A stretch of 64,000 nt of DNA, from contig CAYVZE010000003.1 of the NCBI GenBank assembly GCA_964455685.1, positions 119 to 64,118 on the forward strand, in the 5' to 3' direction. Numbering within the stretch: the first letter of the stretch is position 1; every line of letters begins with the position of its first letter. Source of the DNA: an uncultured Steroidobacteraceae bacterium (GTDB lineage Bacteria; Pseudomonadota; Gammaproteobacteria; Steroidobacterales; Steroidobacteraceae). Position numbers and translations under genes: made by a program. The notes under the pieces were generated by a model that made no database searches, had not been told where the DNA came from, and saw only the letters and a list, made by a program, of their open reading frames with translations. Shown here piece after piece: positions 1-64,000 of this stretch.

Positions 1-2861
1 TGACCGAACTGGACGACGTGACCCGCATCGAGACCACCATCGCCGATGGCGTGGCGGTGGTCGCGGTGGAGTTCGAGGCCGACACCGACGCGGACCGCAA
101 GTTCGACGAGGTGACGCGCGAGGTCAATGCGCTGCGCCCCGGCCTGCCCGCTTCCATCCTGTCGCTGGAGGTCAAGCGCGCCGGCCCGACGCAGGTGAAC
201 ATCGTGCAGCTGGCGCTGGTGTCCGACGATGCGCCCTACCGCGAGCTGGAAGAGGCAGCACGCGACCTCGAGGACGTGCTCAAGGGCGTGGATGGCGTGC
301 GTGGCACCGATTCCTGGGCCTATCCGAAGCGCGAACTCAGGGTGCAGCTCGACCCGGCGCGCATGCAGCGGCTGGGCGTGACGCCGCAGCAGGTGGGCGA
401 GGCCATCCGCGCCACCAACTCCAGCGTGCCGGCGGGCGTGGTGGACCTGGGGCCGCGCAGTTTCAGCGTGCAGACCGGTGGCGGTTACGAAAGCATCGAG
501 GAACTGCGCGCCACCGTGGTGCGCGTGGCCAATGGCCTGCCGGTGCGCGTTGGCGACGTGGCCGACGTCTTCTGGGCGGAGGCCCAGCACACGCACATCG
601 GCCGCTTCAACGGCGAGCGGGCGGTATTCGTCACTGCCACGCAGAAGCCCGGCTACAACATCCTCGACGTGCAGGAGCGCCTGGATGCCGCGCTGGATGA
701 CTTCGAGAAGGTGCTGCCGGCGCGCATCCGGCTGGAACGCGGCTTCGCGCAGAGCCGCAACGTCTCGGCGCGGCTGGCGCGCCTGTACACCGACTTCAGC
801 ATCGCCATCGGCCTGGTGCTGCTGACCCTGCTGCCGCTGGGCCTGCGCGCGGCCGGCATCGTGATGGTGGCCGTGCCGCTGTCCATGGCCATCGGCATGG
901 GCTCGCTGTACATGCTGGGTTACTCGCTGAACCAGATCACCATCGCCGGCTTCGTGCTGTCACTGGGCCTGCTGGTGGACGACTCCATCGTGGTGGTGGA
1001 GAACATCGCCCGCCACCTGCGCATGGGCCACTCGCGCATGGAGGCGGCGCTGCTCGGCACCAGGCAGATCCTGCAGGCGCTGCTGGGCTGCACCGCCGCC
1101 ATGGTGCTGGCCTTCGTGCCGCTGGCCGCCATGCCGGGCATCCCCGGCAATTTCATCCGCGTGCTGCCGGTCACCATCATCTCCACGGTGCTGGGCTCGC
1201 TGTTCGTGGCGGTGTTCTTCATCCCCTTCATTGCCAGCCGCGTACTCTCCACCCGCGAGGAGGAGGGCGGCTCGCTGCACGAGAAGCTGCTGGAACGGGT
1301 GATGGGCGCCATCCACCGCTACTACCGGCCGGCGCTGCACTACTGCCTGGCGCGGCCGCGCACCACGGTGGTGGTTTCGATCGGCGGTGCGCTGCTGCTG
1401 ACCGCGGGCATGGTGATGGTGGTAGGCACCAGCCTGTTCCCCAAGGCCGACACGCCGCAATTCCTGGTCACCATCAGCACGCCCACCGGCAGCAGCCTGG
1501 CGGAGACCGACCGCGCGCTGCGCTTCGCCGAGGACGCGCTGCGCCGCCGCCCCGAGGTACAGACGGTGTTCTCCAACCTCGGCCATGGCAACCCGCAGAT
1601 CTATTACAACCACCTGGTCACCAACGACGCGCCCAACCGCGCCGAGATCTTCGTGCTGCTGAAGGATTACGACCCGCGGCGCACGCCGCGCTTGCTCGAT
1701 GAGCTGCGCAGCGAGTTCAAGGCCTACCCGGGCGCGAAGATCGCCGTGCACGAGTTCGTGCAGGGCGAACCGCTGTCGGCGCCGGTGGCGGTGCGCATCA
1801 TCGGCGAGGACCTTGGCCAGCTCGAGGAACTGGCCAGGCAGGTGGAAGCGCTGGTCGAGAGCGTTCCGGGCACGCGCGACGTGAACAACCCGCTGCGCAT
1901 CGCGCGCACCAACCTCGAGCTCAAGCCCGACCCGGTGAAGGCCGCGATGCTGGGCGTGCCGATGTCGGTCTTCGACCAGGCGCTGCGCCTGGCGCTGGCC
2001 GGCCAGGCCGTGGGCGCATTCCGGGCCGACGACGGTGAGCAGTACGACATCGTGCTGCGCTCGGCGACCGGCGATCGCGCCGACTGGCGCACGCTCACCG
2101 AGGCGCGCGTACCCACGCTCACCGGACAGCTGCTGCCGGTTGAACAGCTGGCCGAACTGCGCTTTGCCGAGGCGCCCACGCGCATCCAGCGCTTCAACCG
2201 CGAGCGCGTGGTCACCATCGACGCCGAAGTGGTCAATGGCTACAACACCGCCGAGGTGACGCGCGCCGTGGTCGAGAAGCTCGATGGCTTCGACTGGCCG
2301 CGCGGCTACCGCTACCTGCTCGGCGGCGAGGCCGAGGCCAGCGCCAAGGCATTCGGCGGCATCGGCATTGCCATCATCGTGGCGCTGTTCGGCATCTTCG
2401 CCATCCTGGTTCTGGAATTCGGCGACTTCCGCTCCACGCTGATCGTCCTCACGGTGGTGCCGCTGGGCGCCATGGGCGGAATCCTGATGCTGCTGCTGAC
2501 CGGCTACACGCTGTCGTTCACTGCCGCGGTGGGCCTGGTGGCACTGGTGGGCATCGAGATCAAGAACTCCATCCTGCTGGTCGACTTCACCAACCAGCTG
2601 CGCGAGCAGGGCATGCCGCTGGACGAGGCCATCGAGCAGGCTGGCGAGATCCGCTTCCTGCCCATCCTCCTGACCTCGGCCACGGCCATCGGCGGCCTGC
2701 TGGTGCTGGCGGTGCAGGGCTCAGGGCTGTACTCGCCCATGGCCTGGACCATCATCGGCGGCCTGATCGCCTCCACGCTGCTGGCGCGGCTGGTGACGCC
2801 GGTGGTGTACAAGCTGCTGCCGCCCGCGATTTCCGCCCAATCGCCCGCCGCGGATCGATAG
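1..2861 (+). CDS. RND-family (AcrB/AcrD/AcrF-type) efflux permease, 5'-truncated by the window edge
   Basis: ORF 18..2861 stays open in frame back to nt 3 (..TELDDV..), so roughly 90 N-terminal residues lie upstream of the window. About 950 aa with large periplasmic loops and TM bundles. Typical RND strings are present (NQITIAGFVLSLGLLVDDSIVVVENI; GIEIKNSILLVDF). Confidence 0.85.
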   Translation, partial: TELDDVTRIETTIADGVAVVAVEFEADTDADRKFDEVTREVNALRPGLPASILSLEVKRAGPTQVNIVQLALVSDDAPYRELEEAARDLEDVLKGVDGVRGTDSWAYPKRELRVQLDPARMQRLGVTPQQVGEAIRATNSSVPAGVVDLGPRSFSVQTGGGYESIEELRATVVRVANGLPVRVGDVADVFWAEAQHTHIGRFNGERAVFVTATQKPGYNILDVQERLDAALDDFEKVLPARIRLERGFAQSRNVSARLARLYTDFSIAIGLVLLTLLPLGLRAAGIVMVAVPLSMAIGMGSLYMLGYSLNQITIAGFVLSLGLLVDDSIVVVENIARHLRMGHSRMEAALLGTRQILQALLGCTAAMVLAFVPLAAMPGIPGNFIRVLPVTIISTVLGSLFVAVFFIPFIASRVLSTREEEGGSLHEKLLERVMGAIHRYYRPALHYCLARPRTTVVVSIGGALLLTAGMVMVVGTSLFPKADTPQFLVTISTPTGSSLAETDRALRFAEDALRRRPEVQTVFSNLGHGNPQIYYNHLVTNDAPNRAEIFVLLKDYDPRRTPRLLDELRSEFKAYPGAKIAVHEFVQGEPLSAPVAVRIIGEDLGQLEELARQVEALVESVPGTRDVNNPLRIARTNLELKPDPVKAAMLGVPMSVFDQALRLALAGQAVGAFRADDGEQYDIVLRSATGDRADWRTLTEARVPTLTGQLLPVEQLAELRFAEAPTRIQRFNRERVVTIDAEVVNGYNTAEVTRAVVEKLDGFDWPRGYRYLLGGEAEASAKAFGGIGIAIIVALFGIFAILVLEFGDFRSTLIVLTVVPLGAMGGILMLLLTGYTLSFTAAVGLVALVGIEIKNSILLVDFTNQLREQGMPLDEAIEQAGEIRFLPILLTSATAIGGLLVLAVQGSGLYSPMAWTIIGGLIASTLLARLVTPVVYKLLPPAISAQSPAADR

Positions 2862-2870
2862 AATCGGCCT

Positions 2871-3782
2871 ATGGCCGACCTGAAGCTCAAGGACCTGCGC
2901 TACCTGGTGGCCCTGGCCGACACCCGCCACTTCGGCCAGGCAGCGGCGCGCTGCTACGTGAGCCAGCCCACCTTGTCGGCGCAGGTCAAGAAGCTCGAGC
3001 AATACCTCGGCGTGCAGCTGATCGAGCGGCACCCGCGGCGCATTGCGCTCACCGAGACCGGCGCGCAGGTGGTGGCCCGGGCAAGACGCATCATCGAAGC
3101 CAGCGACGAGATCGTCACACTGGCGGAAACGCGACGCGACCCGCTGGCCGGCCGCCTGCGCATGGCCCTGCTGCCGACAGTGGGCCCGTACCTGCTGCCG
3201 CTGGTGGCGCCGAAGATCCGCAAGAAGCTGCCGCGCCTGGAGCTGCTGCTGTATGAGTACCAGACCGGCCCCATGCTCGATCACCTGCAGGCCGGCGACA
3301 TCGATCTCGGCATCCTCGCTTTGCCTGTACCCTCAGAGGGCATGAACGAACTGACGCTGTTCGACGAGCCCTTCGTGGTGGCGGTGCCCGAGACGCACGA
3401 GCTGGCGAAGAAGCGCCACGTGAAGCCCGCGGACCTCAATGGCGGGACGCTGCTGCTGCTGGAGGACGGCCACTGCCTGCGCGAGCAGGCGCTGGACATC
3501 TGCTCGCGCATCGACGCGCAGGAGAAGCAGGATTTCCGCGCCACCTCGCTGGAGACACTGCGGCAGATGGTGGCCGCCGGCAGCGGCATCACGCTGCTGC
3601 CGCAGCTGGCCAGCCAGGGCGCCTACGGCAATGCGCGCGGCGTGGCGATCGTGCCCTTCGCGCCGCCGGCCCCGGTGCGCCACGTGGGCGCGCTGTGGCG
3701 CAAGACCTCGGCGCGCGGCGCGGCCATCGAGGCCGTCTGCGAGGTGATCGCCGAGACTGCGATCAGGCAGGTCGGCGCGTGA
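2871..3782 (+). CDS. oxyR: LysR-family hydrogen-peroxide sensor/regulator OxyR
   Basis: ATG at 2871. Collinear with E. coli OxyR as recalled: LRYLVALADTRHFGQAA..CYVSQPTLS wHTH, LLPTVGPYLLP, the redox cysteine context LLEDGHCLREQALDIC, and FRATSLETLRQMVAAGSGITLLP. Confidence 0.85.
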   Translation: MADLKLKDLRYLVALADTRHFGQAAARCYVSQPTLSAQVKKLEQYLGVQLIERHPRRIALTETGAQVVARARRIIEASDEIVTLAETRRDPLAGRLRMALLPTVGPYLLPLVAPKIRKKLPRLELLLYEYQTGPMLDHLQAGDIDLGILALPVPSEGMNELTLFDEPFVVAVPETHELAKKRHVKPADLNGGTLLLLEDGHCLREQALDICSRIDAQEKQDFRATSLETLRQMVAAGSGITLLPQLASQGAYGNARGVAIVPFAPPAPVRHVGALWRKTSARGAAIEAVCEVIAETAIRQVGA

Positions 3783-5032
3783 ACGATGCCGCCGAAGTTT
3801 CGGCTTACGACCGGCTGGTATGGCCGGAAGGCAAGCTGGAACATTGGCTGGCCACGGGCGAACACCGGCGCGAGCTGGTGGCCTACTTCGGCGAAGTCGA
3901 GTACGTGCGGCTGCGCGCGCTGGCGGTGGCTGCCGCCGCCGCGACGCAGGATCCGGACAGGATGGTGTGGTACGTGCCAGGCATCATGGGCACGCAGCTG
4001 GCGCTGCCGCGCGCACCGCCGCTGCCGGACAACCTGCTCTGGCTCGATCCCACCGACATCCACCACGGCCGGCTGGAACTGCTGAAGCTGCCCGGCGAGA
4101 CGCTCGTCACCGCCGGCCCCGTGCTGTACACGTGGCTGCCGCTGAAGCTGGCGCTGAACATCGCCGGCTACACCGTGCGATGCCTTTCCTACGACTGGCG
4201 CCTGGACCTCGACGAGGCGACGCTGCAGCTGGCGCGCGCCATCGAGGACTGCCCCGCGCGCGAGATCAGCATCATCGGCCACAGCATGGGCGGGCTCGTC
4301 GGCCGCGCGGTGCTGCGCACCGGGGCCGGCGATCGCGTGCGCCGGGTGGTCACGCTGGGCACGCCGCACCGCGGCTCCTTCGCGCCGGTGCAGGCCGTGC
4401 GCGGCGTGTACCCGCTGGTGCGCCGGCTGGCGCAGATCGATCCGCTGCACTCGCCCGAGGCACTGTCGCGCGAGGTGTTCGCGAGCTTCTACAGCCTCTA
4501 CCAGATGCTGCCGCGCGACCTGAAGCCGGACCTGCTCGATCCGGCCCAGTGGCCTTCCACCGGACCGCAGCCCAATGCCACGCTGCTGGCGCGCGCCATG
4601 CTGTTCGACCCCGGCCCGGCGGACCAGCGCATCGACGCCATCGCCGGGCATGGCTTCCTGACCACTACGCACGCCGCGCCGGTGGGCGGGGAGTTCTGGT
4701 ACCGCTACGACTACGGCGGCGACGGCACGGTGCCGCAGGCGCGCGCCACCGTGGAAGGCTGCCGCGCGTGGTACTGCGAGGTGGCGCACAACGAGCTGCC
4801 CCGCGATGAGGAGGTGCAGGCCGCGGTGATCGCCCTGCTCTCCGGCGGCCTGCCGGCGCTTGCGGATCATGCCCCGGCGCGCCACGATGAGCCGGTCAGC
4901 ACCACCGACACCCAGCTGCGCACGCAGCTCAACCACAAGCTCGACTGGATGCACATGGACCTGGACCAGCGGCGCAAATTCCTGGATTCACTGAACGCCC
5001 CGCCGCCCTCGGCGAGGCTGTCACGGGCCTGA
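3779..5032 (+). CDS. alpha/beta-hydrolase, lipase/LCAT(PGAP1)-like
   Basis: In-frame GTG at 3779 overlaps the oxyR TGA (GTGA). The longer ORF start at 3695 would lie inside oxyR. Ser-Asp-His triad in the expected order: nucleophile elbow IIGHSMGG, then GGDGTVP, then EVAHNEL. Confidence 0.6.
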   Translation: MNDAAEVSAYDRLVWPEGKLEHWLATGEHRRELVAYFGEVEYVRLRALAVAAAAATQDPDRMVWYVPGIMGTQLALPRAPPLPDNLLWLDPTDIHHGRLELLKLPGETLVTAGPVLYTWLPLKLALNIAGYTVRCLSYDWRLDLDEATLQLARAIEDCPAREISIIGHSMGGLVGRAVLRTGAGDRVRRVVTLGTPHRGSFAPVQAVRGVYPLVRRLAQIDPLHSPEALSREVFASFYSLYQMLPRDLKPDLLDPAQWPSTGPQPNATLLARAMLFDPGPADQRIDAIAGHGFLTTTHAAPVGGEFWYRYDYGGDGTVPQARATVEGCRAWYCEVAHNELPRDEEVQAAVIALLSGGLPALADHAPARHDEPVSTTDTQLRTQLNHKLDWMHMDLDQRRKFLDSLNAPPPSARLSRA

Positions 5033-5035
5033 GCC

Positions 5036-5566
5036 ATGCGCCGCTACAAGGCCTTCCGCTTCTGCATGCTGGTGGGCGCGGCCGCGCTGCTGGCAGTGGC
5101 GCTGTACTACTTCATCAACTATGCCGTGGTGCTCGACGTGGCGCTGTCCAACAGCAGCCTGCGCACCGACCTCGCGGCGTCGGTGCGGGCGCTGTGGCTG
5201 GCCTTCGGTGCCCAGGCGCTGCTGATCGCGCTGCTGTACGCACTGGTGGCCTTCCGCCCGCCGGCGGTGTCGCGCGAGGTGATCGTGCTGCTCGGACTGC
5301 TGCAGATCTTCGAGGCCACGCTGCTGTTCACCTTCTCGGGCAACATGTGGATGATGGTGGCGCTGGTGGGCGCGGCGGTGTTCGTGCTGGCCGGTGCATT
5401 GCTGTGGCCCGGCACCTGGCCGCTGCCCGTGCCGGAGTCACCGGCGCCCGTTTCCGTTGGCGGGGACACCGGCGCGGACGCGGCCTTGCAGGACACCCTT
5501 CCCGCCGTGGAGTCCACGCCCGCGCCTTCCGCCCCGGAGACCGCCGCGGGCAACGAGCCGCGCTGA
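5036..5566 (+). CDS. hypothetical integral membrane protein with Pro/Ala-rich C-terminal tail
   Basis: ATG 3 nt after the previous stop. About four hydrophobic helices (LVGAAALLAVALYYF, ALWLAFGAQALLIALLYALVAF, VIVLLGLLQIFEATLLFTF, MMVALVGAAVFVLAGALLW). No recognisable motif. Confidence 0.45.
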   Translation: MRRYKAFRFCMLVGAAALLAVALYYFINYAVVLDVALSNSSLRTDLAASVRALWLAFGAQALLIALLYALVAFRPPAVSREVIVLLGLLQIFEATLLFTFSGNMWMMVALVGAAVFVLAGALLWPGTWPLPVPESPAPVSVGGDTGADAALQDTLPAVESTPAPSAPETAAGNEPR

Positions 5567-5625
5567 CCAGCGCAGGCCCGCGCCGGAGGTGGCGGACCTG
5601 CCGCGAGCCCGCGCTGCGCCTGCCG

Positions 5626-7401
5626 TCAGACCAGTTCCGACGGCACGTCTGCCACGCTGCCGGCACCGCCCTTGACGATGCGCGCCAGCCCCAGCACTTC
5701 CGGCAGCACCTGCTCGGCGTAGAACCGGCAGCTCACCAGCTTGCCGCGGTAGAACTCGTCGTCGCCCTTGCCCAGCGAGGCCTCGGCCACCGCCGCGGCG
5801 CGCGCCATCAGCGCACCGCTGATCGCCAGCCCGCACAGCTTCAGGTACGGCACCGACACCGACAGCACCAGCTGCGGCCGCTCCGCCTGCATCTGCAGCA
5901 GCGCATCGGTGGTGTCGCGCAGCGTGGTGACGGCCTCGGTGGCCGCGTTGCGCGCCGCCTTGGCTTCGGGCCCCAGCGAACGCAGGCCGTTGAGCTCCGC
6001 CAGCAGGTCGCGCAGCAGCGCCTGCATGGTCGCGCCGCGGTCACGGCCCAGCTTGCGGTTCACCAGGTCATTGGACTGGATGCCCGTGGTGCCCTCGTAG
6101 ATCGAGGCGATGCGCACGTCGCGCAATGGCTGCGCCGCGCCGGTTTCCTCCACGTAGCCCATGCCGCCGTGGATCTGCATGCCCAGCGAGGTCACCTCGA
6201 AGCCGGTCTCGGTGCACCAGCCCTTGACGATGGGGATCATCAGCTCGGCGCGCGCCAGCGCCGCCTTGCGCGCCGCCTCGTCGGGCAGGCGCGTGCCCTT
6301 GTCCAGCTCCAGCGCCGCGCAGGCGCACAGCAGGCGCATGGCCTCGGTGCGCGACCTCATGCCCAGCAGCATGCGGCGTACGTCGGGGTGTTCGATGATG
6401 GCCACCGGCGAGGGCTTGCCCTCGACGCGGCCCTGCAGGCGCGTGCGCGCCCACTCGCGCGCCCCCTGCAGCGCGCGCTCGGACTGCGCCAGTCCCTGCG
6501 CGCCCACCGACAGGCGCGCGGCGTTCATCATGATGAACATGAACGACAGTCCCGCGTTCGGCGGACCCAGCAGGTATCCGATCGCGCCTTCCTTCTCGCC
6601 GAAGCTCATCACGCACGTCGGGCTGGCGTGGATGCCCATCTTGTGCTCGATGGAGATGCAGCGCACATCGTTGCGCTCGCCCAGCGAACCGTCGGCGTTG
6701 ACCAGGAACTTCGGCACCAGGAACAACGAGATGCCCTTGGTGCCTTCCGGCGCGCCGTCGATGCGCGCCAGTACCAGGTGGATGATGTTCTCCGACAGGT
6801 CGTGGTCGCCGTAGGTGATGAAGATCTTCTGGCCGTACAGGCGGTAGCGGTCACCATCGGCCACTGCGCGCGTGCGCAGCAGGCCGAGGTCGGAACCGGC
6901 CTGCGGCTCGGTGAGGTTCATCGTGCCCATCCACTCGCCGCTGACCAGCTTGGGCAGGTACAGCGCCTTCTGCGCCTCGGTGGCCGAGGCTTCAATGGCC
7001 TCCACCGCGCCGCGCGCCAGCGAAGTGCCCAGGAAGAAGGCCATGTTCGAGGCGAACATGATCTCCTCGAAGGCCGAGTTCAGCAGCTGCGGCATGCCCT
7101 GGCCGCCCAGCTCCTGCGGGACGGCCAGCTGCGTCCAGCCAGCCTCGGCGTACGCCCGGTAGGCCTCGGGGAAGCCCTTGGGCGTGAAGACCCCCTCGGG
7201 GGTCCAGCGGGCGCCTTCCCGGTCACCGCTGGCATTGAGGGGTGCGAGCACGGTTTCGCCGAACTTCGCCGCCTCTTCGAGGATGTTGTCGGCAAGTTCC
7301 GCCGAATAGCCAATATCCTCGTAGAGCGGGCCGAGTGCGGCCTCGCTGCCGAGGATTTCGTGGAGGACGAAGCGCAGTTCGCGAAGGGGAGCCTGGTACA
7401 T
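5626..7401 (-). CDS. large acyl-CoA dehydrogenase (about 590 aa class with extra C-terminal domain)
   Basis: The first M of the listed ORF is a TTG. The ATG at 7401..7399 shares one nt with the upstream LysR stop (TGATG). Typical ACAD strings: GTMNLTEPQAGSDL, YGQKIFITYGDHD, IHGGMGYVEETG, RIASIYEGTTGIQ. Confidence 0.85.
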   Translation of the reverse strand: MYQAPLRELRFVLHEILGSEAALGPLYEDIGYSAELADNILEEAAKFGETVLAPLNASGDREGARWTPEGVFTPKGFPEAYRAYAEAGWTQLAVPQELGGQGMPQLLNSAFEEIMFASNMAFFLGTSLARGAVEAIEASATEAQKALYLPKLVSGEWMGTMNLTEPQAGSDLGLLRTRAVADGDRYRLYGQKIFITYGDHDLSENIIHLVLARIDGAPEGTKGISLFLVPKFLVNADGSLGERNDVRCISIEHKMGIHASPTCVMSFGEKEGAIGYLLGPPNAGLSFMFIMMNAARLSVGAQGLAQSERALQGAREWARTRLQGRVEGKPSPVAIIEHPDVRRMLLGMRSRTEAMRLLCACAALELDKGTRLPDEAARKAALARAELMIPIVKGWCTETGFEVTSLGMQIHGGMGYVEETGAAQPLRDVRIASIYEGTTGIQSNDLVNRKLGRDRGATMQALLRDLLAELNGLRSLGPEAKAARNAATEAVTTLRDTTDALLQMQAERPQLVLSVSVPYLKLCGLAISGALMARAAAVAEASLGKGDDEFYRGKLVSCRFYAEQVLPEVLGLARIVKGGAGSVADVPSELV

Positions 7402-8339
7402 CAATCTGCCTTATGCGCCGCAGGGCGCGCGGATGGACCACCGTCCGCCCCGGCCAGCGCCGGGACGATGTTGGCGGCGAGAAAGTCGATGAATGCGCGC
7501 ACCTCGGGCGCCTGCGCGCGGTGGGACGGCGCCACGGCCGTGAGCTCGACCGCGTCGGCCACCTGCCACTGCGGCAGCAGTCGCACCAGTCGTTTCATGG
7601 CGAGGCCATTGCGGCACATGAACTCGGGCAGTGCGCCGATGCCCAGGCCCGCGGCCACCGCCGCGTGCAGCGCGGTGAGGTCCTGGGCCACCAGCCGCGG
7701 CGTGCCAGGCACCGTGACCAGCCCGCCATCCTTGGCCAGCCTCAAGGTGGCATCGGGGCCGGCGCCGGCCCACAGCAGCGCATGTTGCGCCAGCTCGCTG
7801 GGGGACTGGGGCAGGTTCTTGCCGGCGAGATACTGGGGGGAAGCGCACAGGATCATCGGCGGCACCCCCAGGGCACTGGCCACCTCGCCGTCGGCCAGGC
7901 GGCCGTCGGTGCGCAACTCCACGTCGAAGCCACCGGCGGCGGCCTCGTCGGCGTTCAGCAGCCTCAGGGTGACGCCCGGGAAGCGCTCGAGGAAGCGGGG
8001 CACCAGCGGCCCTACCAGCAGCCGGCCGAAGCCCTGGTCGATGGCCACCTTCAGCTGGGCGCCCTCGGACACCGGTTGCAGCGCGGCACGGGCGGCCTCG
8101 ACCTCGAGGGCCACCCGCTGGCAGTGCCCCAGGATGCTCTTGCCGGCGTCGGTCAGGGCGATGCGGCGGGTGGTGCGCTCCAGCAGCCGGGCGCCCAGTG
8201 CCCGCTCCAGGGACGCCACGGCGCGGCTGACGCGGACCTTGGGAACCTTCAGCCGCCGGGCGGCCGCCGTGAAGCCGTTGTGCTCGACTACCTGGGCAAA
8301 TACGGCCATCTCATCGGCAATCATCGGTGAGTGGTTCAT
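7401..8339 (-). CDS. LysR-family transcriptional regulator, translationally coupled to the acyl-CoA dehydrogenase
   Basis: The real start is taken as ATG 8339 (MNHSPMIADEMAVFAQVVEHNGFTAAARRLKVPKVRVSRAVASLE = LysR wHTH). The 605-aa listed ORF is an upstream extension running antisense through the next gene. Confidence 0.85.
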   Translation of the reverse strand: MNHSPMIADEMAVFAQVVEHNGFTAAARRLKVPKVRVSRAVASLERALGARLLERTTRRIALTDAGKSILGHCQRVALEVEAARAALQPVSEGAQLKVAIDQGFGRLLVGPLVPRFLERFPGVTLRLLNADEAAAGGFDVELRTDGRLADGEVASALGVPPMILCASPQYLAGKNLPQSPSELAQHALLWAGAGPDATLRLAKDGGLVTVPGTPRLVAQDLTALHAAVAAGLGIGALPEFMCRNGLAMKRLVRLLPQWQVADAVELTAVAPSHRAQAPEVRAFIDFLAANIVPALAGADGGPSARPAAHKAD

Positions 8340-8456
8340 TGTCCGCACCAATCCCCCAGTGTTTCCCTGAAATTGTAGCCCCTGGTGCATGGAGTTCGCA
8401 GCCCTGCGGCCTGCGTCACGGCAGTTGACCTGTCTCCTTACGCAGACTGCTTGATC

Positions 8457-9662
8457 ATGAGCGGCGCGACCGATACCACCATCAAGACCTTGCGTACGAA
8501 AGTCGCAGAGTCCGCGCTTGCCCTGGGCGAAGTGCTGTCGGGCTGCAACGTGCTCAGGATGTCCATCCATGACGCCACCGGAGCCACGGCGTGGAATGGT
8601 GGCGCGCCGCTGACGGCGGCCGAACACGACTTCCTGCTCGACGCACTGGACTGCTTCGCGCTCGAGCCGGCCCGCGCCATGGTCGAGCAGGCCGGCGAGG
8701 ACGGTGTCGGACTGGCCGCGTTCGCGGCACGCGATCCGCGCGGCGCCTTGCATGGCGCCCTGCTGCTGCAGGCCGAGCTGGTGACGCTGAACGGACGCCC
8801 CGGCGACCGGCAGATGCCCGGGCATGGTGACCGGCTGCTGCGACAGCTGGCGCTGCGGCTGGCTGATGGCGCCCCGCGGGTCAGCTCCAAGGCCGCCACC
8901 GCCGGCTTCAACGACAGTTCGCTGACGCTCTACGTGCAGCAGCTGCAGAAGCTGGGCGCCAACGGCCGCACGCGCCGCTTCGAGGTGCTGTTGCGGACCC
9001 GCGATTCGGCCTCCGGTGAGCCGGTGCTGCCGAAGGACCTGATCGCCGAGGCCGAGGATCCGGAGTCGGCCGGCCACCTCGACCGCGCGGTGCTGGGCGA
9101 GCTGTGCCGCTGGCTGATCGAGAACCGCGCCCAGTTCGACGTGGAGCCGGCCGCCTTCTCGATCAACCTCTCCACCGGCGCGCTGCTGGACGAAACCTTC
9201 CCCGCCTTCGTCGCACACACACTGCGCGAGGCGCGCCTGAACCCCCGCCTGATCGGCTTCGAGGTACGTGAATCACAGTGCCGCGAGCACTTCGGCGCCG
9301 TGCAGCGCTTCCTCGAGCGCTGCGAGGAGATCGGCTGCCACGCCGTGATCGACGACTTCACGTTCCACTCCGACGTGCTGGAGCTGCTGCGCGCCCGCGC
9401 TGTGCGCATGCTGAAGATCTGCCCCTCGCTGACGCTGGACGGGCTGGCCGACAAGGTGTCGCAGGCGCAGGTGGCGGCCATCTCGCACGGGTCGCGCGTA
9501 CTGGGCATCCACAGCGCTGCCAAGCGCATCGAGTCGGCCAAGGTGCGCCAGTGGCTGGCCGCCGCCGGCGTGGAGTTCGCCCAGGGCTACCTGCTGGAGA
9601 GCCCGATTCCGCTGTCCGAGCTCGGCGCGGCACGCATGGCCACGCCGTACACCCGGCGCTGA
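8457..9662 (+). CDS. EAL-domain protein (c-di-GMP phosphodiesterase-like or receptor) with uncharacterised N-terminal domain
   Basis: The C-terminal about 250 aa carry EAL-domain landmarks: RFEVLLR (EVL variant of EAL), FSINLS, GFEVRES, VIDDFT, LKICPS, AQGYLL. ATG 8457 is preferred over the GTG at 8385; the start is uncertain. Confidence 0.65.
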   Translation: MSGATDTTIKTLRTKVAESALALGEVLSGCNVLRMSIHDATGATAWNGGAPLTAAEHDFLLDALDCFALEPARAMVEQAGEDGVGLAAFAARDPRGALHGALLLQAELVTLNGRPGDRQMPGHGDRLLRQLALRLADGAPRVSSKAATAGFNDSSLTLYVQQLQKLGANGRTRRFEVLLRTRDSASGEPVLPKDLIAEAEDPESAGHLDRAVLGELCRWLIENRAQFDVEPAAFSINLSTGALLDETFPAFVAHTLREARLNPRLIGFEVRESQCREHFGAVQRFLERCEEIGCHAVIDDFTFHSDVLELLRARAVRMLKICPSLTLDGLADKVSQAQVAAISHGSRVLGIHSAAKRIESAKVRQWLAAAGVEFAQGYLLESPIPLSELGAARMATPYTRR

Positions 9663-9663
9663 A

Positions 9664-11211
9664 CTACCAGCTGTAGCGCACCCGGTAGCGCACCGTGCGG
9701 CTGCCGTCCTTCGGCACCTGCACCCGGAACAGCACCGTGCGCGCATCCTCACGCTGGAACTGCTGGCTCTGCGACAGCATCTGCCAGTTGGCCCAGCGGA
9801 ACATCGATTCGCGCACCTGCACCTCCACGGCCTCTTCCTTGTGGTTGCGCAGCGTGACCTCGATCTCCTCCTCCATCCAGCGCTCGCGCGAGTCGATGCG
9901 GAAGTCGACCTGGCGGCGCTCGCCCACCACGTCGAAGGCCGAGCCCAGCTTCACGCGCACCTGCTCGTCCCTGGGCGTGTGCCCGATCGAATCCTCGCCG
10001 ATGAACTCCAGCGAGTTGTCGTTCGGATCGAGGCGCGAGACGCGGATGCGTCCGGCCGGCAGCGGCATGCCGAGGCCCGAGGCGCGGTCGTTGCGGAACA
10101 CCAGGTAACTGTCCACCGTGCCGCTGCCCGCGAACGGGAAGTTCGGATCCTCGTAGCGGCCGCCGAAGCTGCTGCTGCCGGCGAACACCAGCAGCCGCTG
10201 CGCCGGTACGCGTCGCGCCTGGTCGAACAGCTCGATCTGCTTGGTGGAGTTGTCCGGCAACGTGGTCGGCCGGCCCAGCGTATACAGGTGGAACTCGTCG
10301 AAGGACTGCTCCTGGAAGCCGGCATCCGCAGCGCGCGCGCTCAGCTGCACCTCCGGCAAACGCAAGCGCGGCTGCTGGACGCGGTTGACGTTGCCGGCGA
10401 CCAGCTTCAGTCGCGCGTTCTCGTAGGTGGCACCGGACTGGTTGATGATGCTCACCCAGGCGGCAAGGTCCACGGTGCCGTTACCGGCATCACGGCCGTC
10501 GCTGTAGATCAGGTTGTAGTCGGCCCACCAGGTGATGCCGCCGGTCTGGTAGGTGACGCGGGCGCGATGCGTGCCGGCGCGGCTGGAGTCGATGTCCCAC
10601 AGCAGCGTGGGGCGCGTGATCAGCCCGCCCGGCAGGTCGGGGAAGCGCAGCGCCGAGTAATCGCGCAGCGCTGTGATGCTGCCGTCGTCCCCGCGCAGCA
10701 CCAGCCCGTCCACCGAGGACAGCAGCGTCCCCGAGGTCGTGCTCGTGCCGCCGCCGGCCTGCGAGCGTTCGACCGTCAGCGGCTGGTCGACGAACTTCAG
10801 CAGCAGCTTGTCGGTGCTGACCAGGTCGAACTGGAAGTTCTGCTCCAGCACCCGCGCGGAAGGATCGGTCAGCGAGGTAAAGGTGACCGTGGTCGGATCG
10901 ATCAGCGCCGCCACGTCGGTGAAGCGCACCGAGGAACGGCCGCGCGCGAGCTCCACCGGCCGCTCCTGCCGCACCATGGCATAGCCCGGCACGCCCGAGG
11001 CATTGGGGGTGCCCTGCCCCGGCAGCGGCCGGTAGTACTCGGCCGGGATCCCGCCGGGACGCGCGGAGCTGTAGATGGTCACGGCCGTATCCGTGTCGCC
11101 GGGCTGGGCGGCGGAACCCACGGTCGGCAGCAGCGCAGCGGACGCCGCCGCCAGCACTGCGCTGCGGCGTGGATGGCGGGAAGGGAATGACCTGGCGCGC
11201 TGTTTCTTCAT
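9664..11211 (-). CDS. secreted DUF4139-like protein
   Basis: ATG 11211 (MKKQRARS..AAASAALLPTVGSAAQP looks like a signal peptide). The central GITWWADYNLIY...LAAWVSIINQSGATYENARLKLVAG block matches my memory of the DUF4139 family; this is unverified. Confidence 0.55.
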   Translation of the reverse strand: MKKQRARSFPSRHPRRSAVLAAASAALLPTVGSAAQPGDTDTAVTIYSSARPGGIPAEYYRPLPGQGTPNASGVPGYAMVRQERPVELARGRSSVRFTDVAALIDPTTVTFTSLTDPSARVLEQNFQFDLVSTDKLLLKFVDQPLTVERSQAGGGTSTTSGTLLSSVDGLVLRGDDGSITALRDYSALRFPDLPGGLITRPTLLWDIDSSRAGTHRARVTYQTGGITWWADYNLIYSDGRDAGNGTVDLAAWVSIINQSGATYENARLKLVAGNVNRVQQPRLRLPEVQLSARAADAGFQEQSFDEFHLYTLGRPTTLPDNSTKQIELFDQARRVPAQRLLVFAGSSSFGGRYEDPNFPFAGSGTVDSYLVFRNDRASGLGMPLPAGRIRVSRLDPNDNSLEFIGEDSIGHTPRDEQVRVKLGSAFDVVGERRQVDFRIDSRERWMEEEIEVTLRNHKEEAVEVQVRESMFRWANWQMLSQSQQFQREDARTVLFRVQVPKDGSRTVRYRVRYSW

Positions 11212-11284
11212 GGCGGAACCCCTGGCTGGGCAAACTGTGAATGCGGTCGCATCGGGTGGCGACCCAGCAGGCACGATACCGCAA

Positions 11285-11980
11285 ATGGACGCCGCATTTA
11301 TCCAGCAGAACCAGATCATCGAGCGCTACCTGATGGGCAAGCTGCCGCCCAAGGGCGCGCAGGACTTCGAGCGCTGGTGCCGCGAGCACCCGGAGACGGT
11401 GGCCGAGCTCGGCATGCAGGACCGCATCAACGCCGCACTGCGCCTGCTGGACGCCGCCGGCGAGCCGCTGCCCTGGGCGCAGAAGCCGCAGGCCCCCTGG
11501 CAGAAGCTGCCGGTGTTCGCCGGCGCCGTGGCCGTGGCGGTGATCGGTATCGCGGTGGCCGTGGCGCTGTTCCTGTCCGGTCGGGACAAGGATGCGCAGA
11601 TCGCCTCGCTGCAACGCGACCTGGCCGAGCAGCCGCTGCTGCCCACGCAGGTCACGCGCCCGATCACGGTGGAGATGGCGCGCAACGGGCCCGAGCGCCG
11701 CGCCGTGACCACCATCGGTGGCGGTCGCACCGAGCTGGTGGAGTTCAAGTTCGACCTGTCATGGTCGAAGTACGGCAACTTCATCGTCACCATCGACCGC
11801 GAGAACCACGGCCGGTTCGCGGTGCTGACCAACCTGGCGCGCGATTCCAACGGCCACGTGCGGGTGGCGCTCAATTCATCCGCGCTCGGCCCGGGCGAGT
11901 ACGACGTGAAGGTCGAGGGCCTGGACCGTCGCCGCAACACCGAACCGCAGGCCTGGACGCGCTTCCGCGTGGTGCGCTGA
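11285..11980 (+). CDS. hypothetical single-pass membrane protein
   Basis: ATG 11285 (MDAAFIQQNQIIERYLMGKLPP...). One TM helix (LPVFAGAVAVAVIGIAVAVALFL). The extension to 11075 overlaps the divergent gene. No catalytic motif. Confidence 0.5.
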   Translation: MDAAFIQQNQIIERYLMGKLPPKGAQDFERWCREHPETVAELGMQDRINAALRLLDAAGEPLPWAQKPQAPWQKLPVFAGAVAVAVIGIAVAVALFLSGRDKDAQIASLQRDLAEQPLLPTQVTRPITVEMARNGPERRAVTTIGGGRTELVEFKFDLSWSKYGNFIVTIDRENHGRFAVLTNLARDSNGHVRVALNSSALGPGEYDVKVEGLDRRRNTEPQAWTRFRVVR

Positions 11981-11981
11981 T

Positions 11982-14474
11982 TCAGCCGGCGCGCAGCGTC
12001 TGCATGGGCGGCTGGAGCAGCGCCGTGCGCGTGGCCAGCCAGCCCGCCAGGCAGACCAGCAGCGCGCCGGTGAGGGCACCGGAGATCCACAGCAGCGGAT
12101 CCGGCTGCCACGGGATCTCCAGCATCGAGCGCGCGATGTAGAACGCGCCTGTCGACGCGCCGGCGGCCGCGACCACGCCCGCCATCACGCCGATGGCGCA
12201 GAACTCCGCCAGCACGCCACCCAGCACCGTGCGGCGCGAGGCACCCAGCGTGCGCAGGATGGCGCTCTCGTAGCGGCGCTCGTCGCGGGTGGCCTGCACG
12301 GCCGCCAGCAGCACCACGATGCCGGCCAGCAGCGTGAACAGGAACACCGCCTGCACCGCCAGCACCGCCTTCTCGATGATGGAGCGCACCTGCTCCAGAA
12401 GGTCGTCCATGTCGAAGATCGACACACCGGGGAAGCGGCGCACCAGCTCGGCCACGTCGGCCGGATCCGTGGGGCGGAAGCGCGCGCTGCCCATCCACGT
12501 GCCGGCAGTGCCTTCGAGCAGGCCCGGCGGGAACATCAGGAAGAAGTTGGGCTGCAGGCTGTCCCACTGCACGCGGCGGAAGCTGCTCACGGTCACCTCG
12601 ACCGTCTCGCCGGCCACGTCGAAGGTCAGCCGGTCCCCCAGCGCCAGCGGGATGGATTCCTCGAGGTCGGTGGCCACCGACACCAGCGGCTGGCCGAAAT
12701 CCTCGGCATCGAACCACTCACCGGCCGTCACCGTGTTGTCCGGCCCGATCTCGGCCGCCCAGGTGAGGTTCTGCTCGCGACTGGCCAGCCCCTCGCCGCG
12801 CGGCGTGAGGTAGCGGCGCTCGCCCACCGGCTCGCCGTTGATGGCGGTCATGCGGCCGCGGATCATCGGCAGCATGCGCGTCATCTCGCCGCCCTTCGCC
12901 GCCAGCAGGTCACGGAAAGCGTCGCGATCCTCGGGCGGGATGTTCACGAAGAAGTAGTTGGGCGCGTCCTGCGGCAGGCGCGCGCGCCAGTCGTCGATCA
13001 GGTCGCCGCGGATGATGGTGAGCAGCAGCAGCGCCGACAGGCCCAGGCCCAGCGCCACGATCTGCACGATGCTCTCGGCGCGCCGGCGCGCGATGTTGGC
13101 CGCGCCGAAGCGCCACGCGGCACCCATGCCGCCGCGCAGCCGGCCGGTCAGCAGCACCAGCAGCCAGCCGCCCAGTGCCAGCGCCGCCAGCACCCCTGCA
13201 AGGCCGACGAGGAACCAGATCGACAACCTCACGTCGCGCGTCACCCAGTGGATCAGCAGCACAACGGCCAGCACTGCCGGGCCATAGGCCACCAGCGTGC
13301 CCAGCCTCGGCGCCCCGATGTCACGCCGGAGCACGCGGATCGCCGGCACGCGCGCCAGCTGCAGCATCGAAGGCAGCGCGAAGCCAGTGAGCAGCAGCAA
13401 CGCGGTCGAGAAGCCCATGGCCACCGGCTGCCAGCCGGGCGGCGGCAGGTCCACCGTCACCACGCCCTGGAGCAGCAGCAGGAGCCCCTGCTGGGCAAAG
13501 TAGCCCGCCACAGCGCCGGCGAGCGAGGCCGCCAGCGCGATACAGGCGAGCTGCGCAAGGCTGATGGCCAGCACCATGGCGCGCGAGGCGCCGAGGGTCT
13601 TCAGCAGCGCCGCCAGGTCCAGGTGGCGCTTCACGTAACGGCGCGCCGTCATCGCGATGGCCACCGCGCACAGCAGCACACCCGCGAGGCTGGCCAGCAG
13701 CAGGAACCGGCCGGCGCGCGAGCGGGCATTGCTGATCTCCGGACTGGCCTCGGCAATGTCGCGCAGGCGCTCGGCCGGCTTCATGTTGTCGCCCAGCCAG
13801 GCGGCGAATCCGGATGTTTCCCGTTCACCGCCCGCGAACAGCGCCGAGTAGGTGACGCGGCTGCCCGGCTGCACCAGTCCGCTCGCGGCCACGTCGGCAG
13901 CGTTGATCAGCACCGCAGGAGCCAGGTCCACGAAGCCGGAGCCCTGGTCTGGCCGCGCGATCAGCACGCGCGTGACACGCAGGTCCAGCTCGCCCACCGA
14001 GAGCAGGTCGCCGACGCGCGCATTGAGCGCGGCCAGCAGCCTTGAATCGGGCCAGATCTCACCCGGCGCCGGGATGCCAGCTGCGACAATGCCCTGCCCG
14101 AAAGGCTCATCGGCCACCCGCACCGTGCCTCGCAGCGGGTAGCCCACGGTCACGGCGTGCACATTCGCCAGCTGCGTCAGGTCGTCCTTCAGGATCACCG
14201 ACAGCATGGAGGTGACGCGCGCGCTGGCCAGGCCGCGCCGCGCAGCCTCATCGTCGTAGGCCGACTCGATGGTGTCCGGGGAGGTGAGCCTGAGGTCTGC
14301 GGCCAGCACCTCGCTGGCCTGCAGGCGCATCGCACGATCGATGCGATCGACCAGGAATCCTACGCCGGTGAGCGCCGCCACCGCGATGAACAGCGCCAGG
14401 AACAGCACCGCGAGGTCGCCTGAACGCCATTCGCGCCCGAGCGTCCGCAGACCCAGCGACAGCGCGATGCGCAT
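11982..14474 (-). CDS. ybbP: FtsX-fold ABC transporter permease, YbbP-like (duplicated FtsX domain, 830 aa)
   Basis: Size, duplicated 4-TM FtsX-like modules, and the stop/start junction with the upstream ybbA-like ATPase. The tesA/ybbA/ybbP arrangement is as in E. coli. Confidence 0.8.
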   Translation of the reverse strand: MRIALSLGLRTLGREWRSGDLAVLFLALFIAVAALTGVGFLVDRIDRAMRLQASEVLAADLRLTSPDTIESAYDDEAARRGLASARVTSMLSVILKDDLTQLANVHAVTVGYPLRGTVRVADEPFGQGIVAAGIPAPGEIWPDSRLLAALNARVGDLLSVGELDLRVTRVLIARPDQGSGFVDLAPAVLINAADVAASGLVQPGSRVTYSALFAGGERETSGFAAWLGDNMKPAERLRDIAEASPEISNARSRAGRFLLLASLAGVLLCAVAIAMTARRYVKRHLDLAALLKTLGASRAMVLAISLAQLACIALAASLAGAVAGYFAQQGLLLLLQGVVTVDLPPPGWQPVAMGFSTALLLLTGFALPSMLQLARVPAIRVLRRDIGAPRLGTLVAYGPAVLAVVLLIHWVTRDVRLSIWFLVGLAGVLAALALGGWLLVLLTGRLRGGMGAAWRFGAANIARRRAESIVQIVALGLGLSALLLLTIIRGDLIDDWRARLPQDAPNYFFVNIPPEDRDAFRDLLAAKGGEMTRMLPMIRGRMTAINGEPVGERRYLTPRGEGLASREQNLTWAAEIGPDNTVTAGEWFDAEDFGQPLVSVATDLEESIPLALGDRLTFDVAGETVEVTVSSFRRVQWDSLQPNFFLMFPPGLLEGTAGTWMGSARFRPTDPADVAELVRRFPGVSIFDMDDLLEQVRSIIEKAVLAVQAVFLFTLLAGIVVLLAAVQATRDERRYESAILRTLGASRRTVLGGVLAEFCAIGVMAGVVAAAGASTGAFYIARSMLEIPWQPDPLLWISGALTGALLVCLAGWLATRTALLQPPMQTLRAG

Positions 14475-15145
14475 CAGGCCAGCCTGCCCGCCACCATGGT
14501 CAGGCGCCGCTGGCAGCGCGCCGCGAGCTGCCCGTCATGCGTCACCAGCACCAGCGTCGTGCCCGACTCCCGGTTCAACTCGAACAGCAGCTGGCAGATG
14601 CTCTCGCCCGTGGCCGTGTCGAGGTTGCCGGTGGGCTCGTCGGCGAACAGCACCGCGGGCCTCGTCACGGATGCGCGTGCCAGCGCCACGCGCTGCTGCT
14701 CACCGCCGGAGAGCTGGCGTGGATAGTGGCCGACCCGGCTGCCGAGCCCCACGCGCTCGAGCATGGCGCGCGCCGTGCCGGCCGCATCGCGCCGGCCGCC
14801 CAGCTCCAGCGGCAGCATCACGTTCTCCAGCGCGGTCAGCGAAGGCACGAGGTGGAATGCCTGGAACACGAAGCCGACGCGGTTCGCGCGCAGCGCCGCG
14901 CGCTGGTCCTCGTCCAGCCGCGTAAGCTCCTCGCCGTCGAGCCAGACCTGTCCCGACGTGGGCACGTCGAGCCCCGCCAGCATGGCCAGCAGCGTCGACT
15001 TGCCCGCCCCCGAAGCCCCCACCAGCGCCACCGTTTCGCCCGCTTCGATGCTCAGCGAGACGTCGCGGACAATGGTCAGTTCGCCCTCCGGACTGTTAAC
15101 CTTTCGGGTCAGATCCCTGGCTTCGAGAACGGTCTTGCGCTGCAT
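14474..15145 (-). CDS. ybbA: ABC transporter ATP-binding protein, YbbA-like
   Basis: ATG 15145 (MQRKTVLEARDL). Walker A GASGAGKST, signature LSGGEQQRVALARA, Walker B LFADEPTGNLD. Collinear with E. coli YbbA as recalled. Confidence 0.9.
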   Translation of the reverse strand: MQRKTVLEARDLTRKVNSPEGELTIVRDVSLSIEAGETVALVGASGAGKSTLLAMLAGLDVPTSGQVWLDGEELTRLDEDQRAALRANRVGFVFQAFHLVPSLTALENVMLPLELGGRRDAAGTARAMLERVGLGSRVGHYPRQLSGGEQQRVALARASVTRPAVLFADEPTGNLDTATGESICQLLFELNRESGTTLVLVTHDGQLAARCQRRLTMVAGRLA

Positions 15146-15755
15146 CCGGATTCTGTTACTCGCGCTGTTGTCGATCGGGGTGGCCGCCGCCGGCGCTCCG
15201 CAGGAACGCACCCTGCTCGTCTTCGGCGACAGCCTCAGCGCGGCCTACGGCCTGAAGGCCGAGGAAGGCTGGGTGACGCAATTGCAGAACCGGCTCCGCC
15301 AGCAAGGTTACGTTTACAAGGTGGTGAATGCCAGCGTCAGCGGCGAGACCACCGCCGGCGGGCGCAACCGCCTTGCCCGCGCGCTCGATACCCACCAGCC
15401 CGCGATCGTGATCCTGGAGCTCGGCGCCAATGACGGCCTGCGCGGCCTGCCCGTGCCGGCCGCGCGCGAGAACCTCGGCGCGATGATCCGCGCAGCGCAG
15501 GAACGCAAGGCCAGGGTGCTGCTGGTCGGCATCCAGATGCCGCCCAACTACGGGCCGCGTTATGCCGAGAGCTTCGCAGCCATGTACCCGCAGCTCGCGC
15601 AGGAACACAAGGTGCCGCTGGTGCCCTTCCTGCTGGAGGGCGTGGCGCTTGATGACCGGCTGATGCAGGCCGACGGATTGCATCCCAATGCAGCGGGCCA
15701 GCCCCGGCTGCTCGAAAACGTCTGGGCACACCTGCTGCCCTTGCTGGAGCGATGA
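15135..15755 (+). CDS. tesA: SGNH arylesterase / acyl-CoA thioesterase I / lysophospholipase L1 (TesA-like)
   Basis: GDSLSAAYG (Ser block I), SGETTAGG, LGANDGLRG, DGLHPN (block V). The start is placed at TTG 15135 just before the signal-like LRCIRILLLALLSIGVAAA and is uncertain. It overlaps the divergent ybbA start by about 11 nt. Confidence 0.75.
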   Translation: MRCIRILLLALLSIGVAAAGAPQERTLLVFGDSLSAAYGLKAEEGWVTQLQNRLRQQGYVYKVVNASVSGETTAGGRNRLARALDTHQPAIVILELGANDGLRGLPVPAARENLGAMIRAAQERKARVLLVGIQMPPNYGPRYAESFAAMYPQLAQEHKVPLVPFLLEGVALDDRLMQADGLHPNAAGQPRLLENVWAHLLPLLER

Positions 15756-17428
15756 TCATGAGCGTGGACCGTATCTGGCTGAAGTCCTATCCGCCGGAGG
15801 TTCCCCACGACATCGATCCGGGCCAGTACTCCTCGCTGGCCGAGCTGATCTGCGAAGCGCTGCGGAAGCACGCTGACCAGCGCGCCTATGTGCTGCTCGG
15901 CCACGCGGTGACCTTCCGCGAGGTCGATCGCCTGTCGGCCGCGTTTGCCGCCTGGCTCCAGTCGAAGGGACTGAAGAAGGGCGACCGCATCGCCCTGATG
16001 CTGCCGAACGTGCTGCAGTATCCGGTTGCCATGTTCGGCGCCCAGCGTGCCGGCCTCGTGGTCGTCAACACCAATCCCCTGTATACCGCGGACGAACTGC
16101 GCCACCAGCTGCAGGACTCCGGCGCCGCCGCCATCCTGGTGCTGGAGAACTTCGCCCATACCGTGCAGGAGGTGCTCGCCGACACGCAGCTCAAGCACGT
16201 GCTCGTCACCGGCGTCGGCGACCTGATACCCGGCGCCAAGGGGTGGGCCGTCAACTTCGTGCTGCGCCATGTGAAGCGGGAAGTCCGGCCGTGGAACATC
16301 CCGCAGGCCGTGCGATTCAAGGCGGTCCTGGACGAATTCGACGGCCGCATGCCCGCCCCAGTCCAGCTCGGCCACTCCGACCTCGCGTTCCTGCAGTACA
16401 CCGGCGGCACCACCGGCGTGGCCAAGGGCGCCATGCTGTCGCACGGGAACATGGTCGCCAACGTGCTGCAGTCCGAGGCCTGGTTCAGCCAGATCGCCCT
16501 CGACAACGCCACCTTCTATTTCGCGCTGCCGCTCTACCACATCTTCTCGCTGACCGCGAACTGCCTGCTCAGCCTGCGGCGCGGCGCCGTCGGCATCCTC
16601 GTGCCCAATCCGCGCGACTTCCCCGGCTTCGTGAAGCTGCTGCAGAAGGAACCGCCCAACTGCTTCCTCGGCGTGAACACCCTGTTCAATGCGCTGATGA
16701 ATACGCCCGGCTTCGAGCGCATTGATTTCAGCAAGCTCGTCGCCACCGTCGGAGGCGGCATGGCCGTGCAGGCCGCCGTGGCCAGGCGCTGGCTGGAGCT
16801 GACTGGATGCCCGCTCGCCCAGGGCTGGGGCCTCACCGAGACCTCGCCCGTGGTTGCCGTCTGCCGCCTGCGGGACCGGGAGTTCACCGGCGCCGTCGGC
16901 CTGCCGGTGCCCTCCACCGAGGTCTCGATCCGCGATGACGACGGGAAGGACGTGGGACTGAACACCGCGGGCGAGATCTGCGTCCGCGGCCCCCAGGTCA
17001 TGCAGGGCTACTGGAACCGTCCTGACGAGACCGCAAAGGTCATGCTGCCCGACGGCTGGCTCCGCACCGGCGACATCGGCCGCATGGACGAGGCCGGGTT
17101 CGTCTACATCGAGGATCGCAAGAAGGACATGATCACCGTGTCCGGCTTCAAGGTGTACCCGAACGAGATCGAGGACGTCGCAGCCAGGCATCCCGGGGTA
17201 TTCGAGGCCGCCGCCATCGGCGTGCCGGACGAGCGCTCGGGCGAGGTCGTAGCGCTTTACGTGGTCAGGAAGGACCCCTCACTGACGGAGGAAGACCTGA
17301 TCGCTTACATGCGGAAGCATGTGACTTCTTACAAGGTTCCCCGGCAAGTGCATTTCAGGAAGGAATTGCCGAAGACGAATGTGGGGAAGATTTTGCGGCG
17401 GGCGTTGAGGGATGCGCCGAATTCGTAA
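15752..17428 (+). CDS. fadD: long-chain fatty acid-CoA ligase
   Basis: Collinear with E. coli FadD as recalled: WLKSYPPEVPHDIDP, MLPNVLQYPVAMFGAQRAGLVVVNTNPLYT, YTGGTTGVAKGAMLSH, GWGLTETSP, GWLRTGDI, KVYPNEIE, GKILRR. The ATG overlaps the tesA stop. Confidence 0.9.
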   Translation: MIMSVDRIWLKSYPPEVPHDIDPGQYSSLAELICEALRKHADQRAYVLLGHAVTFREVDRLSAAFAAWLQSKGLKKGDRIALMLPNVLQYPVAMFGAQRAGLVVVNTNPLYTADELRHQLQDSGAAAILVLENFAHTVQEVLADTQLKHVLVTGVGDLIPGAKGWAVNFVLRHVKREVRPWNIPQAVRFKAVLDEFDGRMPAPVQLGHSDLAFLQYTGGTTGVAKGAMLSHGNMVANVLQSEAWFSQIALDNATFYFALPLYHIFSLTANCLLSLRRGAVGILVPNPRDFPGFVKLLQKEPPNCFLGVNTLFNALMNTPGFERIDFSKLVATVGGGMAVQAAVARRWLELTGCPLAQGWGLTETSPVVAVCRLRDREFTGAVGLPVPSTEVSIRDDDGKDVGLNTAGEICVRGPQVMQGYWNRPDETAKVMLPDGWLRTGDIGRMDEAGFVYIEDRKKDMITVSGFKVYPNEIEDVAARHPGVFEAAAIGVPDERSGEVVALYVVRKDPSLTEEDLIAYMRKHVTSYKVPRQVHFRKELPKTNVGKILRRALRDAPNS

Positions 17429-18235
17429 TCAATCCCGAAGATCGCTTCCCTCAGATCCCCTCTTCCGCTTGGCTCCAGGAAAGCCTCCGACTCCAAGACC
17501 ATCCCCCAAGTAAGCAATCACCTGAACACCAGCAAGAACACCACGACCCTGCTTAGCTCTTGAGCTCTTTCTTGGGCGCATTCTCCGCTGCTCCATCCAA
17601 TCATCGACCACCTGCAAGTACGAATGCCCCTGAGCCTTCGTGAAATTGCAGAAGGCATCAATCTCATCCCTTTGGAGATCAGAAACGTAGGCAAATCGCT
17701 CTATCAGAGTTCCTTTTCCTGCACCCAGCGAGGAGTTCCGCCGGATAGTTCGGATCAGCCTATTAACCGACTTAACCAAGTGCTCGGCCACAAACTGTCC
17801 TTTATGTGAAATCATGCCGGCATCATTTGCCGGCAAGAAGCGGCCATCCGACTGCTTCTTAATAAGGCCGGAAGAAATCAGAAAACTCTCGACATTCGCA
17901 ACATTAACTTGAGGATCAAGGCTCCGGATCATCTCCCTGATGCTTTCCTTACCTCTTCTCAGGTGAAGTGGCTTCGGTCGCGCCACATCAGCATCCAGAT
18001 ACTTCTCATCCCGGTGCCAGAGGCGCATCAAATCTGCCGACAAATCTCCGCATTGCAGGTACGCCCCACTCTTCGCCTTTCGCGACCCTCTCCTTTTTCT
18101 TCTCAGATCACTCAGGCATGTATCAACGCCTGCCTGAATGTCCTCTATGGTCGCACCAGCTTCCATGAGAACTTCGAACACCCCTTCCAGCAGTGAAGCC
18201 TGCAGCCGTCTTGGAATTCTCTTCGCCCCTGACAT
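17429..18235 (-). CDS. hypothetical protein, island paralogue A (HTH/winged-helix-like family)
   Basis: ATG 18235, 19 nt after the stop of paralogue B. Shares collinear motifs with B and C: LMEAGAT near residue 25, LWHRDEKYL..P..LHL, and a winged-helix-like VESFLISSGLIKKQSDGRFLP. Lower-G+C DNA. Confidence 0.55.
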   Translation of the reverse strand: MSGAKRIPRRLQASLLEGVFEVLMEAGATIEDIQAGVDTCLSDLRRKRRGSRKAKSGAYLQCGDLSADLMRLWHRDEKYLDADVARPKPLHLRRGKESIREMIRSLDPQVNVANVESFLISSGLIKKQSDGRFLPANDAGMISHKGQFVAEHLVKSVNRLIRTIRRNSSLGAGKGTLIERFAYVSDLQRDEIDAFCNFTKAQGHSYLQVVDDWMEQRRMRPRKSSRAKQGRGVLAGVQVIAYLGDGLGVGGFPGAKRKRGSEGSDLRD

Positions 18236-18254
18236 TCGCGAGTTCCCGTCCGCC

Positions 18255-19052
18255 CTATGATTCTAGTTCTTCAGTAATTAGCACAACGCGCGCACGGGCG
18301 ACCTTGAGTTTCTTGCTCTTCAAGGTTTTAGACCCTCTGGCCGTCGCACACGCCATTTCCCTCACGCCGGAAAGAAATACCCTCAATCCATCCTCTGCTC
18401 TCTTATGCAAGAGTACCTTTCCGACGTCGGAAGGCGCTGGGAAACTGACTTCGAGATTGATTGCCTTCAGCGGCACTGGGGCGCTTGCGCACTCGGCGTT
18501 GTCCAGCAACCTTGCCAGAGACCTCGATATCAGGTTGAGGCGATATTCCGCCTTCCCCAAAGACTTCCCTGTAGCCAGCGAGACGTAGCCACCGCGGACC
18601 GTGACCAAACCATGGCGCTGCAGCTCCCGAAGGATCGAGCGCGGTGGAACGTCTCCGCCATATCTCCGCACCAATGCCGGAAAATTCCTTCCTTGCCCAC
18701 CGAGGCGAAGCCTCCTAGGCAAAGAGGAGGCTTTCAAGAACGCTGCATCCGTTGTCCAACCTTCTATGAGTTGGTCAAGCCGATCTTGCACGGAAATCGG
18801 CATGGCGCGGGCCTGCTTGGCAAACTGCCGCACTTGGACTCTTGTGAGCCCGGTCATTGCGGCAACAGCGGACTGATTAATTCTCTTGTTACTGAATCTC
18901 GCTGCACGAGATGCGGCGAGGAAGTAGCCCATTCGAACAATGCGCTCAAATCGCCTAGAACTGACCCCAGCTTCAATGAGATACCGGGCGAACTCCGTCA
19001 TGAATTGGACAGCGTCGGATTCGATACCTGGCTTCTTTCTCCTGAAAGTCAC
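18255..19052 (-). CDS. hypothetical protein, island paralogue B (HTH/winged-helix-like family)
   Basis: GTG 19052. The N-terminal length before LIEAGVS matches paralogues A and C. HTH-like SAVAAMTGLTRVQVRQF, then GWTTDAAFL..LPRRLRL, then winged-helix-like ILRELQRHGLVTVRGGYVSL. Confidence 0.55.
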   Translation of the reverse strand: MTFRRKKPGIESDAVQFMTEFARYLIEAGVSSRRFERIVRMGYFLAASRAARFSNKRINQSAVAAMTGLTRVQVRQFAKQARAMPISVQDRLDQLIEGWTTDAAFLKASSLPRRLRLGGQGRNFPALVRRYGGDVPPRSILRELQRHGLVTVRGGYVSLATGKSLGKAEYRLNLISRSLARLLDNAECASAPVPLKAINLEVSFPAPSDVGKVLLHKRAEDGLRVFLSGVREMACATARGSKTLKSKKLKVARARVVLITEELES

Positions 19053-19164
19053 AACACTTGGCTAGGCTCTCTCTGCTTAACGCAGCGACGCACATTGTCC
19101 CGCGCTCATGTCACCGCACTGCAACCTGTCTTTCTCCTGATTCTGACAAGAAAGACAAATCGAG

Positions 19165-19200
19165 ACACAAAAACAAAAGCGCCGCCCCGGGGGGCGGCGC
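19165..19200 (-). terminator. intrinsic terminator downstream of the small repeat-protein gene
   Basis: GC hairpin gcgccgcc/ggcggcgc (19179..19200). On the minus strand it is followed by TTTTGTTTTTGTGT (19165..19178). It lies 36 nt after the stop codon at 19237. Confidence 0.65.
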
Positions 19201-19236
19201 CTTTGTCAAACTCACTACTGAGCGAATTCCAGCCGA

Positions 19237-19545
19237 TTAAGGAGTCGGCCGGCCAGTGCCAATCTGGCGCTTCTGCTTCACCCCAGTGCCGATCTGGCGC
19301 TTCTGCTTCACGCCAGTACCGATCTGGCGCTTCTGCTTCACGCCAGTACCGATCTGGCGCTTCTGCTTCGTACCAGTGCCGATCTGGCGCAGAGACGTAG
19401 CGGTACCGAACGAGGAAACCGCCGAAGACTGCACAGAGGTTTCGAACAGGCCCTCCTGCTTCTCGCCAGCGACAGCGCTGACGCTGAGCGCGGAGGCAGC
19501 AATCAAAGAACCAGCGATGGCCAAAATCGAGAATATACGTGACAT
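19237..19545 (-). CDS. small secreted protein with tandem decapeptide repeats (QIGTG[VT]KQKR, 4.5 copies)
   Basis: ATG 19545 preceded by GGGAG (9-nt spacer). Sec-type signal peptide MSRIFSILAIAGSLIAASALSVSA-VAG. Has its own promoter-like element and terminator. Same orientation as the neighbours. Confidence 0.6.
   Translation of the reverse strand: MSRIFSILAIAGSLIAASALSVSAVAGEKQEGLFETSVQSSAVSSFGTATSLRQIGTGTKQKRQIGTGVKQKRQIGTGVKQKRQIGTGVKQKRQIGTGRPTP
19254..19390. repeat. tandem 30-bp direct repeat, 4.5 near-identical copies (cagtRccRatctggcgcttctgcttcRYRc)
   Basis: Read directly: units start at 19254, 19284, 19314 and 19344, with a partial unit at 19374. There are 1-4 substitutions per unit. 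The units are contiguous with no spacers. Confidence 0.95.
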
Positions 19546-19595
19546 AAGTTGAAACTCCCACACACCGTTCTTCTGGTCCCGGATGTCGCCGGTCC

Positions 19596-19627
19596 GTGAC
19601 GCGCGTCACATAAGGGACGGCTTATGT
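19596..19627. promoter_or_regulatory. two overlapping inverted repeats in the leader of the small gene (candidate operators or RNA hairpins)
   Basis: Perfect 14-bp palindrome GTGACGCGCGTCAC (19596..19609). ACATAAG-N6-CTTATGT (19608..19627). Both lie between the predicted -10 and the start codon. Confidence 0.4.
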
Positions 19628-19638
19628 AACGTTTCCCG

Positions 19639-19667
19639 AAAATATGTGAGCAGGATCACTATGTCAA
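19639..19667 (-). promoter_or_regulatory. sigma70-like promoter for the small repeat-protein gene
   Basis: The minus strand reads TTGACA (19667..19662), 17 nt, then TATTTT (19644..19639). It lies about 95 nt upstream of ATG 19545. Confidence 0.45.
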
Positions 19668-19691
19668 GGAGATATGTAAAGGCGGATTCTG

Positions 19692-20597
19692 TCAGGCCGG
19701 GGCCCGTGGCTTTGAAATCCAGGCCTTGGGCTGATCCTCCGGGCGTTTTTCGATATACGAAGAAAGGGGGGAGATGTCGTAGTCTTCAGCAATGTGGTGG
19801 AAGGCCGTGAGGCCCGTTGTCACTCGCTTGCCCGGCTCCGTCCAATGGACCTTGTTGCTGCTGATCCAGTCGTCAATGTCGTTGAGAAGCTTCTGGACCT
19901 TGTCTTTCAGGAGACCCTCAAATTCCGGGAGGACATACTCAGGAAGCTCATCCTCAATCACCGATCGCTGAAGCCTCTTTTGCCCAGTTTCAGACCTGAT
20001 GTTGTGCAGAATGGTGTTTGCGAGGTCGGTGATTGCGGAGCCGAAATATTCCAAAGCTTGGGGCGTTAGAACGTCCGTGAAAACCATTGTTCGCGCAGTA
20101 GCGCGATAGTGTTTTGGGCCGACGGGCTTAACCACTTCCCATTCGATCATGTCGCGCAACACAGCCTTGGGATTTGCGGTCGGATCGGCGCGAAATATGA
20201 GGGTGCTGAGGTTCTTACCTGGCGTTTCTTCCAAATCGAGCTCAAGCGGCAATCCATAAGGGCCAATGTAGTCGGGGTCTGTGCACCAAAGGAACAAGAC
20301 TTCCGAAACAACGGCCGCATTGGTCGGTTCCGGCGGCGCCAACAAACTCTGGTCATCTATAAACCTGTTCACATCCGCCAACGGAACCTCGGTGTAATCC
20401 GAAACCATCGCCCGCGTCAGCGGCCCCTGGTGCCCGCGGATCCCGTCCCTCACTGCGGCCTCCACGTAGGCGCCCTTCAGCACCTCCCGGAACTCCTGGT
20501 ACGAGACTCCCGCGCGCAGCAGGATGCGGATCATCGGCTTCAGGATCTTCCGGAACGAGAAGATCAGCTGCGCACGGGCGGCATCGCGTAGACGCAT
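19692..20597 (-). CDS. hypothetical protein, island paralogue C (HTH/winged-helix-like family; DUF6502-like from memory, unverified)
   Basis: ATG 20597, 3 nt after the dgt stop, with AGGAG inside the last dgt codons. LLRAGVSYQEFREVLKGAYVEAA, LWCTDPDYI..LPLELDL, and winged-helix-like VLRDMIEWEVVKPVGPKHYRA. The first about 66 codons are high-G+C; the rest is low-G+C. Confidence 0.6.
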   Translation of the reverse strand: MRLRDAARAQLIFSFRKILKPMIRILLRAGVSYQEFREVLKGAYVEAAVRDGIRGHQGPLTRAMVSDYTEVPLADVNRFIDDQSLLAPPEPTNAAVVSEVLFLWCTDPDYIGPYGLPLELDLEETPGKNLSTLIFRADPTANPKAVLRDMIEWEVVKPVGPKHYRATARTMVFTDVLTPQALEYFGSAITDLANTILHNIRSETGQKRLQRSVIEDELPEYVLPEFEGLLKDKVQKLLNDIDDWISSNKVHWTEPGKRVTTGLTAFHHIAEDYDISPLSSYIEKRPEDQPKAWISKPRAPA

Positions 20598-20600
20598 GTT

Positions 20601-21752
20601 TCAACTCCTGTGGAAAGGCAGGAACAGCCGCTCGTGCTCGCTGATGGCGTAGCGGTCCGTCATGCCGGCCACGTAATCGGCCACCGCACGGGCGCGGCCG
20701 GCGGGACCGTGTCGGGACTCCAGCCGCTGCGCGGCGGCGCGGTGCTCGTCGGGCATCAGCAGGAGATCCTCCATGAATGCATTGAACAGGTCGGTGACCA
20801 CGGTGCGCGCCTTGCTGGTCATGCGGCGCACGCGGTAGTGGCGGTACAGGTGCTCGCGCAGGAAGGCCTTGAGTTCCAGGTGCTCGGCGTAGGCGGCCTC
20901 GCTCATGCGGATCAGGGGTTCGCCATGGGCACGCACGGCATCGGCATCGGCCGGGCCAGCCTCCTCGAGCAGCTTGCGGCTGTTGTCGATCAGGTCGACG
21001 ACCATGCCGTTGATCATCCGGCGCACCACCTCGTGTACCAGCCGCCGCCCGGCAAGGCCGGGATGCAGCTTTTCCACCGCGTGCAGCTGGCGCCCGAATA
21101 CGGGCACGTCGCGCAGCTGGGCGATGTCCAGCAAGCCGGCGCGCAGGCCGTCGTCCACGTCGTGGTTGTTGTAGGCGATCTCGTCGGCGAGGTTGGAGAG
21201 CTGGGCCTCCAGGCTCGGCTGGCGCCGCTCGATGAAGCGCCGGCCGAGCTCGCCGAGCTGCCGCGCATTGTTCAGCGAACAGTGTTTGAGGATGCCCTCG
21301 CGGCACTCGAAGGTGAGGTTGAGGCCGGGAAACGTGGCATAGCGCTCCTCGAGCTCATCCACCACGCGCAGCGACTGGAGGTTGTGCTCGAACCCGCCGT
21401 AGTCGCGCATGCAGGCATTGAGGGCGTCCTGGCCAGCATGACCGAAGGGCGTGTGCCCGAGGTCATGGGCCAGGCAGATGGCCTCGGTCAGCACTTCGTT
21501 GAGGCCGAGCGCCACGGCGACGGAGCGGCCGATCTGGGCCACTTCCATCGAGTGGGTGAGGCGCGTGCGGTACATGTCGCCTTCGTGGTTGACGAAGACC
21601 TGCGTCTTGTAGACGAGCCGGCGGAACGCGCCGGAATGCACGATGCGGTCGCGGTCGCGCTGGTACTCGCTGCGATAGCGCGGCGGCTCTTCCGGATACC
21701 TGCGCCCCCTGGACCGCTCGTCGTGCGATGCGTACCGGGCCAGCATGGTCAT
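20601..21752 (-). CDS. dgt: deoxyguanosinetriphosphate triphosphohydrolase-like HD-domain protein
   Basis: ATG 21752 ([17 protein letters not shown]) overlaps the aroB stop. [52 protein letters not shown]. Confidence 0.85.
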
Positions 21753-22852
21753 CAGCCGAAGTGGGCCGCCAGGGTGGATTCGAGCGCGTCGTCGGCGTAG
21801 TCGGCGGTGAAGCGCGCTGCGCCAAGCCGCTCCAGGAGCACCAGGCGGATGCGGCCGGATTTCACCTTCTTGTCCACGCGCATGTAGTCCAGCGCCCTTG
21901 CGACGCCAAAGCGCGGCGGATCCACCGGCAGGCCGATGCGCACCAGCAGGTCGCGAACGCGGCGCACGTCCTCCTGCCGGAGCAGGCCCAGGCGTGCGGA
22001 CATGTCCGCGGCGATGACCATGCCGGCGGCCACGGCCTCGCCGTGCAGCCACTCGGTGTAGCCGGTGGCGGTCTCGATGGCATGGCCGAAGGTGTGGCCG
22101 AGGTTCAGCAGCGCACGGTCGCCTGACTCGCGCTCATCGCGGCGCACCACGTCGGCCTTCAGCTCGCAGGAACGGTAGATGGCATGCGAAAGGGCCTCGT
22201 CGTCCAGCTGCAGCAGCCGCTCGACATTGGCCTCGATCCACTCCAGGAAGGCCAGGTCGAAGATCAGGCCGTACTTGACCACCTCGGCCAGGCCGGCGCG
22301 CAGCTCGCGCGGTGGCAGGGTGCGCAGGGTGGCGGTGTCGGCAACCACCGCGCAGGGCTGGTGGAACGCGCCGATCATGTTCTTGCCGCCGGGGTGGTTC
22401 ACGCCGGTCTTGCCACCCACGGAGGAGTCCACCTGGGCCAGCAGCGTGGTCGGCAGCTGCGCGAAGGCCACGCCGCGCTGGTAGCAGGCGGCCGCGAAGC
22501 CGGCCAGGTCGCCCACCACGCCACCGCCCAGGGCCACGAACACGCAGTCGCGGCCGAAACGGTTGGCGATGGCAACGTCCAGCACCTGCTGCATGGACTC
22601 CAGCGTCTTGTACTGCTCGCCGTCGGGCAGGCGGACGTCGACCACGCGGCGGTCGGCCAGTGCGTCCTTCACCTGCCTGGCGTACAGCGGCGCCACGGTG
22701 GTGTTGCTTACCAGCAGCACGTCGCGCGCGGGCAGCAGGCGCGCCAGCTGGCTGCCGTCGGCAAGCAGGCCGGGGCCGATCAGGATGGGATAGGAGCGTT
22801 CGCCCAGGGAGACGTTGAGATTCAGCACGCGGGAATTATAGGCCGCGCTCAC
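21752..22852 (-). CDS. aroB: 3-dehydroquinate synthase
   Basis: GTG 22852 overlaps the aroK stop. [70 protein letters not shown]. The 570-aa listed ORF is an out-of-frame upstream extension across aroK. Confidence 0.9.
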
Positions 22853-23406
22853 TGCCCGCGCCGCCGCTGCACCTCGCCAGGCTTGCGCCAGCCCAGTTCG
22901 CGCAGGATCAGGTCGGCCACGCGCGGGACGCGCCGGCCGTCGGTGCAGACGGTGACGTCGGCGGTCTCCATGTACAGGGGCTCGCGGATGGCGCGCAGCT
23001 GTTCGAGCTTGGCCTGCAGCCCTTCCGGGCTGCCCTTCAGCAGCGGCCGCCCGCGCCCGCTGCCCACGCGCTGCAGCTGGTGCGGGATCGAGGTCTGCAG
23101 GAACACCACCACCCCGGTCTGCTTCAGCAGCTGGCGGTTGGCCGGGTCGAGGATGGCCCCGCCGCCGGTGGCCAGCACAATGGGCTCGCGCGTGCACAGC
23201 TCCACCAGCGCCTGGTGTTCGCGCTTGCGGAAGCCGGCCTCCCCCTCCTCGTCGAAGATGTAAGGAATGTCCACGCCGGCGACACGCTCGATCTCGGCAT
23301 CGCTGTCGAAGAACGGGATTCCCAGCACGCGGCCGAGGTGCTTGCCCACGGCGGTCTTGCCGGTACCCATGGGGCCGATCAGGTAGAGGTTGCGCTTGCC
23401 GAGCAT
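22849..23406 (-). CDS. aroK: shikimate kinase
   Basis: MLGKRNLYLIGPMGTGKTAVGK (Walker A), FFDSD, ATGGGAI. ATG 23406 is preferred over 23427 by comparison with typical AroK N-termini. Confidence 0.9.
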   Translation of the reverse strand: MLGKRNLYLIGPMGTGKTAVGKHLGRVLGIPFFDSDAEIERVAGVDIPYIFDEEGEAGFRKREHQALVELCTREPIVLATGGGAILDPANRQLLKQTGVVVFLQTSIPHQLQRVGSGRGRPLLKGSPEGLQAKLEQLRAIREPLYMETADVTVCTDGRRVPRVADLILRELGWRKPGEVQRRRGQ

Positions 23407-23481
23407 CGGACCGCGATGATGCCGCAAAACGCAAACGGCCGCCCGGAGGCGGCCGTCGCGGCAAGCGGGGGAGCGGGATCC

Positions 23482-25614
23482 TCAGCGGACCGACGCACCC
23501 TCGCGCAGGATCTTCGGGGTCACGAAGATCAGCAGCTCGTCCTTGTTGTTCACGCGGTCGGTGCTGCGGAACAGGTTGCCGAGCAGCGGCACGTCGCCCA
23601 GCAGCGGCACCTTCTTCACGGTCTCGCGACGCTCGGTCTCGAGGATGCCGCCCAGCACCACGGTCTGGCCGTCGTTCACCACCACGCGGGTGGTGATCTC
23701 GCTGGAGTCGATCGACGGGATCTGGCCGCCGCCGATGCCGACCACGAACTGGCCGACGCGCTCCTTGACCACGGTGATGTCCAGGATCAGGCGGTTGTCA
23801 GGCGTGATCAGCGGGGTCACCGACAGCGAGGTCTTGGCGTCCTTGAACGACACCGAGGTCGCGCCGCTGGAGGCAGCTTCCTGGTAGGGAATCTCGGAAC
23901 CCTGCGCGATCAGGGCCTGCTGCTGGTTGGCCACGATCAGGCTCGGGGAGGAGATCACCTCGCCATGGCCCTCGTTCTGGGCCGCGGACAGCTCCAGGTC
24001 GAGCAGGTAGTCGCTGCCCAGCACCATGAAGGCGATGCTGCCGGCCGGGTTGGCCACGGGCAGGTTCACGTTGTAGCGGCTGGGCGCGAACGGCGCACCA
24101 CCCGGGAACGGGGCGCCGGAGCCGAGAATGTCCTCGTTGGCCAGGGCCGAACCCGTGGAGGAGATGAAGCCGTCGCCGGTGGCCTCGACGCCGGTGGCGC
24201 CGAAACGCACGCCCAGCTGGCGCTGGAAGTCCTCGCTCACGGCCACGATGCGGGCCTCGATGCGCACCTGGCGCACCGGGATGTCCAGCTGCGAGACCAG
24301 GTCACGGATCGCGCTGATGCTCTCGGCGGTGTCCTGGATCAGCAGCGCGTTCAGGCCCGGGTACACCGACACGTTGCCGCGCGGGGACAGCAGCGAGCCG
24401 GTACCCTGCGAGCGGATCAGCGTGGCCAGGTCCGAGGCCTTGGCGAAGTTCACCTGCACGACCTCGGTACGCAGCGGAGCCAGCTCCTGCACCTCCTGGC
24501 GGGCCGCCAGCTCGGCCTTCTCGCGGGCGGCCAGCTGGGCGGTGGGCCCGATGATGATGGCGTTGTCATGCACGCGCTTGTCCAGGCCCTTCAGGCGCAG
24601 GACGATGTCCAGCACCTGGTCCCAGGGCAGGCTCTCGAAGCGCAGCGTGACGCTGCCGGACACCGAGTCGTCCACGAAGATGTTGCGGCCGCTCGTCTCG
24701 CCGATCAGCGACAGCAGCGTGCGGACCGGGATGTCCTGGAAGTTGGCGCTCATGCGCTCGCCGGTATAGGTCGGGCGGTCGGCCACGGTGGCGCGCGGCT
24801 GGCGACGCGGCTGCACCTCGATGACGTACTGGTCCTCGGCCTGGTAGGCGAGCTGCTCGAAGTCGCCGGAGGCATTGATCAGCAGCTGGGCGCCGTTCGG
24901 CGTGCTCAGCGCATCGAAGCCGGTCACCGGGGTGGCGAAGTCGGTCACGTCGAAGCGGCGGCGCAGCTCGGCGGGCAGGTCGGCGCCGACGAAGTCGACG
25001 ATGATCTGGTTGCCCTGCTGGCGCAGGTTCACCGGGGTGCGCGGGTCACCCAGGCGCACCACCAGCCGGCCGGCGCCCGAGGCGTCACCCGAGCGACGGA
25101 AGTCGATGGTCTGGATGCCCCGGCCCATGCGCGGCAGGGGCGCGGAGGTCGAGGCCGGCTCGGCGGGGGCGGCGGCTGCAACGGGCAGGGCCGCGCCGGC
25201 ACCGGCGGCGGCACCCAGCGTCACGAAGATGCGGTTGCCTTCCACGCGCGAGGCGTAGGGCAGCGACTGGTCGAGGTTCAGCACCACGCGGGTGCGGCCG
25301 TCGGCCTCGGCGAACAGCACGCTGTCCAGGCCGTTGCTGCGCACGTCGATGCGTCGCTGCGTGACGCCCAGCGCGGTGTCCTGCAGGGTCAGGGAGATGC
25401 GCGCCGGGTTCTCGATGGCGAAGGCATGGGGCTCGGGGGCATCCGCGCTGGTGGTCAGCACCAGCTGCACGCCCTGCGTGCCCAGGGGCTGCACGTCCAC
25501 CGACTGCAGCGTGTTGCCGCCCTGTGCGGCCATGACGCCCGGAGCGGCGATGATGGCCAGCGCCGCCAGCAGCATGCCGCGCAACGTCGGGGTTATGGCG
25601 ATACTACGGTTCAT
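23482..25614 (-). CDS. pilQ: type IV pilus secretin PilQ
   Basis: ATG 25614 with GGAGA 7 nt upstream. Signal peptide, AMIN-like N-terminal repeats, and a secretin C-terminal domain (VPLLGDVPLLGNLFR..ELLIFVTPKI). Follows pilMNOP. Confidence 0.9.
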   Translation of the reverse strand: MNRSIAITPTLRGMLLAALAIIAAPGVMAAQGGNTLQSVDVQPLGTQGVQLVLTTSADAPEPHAFAIENPARISLTLQDTALGVTQRRIDVRSNGLDSVLFAEADGRTRVVLNLDQSLPYASRVEGNRIFVTLGAAAGAGAALPVAAAAPAEPASTSAPLPRMGRGIQTIDFRRSGDASGAGRLVVRLGDPRTPVNLRQQGNQIIVDFVGADLPAELRRRFDVTDFATPVTGFDALSTPNGAQLLINASGDFEQLAYQAEDQYVIEVQPRRQPRATVADRPTYTGERMSANFQDIPVRTLLSLIGETSGRNIFVDDSVSGSVTLRFESLPWDQVLDIVLRLKGLDKRVHDNAIIIGPTAQLAAREKAELAARQEVQELAPLRTEVVQVNFAKASDLATLIRSQGTGSLLSPRGNVSVYPGLNALLIQDTAESISAIRDLVSQLDIPVRQVRIEARIVAVSEDFQRQLGVRFGATGVEATGDGFISSTGSALANEDILGSGAPFPGGAPFAPSRYNVNLPVANPAGSIAFMVLGSDYLLDLELSAAQNEGHGEVISSPSLIVANQQQALIAQGSEIPYQEAASSGATSVSFKDAKTSLSVTPLITPDNRLILDITVVKERVGQFVVGIGGGQIPSIDSSEITTRVVVNDGQTVVLGGILETERRETVKKVPLLGDVPLLGNLFRSTDRVNNKDELLIFVTPKILREGASVR

Positions 25615-25631
25615 TCGAATGTCTCCTGCCA

Positions 25632-26123
25632 TCATTCGGCCAAGGCCAGCGAGGCCGGGCGCTCCATGAATCCACCAAGTCCGTCGGGCACAATCTCGAT
25701 GATGCTGATGCGCGAGGGTTCCACGCTGGTGATGCGACCCTCGTTCTGGCCCAGGTGATTGCCCGGCAGCACGCGGTGAACGATGCCATCGCGGGTCTTC
25801 ACCAGGCCGTAATTGCGGCCACCGATGTACATCGTGCCCACCATCTGCAGCGTGTCGAGCGGGAACTGCTCGAGGTGCTCGCGGTTGCGGGAGCTGTTCG
25901 GGCGGACACGGCTCGATTCACCCGAGCCCCCCGGCACGAACGGCGAGCGCAGGTGCTGGGCGGTGTACGCGAAGCTCTCATAGGGCTTGATCTGCGGGAG
26001 CTGCTCGATGCCGGTGGGCTGCTCCTGCTTCGTCTGGGCGATGAAACGCCTCAGGTCCTCGTCCTTCGACGAGCAGCCGGCAGCCAGCGCCAGCGCCAGC
26101 AATGGGATTGCCTTTCTGATCAT
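25632..26123 (-). CDS. pilP: type IV pilus lipoprotein PilP
   Basis: Lipobox LALAAGCSS. Size and position between pilO and pilQ. ATGA overlap with pilO. Confidence 0.8.
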   Translation of the reverse strand: MIRKAIPLLALALAAGCSSKDEDLRRFIAQTKQEQPTGIEQLPQIKPYESFAYTAQHLRSPFVPGGSGESSRVRPNSSRNREHLEQFPLDTLQMVGTMYIGGRNYGLVKTRDGIVHRVLPGNHLGQNEGRITSVEPSRISIIEIVPDGLGGFMERPASLALAE

Positions 26124-26770
26124 TGCTGCCTGCGGTTGCGGTTACGGTTGTTGCGGTTCTGCTCGGCCGTGCGGGCCGCAACCTCTTCTTCGTCGAGGTA
26201 GCGGTAGGTGCGCGCGGTCACATCCATCTGCAGCTGGTCGAAGCCGGCATTGCGCGGCGCGGAGATCGACACGTCGTGCAGCGTCACGATGCGCGGCAGG
26301 GCGGCGATGGTGCTGACGAATTCCGCCAGCTGGTGGTAGCTGCCGCGGACGCGGATCTTGATCGGCTGCTCGGCATAGAAGTCGCGCAGCACCTCGCTCT
26401 GCGGCTGGAACAGGTCCTGCGTCACCACGCCGCTGCCGGCCTGGGAGATGTCGTTGAGCAGCCCGGGCATCTCGGTGCGGCCCGGCAGCTGCCGCAGCAT
26501 GGCGCCGAAGGAAGCCTCGATGTCGGCAAGCTGCTGCTTGTACAGGTCGAGGTTCACGGCCTTGGCATGCTTGGACCGGAACTCTTCGCGCAGGGTCACT
26601 TCCTCGCGCTCCAGCCGGGCCAGTTCATCCTTGCTGCGGTTCCAGACCATGAACCACACCAGGAACGCGCTGGCGATCACGAAGAAAATCGCGATCACGC
26701 CGGCGCGGACCGGCAGAGGCCAGCGGCCCGGATCCTTCCAGTCGATCTGCTTGAGTTCGTCGAGGGTCAT
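26120..26770 (-). CDS. pilO: type IV pilus alignment protein PilO
   Basis: Single N-terminal TM (VRAGVIAIFFVIASAFLVWFMVW), a coiled-coil, then an alpha/beta domain. Operon position. Confidence 0.8.
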   Translation of the reverse strand: MTLDELKQIDWKDPGRWPLPVRAGVIAIFFVIASAFLVWFMVWNRSKDELARLEREEVTLREEFRSKHAKAVNLDLYKQQLADIEASFGAMLRQLPGRTEMPGLLNDISQAGSGVVTQDLFQPQSEVLRDFYAEQPIKIRVRGSYHQLAEFVSTIAALPRIVTLHDVSISAPRNAGFDQLQMDVTARTYRYLDEEEVAARTAEQNRNNRNRNRRQQ

Positions 26771-26785
26771 GGGGTGTCCTGCGGC

Positions 26786-27349
26786 CTATTTGCGGGACGC
26801 ACGCGCCGGGGCGGCCTGCGGGGCCGGGGCCTGGCCCGCCACCTGTTCCGCGTTCATCGTGAAGTTGGTGCCCTGGAGCACCTCGATCGCGGGCTTGGTC
26901 AGCCACTCGGACGATTCGATCGCGCGCATGAAGTTCGACACGCGCGTGGCCGACTGGGTGACACCGGTCAGCTTGATGCGCCGGCCGGTCTGCTGCAGCG
27001 AGGTCAGGTAGACGCCGTCCGGGATGATCCTCGCGAAGGTGTCGAAGATGTGCACGATCTCCGGACGCGAGCGCTGCAGCGTCTCGATGATCTGCATGCG
27101 CGCGATCAGCTGCTGCTTCTGCTGGTCGAGGCTGTTGATCTCCTCGATCTTCTTGTCCAGCTCGCGGATCTCGGCACGCAGCAGGTTGTTGCGGCCGCGC
27201 TGCGAATCCATCATCTGGTTCATCAGGAACCACGCCACGCCGGCCACGGCGAGTGCGCCGACGAGCGCACCGAACATGCCGACGGCAAACGCCTTCTTGC
27301 GCTCGAGGCGCTGCTGTTCACGCCAGGGAAGCAGGTTTATGCGAGGCAT
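26786..27349 (-). CDS. pilN: type IV pilus alignment protein PilN
   Basis: The conserved N-terminus MPRINLLPWRE, which binds PilM in characterised systems. One TM. Operon position. Confidence 0.8.
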   Translation of the reverse strand: MPRINLLPWREQQRLERKKAFAVGMFGALVGALAVAGVAWFLMNQMMDSQRGRNNLLRAEIRELDKKIEEINSLDQQKQQLIARMQIIETLQRSRPEIVHIFDTFARIIPDGVYLTSLQQTGRRIKLTGVTQSATRVSNFMRAIESSEWLTKPAIEVLQGTNFTMNAEQVAGQAPAPQAAPARASRK

Positions 27350-27350
27350 G

Positions 27351-28415
27351 TCAGTCGAAGCTCCGCAGTGCCAGACCGCAGGCGGTCAGCAGGGAAGTGG
27401 CGTCGCGCTGCACCGCCTGGGCGCGGGCGCGGGAGGAGATGCGCATCTGGCCGAGCGGATCGCCCTTCTCGGCCTCGATTCCGATGCGGCTCTGCACGAC
27501 GTCGGCGACGCCGGGGATGTTGGCGCAGCCACCGCACACCAGCACCTTCTCCGGCTGCTCACGGCCGGTGCCGGAGGCCAGGTAGAACTGCAGCGAGCGG
27601 CTGATCTGCTGCGTCATGTCGTCGATGAAGGGATCGAGCACGTCGGTCTGGTAGTTGGCCGGCAGGCCGCCTTCCTTCTTCGCGCGCCCGGCTTCCTCGA
27701 GCGACAGGCCGTAGGTGCGCATGATTTCCTCGGTGAGCTGCTGGCCACCGAAGGCGAAGTCACGCGTGTAGATGACCTTGAGGTTCTTCAGCACGCTGAA
27801 GGTGGTGGTGCTGGCGCCGAAGTCGACCACCGCCACCACGCGGTCGATGCCGCCATCGGGCATCTGGTGCGTCATCAGCTTGCAGGCGTTCTCGAGCGCG
27901 AAGGCCTCGACGTCGACCACCCGGGCCACCAGGCCCGCCGCGGCCACCGCCACGCGACGCTGCTCCACGTTCTCGCTGCGCGAGGCCACCAGCAGCACGT
28001 CGTTGGCGTCCTGGTCCTTCTCGGAGGGACCGAGCACCTCGAAGTCGTAGGCAACCTCTTCCATCGGGAAGGGGATGTACTGGTCGGCCTGCATCTCGAC
28101 CTGGGCCTCGAGGTCGGCCTCGGTCAGGTTGCGCGGCATCTGGATCACCTTGGTGATCGCCGCGTCGCCGTGGATGGCCACCGCCACTTCCCTGGTGCGG
28201 GAGCCTGCACGGCGCACCGCACGGGCAATCGCCTCGCCGACCGCATCGGCGTCGACGATGGCCTTCTCGTTCATGGCGTTCTGGGGAGTCGGTTCAGCCG
28301 CGTAGGACTCGACCGTGTATTGCCCGCCGGACAGGCTGAGTTCGATCAGCTTGATGGAGGACGTTGTAATATCAAGGCCAAGGACCGGGCGGTGTTTTCG
28401 AAAATTTAGAAACAC
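27351..28415 (-). CDS. pilM: type IV pilus actin-like ATPase-fold protein PilM
   Basis: GTG 28415 preceded by AGGGAGA. LGLDITTSSIKLIELS, DFGASTTTFSV, VCGGCANIPG. Divergent from ponA, as in pseudomonads and xanthomonads. Confidence 0.9.
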   Translation of the reverse strand: MFLNFRKHRPVLGLDITTSSIKLIELSLSGGQYTVESYAAEPTPQNAMNEKAIVDADAVGEAIARAVRRAGSRTREVAVAIHGDAAITKVIQMPRNLTEADLEAQVEMQADQYIPFPMEEVAYDFEVLGPSEKDQDANDVLLVASRSENVEQRRVAVAAAGLVARVVDVEAFALENACKLMTHQMPDGGIDRVVAVVDFGASTTTFSVLKNLKVIYTRDFAFGGQQLTEEIMRTYGLSLEEAGRAKKEGGLPANYQTDVLDPFIDDMTQQISRSLQFYLASGTGREQPEKVLVCGGCANIPGVADVVQSRIGIEAEKGDPLGQMRISSRARAQAVQRDATSLLTACGLALRSFD

Positions 28416-28644
28416 TTTTCTCCCTTACCTTTCAGCAAGTTACGCGCCGAAACGCTTGTCCTGCCTGAACGGGCGAGCCACTATAACCCACGTAACGGTT
28501 AAATTGAACGCGAAGCCGGGGCCCCCTTTCCGTGAGGCCGTCCGCAAATCCTCATGCCTGCCAGGGCGAGGATTGTTCAATTCCGCCGTGGGTAGGAAAC
28601 TGCACCGGCCGTCCGGTCCTGCGCAATAAGGGCGTGTTAAATCC

Positions 28645-31326
28645 GTGAACCCCATCCTCGTTCGCTCCCTCCGCTGGTTCGCCGTGGGCCTCGGGACCCT
28701 GGTCCTTCTGTTCGCCTTTGCCCTGGCCTGCACCTACGTCTACCTGGCCCCCTCCCTGCCTTCGGCCGAAAACATGCACCGGATGCAGCTGGCCGTTCCC
28801 TTGAGGGTGTATGCCCGCAACGGGGGCCTGATCGCCCAGATCGGCGAGCAGCGCCGCATCCCGGTCGAGTTCGATGACGTGCCCATGGTCGTCCGCCAGG
28901 CGGTGATAGCCGCCGAGGACGCCGGCTTCTTCGAGCACAGCGGCTTCGAGTGGCGGGGCATCATCCGCGCGCTGGTGATGAACGTGGCCACCGGCGACGC
29001 CGGCCAGGGTGGCAGCACCATCACCCAGCAGGCCGCCCGCAACCTGTTCCTGACGCTGGACAAGACCCTGCGCCGCAAGCTCTCCGAGGTATTCGTCACC
29101 TGGCGCATGGAGCGCGACTTCACCAAGGAGCAGATCCTGGCGACCTACCTGAACGTGATCCTGTTCGGGCAGCGCAGCTACGGCATCGCCGCGGCGGCGG
29201 AAACCTACTACGGCAAGCGGCTGCACGAGCTCACCGTCGCCGAGGCCGCGACCCTGGCCGGCATCATCCAGCGTCCCTCGGCACAGAACCCCGTCACCAA
29301 TCCCCGCCTGGCCGAGATGCGCCGCAGCTATGTGCTGCGCCGGATGCAGGCGCTGGGCTACATCGATGCGGCCACGGCCGCGGCCGCGGCGAAGGAGCCG
29401 GTTGCCGCGAAGCTCCACGCACCGCTGACCGACGTCGATGCGCCCTACGTGGCGGAGATGGCGCGGCAGGAACTGGTGGCGCGCTTCGGCGAAGCCGCGG
29501 TCAATGCCGGCTACAAGGTGTACACCTCCATTGATGGCCGCCAGCAGACGGCCGCCAACCGCGCATTGCGGCTGGGGCTGATCGAGTTCGACCGCCGCCG
29601 CGGCTACCGCGGCCCGCTGGCCAAGGTCACCCCGCCGACCACCGCGGACGCGGACGAGCTGGACAGGCTGCTGGCCGAGTATCCGCAGGTGAACGTGCTC
29701 TCCCCCGCCGTGGTCACCGCGGTGGCCGCCACCACCGCCGAAGTGCACGTGCGCGGCCAGGGCAAGGCGCGCATCAACTGGGATGGGCTGTCGTGGGCCA
29801 GCAAGGCGCTGCGCAATGGCACCGGCCCCTCGCCGCGCAACGCCGGCGAGGTGCTCGCGCGGGGCGACGTGGTGCACGTCATCACCGACGGCCGCGGCAA
29901 TGCCCAGCTCGCGCAGGTGCCGGAGGTGCAGGCCGCGGTGGTCGCGCTCGACCCGGACGACGGCGCCATCGTGGCGCTGGCCGGCGGCTTCGATTTCTAC
30001 TCCAACCAGTACAACCGCGCGACGCAGGCACGCCGCGGCGCCGGCTCCAGCTTCAAGCCCTTCCTCTACTCCGCCGCGCTGGACAATGGCTTCACGCCAG
30101 CGTCCATCATCATGGACATCCCGCTGCTGCTCGACGACACCGGCAACAGCGAGGAAGTCTGGCGGCCGGAGAACTCCACCCGCTCCTTCGGCGGCCCCAT
30201 GCGCCTGCGCGAAGCGCTGGTGCGGTCCCGCAACCTGGTGTCGATCCGCATCCTCCAGGAACTGGGCATCGACCGCTTCATCGAGCATGCGCAGAAGTTC
30301 GGCTTCGACCCCCAGCAGCTGCCGCGCAACTGGACGCTGGCGCTCGGCACCCAGGCGGTCACGCCGCTGCAGATGACCACCGGCTTCGCCGTGTTCGCCA
30401 ATGGCGGCTTCAAGGTGGAGCCCTACTTCATCGAGCGCATCGAGGATGCCGCGGGCAACGTGGTCTACCAGGCCGAGCCAAAACTGGCCTGCACGCCCTG
30501 CGAGAAGCCGCCAGTTGCGCCCTCCATGCTGCTGCGCGACCCCGGTACGGAGAGCAGCGGCAGCGACGTGGCCACCGTCACCCTGGGCGATGAGACCGCG
30601 GCCTATGGCGCCGATGGCGATACCCCGGGCGGGCTGCCGGGCACTGGCGCCCCGGGCGCGAACGGTCTGCTCTCGCCCGCCGTGCTCGCGGCCGCCGTCA
30701 GGCGCGACAACGCGCCCTCGCCCCGCCTGCTGGGCAACCTGGACGAAGTGCCCGAGCCCATGCGGGAGCTCTTCGCCGCCCAGGGCGGCAACGGCTTCCT
30801 GCCCGAGGAAAGGCTGGCCCCGCGCGTGATCTCGCCGCAGAACGCCTGGCTGATCAGCGACATCCTGCACGACGTCACCGTGCGCGGCACGGCAGTCCGC
30901 TCGCGCTCCCTCGGCCGCGACGACCTGGCCGGCAAGACCGGCACCAACGAGGACCGCGACAACTGGTTCGTCGGCTTCACCCGCGACCTCGTCGCCGGCG
31001 TGTGGCTGGGCTATGACGACTACCGCTCCCTGGGCGCGCGCGCCGAAGGCTCGTCCACGGCGCTGCCGATCTGGATGCATTACATGGAAGAGGCCCTGAA
31101 GGGTACGCCTTCGTCGCGGCCGCCGCGGCCGGAGGAGGGACTGATCGACCTCAGGATCTCCCCGTACACAGGCAAGCTCGCCCATGCGTCCGATCCCGAG
31201 GCCATCGTCGAGACCTTCATGCTGGACGCGCTGCCCGAGGCGCCCCGCCCCGGCGAGCCCGGCTACCTGCCCCCCGGGGCCGAGGACATGCCCGGCGGCA
31301 CGGGGTCCACCGGCCCGCTGTTCTGA
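28645..31326 (+). CDS. mrcA: penicillin-binding protein 1A (bifunctional glycosyltransferase/transpeptidase)
   Basis: GT51 motifs AAEDAGFFEHSG, GGSTITQQAARN, RKLSE. Transpeptidase motifs SSFKPFLY, SRN, KTGT. Confidence 0.9.
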   Translation: MNPILVRSLRWFAVGLGTLVLLFAFALACTYVYLAPSLPSAENMHRMQLAVPLRVYARNGGLIAQIGEQRRIPVEFDDVPMVVRQAVIAAEDAGFFEHSGFEWRGIIRALVMNVATGDAGQGGSTITQQAARNLFLTLDKTLRRKLSEVFVTWRMERDFTKEQILATYLNVILFGQRSYGIAAAAETYYGKRLHELTVAEAATLAGIIQRPSAQNPVTNPRLAEMRRSYVLRRMQALGYIDAATAAAAAKEPVAAKLHAPLTDVDAPYVAEMARQELVARFGEAAVNAGYKVYTSIDGRQQTAANRALRLGLIEFDRRRGYRGPLAKVTPPTTADADELDRLLAEYPQVNVLSPAVVTAVAATTAEVHVRGQGKARINWDGLSWASKALRNGTGPSPRNAGEVLARGDVVHVITDGRGNAQLAQVPEVQAAVVALDPDDGAIVALAGGFDFYSNQYNRATQARRGAGSSFKPFLYSAALDNGFTPASIIMDIPLLLDDTGNSEEVWRPENSTRSFGGPMRLREALVRSRNLVSIRILQELGIDRFIEHAQKFGFDPQQLPRNWTLALGTQAVTPLQMTTGFAVFANGGFKVEPYFIERIEDAAGNVVYQAEPKLACTPCEKPPVAPSMLLRDPGTESSGSDVATVTLGDETAAYGADGDTPGGLPGTGAPGANGLLSPAVLAAAVRRDNAPSPRLLGNLDEVPEPMRELFAAQGGNGFLPEERLAPRVISPQNAWLISDILHDVTVRGTAVRSRSLGRDDLAGKTGTNEDRDNWFVGFTRDLVAGVWLGYDDYRSLGARAEGSSTALPIWMHYMEEALKGTPSSRPPRPEEGLIDLRISPYTGKLAHASDPEAIVETFMLDALPEAPRPGEPGYLPPGAEDMPGGTGSTGPLF

Positions 31327-31340
31327 GGAAGGGAGAACCC

Positions 31341-31955
31341 ATGGCCCGACGCGCCCCCACCCGAGCGGACCACCTGCGCAGCGCCATTGCCCAGGAGGCC
31401 GCGCGGCTGATGGCCGAGCACGGCATCCACGACTACCTGGTGGCCAAGCGCAAGGCCGCGGAACGCTACGGCGTGGTCGAGGGTCCCATGCTGCCCCGGA
31501 ACACCGAGGTCGAGGCGGCGCTGATCTCCTACCAGCGCCTGTTCGGTGGCGCCCAGCACCAGCGCAGCCTGCAGGAGCAGCGTCGCGTGGCCATCGAGGC
31601 CATGCGCGTGCTCGAGAAGTTCCAGCCCCGGCTGGTGGGCCCCGTGCTCACCGGCACGGCCACCGAGTACGCAGACATCCAGCTGCACGTGTTCTCAGAC
31701 AGCCCCGAGGCCGTGTACCTGCACCTGATGGACGCGCACATCGAGTACGAGGTGTTCGAACGCCGCCTGCGCATGTCCGCCGAGCGGCAGGTGGCAGTTC
31801 CCAGCGTGCGCTTCGAGATGGGTAACGAGACCATCGAGGCCTTCGTCTTCCCGCGCGACGGGATCCGGCAGGCGCCGGTGAGCCCGGTGGACGGGAAGCC
31901 GATGCGCAGGGCGGACTTGAAGGAAGTGGTCGGGATGACCGTCACCGCGTCCTGA
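31341..31955 (+). CDS. conserved hypothetical protein (possible nucleotidyltransferase-like fold)
   Basis: ATG with GGGAGAA upstream, 14 nt after mrcA. No motif I can name with confidence. Confidence 0.45.
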   Translation: MARRAPTRADHLRSAIAQEAARLMAEHGIHDYLVAKRKAAERYGVVEGPMLPRNTEVEAALISYQRLFGGAQHQRSLQEQRRVAIEAMRVLEKFQPRLVGPVLTGTATEYADIQLHVFSDSPEAVYLHLMDAHIEYEVFERRLRMSAERQVAVPSVRFEMGNETIEAFVFPRDGIRQAPVSPVDGKPMRRADLKEVVGMTVTAS

Positions 31956-31987
31956 CCATCCATCGCACAGTCATCAGGTAGCACGCA

Positions 31988-32980
31988 TTGGAACTCGCGG
32001 ATCTGGAGAGGAGACCCCGCCCCCTGCCCCGGCTGGCCATCGTCGTCCCCTGCCACAACGAGGAGGAAGTGCTGCGCGACACCACGCGCACCCTGCTTGC
32101 GCGGCTCGACGCACTGCGCGGCGAAGGCCTGGTGGATGGATCGAGCCGCCTGTGCCTCGTCGATGACGGCAGCACCGACCGCACCTGGGCGGTGATCCGC
32201 GAGCTGCATGCCGCGGATGTGCGCGTGCAGGGCCTGAAACTCAGCCGCAACTTCGGACACCAGGCCGCCATCCTCGCCGGCATGCTCGAGGTCGATGCAG
32301 ATGCCGTGGTGACCATCGATGCCGACCTGCAGGACGATGAAGCCAGCATCACCGAGATGGTGAGGCAGTACCGCGACGGGCACGACCTGGTGCTCGGCGT
32401 GCGTGATGACCGGCGCAGCGATCCCGTGGCCAAGCGCGTCACGGCGCATGGCTACTACCGGCTGTTGCGCCTGCTGGGCGTGAACGTGGTGTTCAACCAC
32501 GCCGACTACCGGCTGCTGTCGCGGCGCGCGGTCGAGGAGCTGCGGCGGTACCCGGAGACCAACCTGTTCCTGAGGGGCATCGTGCCGATGCTGGGGCTGC
32601 CGACGACGACGGTGCGGTACGCCCGGCGGCCGCGCACGGCCGGGACGTCGAAGTACCCGGCGAGGAAGATGCTGTCGCTGGCGTGGGAGGGAGTGACGTC
32701 GTTTTCGGTGGCACCGCTGCGACTGGTGTCAGCGCTCGGCTTCCTGATCGCGCTGGGAGCACTGGGCGTCACCGCGTGGGCGTTGGCGGTGAAACTGATC
32801 TGGGGCGCGGCGGTGCCGGGATGGGCTTCGATCGTGGTACCGATGTATTTCCTGGGCGGGGTGCAGATCCTGTGCCTGGGGGTGATCGGGGAGTATGTGG
32901 GGAAGATCTACCTCGAGTCCAAGGGCCGCCCGAGGTATGCGGTGGAGCAGCGCCTCCACAGGGATGCCGCAGCGCAATAA
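31988..32980 (+). CDS. GT2 polyprenyl-phosphate glycosyltransferase (GtrB/ArnC/DPM1-like, two C-terminal TM helices)
   Basis: TTG start at 31988 (no in-frame ATG before the catalytic core). LAIVVPCHNEE, LVDDGSTDRT, SRNFGHQAA, IDADLQD, then two TM helices and IGEYVGKIY. Confidence 0.75.
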   Translation: MELADLERRPRPLPRLAIVVPCHNEEEVLRDTTRTLLARLDALRGEGLVDGSSRLCLVDDGSTDRTWAVIRELHAADVRVQGLKLSRNFGHQAAILAGMLEVDADAVVTIDADLQDDEASITEMVRQYRDGHDLVLGVRDDRRSDPVAKRVTAHGYYRLLRLLGVNVVFNHADYRLLSRRAVEELRRYPETNLFLRGIVPMLGLPTTTVRYARRPRTAGTSKYPARKMLSLAWEGVTSFSVAPLRLVSALGFLIALGALGVTAWALAVKLIWGAAVPGWASIVVPMYFLGGVQILCLGVIGEYVGKIYLESKGRPRYAVEQRLHRDAAAQ

Positions 32981-32997
32981 GCGCCGCGCCAGGCTAT

Positions 32998-33477
32998 TCA
33001 GCCGCTGGTGCGTGTGTCCCCGACGACGCGCGCTGGCACGCCGACCACCACCGCATGGTCGGGCACGTCGCGCGTCACCACAGCCCCGGCCCCGACCAAC
33101 GCGCCCTCGCCGATGGTCACGCCGGCCACGATGGTGGCATTGGAGCCGATGGAAGCGCGGCGCTTGACCAGCGTCGGCACCAGCGCCCAGTCCGCATCGG
33201 TCTGCAACGAGCCGTCGGGATTGGTCGCGCGCGGATGCAGGTCGTTGGTGAACATCACCCCATGCCCGATGAAGACCTCATCCTCGATGGTCACGCCCTC
33301 GCAGACGAAGGAGTGCGAGGAGATCTTGCAACGAGCCCCGATCACGACACCCTTCTGGATCTCGACGAACGTTCCGATCCGCGAGCCGGCGCCGATGGTG
33401 CACCCGTACAGGTTCACCAGGCCGGGATGGAAGATGACCACGTTCTCGCCAAGCACGACCGAATCGGCAATGGGCAT
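32998..33477 (-). CDS. left-handed beta-helix (hexapeptide) sugar N-acetyltransferase, WbpD/WlbB-like
   Basis: ATG 33477 with GGAGAA upstream. Imperfect hexapeptide repeats throughout (IGAGSRIGTFVEI, IGARCKISSHSFV, IGSNATIVAGVTIGEGALVGAGAVV). Confidence 0.7.
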   Translation of the reverse strand: MPIADSVVLGENVVIFHPGLVNLYGCTIGAGSRIGTFVEIQKGVVIGARCKISSHSFVCEGVTIEDEVFIGHGVMFTNDLHPRATNPDGSLQTDADWALVPTLVKRRASIGSNATIVAGVTIGEGALVGAGAVVTRDVPDHAVVVGVPARVVGDTRTSG

Positions 33478-33781
33478 GTGTTTCTCCTGGAAAGCGGCCC
33501 CGGGTCACGCAATACCGGGACCGAAGCGCGAGGAATGATACCCGAAGCCCGCTGCTCATTATGTCGACCTGTGACCTGATTCAGACTTGGGTCCTGCCGG
33601 ATTCTGGTAGCCTTGCAACCTCCGGGCGTAACCCCCTTTTTTATCTATATAAAATGTGCCAATTGGTTGTCGCGGACCCGGGATATTGCGGCAGTGATGC
33701 CCCCCGCGCGACCGCCATTGCCCACAGGCGGGCGTCGCCACCCACCACCCGAACCGAATCCGAATCACCGAGGGAATCGAA

Positions 33782-34906
33782 GTGATCCCATTTGTCGACC
33801 TGAAGGCCCAGTACGCCACCATCAAGGAAGAGGTCAACGCCGCCATCCAGGGCATCCTGGACACCTGCCAGTTCACCCTCGGCAGCGAGGTGGCCGCGTT
33901 CGAGAATGAATTTGCGTCGTATTGCCAGTCCACCTTCGGCATCGGCGTCAACACCGGCACCAGCGCCCTCCACCTGTCGCTGCTGGCGGCAGACATCGGC
34001 CCCGGCGACGAAGTGATCACCGTACCCTTTACCTTCGTGGCCACGGTTGCCGCCATCTCCTATACCGGCGCCACGCCGGTGTTCGTTGACATCGACCCGC
34101 GGACCTACACCATGGATCCGAAGGCAATCGAGGCTGCGATCACCCCGCGCACCCGTGCGATCATTCCCGTGCACCTGTACGGCCAGATGGCCGACATGGA
34201 CCCGATCATGGAGATCGCGAAGAAGCACGGCCTGGTGGTCATCGAGGACGCCTGCCAGGCGCACGGCGCAGAGTACAAGGGCCGCCGCGCGGGCAGCATC
34301 GGCGACATGGGCTGCTTCAGCTTCTACCCCGGCAAGAACCTCGGCGCCTACGGCGAGGGCGGCATGGTGGTCACGGGCAACGCCGACTACAACCGCCGGA
34401 TCCGCATGCTGCGCGACTGGGGCGCTGAAAAGAAGTACCAGCACGAGCTGAAGGGCTACAATTACCGGCTCGAAGGAATCCAGGGAGCGGTCCTGAGAGT
34501 CAAGCTCAAGTACCTCGAGAAGTGGACGGAAGCCCGACGCACTGCCGCAGCACACTACGACCGCCTGTTCGCCGGCAGCGGCGTGCAGACGCCGCAGGTG
34601 GAGGCGCACAACCGCCACGTGTACCACCTGTACGTCGTCCGTACGTCGCAGCGCCAGGCCTGGCAGGACGCCCTGAACGCCAAGCGCATCCAGACCGGCA
34701 TCCACTACCCGACGCCCGTCCACCTGCTGCCGGCCTACGCCGATCTGGGTTACAAGGCCGGGCAGTTCCCCCACTCGGAGAAGGCTGCCGCAGAAGTGCT
34801 GTCGCTGCCCATGTTCCCCGAGCTGACGCAGTCGCAGTGCGAGGAAGTCGCTGCCGCGGTGCGGGAGCTGGCGGCCGGCGCCCCGCCGGCCCGGGCAAGC
34901 GCCTGA
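33782..34906 (+). CDS. DegT/DnrJ/EryC1/StrS-family PLP sugar aminotransferase (WbpE-like)
   Basis: GTG 33782 after GAGGGAA. IPFVDLKAQY, the EDACQAHGA context, FSFYPGKNLGAYGEGG (PLP lysine), NYRLEGIQGA. Confidence 0.85.
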   Translation: MIPFVDLKAQYATIKEEVNAAIQGILDTCQFTLGSEVAAFENEFASYCQSTFGIGVNTGTSALHLSLLAADIGPGDEVITVPFTFVATVAAISYTGATPVFVDIDPRTYTMDPKAIEAAITPRTRAIIPVHLYGQMADMDPIMEIAKKHGLVVIEDACQAHGAEYKGRRAGSIGDMGCFSFYPGKNLGAYGEGGMVVTGNADYNRRIRMLRDWGAEKKYQHELKGYNYRLEGIQGAVLRVKLKYLEKWTEARRTAAAHYDRLFAGSGVQTPQVEAHNRHVYHLYVVRTSQRQAWQDALNAKRIQTGIHYPTPVHLLPAYADLGYKAGQFPHSEKAAAEVLSLPMFPELTQSQCEEVAAAVRELAAGAPPARASA

Positions 34907-34915
34907 TGGAGAACC

Positions 34916-36046
34916 ATGGCCGGGAACGCAGTCGTGCCGAAGCCGGATCCTGACACCACCCTGAACACGTCGGTGGACAGGCGGGTTCGCGCGACAGGCG
35001 ACAACATCCTTGCGCGGGCGGCCTTCGTCACGCAGGTGCACAAGGAGAAGCGGAGGAGCGACCGGTCGCGCACTCCGCTGTCGCTCGTGGTCGTGCGGTT
35101 CAGCAGCGACCGGGCAATGGACCGCGACGACTTCCGGGAGATCCTCACGGGCCTCAGCCTGAGCACGCGTGAGACGGACATGATTTGCCATGTCAACGAT
35201 GGGCAGATCGCATTGCTTCTCCCCTATACGGATGCCAACGCGGCCAGGTCGTTCTGCCGGCTGCTCGTCGAGCGCATCCAGGCGCCGGAGATGAAGCTCG
35301 ATGCTGCCAGCTACCCCGACCCGGGCTTCGATGCGCTGCTGGGAGAGGTGTTGGCGGACAGCGAATCCCATTCCGACCTCGGCCTTCACGCGATCCGCGG
35401 CCTGCGGTTCGGACTCGCGGTCAAGCGGCTGATGGACATCGTCGGCTCGATCGTGCTGCTGCTCCTGGCTTCACCGCTGATGCTGGCCATCGCGATCGCG
35501 GTCAAGCTCAGTTCCCCCGGCCCCATCCTGTTCCGGCAGACGCGGGTCGGTCGTGGTGGCGTGCCGTTCCCGTTCCTGAAATTCCGCTCGATGTACGTCG
35601 ACAGCGACGATCGGCTGCACCGCGAGTACGTGCAGAAGCTGATCGACGGCAAGCACAACGAGGTCAATCAGGGCGACGCCAGCAACCCGACCTACAAGAT
35701 GAAGGCGGACCCGCGCATCACGCCGGTCGGCCGGTTCATCCGTCGCACCAGCATCGATGAGCTGCCGCAGCTGTTCAATGTGCTCACCGGCCAGATGAGC
35801 CTGGTTGGGCCGCGCCCGCCGATCCCTTACGAGGTCGAAAAATACCAGTCGTGGCACATGCGCCGCGTGCAGACGATGCGTCCGGGCATCACCGGGTTGT
35901 GGCAGGTTGAAGGGCGCAGCCGCACCACCTTCGACGAAATGGTTCGCCTCGACCTGCGCTACATCCGCAACTGGTCGATCTGGCTGGACATCAAGATCCT
36001 GTTCAAGACCGTCGCCGTCGTGCTGCGCATGGACGGCGCCACCTGA
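34916..36046 (+). CDS. initiating phosphoglycosyl transferase (bacterial sugar transferase family) with N-terminal degenerate GGDEF-like domain
   Basis: The C-terminal about 200 aa form the bacterial sugar transferase core: one re-entrant/TM helix ([22 protein letters not shown]), [45 protein letters not shown]. Residues about 30-125 align with a GGDEF domain (see finding). Confidence 0.8.
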
Positions 36047-36096
36047 TGCCCTGCCGGCAGCAGGCCAAGGAATCCGTTTCGGGAACGAGGGAAGAC

Positions 36097-37212
36097 ATGC
36101 AGAACAAGTCAGTGGTGAACATCGGGGTTGTGGGTTACGGCTACTGGGGACCGAACCTGGTAAGGAACTTCGCCGAGACCCCGGGCCTCAACCTGACGGC
36201 GGTCTGCGACCTCGACCCGGCCAAGCTCGAGCTGGTCAAGAAGCGTTACCCGGCCGTGTCCACCACCAGCCGGTTCGAGGACCTGCTCGAAAACCCGGAG
36301 ATCGATGCACTGGCGATCGCCACCCCGGTCCACACGCATTTCAAGCTCGGCCTCGCTGCACTGCAGGCAGGCAAGCACCTGTGGATCGAAAAGCCGATGA
36401 CCGAGACAGTCGAGCAGTCCAGGCAGCTGGTCGAGGAAGCCGCCAGGCGCAACCTGGTGCTGCTGGTCGACCATACCTTCATCTACACGGGAGCCATCCG
36501 CAAGATCGGCGAAATCATCAAGTCCGGCGACCTCGGCAAGACGCTGTACTACGATTCGACGCGAATCAACCTCGGCCTGTTCCAGAGGGACATCAATGTC
36601 ATCTCGGACCTCGCGGTCCATGACTTCTCCATCCTCGACTACCTGCTGGGCGAGCATCCGACCGCTGTCTCGGCGAACGGCATCAACCACTTTCCCGGCA
36701 CCCCGGAGAACCTCGCCTACATCACTCTGTTCTACGATTCAGGGATGATCGCCCACCTCAACGTCAGCTGGCTGTCGCCGGTGAAGGTCAGGCACATCCT
36801 GATCGGCGGCAGCAAGAAGATGATCACCTACGACGACCTGGAGCCCAGCGAGAAGGTCAAGGTGTACGACAAGGGCGTCAGCTTCACCGAGGATGCCGAG
36901 CAGATCCAGGAAATGCGGGTGGGTTACCGCACCGGCGACATGTGGGCACCGAAGCTCGCGGGCACCGAAGCGCTGCGAGTCGAGGGTGAGCACTTCGCCG
37001 ACTGCGTGCTGAACAACAAGGCTCCCCTTACCGACGGCAAGCTTGGTCTGCGCGTCGTCGAGCTGATCGAGGCCGCCACCCTGTCGATGGCGGCACAGGG
37101 CGAGGTGGTTTACGTGAAGCGCGACCCGTCCGACCGTCGCCAGAGCAAGGCCCCGCGCCGGCGGTTCGACAGGGGCTTCAGGGCCCCCACGAGCAACGAA
37201 CCCGGGCCGTGA
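36097..37212 (+). CDS. Gfo/Idh/MocA-family NAD-dependent sugar-nucleotide oxidoreductase (WbpB-like)
   Basis: ATG 36097 after GAGGGAAG. Rossmann IGVVGYGYWG, and EKPM. Confidence 0.8.
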   Translation: MQNKSVVNIGVVGYGYWGPNLVRNFAETPGLNLTAVCDLDPAKLELVKKRYPAVSTTSRFEDLLENPEIDALAIATPVHTHFKLGLAALQAGKHLWIEKPMTETVEQSRQLVEEAARRNLVLLVDHTFIYTGAIRKIGEIIKSGDLGKTLYYDSTRINLGLFQRDINVISDLAVHDFSILDYLLGEHPTAVSANGINHFPGTPENLAYITLFYDSGMIAHLNVSWLSPVKVRHILIGGSKKMITYDDLEPSEKVKVYDKGVSFTEDAEQIQEMRVGYRTGDMWAPKLAGTEALRVEGEHFADCVLNNKAPLTDGKLGLRVVELIEAATLSMAAQGEVVYVKRDPSDRRQSKAPRRRFDRGFRAPTSNEPGP

Positions 37213-38480
37213 CGGAGCGACAACAGCGGGTACTGCTGCTGGGAGCGGCGTTCGATACCGGCAACATGGGTGTCGGCGCCCTGGCAGCCGCGTCGGTACG
37301 GGTGCTCCATGCCCGATTCCCCCACGCCCGGATTTCCCTGCTCGACTACGCGCGCACCCCTGGCGTCCACGAGGTGGACGTCGGAGGCTCGAGCGTGCCC
37401 GTCGACACGGTGAACCTGCGTTTCTCGTGGAAGATATTCCTGCCCAACAACATCCTGGTGCTGCTGTTGCTGGCGGCGCTGTGCAGGGTGCCGCTGCTGC
37501 GGCGCCTGATCGCGCCCCGCAACCGCTGGATCCGCGCCATCACCGAGGCGAGGACCGCGTTCGCTATTTCAGGCGGCGACAGTTTCAGTGACATCTACGG
37601 GCTGGGCCGTTTCTTCTATGTCGCCTTGCCGCAGATCCTGGTGCTGCTGCTCCGCACGCCGCTGGTGCTCTTGCCACAAACCATCGGCCCTTTCAGCAAG
37701 CGCCTGCCCACCGCCATCGCGGCGGGGATCATGCGCCGCGCGCTGTGCACGCACTCCCGGGACGAGGACGGCATCGAGGTCGCCCGCCGCCTCGCCGGCG
37801 ACACAGTCCCGGTGCGGTTCTGCCACGATGTGGCCTTCGCGCTGGAACCACGCCCTCCCCGGCAGCTGAAAATGGCCGGCCCCACGTGGGAGCAATTGTC
37901 GGGCAAGGTCGTGGTTGGGCTGAACGTGAGCGGCCTGTTGATGATGGGGGGCTATGACGGCCGTAACATGTTCTCGCTGAAGGTCGACTACCGCGACCTT
38001 GTGGATGCGCTCGTGCGCCACTTCTGCAGCATGCCCGGGACGGCGGTGGTCCTGGTGCCGCACGTCTTCTCGGCGGACGCGGAGGGCGACCAGGCCGCCT
38101 GCCGCGAGGTCTTCGACCGGCACTCGGGCGAGTTCGGCGACCGGCTGGCCTGCATCGAATCCAGGCATGACCAGCACGAGATCAAGCACCTGATCGGGCG
38201 CTGCAATTTCTTCCTCGGCGCACGCATGCACGCCTGCATCGGCGCCCTCTCGCAGGGAATCCCGGCGATCGGCATCGCCTACAGCAGGAAGTTCGCCGGC
38301 GTGCTGGCGAGCGTTGGGGCTCGTGACCTGGTAGTCGATCCGCGCCAGTCGATCCTGGATGAGATACTGGCCACCGTCGACGCGAAGTTCGCCGGCCGTC
38401 ACGGCATTTCCGCCCGCCTCCAGGCCACCATGCCGGAGGTCCGGCGCAACGTAATGGGCATGCTGGACGGCATGGCCTGA
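37209..38480 (+). CDS. polysaccharide pyruvyl transferase family protein
   Basis: GTG 37209 overlaps the previous TGA. The general layout matches the PS_pyruv_trans family as recalled (..ISGGDSFSDIYG.., ..RMHACIGALSQGIPAIGIAYSRKF..). Confidence 0.7.
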   Translation: MTERQQRVLLLGAAFDTGNMGVGALAAASVRVLHARFPHARISLLDYARTPGVHEVDVGGSSVPVDTVNLRFSWKIFLPNNILVLLLLAALCRVPLLRRLIAPRNRWIRAITEARTAFAISGGDSFSDIYGLGRFFYVALPQILVLLLRTPLVLLPQTIGPFSKRLPTAIAAGIMRRALCTHSRDEDGIEVARRLAGDTVPVRFCHDVAFALEPRPPRQLKMAGPTWEQLSGKVVVGLNVSGLLMMGGYDGRNMFSLKVDYRDLVDALVRHFCSMPGTAVVLVPHVFSADAEGDQAACREVFDRHSGEFGDRLACIESRHDQHEIKHLIGRCNFFLGARMHACIGALSQGIPAIGIAYSRKFAGVLASVGARDLVVDPRQSILDEILATVDAKFAGRHGISARLQATMPEVRRNVMGMLDGMA

Positions 38481-38500
38481 CAGCACGCGGGAACAGTGGC

Positions 38501-39784
38501 ATGACCAGATTCAAGGACGCAACGGACATCGCCGCCTGGCGCATGTGCATCGGCTGCGGTGCATGCGTATCCGCCTGCCCCGACCGGAAGCTTGAGATGG
38601 TCGACCTGGTCGACGAGGGCCTTCGCCCCCTCCGCACCAGCAGCGGTCCCTGCAGCGGTTGCACGGCCTGCGTGGACGTCTGTCCCGGCATCGCGCTGCG
38701 CGAACCCGCCCCCGCCGGCCCGCAGTACATCGAAAGCCTGCGCAAGAGCTGGGGCCCCGTGCTGCAGGTGTGGGAAGGACATGCGGCCGATGCCGGACTC
38801 CAGTTCAACGGTTCCTCCGGCGGCCTGGCCAGCGCCCTGGCACTGTATGCCGTCGAGCAGGCCGGCATGGCCGGCGTGGTGCACGTCGGCAATGACGACG
38901 TGGTCCGTTATCGCAACCGCACGACGTTCAGCACCACGCGCGAGCAGCTGCTCGCCAGTACCGGATCGCGCTACGCGCCGGCTTCTCCCTGCGACGGCCT
39001 GGGCATGGTCGAAGGACTGCAGGCCCCGGCCGCGTTCATCGGCAAGCCGTGCGACGTGGCCGGGGCCCGCAAGTTGCAGGACCTGCGCCCGGGCGTGAAG
39101 GAAAAGCTTGGCCTCGCCATCGGCATCTTCTGCGCCGGCACGCCCAGCACGCAGGGCACGCTCGACCTGCTCGCCAGACATGGCATCAAGCCGGAGGAAG
39201 TCGAGGAGCTGCGCTATCGGGGACGAGGCTGGCCGGGACATTTCGCCGTACGCCGCAAGGGCTCCAGCGAATGGACCAATCTCGCCACCTACGAGGAAGC
39301 CTGGGCCTTCCTGCAGAGCTACCGCCCCTACAGATGTCACCTCTGCCCGGACAGCACGGCGGAATTCGCCGACATCTCCTGCGGTGATCCATGGTACCGG
39401 CCCATCGAGCCCGGTGAAGCAGGCTCCTCCCTGGTCCTCGCCCGCACCGAGCGTGGACGTGAGATCGTCGAGGGGGCCATCCGCGCCGGCTACGTGAAGC
39501 TGAAGGTGGTGGAGCCGAAGACGCTCGATCTCTCGCAGAAGGAACTGCAGCGCAAGCGTGGCGCCATCTGGGGCCGCACGCTGTCTCTGCGCACCCTGGG
39601 CATCCCGGCGCCGGGGCTGTCGGGATTCAGCCTCTTCAGCAACTGGTTGCGCATCCCGCTGCGTGACAAGGTACGGTCCGTCGCGGGAACCATCCGGCGC
39701 GCCATCAGCCGCGGGATGTACCGGCCCAACGCCCGCCACTTGGTCCGACCGGCAGGAACCGGGGTGAGGGACGGCGAGCGATGA
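38501..39784 (+). CDS. coenzyme F420 hydrogenase/dehydrogenase beta-subunit-like FeS flavoprotein
   Basis: Two ferredoxin-type Cys clusters at the N-terminus (CIGCGACVSACP; CSGCTACVDVCP). FrhB/FdhB-like core (GSSGG, GKPCD, GIFCAGTPS, RYRGRGWPG, CHLCPD). Confidence 0.7.
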   Translation: MTRFKDATDIAAWRMCIGCGACVSACPDRKLEMVDLVDEGLRPLRTSSGPCSGCTACVDVCPGIALREPAPAGPQYIESLRKSWGPVLQVWEGHAADAGLQFNGSSGGLASALALYAVEQAGMAGVVHVGNDDVVRYRNRTTFSTTREQLLASTGSRYAPASPCDGLGMVEGLQAPAAFIGKPCDVAGARKLQDLRPGVKEKLGLAIGIFCAGTPSTQGTLDLLARHGIKPEEVEELRYRGRGWPGHFAVRRKGSSEWTNLATYEEAWAFLQSYRPYRCHLCPDSTAEFADISCGDPWYRPIEPGEAGSSLVLARTERGREIVEGAIRAGYVKLKVVEPKTLDLSQKELQRKRGAIWGRTLSLRTLGIPAPGLSGFSLFSNWLRIPLRDKVRSVAGTIRRAISRGMYRPNARHLVRPAGTGVRDGER

Positions 39785-41190
39785 TCCCCCTTTCGCCCAT
39801 AGGCATCGTATTCACGCTGGTGGCGGCAGTGCTCATCCTGGCGTTGCCGCGCCGCTGGGCCGTCGCACCGCTGATGGCCAGCGTGTGCTACATGGTGCTG
39901 AGCCAGGGCATTGAGATCGGCCCGTTCAGCTTCTTCGTGATCCGCATCATCGTGCTGGTCGGCCTGGCGCGGCTGGTGATCCGCCACGAGTTCCCCAGTG
40001 GCGGCCTGAACCGCCTGGACTGGGTTGTCATCGTATGGGCGGCGTGGGTGCTGCTCTGCTCGGTCTTTCGCGACAATCCCTCTGAGACGCTGGTCTCGAA
40101 CCTCGGCCTGGCCTTCAACATCTGCGGCGTCTACTTCCTGCTGCGCTCGTTCCTGACCACAGCCGAGGACGTGCGATTCACCTGCCGTCTGGTCGTGGTG
40201 CTGCTCGTGCCGGTGGCCATCGAAATGGCACTCGAGCAGATCCGGCAGTACAACCTGTTCTCGGCGCTCGGCGGCGTGCCCGAGGTTCCTGCGATACGCG
40301 AGGGTCGCCTGCGCTCCCAGGGACCGTTCGCCCACGCCATCCTCGCAGGCACCACCGGCGCAGCCTGCCTGCCGATCGCACTTGCACTGTGGAACTCCTA
40401 CCGCGTGACGTCGATCGTTGGCGCCTGTGCCTGCGTCGTCATCGTCATCACTTCGGCATCAAGCAGCCCGCTGATGAGCGCGATGTTCGCGACGGCGGCC
40501 CTGTGCATGTGGCCCATCCGCAACTACATGAAGTGGGTCCGCCTGGGAATCTTGGCCGGCTACCTGCTGCTCGAGCTGGTGATGAAGGCCCCCGCGTACT
40601 ACATCCTGGCCCGCATCGACGTGGCCGGCGGCAGCACGGGCTGGCACCGGGCACAGCTGATCAATGCCGCATTCTCAAACTTCTCCGAGTGGTGGCTGGC
40701 GGGAACGGATTACACCCGCCACTGGATGCCCACCGGCGTATCGTGGAGCCCCAACCACACGGATATCACCAACTACTACCTCGACCTCGGCGTGCGCGCC
40801 GGCTTCCCGGCAACCCTCCTGTTCATCGGCATGCTCGTCGTGGGTTACTCCATGGCCGGCACGGCCATCCGCAGGATCCGCGCTGCAGGTGGCAGCGACG
40901 AGTTCCTGGTATGGGCGCTCGGCTGCTCGCTGTTTGCGCACACGGCCACATCGATCGCTGTGGCGTACTTCGACCAGTCATTCGCGTTCATCTACCTCAC
41001 GCTCGTGGCCATCGTCACCATGGCCGGGGCAACCGCGGTGGAGCCTTCTGCGGCCCCGCAGAAGCAACCTCCAGCGCGCCCGGAATCCGGACGGCCGGCG
41101 GCGCCGCGCGTGATACCCGTCCGCCGGCGCGCGCCCCACGGCGCTGCCTCCTCCCTTGCCGCAAGTCCCGCGGTCAGGAGTCCGGCATGA
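39781..41190 (+). CDS. O-antigen ligase/polymerase (Wzy_C)-like polytopic membrane protein
   Basis: About 10-12 TM helices with a large loop after RLRSQGPFAHAILAGT (typical of the Wzy_C family). The ATG overlaps the previous stop. Confidence 0.65.
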   Translation: MIPLSPIGIVFTLVAAVLILALPRRWAVAPLMASVCYMVLSQGIEIGPFSFFVIRIIVLVGLARLVIRHEFPSGGLNRLDWVVIVWAAWVLLCSVFRDNPSETLVSNLGLAFNICGVYFLLRSFLTTAEDVRFTCRLVVVLLVPVAIEMALEQIRQYNLFSALGGVPEVPAIREGRLRSQGPFAHAILAGTTGAACLPIALALWNSYRVTSIVGACACVVIVITSASSSPLMSAMFATAALCMWPIRNYMKWVRLGILAGYLLLELVMKAPAYYILARIDVAGGSTGWHRAQLINAAFSNFSEWWLAGTDYTRHWMPTGVSWSPNHTDITNYYLDLGVRAGFPATLLFIGMLVVGYSMAGTAIRRIRAAGGSDEFLVWALGCSLFAHTATSIAVAYFDQSFAFIYLTLVAIVTMAGATAVEPSAAPQKQPPARPESGRPAAPRVIPVRRRAPHGAASSLAASPAVRSPA

Positions 41191-42386
41191 CACTGGCAAC
41201 ACGCAAGCCACTGCACGCATGCATGGTGGCCTACACCTTCTACGAGGGTGACGGCCGCGTCATCCGCTACGCCCGCGCCATCGTGGAAGCTGGCGGAAGC
41301 TGCGACGCCATCGCCCTGCGCCGGCCGGGTCAGCCCGCCGAGGAGGTCATCGACGGCGTGCGCGTATTCAGGATCCAGTACCGCGAGAAGAACGAGCGCG
41401 GCAAGCTGACCTACCTCTGGCGCGTCCTGGCATTCCTGTTCCGCTCCACGTGGGCGCTGGCACGGCGCCATCGGGAGAGGCCCTACGACCTGGTGCACGT
41501 GCACTCCGTGCCGGACTTCGAGGTCTTTGCCGCGCTGCCGGCGAAACTGCGGGGCGCACGGGTGATCCTCGACATCCACGACATCGTGCCCGAGTTCTAT
41601 GCAGCGAAGTTCAGTACGGGAACCGACAGCCTGGTGTTCCGCCTGCTGGTATGGATGGAGCGGGCCTCCGCAGCCTTCGCGAACCACGTGATCATCGCCA
41701 ATGACCTGTGGCGCGACCGGCTGGTTGCCCGTTCCGTCCCCGAGGACAAGTGCACCAGCATCATCAACTACCCGGACGTCTCCACGTTCCGGCCGGGGCT
41801 GCGCCAGCGCAGTGCGGACGGTCGCTTCTTGCTGATGTATCCCGGGTCGTTGAACCACCACCAGGGACTGGACATCGCCATCCGGGCCGTGGCCAAGGTG
41901 CGACCGGAGATTCCCGGCATCGCCTTCGACATCTACGGCGAAGGACCGGAGCGCGGGAACCTGGGGAAACTCGTTGCCGAACTCGGCCTGCAGGACGTGG
42001 TACACCTGCGCGGCACGCGTCCGCTTTCGCAGATCGCAAAGCTGATGGCCGACGCCGACCTGGCCGTTGTGCCCAAGCGCAATGATTCCTTCGGCGGCGA
42101 CGCCTTCAGCACCAAGATCCTGGAATTCATGGCCGTCGGCGTGCCACTGGTGGTAGCCGAGACGCGCGTCGACAAGCATTACTTCGACGAGCGCCTGCTG
42201 CGATTCTTCAGGCCCGATGATGCCGATGACCTTGCGCGCGCGATCCTCGAAGCGTGGCGCAATCCTGCGGATACGCTGGCCCGCGCGCAGGAAGCCTCGG
42301 CGTTCGTCGCGGAGAACAACTGGGACGTGAAGCGCTCGGTGTACCTCGAGATCACCAGGCGCCTGACGGAAAGTCGGGATGGCTGA
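41187..42386 (+). CDS. GT4 (GT-B fold) glycosyltransferase
   Basis: ATG 41187 (ATGA overlap). C-terminal GT4 signature region (YGEGPERGNL..ADLAVVPKRNDSFGGDAFSTKILEFMAVGVPLVV). The listed 665-aa ORF is an upstream extension. Confidence 0.8.
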   Translation: MTLATRKPLHACMVAYTFYEGDGRVIRYARAIVEAGGSCDAIALRRPGQPAEEVIDGVRVFRIQYREKNERGKLTYLWRVLAFLFRSTWALARRHRERPYDLVHVHSVPDFEVFAALPAKLRGARVILDIHDIVPEFYAAKFSTGTDSLVFRLLVWMERASAAFANHVIIANDLWRDRLVARSVPEDKCTSIINYPDVSTFRPGLRQRSADGRFLLMYPGSLNHHQGLDIAIRAVAKVRPEIPGIAFDIYGEGPERGNLGKLVAELGLQDVVHLRGTRPLSQIAKLMADADLAVVPKRNDSFGGDAFSTKILEFMAVGVPLVVAETRVDKHYFDERLLRFFRPDDADDLARAILEAWRNPADTLARAQEASAFVAENNWDVKRSVYLEITRRLTESRDG

Positions 42387-43257
42387 GCTGATGCGTCCGG
42401 ACAGGATGGTGAGCGTGGCGCTGGTGGCGCCGCTGCTGAAGCTGCGCGGCGTTTCCCGCCAGCTGCGCATCCCGATCCTGATGTACCACGGTATCTCAGA
42501 CGCGCTCGACCGGCAGCGCAGCCCCTACTTCCGTACCGTCACGTCCCCCCGGACCTTTGCGGCGCAGCTGGACGTGCTCGCCGGCGATGCGTTTGAAGTA
42601 GTGTCTCTCACCCAGGCCGTGCGGATGCTGCGCGGCGAGATCCGCTCTCGCGAAGGCGCCACTCCCGTGGTGATCACCTTCGACGACGGCCTGCTCGATT
42701 TCTACACGCAGGCGTTCCCGCTGCTCGAGGCTCGCGGCTTCACGGCTACGGTGTTCCTGGCCAGCGCCTGCGTCGGCGGCACCTTCCCCACCGGAGATCC
42801 GTGCATGAGCTGGGTGCAGGTACGCGAGCTGGCTGACCGCGGCATCGATTTCGGTTCACATTCGATGACCCACTCCCGCCTGGTCGAACTGCCGCTGGAG
42901 GCCCTGGAGCAGGAGCTGTCCCGGTCGAAGTCGGACATCGAGCAGAACCTGGGCCGCAAGGTTACCTCCTTCTCGTATCCATTCCGCTTCCCGGCTGAGG
43001 ATGCCCGCTTCACCGCCCATCTGCATGCCCGGCTCGAGGCGAACGGATACGACCACGGCGTCACGACGATGGTCGGACGTGCCGCTGCAGGCAGCGACCT
43101 GCTGTTCCTGCCCCGGCTGCCGGTCAACGACTGCGATGACGAGGCACTGCTGCGCGCCAAGCTGGCCGGCGCCTACGACTGGTTCGGGCCGGTGCAGGCT
43201 GCGTACAAGAAGATGCGATCGATCGCATCCCCCGCCCGGAGGGCGCAGTCCGCATGA
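42379..43257 (+). CDS. polysaccharide deacetylase (CE4/NodB-like)
   Basis: ILMYHGI, VVITFDDGLLDFY, FGSHSMTHSRL, FSYPF. Confidence 0.8.
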   Translation: MAELMRPDRMVSVALVAPLLKLRGVSRQLRIPILMYHGISDALDRQRSPYFRTVTSPRTFAAQLDVLAGDAFEVVSLTQAVRMLRGEIRSREGATPVVITFDDGLLDFYTQAFPLLEARGFTATVFLASACVGGTFPTGDPCMSWVQVRELADRGIDFGSHSMTHSRLVELPLEALEQELSRSKSDIEQNLGRKVTSFSYPFRFPAEDARFTAHLHARLEANGYDHGVTTMVGRAAAGSDLLFLPRLPVNDCDDEALLRAKLAGAYDWFGPVQAAYKKMRSIASPARRAQSA

Positions 43258-44120
43258 GCCTGCCTTCCTACGTGGTCGTGACCCCGGTGCGCGACGAGGA
43301 GCGCTTCGTCGGCTGCACCGTCGACTCCATGCTTGGCCAGACCCACAAGCCACTGCGCTGGGTGGTGGTCAATGACGGCTCCACCGACCGGACTCGCGAG
43401 ATCGTCGCCACGAAGACCGACGGGCTGGACTGGGTTTCCATCCTGGATACGGGCTCTGAACGGCGGGATCTCGGCTCGGCTGAAGTCGTGGCCTTCAACC
43501 GCGGGCTGGCGTCGATCGGCGACGTTCCGTGGGAGTTCGTGGTCAAGCTCGATGCCGATGTGGCGTTCGGGCCGGACTACTTCGCGGTACTGCTGGATCG
43601 GATGGCCCGGGAACCCTCCTGGGGAATCGTCTCCGGGGTGTACTGGGAACAGCGCGACGGAGGGGCTTGGGAGCCTGTCAGCATGCCCAACTACCACGCC
43701 GCCGGCGCCTGCAAGGTCGTCCGGCGTGCCTGCTTCGAGCAGATCCGCGGCTTCGCCACTTCAAAGGGGTGGGATACGGTGGACGAGATTCGTGCCAACC
43801 TGCGCGGCTGGCGTACCGGCCACTTCGAGGACCTGAGGTTCGACCACCTCAAGCCCGAAGGTTCGGCCATGGGTACGCTCGCTACGCACCGTTTCCACGG
43901 GCTGATCGACTACCGCATCGGTGCGAGCCCGGTCGTGGAACTGGCCAAGGCCGCGAAGCGGATGCTTTTCCAGCGGCCGCGCATCCTGGGAGGCCTGGCG
44001 CTGGCTCGCGGCTACTTCTCCGCCTGGCTGAAGCGCGAGCCCAAGCTGGTGACCCCCGAGGAGCAGCGCCAGTACCGCAGGATGGTCAGGAGCCGCCTGC
44101 GCCACCGGGCCAGCAGCTGA
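43254..44120 (+). CDS. GT2 glycosyltransferase
   Basis: VVVTPVRDEE, VVNDGSTDRT, KLDADV (DxD). ATGA overlap with the deacetylase. Confidence 0.75.
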   Translation: MSLPSYVVVTPVRDEERFVGCTVDSMLGQTHKPLRWVVVNDGSTDRTREIVATKTDGLDWVSILDTGSERRDLGSAEVVAFNRGLASIGDVPWEFVVKLDADVAFGPDYFAVLLDRMAREPSWGIVSGVYWEQRDGGAWEPVSMPNYHAAGACKVVRRACFEQIRGFATSKGWDTVDEIRANLRGWRTGHFEDLRFDHLKPEGSAMGTLATHRFHGLIDYRIGASPVVELAKAAKRMLFQRPRILGGLALARGYFSAWLKREPKLVTPEEQRQYRRMVRSRLRHRASS

Positions 44121-44138
44121 AAGCGAGGTATCGACTGA

Positions 44139-46019
44139 ATGTGCGGCATCACCGGAATCCTCCGCACCGATGGCGCCCCGGCCGACCGCGGCCTGGTGGA
44201 ACGGATGACGGCGTGCATCAAGCATCGCGGCCCGGACGGCGCCGGCCTGCACATGGACCGCGAGGTCGGGCTCGGCCATCGCCGCCTGAGCATCATCGAC
44301 CTGGAAGGCGGCTCGCAGCCCATCTTCAACGAGGATTCCACCATCGCCGTCGTCTTCAACGGCGAGATCTACAACTTCGTCGAGCTGCGGCAGGAACTGG
44401 AGCAATGCGGGCACGTGTTCCGTACCAGCTCCGACACCGAAGTGATCGTTCACGGCTACGAACAGTGGGGCACGGACTGCGTCCGCCGCTTCAACGGCAT
44501 GTTTGCGTTTGCAGTCTGGGACAGCCGTCGACGCCGCCTTTTCCTGGCGCGCGACCACCTCGGAGTCAAGCCGCTCTACTACGCCCGGCTGCCGGGCCAG
44601 TTGCTGTTCGCCTCGGAAATCAAGGCGCTGCTCGCCAGCGAGGCCGTTGCCCGCCGCGTCGACACTGAGGCGCTCGGCGAGCTGTTCACCTTCCGCTTCG
44701 TACCTGCCCCACGCACGCTGTTCGACGGCATCCACAAGCTTCCGGCCGGGCACCTGATGGTGGCCGAGGGCGGAAACCTGAAGATCGAGCGGTTCTGGGA
44801 CAGAATTCCCCGCCACCTGCAGGATGCCCGCGAGGAATCGCTGGTGGAGCAGTACCAGGCGCTGGTGCAGGACGCCGTACGCCTGCAGCTGCGCAGCGAC
44901 GTGCCTGTGGGGCTGTTCCTCAGCTCCGGCGTCGACTCCGGCTGCTTGCTGGCCGAGATGCGGCGCCAGTCTGGCGGAGCCATACATACCTTCACCATCG
45001 GCTTCGAGGACGGCGAAAGGACCAACGAAACAGATGACGCCCGGGAAATGGCGCGCCGATTCGGATCCACCCACCACGAGTGGATCATCACGGCGGAGGA
45101 CTACCTGGAGTACTACGACCGCTACCTGTGGGACCTCGAGGAACCGGTCGGCAACGAGACGGCCGCAGCGTTCTACTTCGTAGCGAAGCTCGCCGCCCGG
45201 GAGGTCAAGGTTGCGCTCACCGGCCAGGGCGTGGACGAGCCCTGGGCCGGCTATCACCGGTACCTCGGCCTGAAGATGTCCGATACCTACCAGCGTATCC
45301 CGGCATTGATCCGCAGGGGCCTGATCCGGCCACTGGTGAACGCACTGCCGCGCAATGAGCGGCTCAAGCGCGGCGTCGCGTCACTCGACGAACCGGACAT
45401 CCTCACGCGCTTCGCCAAGATCTATTCGTTCTTCACCGAGGACATGCGACAGTCGCTGTTCCGGGGCGACCGACCGGAACTGGCGGTGCACCAGGGCTAC
45501 AAGGCCAGGCAGGCCATTGCACGCCTGCAGCGCGACGTGACACACCTGGATCCGGTGAGCCAGATGCTGTACATCGACACGCGGGCCAGCCTGCCTGATG
45601 ATCTGCTGATGGTCAGCGACAAGACCTCAATGGCCAACTCCATCGAATCCAGGGTACCGTTCCTCGACTGGCGCATCATCGAGTTCATCGAATCGCTGCC
45701 CCTGGAATTCAAGATCCGCGGCGGCACCGGCAAGTACCTGCACAAGAAGGCCATCGAAGCCTGGCTTCCGCAGGAAATCGTCTATCGCAAGAAGAAGGGC
45801 TTCGCCAACCCGGTGGAGAAGTGGTTGCGCGACCGCATGGCCGCCTACGTGGAGGACTTGCTGTTCGACAGCACATCCGGCGTCCGGGATTTCTTCGACG
45901 TCGGCTACATACGCACCATCATGCGTGAACACCAGGCCGGCCGCGAAAGCTACATGCGGCACATCTATCTGCTCATCTCCTTCGAGATGTGGCACCGCCG
46001 TTTCATCCGGGGTAGCTGA
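44139..46019 (+). CDS. asnB: asparagine synthase (glutamine-hydrolysing) family amidotransferase
   Basis: MCGI N-terminal nucleophile, HRGPD, RRLSIIDL, FNGEIYN, PP-loop LSSGVDS. Confidence 0.9.
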   Translation: MCGITGILRTDGAPADRGLVERMTACIKHRGPDGAGLHMDREVGLGHRRLSIIDLEGGSQPIFNEDSTIAVVFNGEIYNFVELRQELEQCGHVFRTSSDTEVIVHGYEQWGTDCVRRFNGMFAFAVWDSRRRRLFLARDHLGVKPLYYARLPGQLLFASEIKALLASEAVARRVDTEALGELFTFRFVPAPRTLFDGIHKLPAGHLMVAEGGNLKIERFWDRIPRHLQDAREESLVEQYQALVQDAVRLQLRSDVPVGLFLSSGVDSGCLLAEMRRQSGGAIHTFTIGFEDGERTNETDDAREMARRFGSTHHEWIITAEDYLEYYDRYLWDLEEPVGNETAAAFYFVAKLAAREVKVALTGQGVDEPWAGYHRYLGLKMSDTYQRIPALIRRGLIRPLVNALPRNERLKRGVASLDEPDILTRFAKIYSFFTEDMRQSLFRGDRPELAVHQGYKARQAIARLQRDVTHLDPVSQMLYIDTRASLPDDLLMVSDKTSMANSIESRVPFLDWRIIEFIESLPLEFKIRGGTGKYLHKKAIEAWLPQEIVYRKKKGFANPVEKWLRDRMAAYVEDLLFDSTSGVRDFFDVGYIRTIMREHQAGRESYMRHIYLLISFEMWHRRFIRGS

Positions 46020-46978
46020 TGGACGTCTCTGTCTGCATCGTCAACTGGAACACGCGCGAGCTGCTATGCCAGTGCATCGACTCCGTGATCCGCCTGACCG
46101 GACCGAAGGTGAGCTACGAGATCATCGTCGTGGACAACTGTTCCGCCGACGGCAGCGTGGAAGCCGTGAGGTCCAGGTTTCCGGAGGTACGCGTGGTGGC
46201 CTCGGAGGAGAACCTGGGCTTCGCGCGCGGGTGCAATCTCGCCGCAAGTCAGGCCAATGGCCGGTACATCTTCTATCTGAACCCGGATACGGAGTTCGTC
46301 ACCGACGCAATGACCGGCATGCTGGAAGAGATTGAGCGCGATCCCGGCATCGGCGCCGTGGGCTGCCGACTGCTCAACTCCGATGGTTCGATCCAGTACA
46401 CCTGCGCCTGCGACGTACCTTCACCCTGGAACGAGCTGTGTTCGCTGCTGGGCCTGGATCGCCTGTTCCCGCGCAGCCGGCTGTTCAGTGCCCGCGAGCT
46501 GGGCTACTGGGACCACCAGGATACCCGTGACGTGGAATGCCTCTCCGGGGCCTGCATGCTTCTCAGCCGGGAACTCGATTCGCGCCTGCGGGGCTTCGAC
46601 GAGAGCTTCTTCATGTACGGCGAGGACGTGGACCTGTGCCTGCGCATCCGCGAGGCGGGATACCGGCTGAGATATCTCGCATCCGAGGTCATCTACCATC
46701 ACGAGGGCGCAGGCAGTCGCAAGCGAGGCCGTGACTTTGCACCGGTGCGCCAGCGCGCGGCCAACCTTCGGGTCATGGCCAGGCATGACGGTGCCTTGAA
46801 GGCCTTCCTGTACCGGATGGCAGTGCTGGCCGGCTCGACAGGGCGCTTCGTGGGGGTTGCCATTGCGGCCCCGGTCATCCTGGCATTCAGGCCATCGGCC
46901 CGGGAACGCCTTGCGCACGTACTGCAGCGCTACGGAGGACTCGCAATGTGGGCGATGGGTCTGCGCCAGCCGGCCTGA
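46019..46978 (+). CDS. GT2 glycosyltransferase (rhamnosyltransferase-like subgroup)
   Basis: VSVCIVNWN, VVDNCSADGS, NLGFARGCN, NPDTEF, EDVDLCLR. Confidence 0.8.
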   Translation: MDVSVCIVNWNTRELLCQCIDSVIRLTGPKVSYEIIVVDNCSADGSVEAVRSRFPEVRVVASEENLGFARGCNLAASQANGRYIFYLNPDTEFVTDAMTGMLEEIERDPGIGAVGCRLLNSDGSIQYTCACDVPSPWNELCSLLGLDRLFPRSRLFSARELGYWDHQDTRDVECLSGACMLLSRELDSRLRGFDESFFMYGEDVDLCLRIREAGYRLRYLASEVIYHHEGAGSRKRGRDFAPVRQRAANLRVMARHDGALKAFLYRMAVLAGSTGRFVGVAIAAPVILAFRPSARERLAHVLQRYGGLAMWAMGLRQPA

Positions 46979-46989
46979 CCCGGGTAGCT

Positions 46990-47017
46990 CCCGGCCGCGC
47001 GTGGCACCGCGGCCGGG
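46990..47017. terminator. GC-rich hairpin between convergent genes (possible bidirectional terminator, no clear U-tract)
   Basis: CCCGGCCGCG (46990..46999) and CGCGGCCGGG (47008..47017) form perfect 10-bp arms with an 8-nt loop. Confidence 0.3.
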
Positions 47018-47029
47018 CCCAAGACCAGC

Positions 47030-48382
47030 TTACTCGACGCTCAGAGACGGCGCCTTGGGAACGCTGACCGCTGCGGACTTGCCGCCAAACTCGAACGCAC
47101 CGCGATCCCAGGTTCCATCCGAGCCACGGACGGAACCGAACGCGTCGGACATGTAGGGCGTTTCAAGCCTCTCGCCCGGCAGCGGCGCCTTGAGGCGATA
47201 GTCCTTGTCGGCGATCGACACGAAAATGTCGCAGTTCGACGAGCACACCACCTTGCTGCTGGAGTTGTCTCCGTCCTGCTGGGTGTTGTAGTACCAGTTG
47301 CTGCTGTGCACCGAAACGCCCGCAGTACCCAGGCGCGGCGAGTTGTACCAGATATTGCCGCGCGACTCGTTACCCGAGCCTGACTCGATGTGCACGCCAC
47401 CCCAGAGGCCGCGCACGTTGACCAGCGTGTTGTTGTAGAACTTTACGTTGTTCGCCGAATTGCGGTTGCTTGAGTCGTTGGCCACGTACACCACGGCTGC
47501 GACGCCGCTGCCCGATCCTGCGCGCATATTGCGGCCAGTGCGGTAAGTCGGCGTGTGCGTGATCACGTTGCCCTGGATCAGCACGCCCGACCAGGTGCCA
47601 TTGTTCAAGCCTGCCCAGACGGCGGTGCCCTCGATGTCCTCGATGACGTTGTTGACAAACGTCATGTTGGTGACATCGGTGGATGACAGCAATTCGCCAT
47701 GGATGGCATCGGTGCTGGTATTGCGCGCCAGGTAGCACGAGTTGACCACCAGGTTGCGCCAGTTGCCGCGCATCAGGAACAGCGTGCGATCAGTGTCGTG
47801 GATCGCGCAATACTCAAAGGTCATGTTGCTGTTGCCGGCGAGGCCGTAGATGGCATCGTCACCGATGCCGGTATCACGGCCATTGCCCTCTATGTCCACG
47901 TAGCGGAAGGTCACGTTGTTCGCGCCGGAGGACCCGCCGTTGTCCAGGCGCACGGCCCGTCCGCCGGAAGCCTTGATCTTGATGCCGTACTGCGACGTGG
48001 CCCCCTTCCACCAATCCGCGTTGCGGCGCTGGCCGTCGATGATGTAGTAGCCGGTGAGGACCGTGATTTCGCCGAACACCGCCTGGCCTTCGCCATAGGA
48101 GGAGTTCCAGCCCACGTCGCTGCCATGGTCCTCGCTGGTCGCCTTCTTGATGATGATCGGCGTGGTGCCGGAAACGGGATCGTCGAAGGTATAACGACCG
48201 TAGTTCCCGGACGCGAGGTAGTAGGTGTCACCGCGCTTCAGCGTGGCGGGGAGCGATCCCAGGGCATCGCTCCAGCTGGCGCCAGATCCGCTGGAGCCGG
48301 GACGGACGTGCACGTTGGCAGCCGACGCGAACAGCGGAACCAGCAGCAATGCGGTGATCAGGGCGCGAGAGGTTTTTGCCAT
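47030..48382 (-). CDS. secreted right-handed parallel beta-helix protein (candidate polysaccharide lyase/depolymerase or epimerase)
   Basis: Signal peptide MAKTSRALITALLLVPLFASA. Repeated N-rich beta-helix rungs (NNVTFRYVDIEGNG, NSNMTFEYCAIHD, TNMTFVNNVIEDI, VLIQGNVITH, NNVKFYNNTLVNV). Somewhat lower G+C than the neighbours. Confidence 0.6.
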   Translation of the reverse strand: MAKTSRALITALLLVPLFASAANVHVRPGSSGSGASWSDALGSLPATLKRGDTYYLASGNYGRYTFDDPVSGTTPIIIKKATSEDHGSDVGWNSSYGEGQAVFGEITVLTGYYIIDGQRRNADWWKGATSQYGIKIKASGGRAVRLDNGGSSGANNVTFRYVDIEGNGRDTGIGDDAIYGLAGNSNMTFEYCAIHDTDRTLFLMRGNWRNLVVNSCYLARNTSTDAIHGELLSSTDVTNMTFVNNVIEDIEGTAVWAGLNNGTWSGVLIQGNVITHTPTYRTGRNMRAGSGSGVAAVVYVANDSSNRNSANNVKFYNNTLVNVRGLWGGVHIESGSGNESRGNIWYNSPRLGTAGVSVHSSNWYYNTQQDGDNSSSKVVCSSNCDIFVSIADKDYRLKAPLPGERLETPYMSDAFGSVRGSDGTWDRGAFEFGGKSAAVSVPKAPSLSVE

Positions 48383-48604
48383 TTGAGCACTTGGGTTTGA
48401 TCTGGAGAGGTCCGGTTATACAACGGGCCCGCGCAGCGGGGAAATGTGCGCAAATGACGACAATCCCTGCAAATGCCGAATGACGCACAATTCCTGGAAA
48501 GAATCAGGGTTTTCCCGACGTTCCGGCACTGCGTCACGGCCGGCCCGCGCTATGTCATGCGGGCGCCCGGGGGGGGCGATTCCGGCCGGGCGGTAGACAT
48601 GCCT

Positions 48605-51600
48605 TCAGGGCCTTCCAGGCGCCGCCTCCGAACGCAGGAAGGCGGCAAGTGCAGTCGCCGTCGGGTGTGCGAACAGGTCGGCCACGGCGACGTCAAGCGA
48701 CAGTTCCTGCTTCATGCGAGCCACTGCCATCACCGCCTGCAGTGACGTTCCACCCAGCTGGAAAAAGTCCTCGTCCGCTTCGACGGAAGGCCGCTTGAGC
48801 ACGGCAGCGAAGACGCCGCGCAGGTCGGTCACGAGGGAATCCCCGGGGCCGCCCGCTTCAACAGCCGCCCCCGCGGCGCGTGGCAGCTGGCCCGAGGAAA
48901 TCAAGGCGACCAGGCGCTCGACCTGCGCAGCCAGCGCATCCACGCGCGCGTGCAGAGACTGCATGTCCGCAGGGGCCTCGACAGCGGGCCGAGGCACCGC
49001 CGGCGGGGCAACCACCGCCTTCGGTTCCGCCGTCTGCCGCGTGGCGCCGGCCGGCCGCCAGTCCGGCGCAAGGCGTTCGTCCAGCCACGCAGCCAGCGCC
49101 GACGGCGTAGGTACATCACCGGCAAGCATCAGGAAGCTCACCTGCTGCTGGAACTCCTCCCGCAGCGCACGACTGATGCGCGTGAGGAACAGCGAGTCGA
49201 AGCCAAGCTCGGGGAAAGACCTGTCGGCGGGCAGCTCCGCTGCCGACATGCCTGACAAGTCCGCCAGTACTGCAAGGATGCGCTCGAGGATGAGATCGCG
49301 CCGGTTGCCGCCCGCAGGTAACTCAGCAGGTGCGGGAACGGACGACACCTGCTGCTGCACGACTACCGGAAGGTCGGCAGGCGCGGCTGCAGGCAGCGGG
49401 ATGACGTTCGACCCACGCTGCGAAGATGCCTGCGAGGCGTCGACGAAGCAGCGACGCCGCTCAAACGGATAGGTCGGCAGCGCCACAATGCGCCGCGCGA
49501 AGCCGGCATGGAACTGCCTCCAGTCAGGCTTCACGCCTGCCACCCACAACTGTCCCATGCCATCGAGCACGGCTTCCAGCTCGGGGCGCTGACGCGCCAG
49601 CGCGCCAAGCGTGGGCACGGCCGCAACGAGGTTGTTCTTCGCAGGGTGCTGGCGTGCAAGCTGCGTCAGAACCTGCCCCGGCCCCACCTCCAGGCACACC
49701 ATGCGGCCTTTGCCAAGCAGGGTGTGGAAGGCATTCTCGAGCTGGACGGGCTTGCGCACCTGCTGCGGCCAGTAGGCGGGGTCCGTGGCCTCGGCTGAGG
49801 TCATCCAGTCACCGGTGCAGGTGGAAACCCACGGCAGCTGCGGCGCCGTGCGCTCGACGGACTGGGCAGTGCGCAGGAACTCGTCGAGCATCGGCTCCAT
49901 CATCGAGGAATGGAACGCATGCGAGGTGCGCAGCAGCTTCGTGTCGACACCTTCCGCCTCAAGCCTTGACTGGAAATCCTTCACCAGCGGCGTCGGTCCT
50001 GACACGATGCATTGCTGGCTGCCATTGAACGCAGCAATGTCCAGGCCGCCAGGCAGGCGATCCTGCAGCTGTCCGGGTGCCATGCGCACTGCCATCATCG
50101 ATCCGGCGGGAAGAGCCTGCATCAGCGTGGCGCGGCGGGCAAGCAGCCGCAGCGCATCTTCCAGCGTGAAGGTCCCGGCCAGCACGGCACACACGTACTC
50201 GCCGATGCTGTGACCGAGCAGCGTCGCAGGCTTGATGCCCCAGGACATCCACAGTCGCGCCAGTGCGTACTCGGTAACGAAGATGGCAGGCTGCGCGTAC
50301 CCGGTCTGGTCTATCTCTGTCGCGATCGCGCTGTCCGCAGGGACGTCCGCGTACAGCACCTCGCGGATGTCACGCCCCAGATGCCCCAGCAGGATGCCGG
50401 CGCACTCATCGACGACCTGGCGGTACACCGGTTCGGACGCATAAAGCTGGCGCCCCATGCCGGTGTACTGGGCTCCCTGGCCGGGGAAGATGAATGCCAC
50501 GCCCGATGCAGCCTCGGCGGGGGCCGTGGTTGCACTGCGCTCCCTCAGCCGGGTCACCGCTGCGCGCACGTCGGACGCTACCACGTATCGCCTGCACGGG
50601 AAGGCCTTCCGGCCGCGCTGCAGGGTGAACGCCACGTCAGCCAGCGGCGGGGCGCCCAGGGCTGCCTTCGCCTCAAGCCAGTCCGCCAGGTTGTGCGACA
50701 TCCGCTCCAGAGCCTCTGGTGTGCGTGCCGACAGTACCAGCAGCTCGCTGCCGCGGGATGCCGTATCGCAAGCCTGCTCGGGCGGCTCCTCCAGGACCAG
50801 GTGCACGTTGGTGCCGCCCACGCCCAGCGAATTGACGGCCGCCCGGCGCGGCGATTCACCACGCCCCCAGGCAACGAGCTTCGACACGACGCGGAACGGC
50901 GAACTGGCGAAGTTGATGGCCGGGTTCGGCTTGTTGAAGTGGGCTGTCGGGGGGATCTGCTTCCGCGACAAGGCCAACGCGGTCTTGATCAGTGACGCCA
51001 CGCCGGCGGCCGCTTCCAGGTGACCCACATTGCCCTTCAGCGAACCGATCCAGCAGTAGCCGGTGGCATTGGTGTAGCGGCGGTAAGCCTGGGTGAAGGC
51101 TGCGATCTCGATCGGGTCACCAAGTCGGGTAGCCGTGCCATGCGCTTCGACGTAACTGATCGTTTCCGGTGGGAACCCTGACATCTCCAGCGCGCGCTGG
51201 ATCGCATCTGCCTGCCCGGACACGCTGGGAGCGGTGAATCCGGCCTTGTCGTCGCCGTCATTGTTGATGCCGATACCATGAATGACGGCCAGGATGTTGT
51301 CGCCGTCACGCTGGGCATCGGAAAGCCGCTTGAGCATCACCACGCCGGCGCCACTGCTGAACACGGTTCCGGTGGCATCGGCGTCGAACGGCCTGCAGTA
51401 GCCGTCCGACGAGGTCATTGCATACTGCTGGGCCACGTAGTCGCGCTTCTGCGGGAACGTGATCGAGACGCCGCCGGCCAGCGCCATGTCGCACTCTCCC
51501 CGCTGCAGGCTGGCACAAGCCTGGGCCACCGCAGCCAGCGAGGTGGAACAGGCGGTCTGTACGGTCACCGCCGGGCCGCGCAGGCCGAACTTGTGCGCGA

Positions 51601-54600
51601 CGCGCGTGGTCAGGTAATCCTTGTCGTTGCCCAGGACCACCGGCCAGCCATCGAACTGGTACTGCGCCGCGATGGCCGCTGCGCCACCCGGACTGGCAGC
51701 CAGGTGGTAAAGAAGGTAGGTGTTGAAGCTGCTGCCGCCAAAGACGCCTATGGCTTGCGGGCAGCTCTCGGGATCATAGCCGGAGGACTCCAGCGCCTCC
51801 CAGGCGCATTCGAGGAACACGCGCGCCTGGGGATCCATCACGCTGGCTTCGGCAGGAGTGAACCCGAAGAAGGCCGGGTCGAACTGGTCCACGCCTTCCA
51901 GGATGCCGCGCGCGCGCACCAGTCCCTGCTGGTCGGGCAACGGGCACTCGCTCTCCTCCCGCGTGAAGCGGGTGATGGTGTCACGGCCGCTGACGAGGTT
52001 GTCCCAGAACTCCTCGACGCTGGTGGCGCCAGGGAACCTGCCAGCCGCACCGATGATCGCGATCGGCTCGAAGCCGGCAGCCTGCCTGCGCTCAAGCACC
52101 GCGGGCTCCCGAGCCTGCGACTGCACACGATCCGCGTCGGAGGACAGGTGACGGGCCAGGGTACGGATGGTGCTGTGCTGGAAGAAATCGGTGATATGGG
52201 GTTCCTTGCCGATCACCTCCAGCAGCTTCTGCTGCATTTCCACCAGTTGCAGCGAGTTGGCGCCGATGTCGAAGAAGCGATCGTCGATACCGACCCGGTC
52301 GATCTGCAGGATCTCGCACCACAGCCGCTCCATGGTGCGCTCCAGCTCCGTACCAGGAGCCTCGTAGGGCTGCGGCAGGTCCGGTCGCTTGCGGATCGGC
52401 GCCGGGAGAGCCTTGCGATCGACCTTGCCGTTCGGCGTCAGCGGCAGTTCGTCCAGTACCATGAACGCCGCCGGGATCATGTAGTCAGGGAGGCTCTTCG
52501 CCGCAAGGGCCTTGAGTTCCGGCACCAGATCGCGCACCGCAACAGAACGCAGAGGGTTGTTCACAAGCGCCTTCAGGTCGCGCCCGTGCCGGGCCTGGCT
52601 GCCGCTGCCCGACCACGCCAGCGGCGCACCGCCCCCCTTTCGTTCGAACAGCACGTCGAAGTAGCCGGGCTCTTCGCTCCAGTCGACGCGAACTTCGCAA
52701 CCCACCTTTTCGGCCAGATCCCAGAAAGCGTCCGGTTCCAGCCCGCCTGCTGCCGCTTCCTGCTGCAGCTCGCGCAACGATCGAAGATCCTGGGCACTCC
52801 CCTTCGTCAACGCGGCCGCGACCGCGAGGTCGCCAAGCAGCCTTGCATTAGGCACGTCCCGGACACAGAACGCGGCCGGCTGCTCAGAAAGGATCGCCTG
52901 GACCTGGTCGAGGTCCAGACCGTCGCGTTTCCAGTTCCGCTCGACCAGCCCGGCCGGCGGTGTGGCCTCAGTCCCGACATGCAGGACCGCGTCGTACCGG
53001 TAGCATGTCAGCTCGTTATGGCAGGGACTGCGTTTGAGCTGGACAGACGCGCCCGTGATCCGACCGATATGGGCCGGCAGGAGGTGGAAGAACGCCGGAT
53101 CGACCAGCAGTTCCTCTTCCTCCTTGCAATTGCGTTCCACCTGCGCGCGCAGGTCAGCGACGGACATCGATTCCGGTGCCTGGAACAATCCGACGGAAGC
53201 ATGGAAAGATTCCAGCAGGCCGTGGTGGCGCACGTCGCCGACGAAGATCTTCCCGCCATCGGTGATGAGCCGTGCCGCGCGCTCCAGCACCGTCCGCAGG
53301 TAGTCAACGCCGGTGAAGTACTGGATGACCGAGTTGATGATGACCGTGTCGAAGCTCCCCTCCGGCAGGTCAAGGAGGTCATCCGCGGTCTTCTTCAGCA
53401 GCTCGACATTCGACCAGTCGCCGGGAAGCCGGGCAAGCCGCTGCCGGAGCTGGTCGATGGCGACACCAGAGAAATCCAGGCCCACATAGTGCTCGCACAC
53501 CGGCGCTACCCGCGTGACGATCAGGCCGGTGCCACAGCCGATCTCCAGCACGCGCCGCGGCTTGAGCGCCTTGATCCGCCCAACGATGGAGTCCAGCCAG
53601 TCGCGCATCTCCTGGCGCGGCAGGGGCTCGCGCGTGTAACTGCTGATCCAGACAGTGAAGTCCTCGTCAGGCAGCTGTTCGGCTCGGGTGTAGTGGGCGT
53701 ACAGCTCGTCGTGGATGCGCTGCCAGTCCTTGACCTGCTCTTCGCCGTCGTGCGCGTCGCCAGCATCCTCTCCGCCAGATTTCGGGACCACGTACGCAGC
53801 CAGGTACTTCACGCCCGGCACGTCCTCCCTGGCCGTGACCACGGCCTGCGCGACACCCGGGTGGCCGGCCAGGACAGTTTCGATTTCTCCCAGTTCGATG
53901 CGATAGCCGCGCACCTTCACCTGATGGTCGATGCGACCGAGGCACTCCAGCGTGTTGTCGGCGTGGATGCGCGCCAGGTCACCGGTCCGGTACAACCGGC
54001 CATCCCCGAACGGATTTGGGATGAACTTCTCAGCGGTCAGCTCGGGCCTGTTGAGGTAACCACGCGCCAGGCCGTCGCCGCCAATCAGCAGCTCGCCGAC
54101 CTCTCCCGCCGGCAACAGGTCCATCGTCTCGCTGACGATGTAGACCTGCGTATTGGCAATGGGTCGGCCGATGCTCATGAAGGACGCACCCTCGGTCACC
54201 TTGCCGCACGTGGACCAGATCGTCGCCTCCGTGGGCCCGTACATGTTCCAGAGCTCATGGCACCGCGGCAGAAGCTGCGCGGCGAGGTCCTTCTGCAGCG
54301 GTTCGCCGCCGCACAGGATCCGCAGCCGAGGATGCCCCTTCCAGCCGGCCGCCAGCAGCAGCCGCCATGAGGAAGGCGTCGCCTGCATCATCGTGGCGCC
54401 ATGGTAGTCGAGGAGGCGGATGAGTTCCTTGCCGTCGATGGCGGCCTGGCGCGGGACGATGACGACCCTTGCGCCAGTCACCAAGGGCAGGAAGATCTCC
54501 AGCGCCGCGATGTCGAACGACAAGGTCGTGACGGCCAGCAGTACGTCACCTTCGCCAATTCCCGGCTCACGCTGCATCGACTGCAGGAAGTTGACCAGCG

Positions 54601-55174
54601 CATGATGGGGAATCTGCACGCCCTTCGGCCGTCCGGTCGAGCCGGAGGTGAAGATCACGTACGCCAGGTCCTGAGGCCCGACATCCATGGGCTGCTGCAA
54701 CGGGGCGTACCGGGCCGTCTCGCCGTCATCGACGCACACCACGGCAGCCTGGTGCGGCGGCAGGCTTCCCAGCAGGCTCTTCTGGGCGACCATCACGGGC
54801 ATGCCCGCGTCCTCGATCATCCACGCCAGGCGCTCAGTTGGGAATGCCGGGTCCATGGGCACGTAGGCCCCGCCGCACTTGAGCACGGCGAACATGGCCG
54901 CCACCATGTCGCAGGAGCGCTCCACGAAAATGCCCACGAGAGAGCCGCGCTGCACCCCGGCCTCGCGCAACCTGGCGGCAAGCCGGGAAGCGCGCTCCTC
55001 GAGCCCGGCGTAGGTCAGGGATTCATCGCCGCATACCAAGGCCACTGACGCGGGATTCCGCGCCGCCTGCGAGGCGAACAGTTCGTGGACAAACCGGGCG
55101 GGGACTGGATCGGCGGGGCCTTCCAGCACGCTCAATTCCGGTGCAGGGATGCTTTCCGAGGATCCGCTCTTCAC
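48605..55174 (-). CDS. hybrid NRPS-PKS: A(interrupted by methyltransferase)-T-KS-AT-ACP-T, 2189 aa
   Basis: GTG 55174. A domain about 53780..55102 (LTYAGLEE, FTSGSTGRPKG, NMYGPTE, GELLIGGDGLARGY, YRTGDL, VKVRGYRIELGEIE) with A10 PNGKVDRKAL after the insert. SAM methyltransferase about 52565..53737 (VLEIGCGTG). T1 about 52145..52357 (DIGANS). KS about 50780..52072 (TACSTS with the Cys codon at 51548..51550, EAHGTAT, GNVGHLE). AT about 49535..50503 (GQGAQY, GHSIGE with the Ser codon at 50207..50209, HAFH). ACP about 49079..49303 (LGFDS). T2 about 48629..48841 (LGGTS). Confidence 0.9.
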   Translation of the reverse strand: MKSGSSESIPAPELSVLEGPADPVPARFVHELFASQAARNPASVALVCGDESLTYAGLEERASRLAARLREAGVQRGSLVGIFVERSCDMVAAMFAVLKCGGAYVPMDPAFPTERLAWMIEDAGMPVMVAQKSLLGSLPPHQAAVVCVDDGETARYAPLQQPMDVGPQDLAYVIFTSGSTGRPKGVQIPHHALVNFLQSMQREPGIGEGDVLLAVTTLSFDIAALEIFLPLVTGARVVIVPRQAAIDGKELIRLLDYHGATMMQATPSSWRLLLAAGWKGHPRLRILCGGEPLQKDLAAQLLPRCHELWNMYGPTEATIWSTCGKVTEGASFMSIGRPIANTQVYIVSETMDLLPAGEVGELLIGGDGLARGYLNRPELTAEKFIPNPFGDGRLYRTGDLARIHADNTLECLGRIDHQVKVRGYRIELGEIETVLAGHPGVAQAVVTAREDVPGVKYLAAYVVPKSGGEDAGDAHDGEEQVKDWQRIHDELYAHYTRAEQLPDEDFTVWISSYTREPLPRQEMRDWLDSIVGRIKALKPRRVLEIGCGTGLIVTRVAPVCEHYVGLDFSGVAIDQLRQRLARLPGDWSNVELLKKTADDLLDLPEGSFDTVIINSVIQYFTGVDYLRTVLERAARLITDGGKIFVGDVRHHGLLESFHASVGLFQAPESMSVADLRAQVERNCKEEEELLVDPAFFHLLPAHIGRITGASVQLKRSPCHNELTCYRYDAVLHVGTEATPPAGLVERNWKRDGLDLDQVQAILSEQPAAFCVRDVPNARLLGDLAVAAALTKGSAQDLRSLRELQQEAAAGGLEPDAFWDLAEKVGCEVRVDWSEEPGYFDVLFERKGGGAPLAWSGSGSQARHGRDLKALVNNPLRSVAVRDLVPELKALAAKSLPDYMIPAAFMVLDELPLTPNGKVDRKALPAPIRKRPDLPQPYEAPGTELERTMERLWCEILQIDRVGIDDRFFDIGANSLQLVEMQQKLLEVIGKEPHITDFFQHSTIRTLARHLSSDADRVQSQAREPAVLERRQAAGFEPIAIIGAAGRFPGATSVEEFWDNLVSGRDTITRFTREESECPLPDQQGLVRARGILEGVDQFDPAFFGFTPAEASVMDPQARVFLECAWEALESSGYDPESCPQAIGVFGGSSFNTYLLYHLAASPGGAAAIAAQYQFDGWPVVLGNDKDYLTTRVAHKFGLRGPAVTVQTACSTSLAAVAQACASLQRGECDMALAGGVSITFPQKRDYVAQQYAMTSSDGYCRPFDADATGTVFSSGAGVVMLKRLSDAQRDGDNILAVIHGIGINNDGDDKAGFTAPSVSGQADAIQRALEMSGFPPETISYVEAHGTATRLGDPIEIAAFTQAYRRYTNATGYCWIGSLKGNVGHLEAAAGVASLIKTALALSRKQIPPTAHFNKPNPAINFASSPFRVVSKLVAWGRGESPRRAAVNSLGVGGTNVHLVLEEPPEQACDTASRGSELLVLSARTPEALERMSHNLADWLEAKAALGAPPLADVAFTLQRGRKAFPCRRYVVASDVRAAVTRLRERSATTAPAEAASGVAFIFPGQGAQYTGMGRQLYASEPVYRQVVDECAGILLGHLGRDIREVLYADVPADSAIATEIDQTGYAQPAIFVTEYALARLWMSWGIKPATLLGHSIGEYVCAVLAGTFTLEDALRLLARRATLMQALPAGSMMAVRMAPGQLQDRLPGGLDIAAFNGSQQCIVSGPTPLVKDFQSRLEAEGVDTKLLRTSHAFHSSMMEPMLDEFLRTAQSVERTAPQLPWVSTCTGDWMTSAEATDPAYWPQQVRKPVQLENAFHTLLGKGRMVCLEVGPGQVLTQLARQHPAKNNLVAAVPTLGALARQRPELEAVLDGMGQLWVAGVKPDWRQFHAGFARRIVALPTYPFERRRCFVDASQASSQRGSNVIPLPAAAPADLPVVVQQQVSSVPAPAELPAGGNRRDLILERILAVLADLSGMSAAELPADRSFPELGFDSLFLTRISRALREEFQQQVSFLMLAGDVPTPSALAAWLDERLAPDWRPAGATRQTAEPKAVVAPPAVPRPAVEAPADMQSLHARVDALAAQVERLVALISSGQLPRAAGAAVEAGGPGDSLVTDLRGVFAAVLKRPSVEADEDFFQLGGTSLQAVMAVARMKQELSLDVAVADLFAHPTATALAAFLRSEAAPGRP

Positions 55175-55213
55175 TTCAATGACTCCAGATCGATGCCCCT
55201 GCAGGAACGTCCC

Positions 55214-55864
55214 TCATGCCGGCCCGGAGACCTTGCCGTAGGGCATGGCAGGATTGCCGAACACCTTGGTGGCCGGCGGGACTTCCTCAAGCACCACGCT
55301 GCCGGCCCCCACGAAAACGCGCTCATGGATGGTGATTCTAGGCACGACAACGGCCCCCAGGCCGAGGAAGACACTGTCCCCGATGGTCACATTGCCCCCC
55401 AGGGAGATGTGCGCGGTCAGCTGGCAGAACGCACCGATCCTGACGTCGTGGCTGACCTCCGTGTAGGTGCCGATCGACGTGTATTCACCGATCGAGGCCT
55501 CCGGCCCCACTGTGACGAAGGGTCCGATGGTTACGCCGGCCGCCAGCGTTGCGCGGCGCGACACCAGCGCCCTGGGGTGGACCAGCGTCGTGAATTGCGC
55601 TCCGCGGGCACGCAGCATCTCCACGTACCGGCGCCGCGGCTCGATGTCGCCGATGGAGCAGAAGAAACGGTCGTTCGGCCGGGGTTCGTAGGTCTCGGCC
55701 GGCCCCAGGATGGGCTCCTCGTAGCCGAACTGCTTCAGGATGCCGGGACGATCGTCCAGGAAACCCTTCACCCGCCAGGGCGCGCCATCCTCGATGGCGT
55801 CATACACCCACCCCAGCAGCTCCCGACCGAACTTTCCTGCACTGATGATTACCAGATCGTACAT
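55214..55864 (-). CDS. NeuD/PglD-family sugar acyltransferase (N-terminal Rossmann-like domain plus hexapeptide beta-helix)
   Basis: MYDLVIISAGKFGREL, FFCSIGDIEPRRRY, TLVHPRALVS, then hexapeptide repeats (IGEYTSIGTYTEV, IGAFCQLTAHISLGGNVTIGDSVFLGLGAVV). Lies 39 nt upstream of the NRPS-PKS on the same strand. Confidence 0.7.
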   Translation of the reverse strand: MYDLVIISAGKFGRELLGWVYDAIEDGAPWRVKGFLDDRPGILKQFGYEEPILGPAETYEPRPNDRFFCSIGDIEPRRRYVEMLRARGAQFTTLVHPRALVSRRATLAAGVTIGPFVTVGPEASIGEYTSIGTYTEVSHDVRIGAFCQLTAHISLGGNVTIGDSVFLGLGAVVVPRITIHERVFVGAGSVVLEEVPPATKVFGNPAMPYGKVSGPA

Positions 55865-56218
55865 GGCAGCCTGTTCTGACTTCCGCGCCTTCCGTGGTTA
55901 TGGCGAGACGGTGATACCAAGGCTCAGCGCGGCTGGATCATCACCCGCCGAGGTTCCGCCCCGGGCAATTCGCAGAGCGGATAGCGGCTGCGGCGCCGGG
56001 ACCGGGCCAAATGGAAAGCCATTATAGGGCGGACCAGCAATGGGCAGGCCAGAAGGCGCGTGCGGCATTTCACAGATTGTGGCATCGCCAGGCCTCCCCG
56101 AATGCCCGCGGAATGCCGATCTTGTGAGCCGTGCCGGTTGATTCCCCGGGGAATTGTTCATAATGCCGGCGGCCCTGCGGTGCAGGGTACCGCGGTTCGC
56201 CGAAACTAGGGAGGTTCG

Positions 56219-57223
56219 ATGACTTCGCCCGTAGTCAGCGTGCACATGATTACGTACAACCATGCGCCGTACATCCGCGAGGCCATCGAGAGTGTACTGG
56301 CCCAGCAGACGGACTTTCCGTTCGAGCTCGTGATCGGCGAGGACCATTCGCCCGACAACACCCTGGCGATCGTCTGCGAGTACCAGCAGCGGCATCCTGA
56401 CATCATCCGCGTGATCACTTCGGACCAGAACGTGGGCATGGCGAGAAACGCCAGGCGCACGTTCGAAGCCTGCACGGGCAAGTACATCGCCTACTGCGAG
56501 GGCGATGACTACTGGAATACCCCGCTGAAGCTGCAGAAGCAGGTGGACTTCCTCGAAGCCAACCCCTCCTGCTCACTGGTGTGTTCCGACTACGACATCC
56601 TGTTCGAGGATACCGGGCGCCGGCTGACCTTCATCAACCGGCAGAACAACCTGCAGCCGGGGAAGATCGACCAGATCAAGAGCATCATCCGCGGCACCCC
56701 GAGCAGCGGGATCCTGACCTGCACCGTGATGGCGCGCCGGGACCTGGTGGCGCTGGCAGTAGAGCGCAACCCCGCGATGCTCGGGGGCGATACACCGCAG
56801 CCCTGCGGGGATACGCCCACCTGGGCGGGCCTGTTCGTCGAAGGGCGGATCGGCTACATCGACGAGTCCCTGGCCACCTACCGGAGGATCGACGTTTCCG
56901 CCACTCGCAATCCATCCAAGGCTGCGCTGCTGCGCACGAGCATCGCAATGAAGCGCCAGATGCTGGAAATGGCGGAAATGTACAACGTGGACGAGACCGA
57001 GAAGTCACTCCACCGTCTGGACCTGAACAAGCGCCTGCTGCGGCTGGCCTATTTCGAGAGGGATGCGGCGCTTGCGCGCGAGGCATTCGACGCCCTCACG
57101 TCCAGGACGCTGTTGGACCGCGTACTCCTTTTCGGCGCGGGCAGCAACGCCCTGCACACGCTCGTTCGCCCCTGGGTGGGGCTGTTCGCGCGGCCCCTGA
57201 TCCCGACAACCGAGAAGCCCTGA
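56219..57223 (+). CDS. GT2 glycosyltransferase
   Basis: ATG after GGGAGG. VSVHMITYNHAPYI, IGEDHSPDNT, CEGDDYW (DxD-like). Confidence 0.8.
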   Translation: MTSPVVSVHMITYNHAPYIREAIESVLAQQTDFPFELVIGEDHSPDNTLAIVCEYQQRHPDIIRVITSDQNVGMARNARRTFEACTGKYIAYCEGDDYWNTPLKLQKQVDFLEANPSCSLVCSDYDILFEDTGRRLTFINRQNNLQPGKIDQIKSIIRGTPSSGILTCTVMARRDLVALAVERNPAMLGGDTPQPCGDTPTWAGLFVEGRIGYIDESLATYRRIDVSATRNPSKAALLRTSIAMKRQMLEMAEMYNVDETEKSLHRLDLNKRLLRLAYFERDAALAREAFDALTSRTLLDRVLLFGAGSNALHTLVRPWVGLFARPLIPTTEKP

Positions 57224-57237
57224 ACGGACGGCGGACC

Positions 57238-59043
57238 TCAGCCGTTCCGGCCGCCACGGAGCGCCAGTTCGCGGAATTCCGGGCTCTTCTCGAGCAGCTC
57301 CGCATACGTGCCCTGTTCCAGCACGCGGCCGTTGCCCATGAAGAAGATGTTGGAGCAATCCATGACCGTGGTGAGCCGGTGGGCGACAACGATGATGGTC
57401 TTGGTGCCGGCAATGTTGCGCAGCGCCTCCATCACCGCCCGCTCCGTCAAGTTGTCCAGCGCGCTGGTGGCCTCGTCGAAGACCAGCACGTCCGGGTCGC
57501 GGTAAAGGGCGCGCGCAATGCCGATCCTCTGCCGCTGGCCACCCGACAGCCGGATGCCACGCTCCCCAACCATGGTCTGGTAGCCCTCGGCCATCTCCCG
57601 CGTGACGAAGTCATGCAGCTCCGCGGCGCGCGCGGCTCTCTCCACCCGCGCCATGTCGATGTTCTGCGGATCCTCGCCGAAGGCGATATTGGCCGCGACC
57701 GTGTCGTCGAGCAGAAAGATCTGTTGCGGAACGTAGCCCACCGACTTCTGCCAGGCAATGCGGTTGGCCTCGGTCACCTCGACGCCATCGACCAGCAGTC
57801 TGCCGGAATCAGGCCGCAACAGGCCCAAGATGACGTCGATCGTGGTGGTCTTGCCCGCACCGGATCCGCCCACGATGCCCACCATGGAGTTGGCGTGGAT
57901 CTGCATGTCGACACCCTGCAGGGCGGGACGGGGAGCCTCCGGGAAGCGGAAGTGGATTTCCCTGAGCTCCAGCAGTTGCTTCAGCGGCAGAGCCGGGGTG
58001 TCGACCTGCGGCCCGAGGTCGCCTCTGACCTCCACAATCTGCTCATGCAGGTTCTCCAGCGCCGACTTGCCGAACCGCAGCTGGGTAAAATCGCGATAGA
58101 CCTGCTGCAGGGCCGGGAACAGGCGGATGCCCGCGAATGCGAACAGGCCAAGCGTGGGCACCGCGTCGTCGAGGCCCTCGCTGCCGTGACCGAGGAGGTA
58201 GATCACGAAGCCGAGCATGCCGCCGAAGGCGATGGCCTCCAGCACGTAGCGTGGGATCTGCCCGATGGAGAATGCGAACGACTGGGTTCGGGCGAACATC
58301 TCGGCCGAAATACCGTAGCGCCGCGCGTAGCTGTGCTCCAGCGACATCAGCTTGACCTCCTTGATGCCGGAGAACGCCTCGTTGGCAAGCTTGTACCGCT
58401 CAGCGTTGGCATCAACGCGCTTCTCACCAACCCTCGCAAGGGTACCTCGCACGGCTCCGTAGATGAGGACATAGGTGCCGGCGAAGAGCATTACCGCCAG
58501 CAGCATCACCAGCGGCTCAAGGGCCAGCAGCAGGGCCGCCAGCGCAATCGCCACGCTGGCGTGCGCCAGCAGCTCCAGGCCCGGGATCATGCACGTGTGG
58601 ATGACCTGATCGACCTCTGACAGGATCGACTTTCCGAGGTCGGCGCTGTGCCGGTGCAGGAACCAGGCGTAATCCTTGGCGATGTAGCCGCGAAACAACC
58701 GGTTCGAGATCGAGTAGTTGCGCATCGTACTGAAGCGGATCAGCACGAACTGCGTCACTGCCTTGAATGCCAGGCCCACCACCACAACCAGGAACACGCC
58801 CACGCCGACCCACATCAAGAACGTGCGGTCGTCCGGGGCGCCCGTGGTGTCGTACGCCCAGGACAGGATCCGGTTCTCGTGGATGTAGGTCGGGTCTGCC
58901 AGCACCGACAGGAACGGCAGCACGGCCGCCACGCCGATGACATCGAGCAAGCCCATCGCGATGATCATCACCACGAGCAGTGCAAACTGCCGCTTCTCGC
59001 CGCGATCGAGGAGGCCAAGGAGTTTCCGGTACAGTTCGATCAC
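57238..59043 (-). CDS. fused TMD-NBD ABC exporter (MsbA/PglK-like half transporter)
   Basis: GTG 59043. Six N-terminal TM helices. Walker A GGSGAGKTT, signature LSGGQRQRIGIARAL, Walker B VLVFDEATSALD. Confidence 0.85.
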   Translation of the reverse strand: MIELYRKLLGLLDRGEKRQFALLVVMIIAMGLLDVIGVAAVLPFLSVLADPTYIHENRILSWAYDTTGAPDDRTFLMWVGVGVFLVVVVGLAFKAVTQFVLIRFSTMRNYSISNRLFRGYIAKDYAWFLHRHSADLGKSILSEVDQVIHTCMIPGLELLAHASVAIALAALLLALEPLVMLLAVMLFAGTYVLIYGAVRGTLARVGEKRVDANAERYKLANEAFSGIKEVKLMSLEHSYARRYGISAEMFARTQSFAFSIGQIPRYVLEAIAFGGMLGFVIYLLGHGSEGLDDAVPTLGLFAFAGIRLFPALQQVYRDFTQLRFGKSALENLHEQIVEVRGDLGPQVDTPALPLKQLLELREIHFRFPEAPRPALQGVDMQIHANSMVGIVGGSGAGKTTTIDVILGLLRPDSGRLLVDGVEVTEANRIAWQKSVGYVPQQIFLLDDTVAANIAFGEDPQNIDMARVERAARAAELHDFVTREMAEGYQTMVGERGIRLSGGQRQRIGIARALYRDPDVLVFDEATSALDNLTERAVMEALRNIAGTKTIIVVAHRLTTVMDCSNIFFMGNGRVLEQGTYAELLEKSPEFRELALRGGRNG

Positions 59044-59046
59044 GTG

Positions 59047-59832
59047 CTATTCGTAACCCAGTTTCACGGCAATGTCGCGGCCGTTTGAATGCCCTGGCTG
59101 CTGCCGCGTGCCGGCTGCCGCACCGGCGCGCAGCAGCCGGCCCAGGCGCGTGCTTGCGCGGTGGCGCCAGAGCGGCAGGCCCGTACGCGTCAGCGCCACC
59201 ACCGTGGTCGGAATGGGCAAGCGCTTGCGCCACTTGCGGCGCATGTAATCGTAAGCCCGTGTATACGCGCCCGCGAGGCTCCGCACGCGCCGGCTGTTGT
59301 GCACCACGGGATCATGGACCGCGAATGCCCCCAGGCCGCGCTCCAGGCTGGTTTGTGCGATATCGGTACCGTACAGGTGGAACCCCGGCAGCGCCTCGTC
59401 GAAACGCAGGCCGCTGCGGCCGTTGACCACCAGCACCAGCTCGTCGGCAGACACGATCGGCACGGGTTCAGCAAAAGGACCGCCCAGCTCCCTCTGCAGG
59501 CCGCTCGACCAGCAGTGCCCGACGTGCGTGCCGTCTGCGCGCACACCATAGACGCCCAGCATGCCCCAGGCGCCGTGCGTCGCCTCGATGCGCGCGATGT
59601 GCGCGTGCAGGCGCCCGACCCAGCCCGCCGGCAGGTATACGTCCTGGTGGGCGAACACCAGCACATCCGCGCCGGCCATGTCGGCGCCCCGGTTGTAGGC
59701 AATGGCAGCGGACGGTTGCGCGCGCATTTCCACCAGCCTGACCGAGCCAAGGTCAGGCGACAGGCGAAGGTTCTCCGCCAGGATGGTCTCGTCGTTGACC
59801 GCCGCGACGATGGTCGTGGTCCTGCCTTCCAT
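59047..59832 (-). CDS. putative GT-A-fold glycosyltransferase-like protein
   Basis: VLVFAHQDVYLP and FDEALPGFHLYGTDI resemble a GT2-like subfamily as recalled. This is a weak assignment. It is tightly packed between the aminotransferase and the ABC exporter. Confidence 0.45.
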   Translation of the reverse strand: MEGRTTTIVAAVNDETILAENLRLSPDLGSVRLVEMRAQPSAAIAYNRGADMAGADVLVFAHQDVYLPAGWVGRLHAHIARIEATHGAWGMLGVYGVRADGTHVGHCWSSGLQRELGGPFAEPVPIVSADELVLVVNGRSGLRFDEALPGFHLYGTDIAQTSLERGLGAFAVHDPVVHNSRRVRSLAGAYTRAYDYMRRKWRKRLPIPTTVVALTRTGLPLWRHRASTRLGRLLRAGAAAGTRQQPGHSNGRDIAVKLGYE

Positions 59833-60941
59833 CAGGGCCGCGCTATCGCGTCGGTCACGCGAATGACGTCCGCGTCGGACATGTCCGGGTAGATCGGCAG
59901 GCAGATCACGCGATCGGCCACGTCATTGGCCACCGGCAGGTTGTCCTTCCGGGCCGACGGCAGCCCGCGATACATCGGGAAGCTCGAGATCAGAGGATAG
60001 AAGTAGCGACGGCAGTGTATACCCCGCTCCCCCATCCGTGCGTACAGGTCGTCGCGCGAGAGCGGGTAGTCCTTCTCCACCAGGATCGGGAAATACGCAA
60101 AGTTGTCCGCCGACTGCTTTCCGCGCCGGACAGGCTTGATGCCGGGCACATCTGCGAGCCTCTCGCGGTACAGCGAGTCGATTTGCGCCCTCCGCTCGAT
60201 GACCTGGCCGATGTACTTCAGCTGCAGCAGTCCAAGGGCGGCCGAGAACTCGTGCATCTTGCCGTTGATGCCGGTGGCCACGACGGTGGCCTCATCGACG
60301 AAGCCGAAGTTCTTCAGGTGGTCGATGTGCTGCTTTGCGCGCGCGTTGCGGCAGGCAATCGCACCACCCTCGAAGGTATTGAATACCTTGGTGGCATGGA
60401 AACTCAGGACCGACAGGTCGCCGTAGTCCAGAATACTCTTGCCGCCGTACTCCACCCCGAAGGCATGCGCGGCGTCATAAATGACCTTCAGGTTGTAGTT
60501 GTCGGCGATTCGCTGGATCGCATCCACGTCACAGGGATTGCCGTAGCAGTGTACGGGCATGATGGCCGTGGTCTGCGGCGTGATGGCTGCCTCGATCTTG
60601 TCCGGGTCGAGGTTCAGTGTCTCCGGCTCGATGTCGACGAACACGGGCTTGATGCCATTCCAGAGCAGCGAGTGCGCCGTAGCCACGAACGAGTAAGGGG
60701 TCGTGATCACCTCGCCAACCACGCGCAGGGCCTGCAGGGCAGATACAAGCGCGATGGTGGCGTTGGTGAACAGCGCCAGGTGCCTTACCCCGAGGTGCTC
60801 GCAAAGGGCTTTCTCGAGCTGCTCGTGGAAAGGCCCGTTGTTGGTGAGGATCCGTCGCTCCCAGATCTCCTCAAGGTAAGGCACGAGCTCCTGCAACGGG
60901 GGCAGGAAGGGCCTGGTGACGTACATCCTTTCGTCTTTCAT
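59832..60941 (-). CDS. DegT/DnrJ/EryC1/StrS-family PLP sugar aminotransferase (second copy, PglE/WecE-like)
   Basis: VITTPYSFVATA, IMPVHCYGNPCD, YDAAHAFG, SFHATKVFNTFEGG (PLP lysine), GINGKMHEFSAALG. Confidence 0.85.
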   Translation of the reverse strand: MKDERMYVTRPFLPPLQELVPYLEEIWERRILTNNGPFHEQLEKALCEHLGVRHLALFTNATIALVSALQALRVVGEVITTPYSFVATAHSLLWNGIKPVFVDIEPETLNLDPDKIEAAITPQTTAIMPVHCYGNPCDVDAIQRIADNYNLKVIYDAAHAFGVEYGGKSILDYGDLSVLSFHATKVFNTFEGGAIACRNARAKQHIDHLKNFGFVDEATVVATGINGKMHEFSAALGLLQLKYIGQVIERRAQIDSLYRERLADVPGIKPVRRGKQSADNFAYFPILVEKDYPLSRDDLYARMGERGIHCRRYFYPLISSFPMYRGLPSARKDNLPVANDVADRVICLPIYPDMSDADVIRVTDAIARP

Positions 60942-60973
60942 CTCTTGCAGTCGTACGCGCCCGGCTCAGACCT

Positions 60974-62266
60974 TCAATTGCCGTAGCGCAACCGCAGCCA
61001 GAAGCGCCGCTCGCGCGCCTCGTTGCTGGTGCCCTTGAGCCTGAAGTACGTCAGCTCTGCCTGCCCGACGATCGACAGGCGCCGACCAACCTGGGCGCCG
61101 AGACCCAGCACGCCGCCGGTCTCCCTGGTGCCGCCCATGGCCCTGAAGTCCTGGCTGGAATGGCGGACATCGACCGCAGCGTCGAACATCGGGGTGAGCT
61201 GACGCGACACACCAGCGTTTACCTCTCGGCGGCGGCGTTTCGTGTCCGGGGCGGCTGTGGATGTCTCCATAGCCCAGCGTCCGCCTGCCCTGACATCGGT
61301 CAGGCGCCCGCGGGCGCGCCAGTTCAACTCCACCATGTCGACGCGCAGGGGATCGATGGTGCGCGACAGGTCACCGGTGAGGGAAGTCGCCGGCGGCAGC
61401 CCGTCACCACTCCAACCTCCAAGGCTGCCGGCCGCATCTATCATCTCGCGGCCGATGCGCAGTGCCACTTCGGACCTTTGGCCGAGATTGCGGGTGAAGT
61501 CCAGGCGCAGCACGAGGCTGGAATCATTGTCCTGCACCGTCTCGATCTGCGAGGCACCGGCCTGCAGCATCAGGCGGGAACGCGCACCGCTGATAGCGTA
61601 GCTGACCACTGCCTCCCTCTGGTCGTAGATCGGCGCCTCGTCGGGATCAACCTTCTGGGCAGTCGCGGTCAGCGACAGCACCGCATTGCTCGAGAGCGTC
61701 CTTTCGATCGAGAGCGACTGGGTGAAACGCTGCGTATCCAGCTCACGCGAGTCGTCGTAATCGATCCGCGAGTAGCGACCGGCAAGCACGACATCGACGT
61801 TCTGCCCCAGCCGCAGGGTCACATTCGGGCCCGTGGACAGGAAGTTGTAGCTGTCCCGGTTCTCCGGGCTAGCTGCCTCCAGCAGGTCGGGGCGCGTCTG
61901 GCCGAAGCGGTCCATCAGCGTCCAGGAAAGGAGGTCGTCGACGAGGCTCAGGCGTACCAGGCCGGCGGCACTGCCCACCACCTCGGAGTCGAAGTCGCCG
62001 CTGGAATAGTTCATGTAGGCCAGGTCGCCGTTGAACTCGGCGACATAGCGCCGCGAGGCCTTGTTGACGTCGAACTCGATACCGGCACTGGAGACGGTCT
62101 CGCTCTGCTCGTTGTTGAAATCGAGCAGGATGTTGTCGGTCGTCGCCACGCCCGCGGTCACTGCGAACCGCGACACGGGCTCAGCAGCGCGGGAAACCGG
62201 GTGAAGTCCGAACAGCAGGAGGGCGCAAGAGATGCTAGCTGCCGCCGCCGGGATTTTCCTGTCCAT
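60974..62266 (-). CDS. outer-membrane beta-barrel protein of the EPS export module (EpsL-like, from memory)
   Basis: The start is placed at ATG 62266 (MDRKIPAAAASISCALLLFGLHPVSRA signal-like) and is uncertain (62284 and 62353 are alternatives). Alternating beta-strand pattern, ending in an aromatic-rich C-terminal strand WLRLRYGN. Confidence 0.5.
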   Translation of the reverse strand: MDRKIPAAAASISCALLLFGLHPVSRAAEPVSRFAVTAGVATTDNILLDFNNEQSETVSSAGIEFDVNKASRRYVAEFNGDLAYMNYSSGDFDSEVVGSAAGLVRLSLVDDLLSWTLMDRFGQTRPDLLEAASPENRDSYNFLSTGPNVTLRLGQNVDVVLAGRYSRIDYDDSRELDTQRFTQSLSIERTLSSNAVLSLTATAQKVDPDEAPIYDQREAVVSYAISGARSRLMLQAGASQIETVQDNDSSLVLRLDFTRNLGQRSEVALRIGREMIDAAGSLGGWSGDGLPPATSLTGDLSRTIDPLRVDMVELNWRARGRLTDVRAGGRWAMETSTAAPDTKRRRREVNAGVSRQLTPMFDAAVDVRHSSQDFRAMGGTRETGGVLGLGAQVGRRLSIVGQAELTYFRLKGTSNEARERRFWLRLRYGN

Positions 62267-63119
62267 AGGTACCGTACTCGCCATAGTAGTAGTTATCGTT
62301 GACAAGCCGGCGCCTGCCCTGGTTGAGCACCAGCGAGACCGCCTTGCCCTCATCGATCAGCGCCAGCGCATCCAGCACTGCCTGCCTGGGCGTCTTGCCG
62401 GCCCTGACCACCAGCAGCACCTGGCCGACCACTGCCGACAGCGCCTGCGACTCGCTGGTCGCCAGCAGCGGGGACGAATCGAACAGCACGATCCGGGCCG
62501 GATCATGGGCAAGCAGCTCCCCTACCACGACCATCATGCGCTGGCTGGACAGCAGCTCGGTGGCGGTTTCCCGCTGCTGCCGGCCGGCCGGCAGGATGAA
62601 GAGGTTGGGTACGTCCGTGGGAAGGACCAGCGACTCCACCGATTGCGCTTCGTCGGCCAGCGCGTCGAGCAGGCCGGGCTCGCGCTCGACGCCGAAGATG
62701 TTGCTCACATGCGGCTTGGCCACGTCCGCGTCCACCAGCACCACCGACAGGTCACGCTCGCGCGCCAGGCTCAGCGCGAGGTTGATGCTGGTGAAGGTCT
62801 TGCCGTCGCCCGGCACGGCACTGGCCATCATGACCAGACGCGGGCTGCCGACGGTTTCGGAATTGGGATCGAAGGCCGTGGCGATCAGGGGCCGCTTGAT
62901 CTGCCGGTACTCGTCGGCGAAGCGGCGATCCAGGCCTGTTTCAGGCATGTAACCAGAGGCGCGCAGGGCTTCGCGGTCGATGAACACCTTCGGTTCGCGC
63001 TGCTCGATGGTACCACCGGCGCCGGCGGGACGCCGCGTGCTGCCGACCGGGATCATCCTCGGTGACCGCTGGTCGGGCCGCTGGCGCAGTTTGCCGAGCG
63101 TTCGCTCTATGACACTCAT
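62235..63119 (-). CDS. BY-kinase (CpsD/CapB/EpsG-like tyrosine autokinase, stand-alone catalytic domain)
   Basis: Walker A SAVPGDGKTFTS, Walker A' VVLVDAD, Walker B IVLFDSSP, C-terminal tyrosine cluster NDNYYYGEYGTYG. Confidence 0.8.
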   Translation of the reverse strand: MSVIERTLGKLRQRPDQRSPRMIPVGSTRRPAGAGGTIEQREPKVFIDREALRASGYMPETGLDRRFADEYRQIKRPLIATAFDPNSETVGSPRLVMMASAVPGDGKTFTSINLALSLARERDLSVVLVDADVAKPHVSNIFGVEREPGLLDALADEAQSVESLVLPTDVPNLFILPAGRQQRETATELLSSQRMMVVVGELLAHDPARIVLFDSSPLLATSESQALSAVVGQVLLVVRAGKTPRQAVLDALALIDEGKAVSLVLNQGRRRLVNDNYYYGEYGTYGQENPGGGS

Positions 63120-63120
63120 C

Positions 63121-64000
63121 TCAACCCCCTGCCGCCGCGGCGAGGCGGAAGCCGCTCTGGCTCAGTATCACGGCCCCGACGAACAACCCGACCAGCCCGG
63201 CCATGGCCCCCACCACGCGCCACACCTGCCCGCGGGTTTCTGCGGCCAGGCGCTCGGGGAAGGCTGCGCTCACCACGCCGATGACCGGAACGTCGATGAG
63301 CCTGGACAGGCTGCGCGCCGAGGTCACCACGGGATTCAGGGCATGGCGCAACCAGCTGACGGCAGCACCGGCCAGCAGTGCGAACAAGAGCACGGCGGTC
63401 ATCAGCAGCACACGGGGCGGAAATACCGGGGAGAAGGGCGCGGAGACCGGCTTGACGGTCTCGAACTTGATCGCGCCGACGGTATCGGCTTCCTCACCCA
63501 GCCGCGCCCGTTCGAGGTTGGCAAGCATGGTCTCATACTGCCGCCGGTCGCTCTCGTAAGTGCGCATGATCTCTGCGTACTCGACAGCCACCTTCGGTGC
63601 GACATCCATGCGGCGCTGCAGGTCGGCAGCCCTGGACCGGTGCATGTCCAGGCGGCTGCGCAGCGAGGCGACCTCCGCGTCGGCCTGGTTCAGCTGCAGC
63701 TGGATGGACTGGTAGACCGGATTGGTGCTCAGGCCGCTGGAAGCCACCGCCTCGGCGTCACCACGACGCAGGCTCTCCAGCTCCTGCTCGCGCCGGCGCC
63801 TGAGCTCCTCGATGGTATGGCCGAGGGCGACCACCTCGTAGTGCTTGTCGGTGTACTTCAGCAGCAGCTCGGCCCTGCGGGCCTCCGCCTCCCTGAGCTT
63901 GGAGAGCGTGTCGCTCGCCGCCCCTGACCCGCCGCCCGCGGAAGGAACGGCGGGACTGAAGATGACCTCACCTCGCAACTGCCGGGCGTACTCGTTGCGC
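63121..64000 (-). CDS. polysaccharide co-polymerase / chain-length determinant (GumC/Wzz/EpsF-like), 5' end outside the window
   Basis: The reading frame stays open upstream of the listed TTG (63978) to the window edge. Long coiled-coil region (LKYTDKHYEVVAL..LQLNQADAEVASLRSRL..YETMLANLERARL), then a C-terminal TM helix (VLLMTAVLLFALLAGAAV). Confidence 0.75.
   Translation of the reverse strand, partial: RNEYARQLRGEVIFSPAVPSAGGGSGAASDTLSKLREAEARRAELLLKYTDKHYEVVALGHTIEELRRRREQELESLRRGDAEAVASSGLSTNPVYQSIQLQLNQADAEVASLRSRLDMHRSRAADLQRRMDVAPKVAVEYAEIMRTYESDRRQYETMLANLERARLGEEADTVGAIKFETVKPVSAPFSPVFPPRVLLMTAVLLFALLAGAAVSWLRHALNPVVTSARSLSRLIDVPVIGVVSAAFPERLAAETRGQVWRVVGAMAGLVGLFVGAVILSQSGFRLAAAAGG

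Follow-up and report, generated by a model that had tools for sequence, protein, structure and literature searches.

The 64,000-nucleotide stretch of DNA analysed here (the window) carries on its minus strand a pair of adjacent genes that we believe probably forms a carrier-protein-dependent glycan N-acylation module: an NRPS-PKS megasynthase of 2189 aa with the architecture A(N-MT)-T-KS-AT-T-T (48605..55174), and a 216-aa left-handed β-helix acyltransferase of the NeuD/VioB/PerB family (55214..55864), the proposed off-loading enzyme. The A domain would activate glycine, as its specificity code suggests, and load it onto the first carrier (T1); the embedded methyltransferase, to judge by the architecture, would turn the glycyl group into sarcosyl-S-T1; the AT would place malonyl on T2 and/or T3; and the KS would carry out one decarboxylative condensation to give 4-(methylamino)-3-oxobutanoyl-S-carrier. 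With no TE, R or C domain in the megasynthase, release would fall to the adjacent VioB/PerB-like acyltransferase, which would pass the acyl group to the amine of an NDP-activated amino sugar; the likeliest acceptor is an NDP-4-amino-4,6-dideoxyhexose supplied by the DesI-like DegT aminotransferase of this locus. The acylated sugar would then become part of the repeat unit in an exported exopolysaccharide of the Wzy type. The principle, an acyl group built on a carrier and transferred to an amino sugar, is known, and its KAS III/KR/ACP form matches the viosamine island of P. syringae (PMC3927599); the NRPS-PKS form of sugar N-acylation appears to be undescribed. A first-pass annotation of this DNA, which cited other carrier-dependent acylations but was not aware of a complete synthase of this architecture in such a role, had missed that island, the closest one, and the novelty of the proposal is lowered to that extent.

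The gene pair itself is a real feature. The acyltransferase ORF is followed, after a 39-nt gap and on the same strand, by the megasynthase ORF, which has a GGAG 8 nt upstream of its GTG start; GC3 is 0.82–0.83 in both ORFs, typical of real genes in the window, and the pair is embedded in a ~33-kb exopolysaccharide locus. The first-pass annotation had described a single 2189-aa A(MT)-T-KS-AT-ACP-T ORF, complete in its catalytic residues, lacking C, KR/DH/ER, TE and R domains, and lying 39 nt downstream of, and co-directional with, a NeuD/PglD-family gene. This description stands: the ORF coordinates agree with it, Pfam/NCBIfam profile searches return the domains, and each named residue is found on the translation, on which the motifs were checked. 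The same searches of the 2189-aa protein give no Condensation, KR, DH, ER, Thioesterase or reductase match, and with Pfam neither the megasynthase nor any of the neighbouring genes shows a domain for chain release, be it TE, R or a terminal C.

The adenylation domain is interrupted. Its glycine-type core (aa ~26–470; 53765..55099, minus strand, as are all domains below; PF00501 at E 1e-90, TIGR01733 at 442 bits) contains the AMP-binding match at aa 33–374, while AMP-binding_C is split over two stretches, and between motifs A8 and A9 sits a SAM-dependent methyltransferase, the predicted backbone N-MT (aa ~500–720; 53015..53677). The latter is of class I (about aa 520–655, with Methyltransf_12/25/11 matches at 542–655), its SAM motif VLEIGCGTG at 542 is intact, and the motif NELTCYRYDAV is present. 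The C-terminal A9/A10 part of the A domain resumes after the insertion (aa ~880–925; 52400..52537), as seen from LPDYMIP...PNGKVDRK, the second AMP-binding_C stretch, and an alignment to the A10 of LgrA/GrsA. Carrier T1 follows (aa ~940–1010; 52145..52357; PP-binding), with Ser974 in GANS and 55% identity to the T domain of an A-T protein in the related locus L015. The GANS motif, in which Asn precedes Ser974, is unusual and counts as a point against the proposed module.

The ketosynthase (aa 1036–1413; 50936..52069) is covered by PF00109 (ketoacyl-synt, 1036–1287) and PF02801 (Ketoacyl-synt_C, 1295–1413) and has Cys1209 in TACS, His1345 in HGTAT, and His1385 in GHLE. The AT domain (aa 1561–1882; 49529..50494; PF00698, Acyl_transf_1, E 5e-52) is of the malonyl type, with GHSIGE at 1654 (Ser1656) and HAFH at 1752–1755; HAFH together with GHS[non-Q]GE indicates malonyl-CoA. 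Two carriers, both PP-binding, complete the protein: T2, or ACP (aa ~1965–2035; 49070..49282; Ser1994 in GFDS), aligns to the sole T domain of the L015 KS-AT-T protein, and the PCP-like T3 (aa 2118–2180; 48635..48823; Ser2144 in GGTS) is the best PP-binding stretch of the three. T3 is not universal in the family, having a counterpart in the KS-AT-T-T protein of locus L014 and none in the KS-AT-T protein of L015. The A-domain core motifs, the carrier serines, the KS Cys-His-His triad, and the AT GHSxG together identify a hybrid NRPS-PKS module, and since its catalytic residues are intact and it has no reducing domains, we infer an unreduced β-keto product.

Read out against GrsA/1AMU numbering, a check proposed in the first-pass annotation, the A-domain specificity code is DILQLGMIWK, a signature reported for Gly-activating domains (PMC12283262), from which we infer a glycine-loading domain. 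Megasynthase residues 29–924 align in one stretch (E 9.5e-138) to the interrupted A-M structure 5WMM (TioS A4-M4), and the position of the MT within the A domain predicts N-methylation of the tethered glycyl group to sarcosyl. A 4-(methylamino)-3-oxobutanoyl thioester is the expected product. The chemistry proposed earlier, in which an amino acid is adenylated, methylated, and extended by one malonyl unit, thus gains support from the domain set, the glycine code, and the 5WMM alignment.

Such a γ-amino-β-keto thioester can lactamise unaided to a tetramic acid, which would release it without any transferase. Spontaneous γ-lactam formation of this kind is chemically plausible and speaks for an alternative in which the two genes are coincidental neighbours: the NeuD-like protein would be an acetyl-CoA N-acetyltransferase working with a DegT, and the megasynthase would make an unrelated small molecule, leaving by self-release as 1-methylpyrrolidine-2,4-dione (N-methyl tetramic acid) or through an unlinked hydrolase. 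We regard this as unlikely, on evidence from the clade given below. The instability of a free γ-amine on a thioester also lends something to the idea that the NeuD-like enzyme has the assembly line and not a sugar as its substrate, for example by placing on the carrier-bound (methyl)aminoacyl group an N-acetyl cap that blocks lactamisation; in butirosin biosynthesis a protecting group serves this purpose. This we consider very improbable: many members of the acyltransferase clade adjoin AMP-ligase/KAS III/KR cassettes like that of the viosamine island, whose 3-hydroxybutanoyl group has no amine to cap, and both the co-occurrence with DegT and the nucleotide-binding N-terminal domain point to a sugar substrate.

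The acyltransferase passes the NeuD/PglB/VioB model TIGR03570 (182 bits; cut-off 160.8), with PglD_N (PF17836) at residues 3–84 (30.2 bits; cut-off 23.4) and four Hexapep β-helix stretches in its C-terminal part. Its best PDB matches are PerB (4EA7, E 2e-23), VioB (7TXP), and PglD; His139 aligns with the catalytic His141 of PerB (His125 of PglD), a position marked by the H141N mutant chain 4EAA, and this His is invariant in 14 clade members. The clade has N-terminal motifs of its own, SAGKxGRE and W[RK]xKGFLD. Against the curated LpxA and LpxD models the protein matches significantly but falls short of the cut-offs (72 bits with a cut-off of 226, and 90 bits with a cut-off of 242.5, respectively); it does not belong to either family, though its mode of action may be similar. 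All solved family members (PerB, VioB, and PglD) are acetyl-CoA enzymes, as the coincidental-neighbour explanation would have it; for the window enzyme, the gene neighbourhood and the fusion proteins speak for an acyl donor bound to a carrier.

The NeuD and megasynthase genes are adjacent in 10 out of 10 strain-level contigs. The nearest NeuD homologues (52–61% identity; L061, two from L014, JGI 3300056388, and L015) each lie directly beside an MT-T/KS-AT-T or A-T/KS-AT-T synthase, in loci holding DegT, Wzx, and either EpsH or EpsI, and L014 has a 64% identical A-domain orthologue with the same code directly after its NeuD gene. More distant relatives adjoin AMP-ligase/ACP/KAS III/KR cassettes. 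In a count confined to the 38 loci of the clade, 28 have an AMP-ligase, a carrier, a KS or a KAS III within 8 kb, 21 have DegT, and none has TE; by a hand count in the same table, 22 of the 25 loci at ≥40% identity have acyl-building neighbours. The survey of gene neighbourhoods that the first-pass annotation proposed does find the closest NeuD homologues together with A/T/KS/AT/T genes in glycan-type loci.

In some proteins the link is covalent. P0183 and P0241 are T-NeuD fusions, and P0243 is a complete AMP-binding/PP-binding/PglD_N/Hexapep (A-T-NeuD) fusion, of which P0242 and P0254 are partial versions. With the acyltransferase parts of P0243 and P0241 the window acyltransferase aligns over 210 aa without a gap at 41% identity, and the scores are 181–191 bits, compared with 86 bits for PerB. 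The suggestion that the product is handed to the acyltransferase is supported, indirectly, by the 10/10 linkage, the neighbours of the homologues, the clade loci without TE, and the fusions. Several of these observations weigh directly against coincidence: the adjacency recurs across phyla with differing synthase architectures and A-domain codes, T-NeuD and A-T-NeuD are fused, TE is absent from all related loci, and there is genetic precedent for VioB acting with ACP and KAS III (PMC3927599). We propose, from this pattern, that the acyltransferase (with DegT) is the conserved core and that the acyl-building machinery is interchangeable.

The nearest relatives of the ketosynthase are the KS domains of hybrid NRPS-PKS proteins. 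In a set of 135 hybrid KS domains, those of the NeuD-linked synthases are monophyletic in 0 of 100 bootstraps, and KS identity to generic hybrids with C and TE is equally high. Synthase and NeuD have therefore not been inherited together as a single unit; the NeuD-linked synthases do not form one orthologous lineage, and synthases seem to have been recruited beside NeuD repeatedly. A KS tree without co-diversification with NeuD favours coincidental neighbours, as does the nature of the nearest full-length relatives of the megasynthase, ordinary NRPS-PKS enzymes that have C and TE domains and are encoded away from glycan loci. The first-pass annotation had named such a distribution of orthologues, with TE or C partners outside glycan loci, as contrary to the proposal; it is found only for paralogues of 37–46% identity and not for the one 64% identical orthologue found, that of L014.

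Glycan genes extend from about 31.3 kb to the end of the window, so that the earlier description of some 30 kb of glycan genes with two DegT aminotransferases was essentially right. The annotated neighbours include five GT2 and one GT4 glycosyltransferases, a Bac_transf priming transferase, and a Wzy-like protein; a PglK-like ABC transporter, tyrosine autokinase, chain-length protein, and Poly_export protein; the two DegT aminotransferases and a WbpB/WbpD-like pair; and a pyruvyl transferase with a FrhB-like partner. Models associated with XrtA match below their cut-offs (TIGR03018 tyrosine autokinase, 219 bits against 230.65; TIGR03108 amidotransferase, 578 bits against 817), the match to an XrtA-associated outer-membrane protein is weak, and related loci carry EpsH (L015) or EpsI. 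Three genes lie close to the pair. The GT2 gene at 56219..57223 (plus strand; PF00535), divergent from the NeuD gene, is speculatively the transferase for the acylated sugar, and L014 has a 334-aa GT2 at the same divergent position. The fused PglK/MsbA-like ABC transporter (57238..59043, minus strand; best NCBIfam match PglK, 318 bits, under its cut-off) is a candidate flippase for a lipid-linked oligosaccharide, with an 84% identical fragment at the same position in L014. Downstream of the megasynthase and co-directional with it, after a 222-nt gap, is a 450-aa secreted, glycanase-like β-helix protein (47030..48382, minus strand); it has no Pfam or NCBIfam match, while its strain variants carry a weak Beta_helix annotation and its N-terminus is signal-peptide-like.

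The proposed supplier of the amino-sugar acceptor is the second DegT, a DegT/DesI-type sugar 4-aminotransferase (59832..60941, minus strand; PF01041 at E 3e-105), whose best NCBIfam matches are DesI-type (298 bits) and PseC. The other DegT is already accompanied by the WbpD-like acetyltransferase, a further point against coincidence. The window contains no gene for a sugar 4,6-dehydratase, a PPTase or an exosortase; the lack of the first two weighs against the proposed module, in which the acceptor sugar is a prediction. The missing dehydratase for a 4-keto sugar leaves some room for a reading in which the product does decorate the glycan but reaches another acceptor or takes another path, as do the NodB-type deacetylase gene (Polysacc_deac_1; 42379..43257) and the AsnB-like amidotransferase gene (44139..46019). 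The acceptor could then be a GlcN amine freed by the deacetylase, following NodA/NodB/NodFE-like logic, or the lipid or protein to which the polymer is anchored. The acyl group might also be a variant one, with two N-methyl groups, with an amide added by the AsnB-like enzyme, or with a reduction by an enzyme encoded elsewhere. For PKS genes of capsule loci (RkpA, WcbR), a part in making lipid components has been proposed. We nonetheless think this quite unlikely, given the PglD_N nucleotide-sugar-binding domain, the likeness to NDP-4-amino-sugar acyltransferases, the DegT genes of the clade loci, and the presence, in L022 and L024, of AMP-ligase/ACP/KAS III/KR/NeuD cassettes that include a homologue of the second DegT at 68% identity.

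Among known systems, canonical hybrids resemble the megasynthase in domain order: P0002 of Polyangium spumosum, A(MT)-T-C-A(MT)-T-KS-AT-T-TE, is 42–46% identical over A(MT)-T-KS-AT-T, although such proteins also contain C and TE domains, and their genes are found away from glycan loci, beside neither NeuD nor DegT. TioS A4aM4A4b (5WMM) and the sarcosine modules of actinomycin synthetase share the M domain between A8 and A9, and in actinomycin glycine and an N-MT yield sarcosine; those modules sit in peptide assembly lines with C domains, whereas the window module would be a loading module feeding a KS. LpxA and LpxD demonstrate that the β-helix fold can use acyl-ACP, passing an acyl group from a carrier protein to a UDP-sugar, but they belong to another subfamily, lack PglD_N, and draw fatty acyl donors from primary metabolism. 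PerB, VioB, and PglD (4EA7, 7TXP, 3BSY) share with the window enzyme the N-terminal nucleotide-sugar domain, the left-handed β-helix, and the catalytic His; they act on NDP-4-amino-4,6-dideoxy sugars with acetyl-CoA as donor, while the window clade has its own N-terminal motifs and is linked to carrier proteins by gene neighbourhood and in some cases by fusion. In V. cholerae O1, the RfbL AMP-ligase and RfbK carrier of the O-antigen locus are linked to tetronate-acylated perosamine (PMC12208996 citing Morona et al. 1995; PMC3441752), again a non-acetyl N-acyl group on a 4-amino-4,6-dideoxyhexose, and the pathway has no ketosynthase extension, amino-acid starter or megasynthase.

The closest system is the viosamine island of P. 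syringae pv. tabaci, with vioA, vioS (KAS III), acp, vioR (KR), vioB, vioM, and vioT, which is homologous to part of the flagellin glycosylation island of P. aeruginosa PAK (PMC3927599). There vioA, vioS, acp, vioR, vioB, and vioT lead via an N-acetoacetyl intermediate to dTDP-N-(3-hydroxy-1-oxobutyl)viosamine, the acyl group being N-linked to a 4-amino-4,6-dideoxyhexose, and mutation of vioB or of vioR abolishes the sugar (PMC3927599). Likened by gene content, the window shares a DegT-type aminotransferase, a NeuD/VioB-type acyltransferase, a dedicated carrier, and a ketosynthase that builds a β-keto group, and the KAS III/ACP/KR set of the island is the exact gene set of many distant members of the NeuD clade. 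The window differs in having a fused type-I A(N-MT)-T-KS-AT-T-T in place of discrete KAS III (VioS), ACP, and KR (VioR), of which the KAS III and KR are not found; in a predicted N-methylated amino acid starter rather than acetyl, with no ketoreductase; and in its setting, a Wzy-type exopolysaccharide locus without flagellar genes rather than flagellin glycosylation. By this analogy, we propose to read the window system as a type-I assembly line that stands in for the KAS III/ACP/KR/VioB/VioA pathway of the viosamine island.

The feature itself, a synthase gene paired with an acyltransferase gene, is real. The NRPS-PKS synthase (2189 residues) is encoded at 48605..55174 on the minus strand, as defined by the ORF call with Pfam/NCBIfam, and the NeuD-like acyltransferase (216 residues) at 55214..55864, also on the minus strand, as defined by a TIGR-type curated model with Pfam; in both ORFs GC is strongly biased to the third position, as it is in real genes of this 64–72% GC sequence. 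The 39-nt spacing and shared strand described in the first-pass annotation hold by the ORF coordinates, and the synthase starts at a GTG with GGAG 8 nt before it. A scan of 46.9–57.4 kb gave no promoter-like sites and fewer terminator-like sites than in shuffles, and is uninformative on operon structure.

Pfam/NCBIfam place AMP-binding at residues 33–374 of the synthase, with AMP-binding_C in two separate stretches, a class-I methyltransferase at about 520–655, the ketosynthase (KS) at 1036–1413, accompanied by a KS-AT linker, the acyltransferase domain (AT) at 1561–1882, and three PP-binding carrier domains (T1 to T3). The same scan found no condensation (C), KR, DH, ER, thioesterase (TE) or reductase domain in the synthase, in agreement with the first-pass reading, and no domain in cis is able to reduce or release the chain. 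All of the active-site residues named there are present on translation: the carrier serines Ser974, Ser1994, and Ser2144; Cys1209, HGTAT (1345), and GHLE (1385) of the KS, whose Cys-His-His triad is complete; and GHSIGE (1654) and HAFH (1752) of the AT. One detail absent from that reading is the T1 motif: where G(G)DS or GGHS is usual, T1 has GANS.

The substrate and its methylation we infer from the adenylation (A) domain and its insertion. With the GrsA reference checked residue by residue against PDB 1AMU, alignment of the A domain to GrsA, the route by which the earlier reading had left the specificity code to be extracted, gives DILQLGMIWK at the ten positions; an identical signature has been reported for glycine-activating domains (PMC12283262). 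The top PDB match, LgrA, was rejected as evidence for glycine, its Val and Gly modules scoring equally (303 and 306 bits). The methyltransferase sits between motifs A8 and A9, residues 29–924 match in one stretch the A-M domain of TioS, which is interrupted and N-methylating (5WMM, E 9.5e-138), and the SAM motif VLEIGCGTG and NELTCYRYDAV are intact. GHSIGE and HAFH are motifs of malonyl-type ATs, and the synthase AT has both. Glycine code, N-methylating-type methyltransferase, malonyl-type AT and complete KS triad together lead to a predicted carrier-bound product, 4-(methylamino)-3-oxobutanoyl-S-T, formed from sarcosyl-S-T1 and one malonyl unit.

The NeuD-like protein scores 182 bits against the curated NeuD/PglB/VioB model (cut-off 160.8) and consists of a PglD_N nucleotide-sugar domain followed by hexapeptide repeats. 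Its best solved relative is PerB (86 bits), whose catalytic His141 aligns with His139, and it is most similar to enzymes with GDP-perosamine, dTDP-viosamine, or UDP-bacillosamine as substrate, all three being 4-amino-4,6-dideoxy sugars.

The surroundings are essentially as the first-pass annotation had proposed: from about 31.3 kb to its end the window is a single polysaccharide locus, with glycosyltransferases, a Bac_transf priming enzyme, a Wzy-like protein, a deacetylase, an AsnB-like amidotransferase, a PglK-like ABC transporter, a tyrosine autokinase and a chain-length protein, with Poly_export just past the window edge. To the left lie unrelated genes (AcrB, LysR, acyl-CoA dehydrogenase, pilMNOPQ, aroK, mrcA). 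The synteny of mrcA, pilMNOPQ and aroK, along with a GC content of 66–70%, points to a proteobacterium. In that part, flanked by genes for an acyl-CoA ligase and an HD-domain protein, an island at 17429..20597 has 55–62% GC against 66–72% around it, and holds three minus-strand ORFs (268, 265, and 301 residues) and a 30-bp tandem repeat of 4.6 copies (19252..19390); it may be a foreign insertion. The window contains no tRNA genes.

Two amino-sugar modules can be told apart in the locus. The one at 32998..37212, a 159-residue hexapeptide transferase, the aminotransferase DegT1, and a GFO_IDH_MocA oxidoreductase, we liken to the WbpD/WbpE/WbpB route to 2,3-diacetamido sugars; having no carrier-protein neighbours, it is a useful internal contrast to the pair of the NeuD-like protein and the second DegT (DegT2, 59832..60941, minus strand). 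DegT2 is DesI-like, i.e., a 4-aminotransferase on 4-keto-6-deoxy sugars and a candidate maker of the acceptor, and 68% identical homologues lie inside the cassettes of loci L022 and L024. A polysaccharide pyruvyl transferase followed by an FrhB/FdhB-like Fe-S protein occupies 37209..39784; an FrhB-like gene also comes after a carrier–NeuD fusion in locus L013. Several proteins of the window resemble XrtA/PEP-CTERM-associated families, yet fall under the curated cut-offs, and the 450-residue protein encoded downstream of the synthase has no PEP-CTERM motif. Genes for a 4,6-dehydratase, a PPTase, or an exosortase are absent from the window. The acceptor sugar is thus not fixed by gene content, which leaves room for other acceptors, such as a GlcN amine generated by the deacetylase, or for further tailoring; we consider this quite unlikely, and carry forward a nucleotide-activated amino sugar as the probable acceptor.

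The survey of gene neighborhoods to which the first-pass annotation pointed shows that the pairing recurs in the loci of other organisms. The identical NeuD protein is found on 65 contigs, with the same 2189-residue synthase next in the same locus at 10/10 places inspected. Moving outward, locus L061 (NeuD 61% identical) has the order DegT, Wzx, NeuD, methyltransferase–carrier (MT-T) protein, KS, and L014 (two NeuD copies, 59% and 57%) has a PglK-like ABC transporter, a divergent GT2, NeuD, MT-T, KS-AT-T-T, NeuD, and an A domain 64% identical to that of the window, which has the code DILQLGMVW- and is truncated where the contig ends. A JGI contig (57%) encodes EpsI, DegT, a 1721-residue A..KS-AT protein, and two consecutive NeuD proteins; L015 (52%) encodes NeuD, A-T, and KS-AT-T, then a GDSL protein, the exosortase EpsH, and a PPTase. 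The A-domain code of L015 is DVWHISLVDK, which we take to resemble the serine signature DVWHLSLIDK. T3 is present in the L014 synthase and absent from L015, and so is not universal.

At 52% NeuD identity and below, the partner is a discrete cassette of AMP-ligase, ACP, KAS III, ACP, KR, NeuD, and DegT. Examples are L016 and, in GTDB, genomes from Roseateles, Chitinophagaceae, Verrucomicrobiota, Bryobacterales, and Planctomycetota; the best NeuD match in the GTDB scan was 50%. A tblastn census of the 38 clade loci with usable flanks, covering 8 kb around the NeuD gene and giving frequencies for this clade alone, found an AMP-ligase, carrier, KS, or KAS III within 8 kb in 28/38, with small ACPs under-detected; by hand count of the same table, the figure among homologues sharing at least 40% identity is 22/25. 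DegT occurs in 21 of these 38 loci, a C domain in one, and a TE in none.

Two further arrangements were seen in passing. L014 (1991..7420) and L061 (3256..6309) have a second NeuD-linked synthase type without an A domain, in which a UbiE-like methyltransferase fused to a carrier (420–431 residues) precedes KS-AT-T-T. The GTDB loci L039 (Pirellulaceae, 15850..17600) and L060 (Cyclobacteriaceae, 15850..19290) have an NRPS-type A-T within a few kb of a NeuD-like or DegT gene; their A domains are 47% identical to that of the window, and they may be further amino-acid-loading variants.

Carrier and acyltransferase are also found joined in single proteins. A full HMMER search with P0183, a T-NeuD fusion, returned more fusions in separate 50%-identity clusters: by Pfam, P0241 is T-NeuD and P0243 a complete AMP-binding/PP-binding/PglD_N/Hexapep protein, with P0242 and P0254 truncated proteins of the P0243 type. 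The NeuD-like protein of the window is 41% identical to the acyltransferase parts of P0243 and P0241, gap-free over 210 residues (181–191 bits). Other fusion partners are an ATP-grasp (PylC-like) domain joined to NeuD in P0274 and a Rieske oxygenase joined to a hexapeptide domain in P0380, and a fragment in locus L106 (10967..11434) that by eye resembles an ATP-grasp N-terminus adjoins a 50% identical NeuD homologue; these may be further ways to supply or tailor the acyl group.

Searches from the synthase side give a different picture. Leaving aside the identical cluster, the closest full-length matches are 41–46% identical stretches within larger NRPS-PKS that also have C and TE domains; P0002 from Polyangium, for example, is A(MT)-T-C-A(MT)-T-KS-AT-T-TE and lies near kinases and regulators instead of glycan genes. 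When metagenome contigs were scanned by motif with the synthase, 40 loci came back, every one a generic NRPS/PKS with C and/or TE, with segment identities of 55% or less and a NeuD gene in 0/40. The first-pass annotation had regarded orthologues outside glycan loci, beside TE or C partners, as telling against its interpretation; these 40 loci are to be read as paralogues caught through common motifs, and do not refute the NeuD pairing. Identity to the KS of the window is 56–60% for NeuD-linked synthases and up to 61% for generic hybrids. A single orthologous synthase family was considered and dropped, as the NeuD-linked KS form no clade in an NJ tree with 135 hybrid KS (0/100 bootstraps). Our reading is that the acyltransferase clade and the DegT aminotransferase would be the conserved core, to which different carrier-based acyl-building machineries have been attached repeatedly, the synthase of the window being one such recruit out of ordinary NRPS-PKS stock.

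The pair most likely N-acylates a nucleotide-activated amino sugar in a carrier-dependent way: the NeuD-like enzyme would draw its acyl chain from T2 or T3 and thereby release it, which would account for the missing TE. The two genes could instead be together by coincidence, an ordinary acetyltransferase beside a small-molecule synthase whose γ-amino-β-keto thioester would come off unaided, as an N-methyl tetramic acid. Such lactamisation is real chemistry, and hence also a liability for the N-acylation model, but the pairing recurs, fusions exist, and TE is absent everywhere, so that we judge coincidence unlikely. The acyl decoration of a glycan proposed in the first-pass annotation thus gains support from independent comparative evidence, namely the recurrent pairing, the T-NeuD and A-T-NeuD fusions, and the lack of TE. 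As to a wider scheme, we see about an even chance of a widespread, unrecognised plug-and-play family of glycan N-acylation, in which one VioB/PerB-like clade releases from AMP-ligase-T, KAS III/ACP/KR, or full NRPS-PKS, the version of the window making a polysaccharide with cationic N-(4-methylamino-3-oxobutanoyl) on an amino sugar.

If N-acylation is correct, an NRPS-PKS chain can end on a nucleotide sugar via a left-handed β-helix acyltransferase, as opposed to hydrolysis, cyclisation, or reduction. That would be a way of off-loading new to assembly-line synthases, and the product would represent a new class of peptide–polyketide–polysaccharide hybrid. The predicted decoration is a +113.05 Da N-acyl group with a secondary amine on an exopolysaccharide amino sugar; it would give an environmental exopolysaccharide a partly cationic or partly zwitterionic character, and we would expect this to influence how the polymer flocculates, adheres, and is recognised by phages or immune systems. 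Clade-specific acyltransferase motifs together with the variable partners (glycine- or serine-loading A domains, MT-T proteins, KAS III cassettes, A-T-NeuD fusions) offer a route to finding non-acetyl N-acyl sugars by genome mining, and NeuD-linked synthases should not count as orphan small-molecule clusters.

The principle of carrier-dependent sugar N-acylation is already known from the viosamine island of Pseudomonas syringae, the tetronate–perosamine pathway of Vibrio cholerae O1, and LpxA and LpxD, whose β-helix fold is capable of using acyl-ACP. The genes vioA, vioS (KAS III), acp, vioR (KR), vioB, vioM, and vioT of P. syringae pv. tabaci lead to dTDP-N-(3-hydroxy-1-oxobutyl)-2-O-methylviosamine of the flagellin glycan, with N-acetoacetylviosamine as a proposed intermediate; the sugar is missing from vioA, vioB, vioR, and vioT mutants, and the PAK glycosylation island of P. 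aeruginosa has homologues (PMC3927599). For V. cholerae O1, the second precedent, RfbL is reported as the ligase and RfbK as the carrier protein (PMC12208996, PMC3441752). In the open-access literature we found no paper that links an NRPS-PKS to exosortase loci or to a NeuD-type enzyme, and no account of an amino-acid-based NRPS-PKS donor for such acylation in an exopolysaccharide locus. The discrete form of the viosamine island (KAS III/ACP/KR/VioB/VioA) is the form seen in the distant loci of the NeuD clade. The system of the window lacks two features that define the island, the discrete KAS III/KR and the flagellin target, and for this reason is not filed as a member. Its novelty is moderate: carrier-dependent N-acylation of sugars is known, and the window has an assembly-line variant of it.
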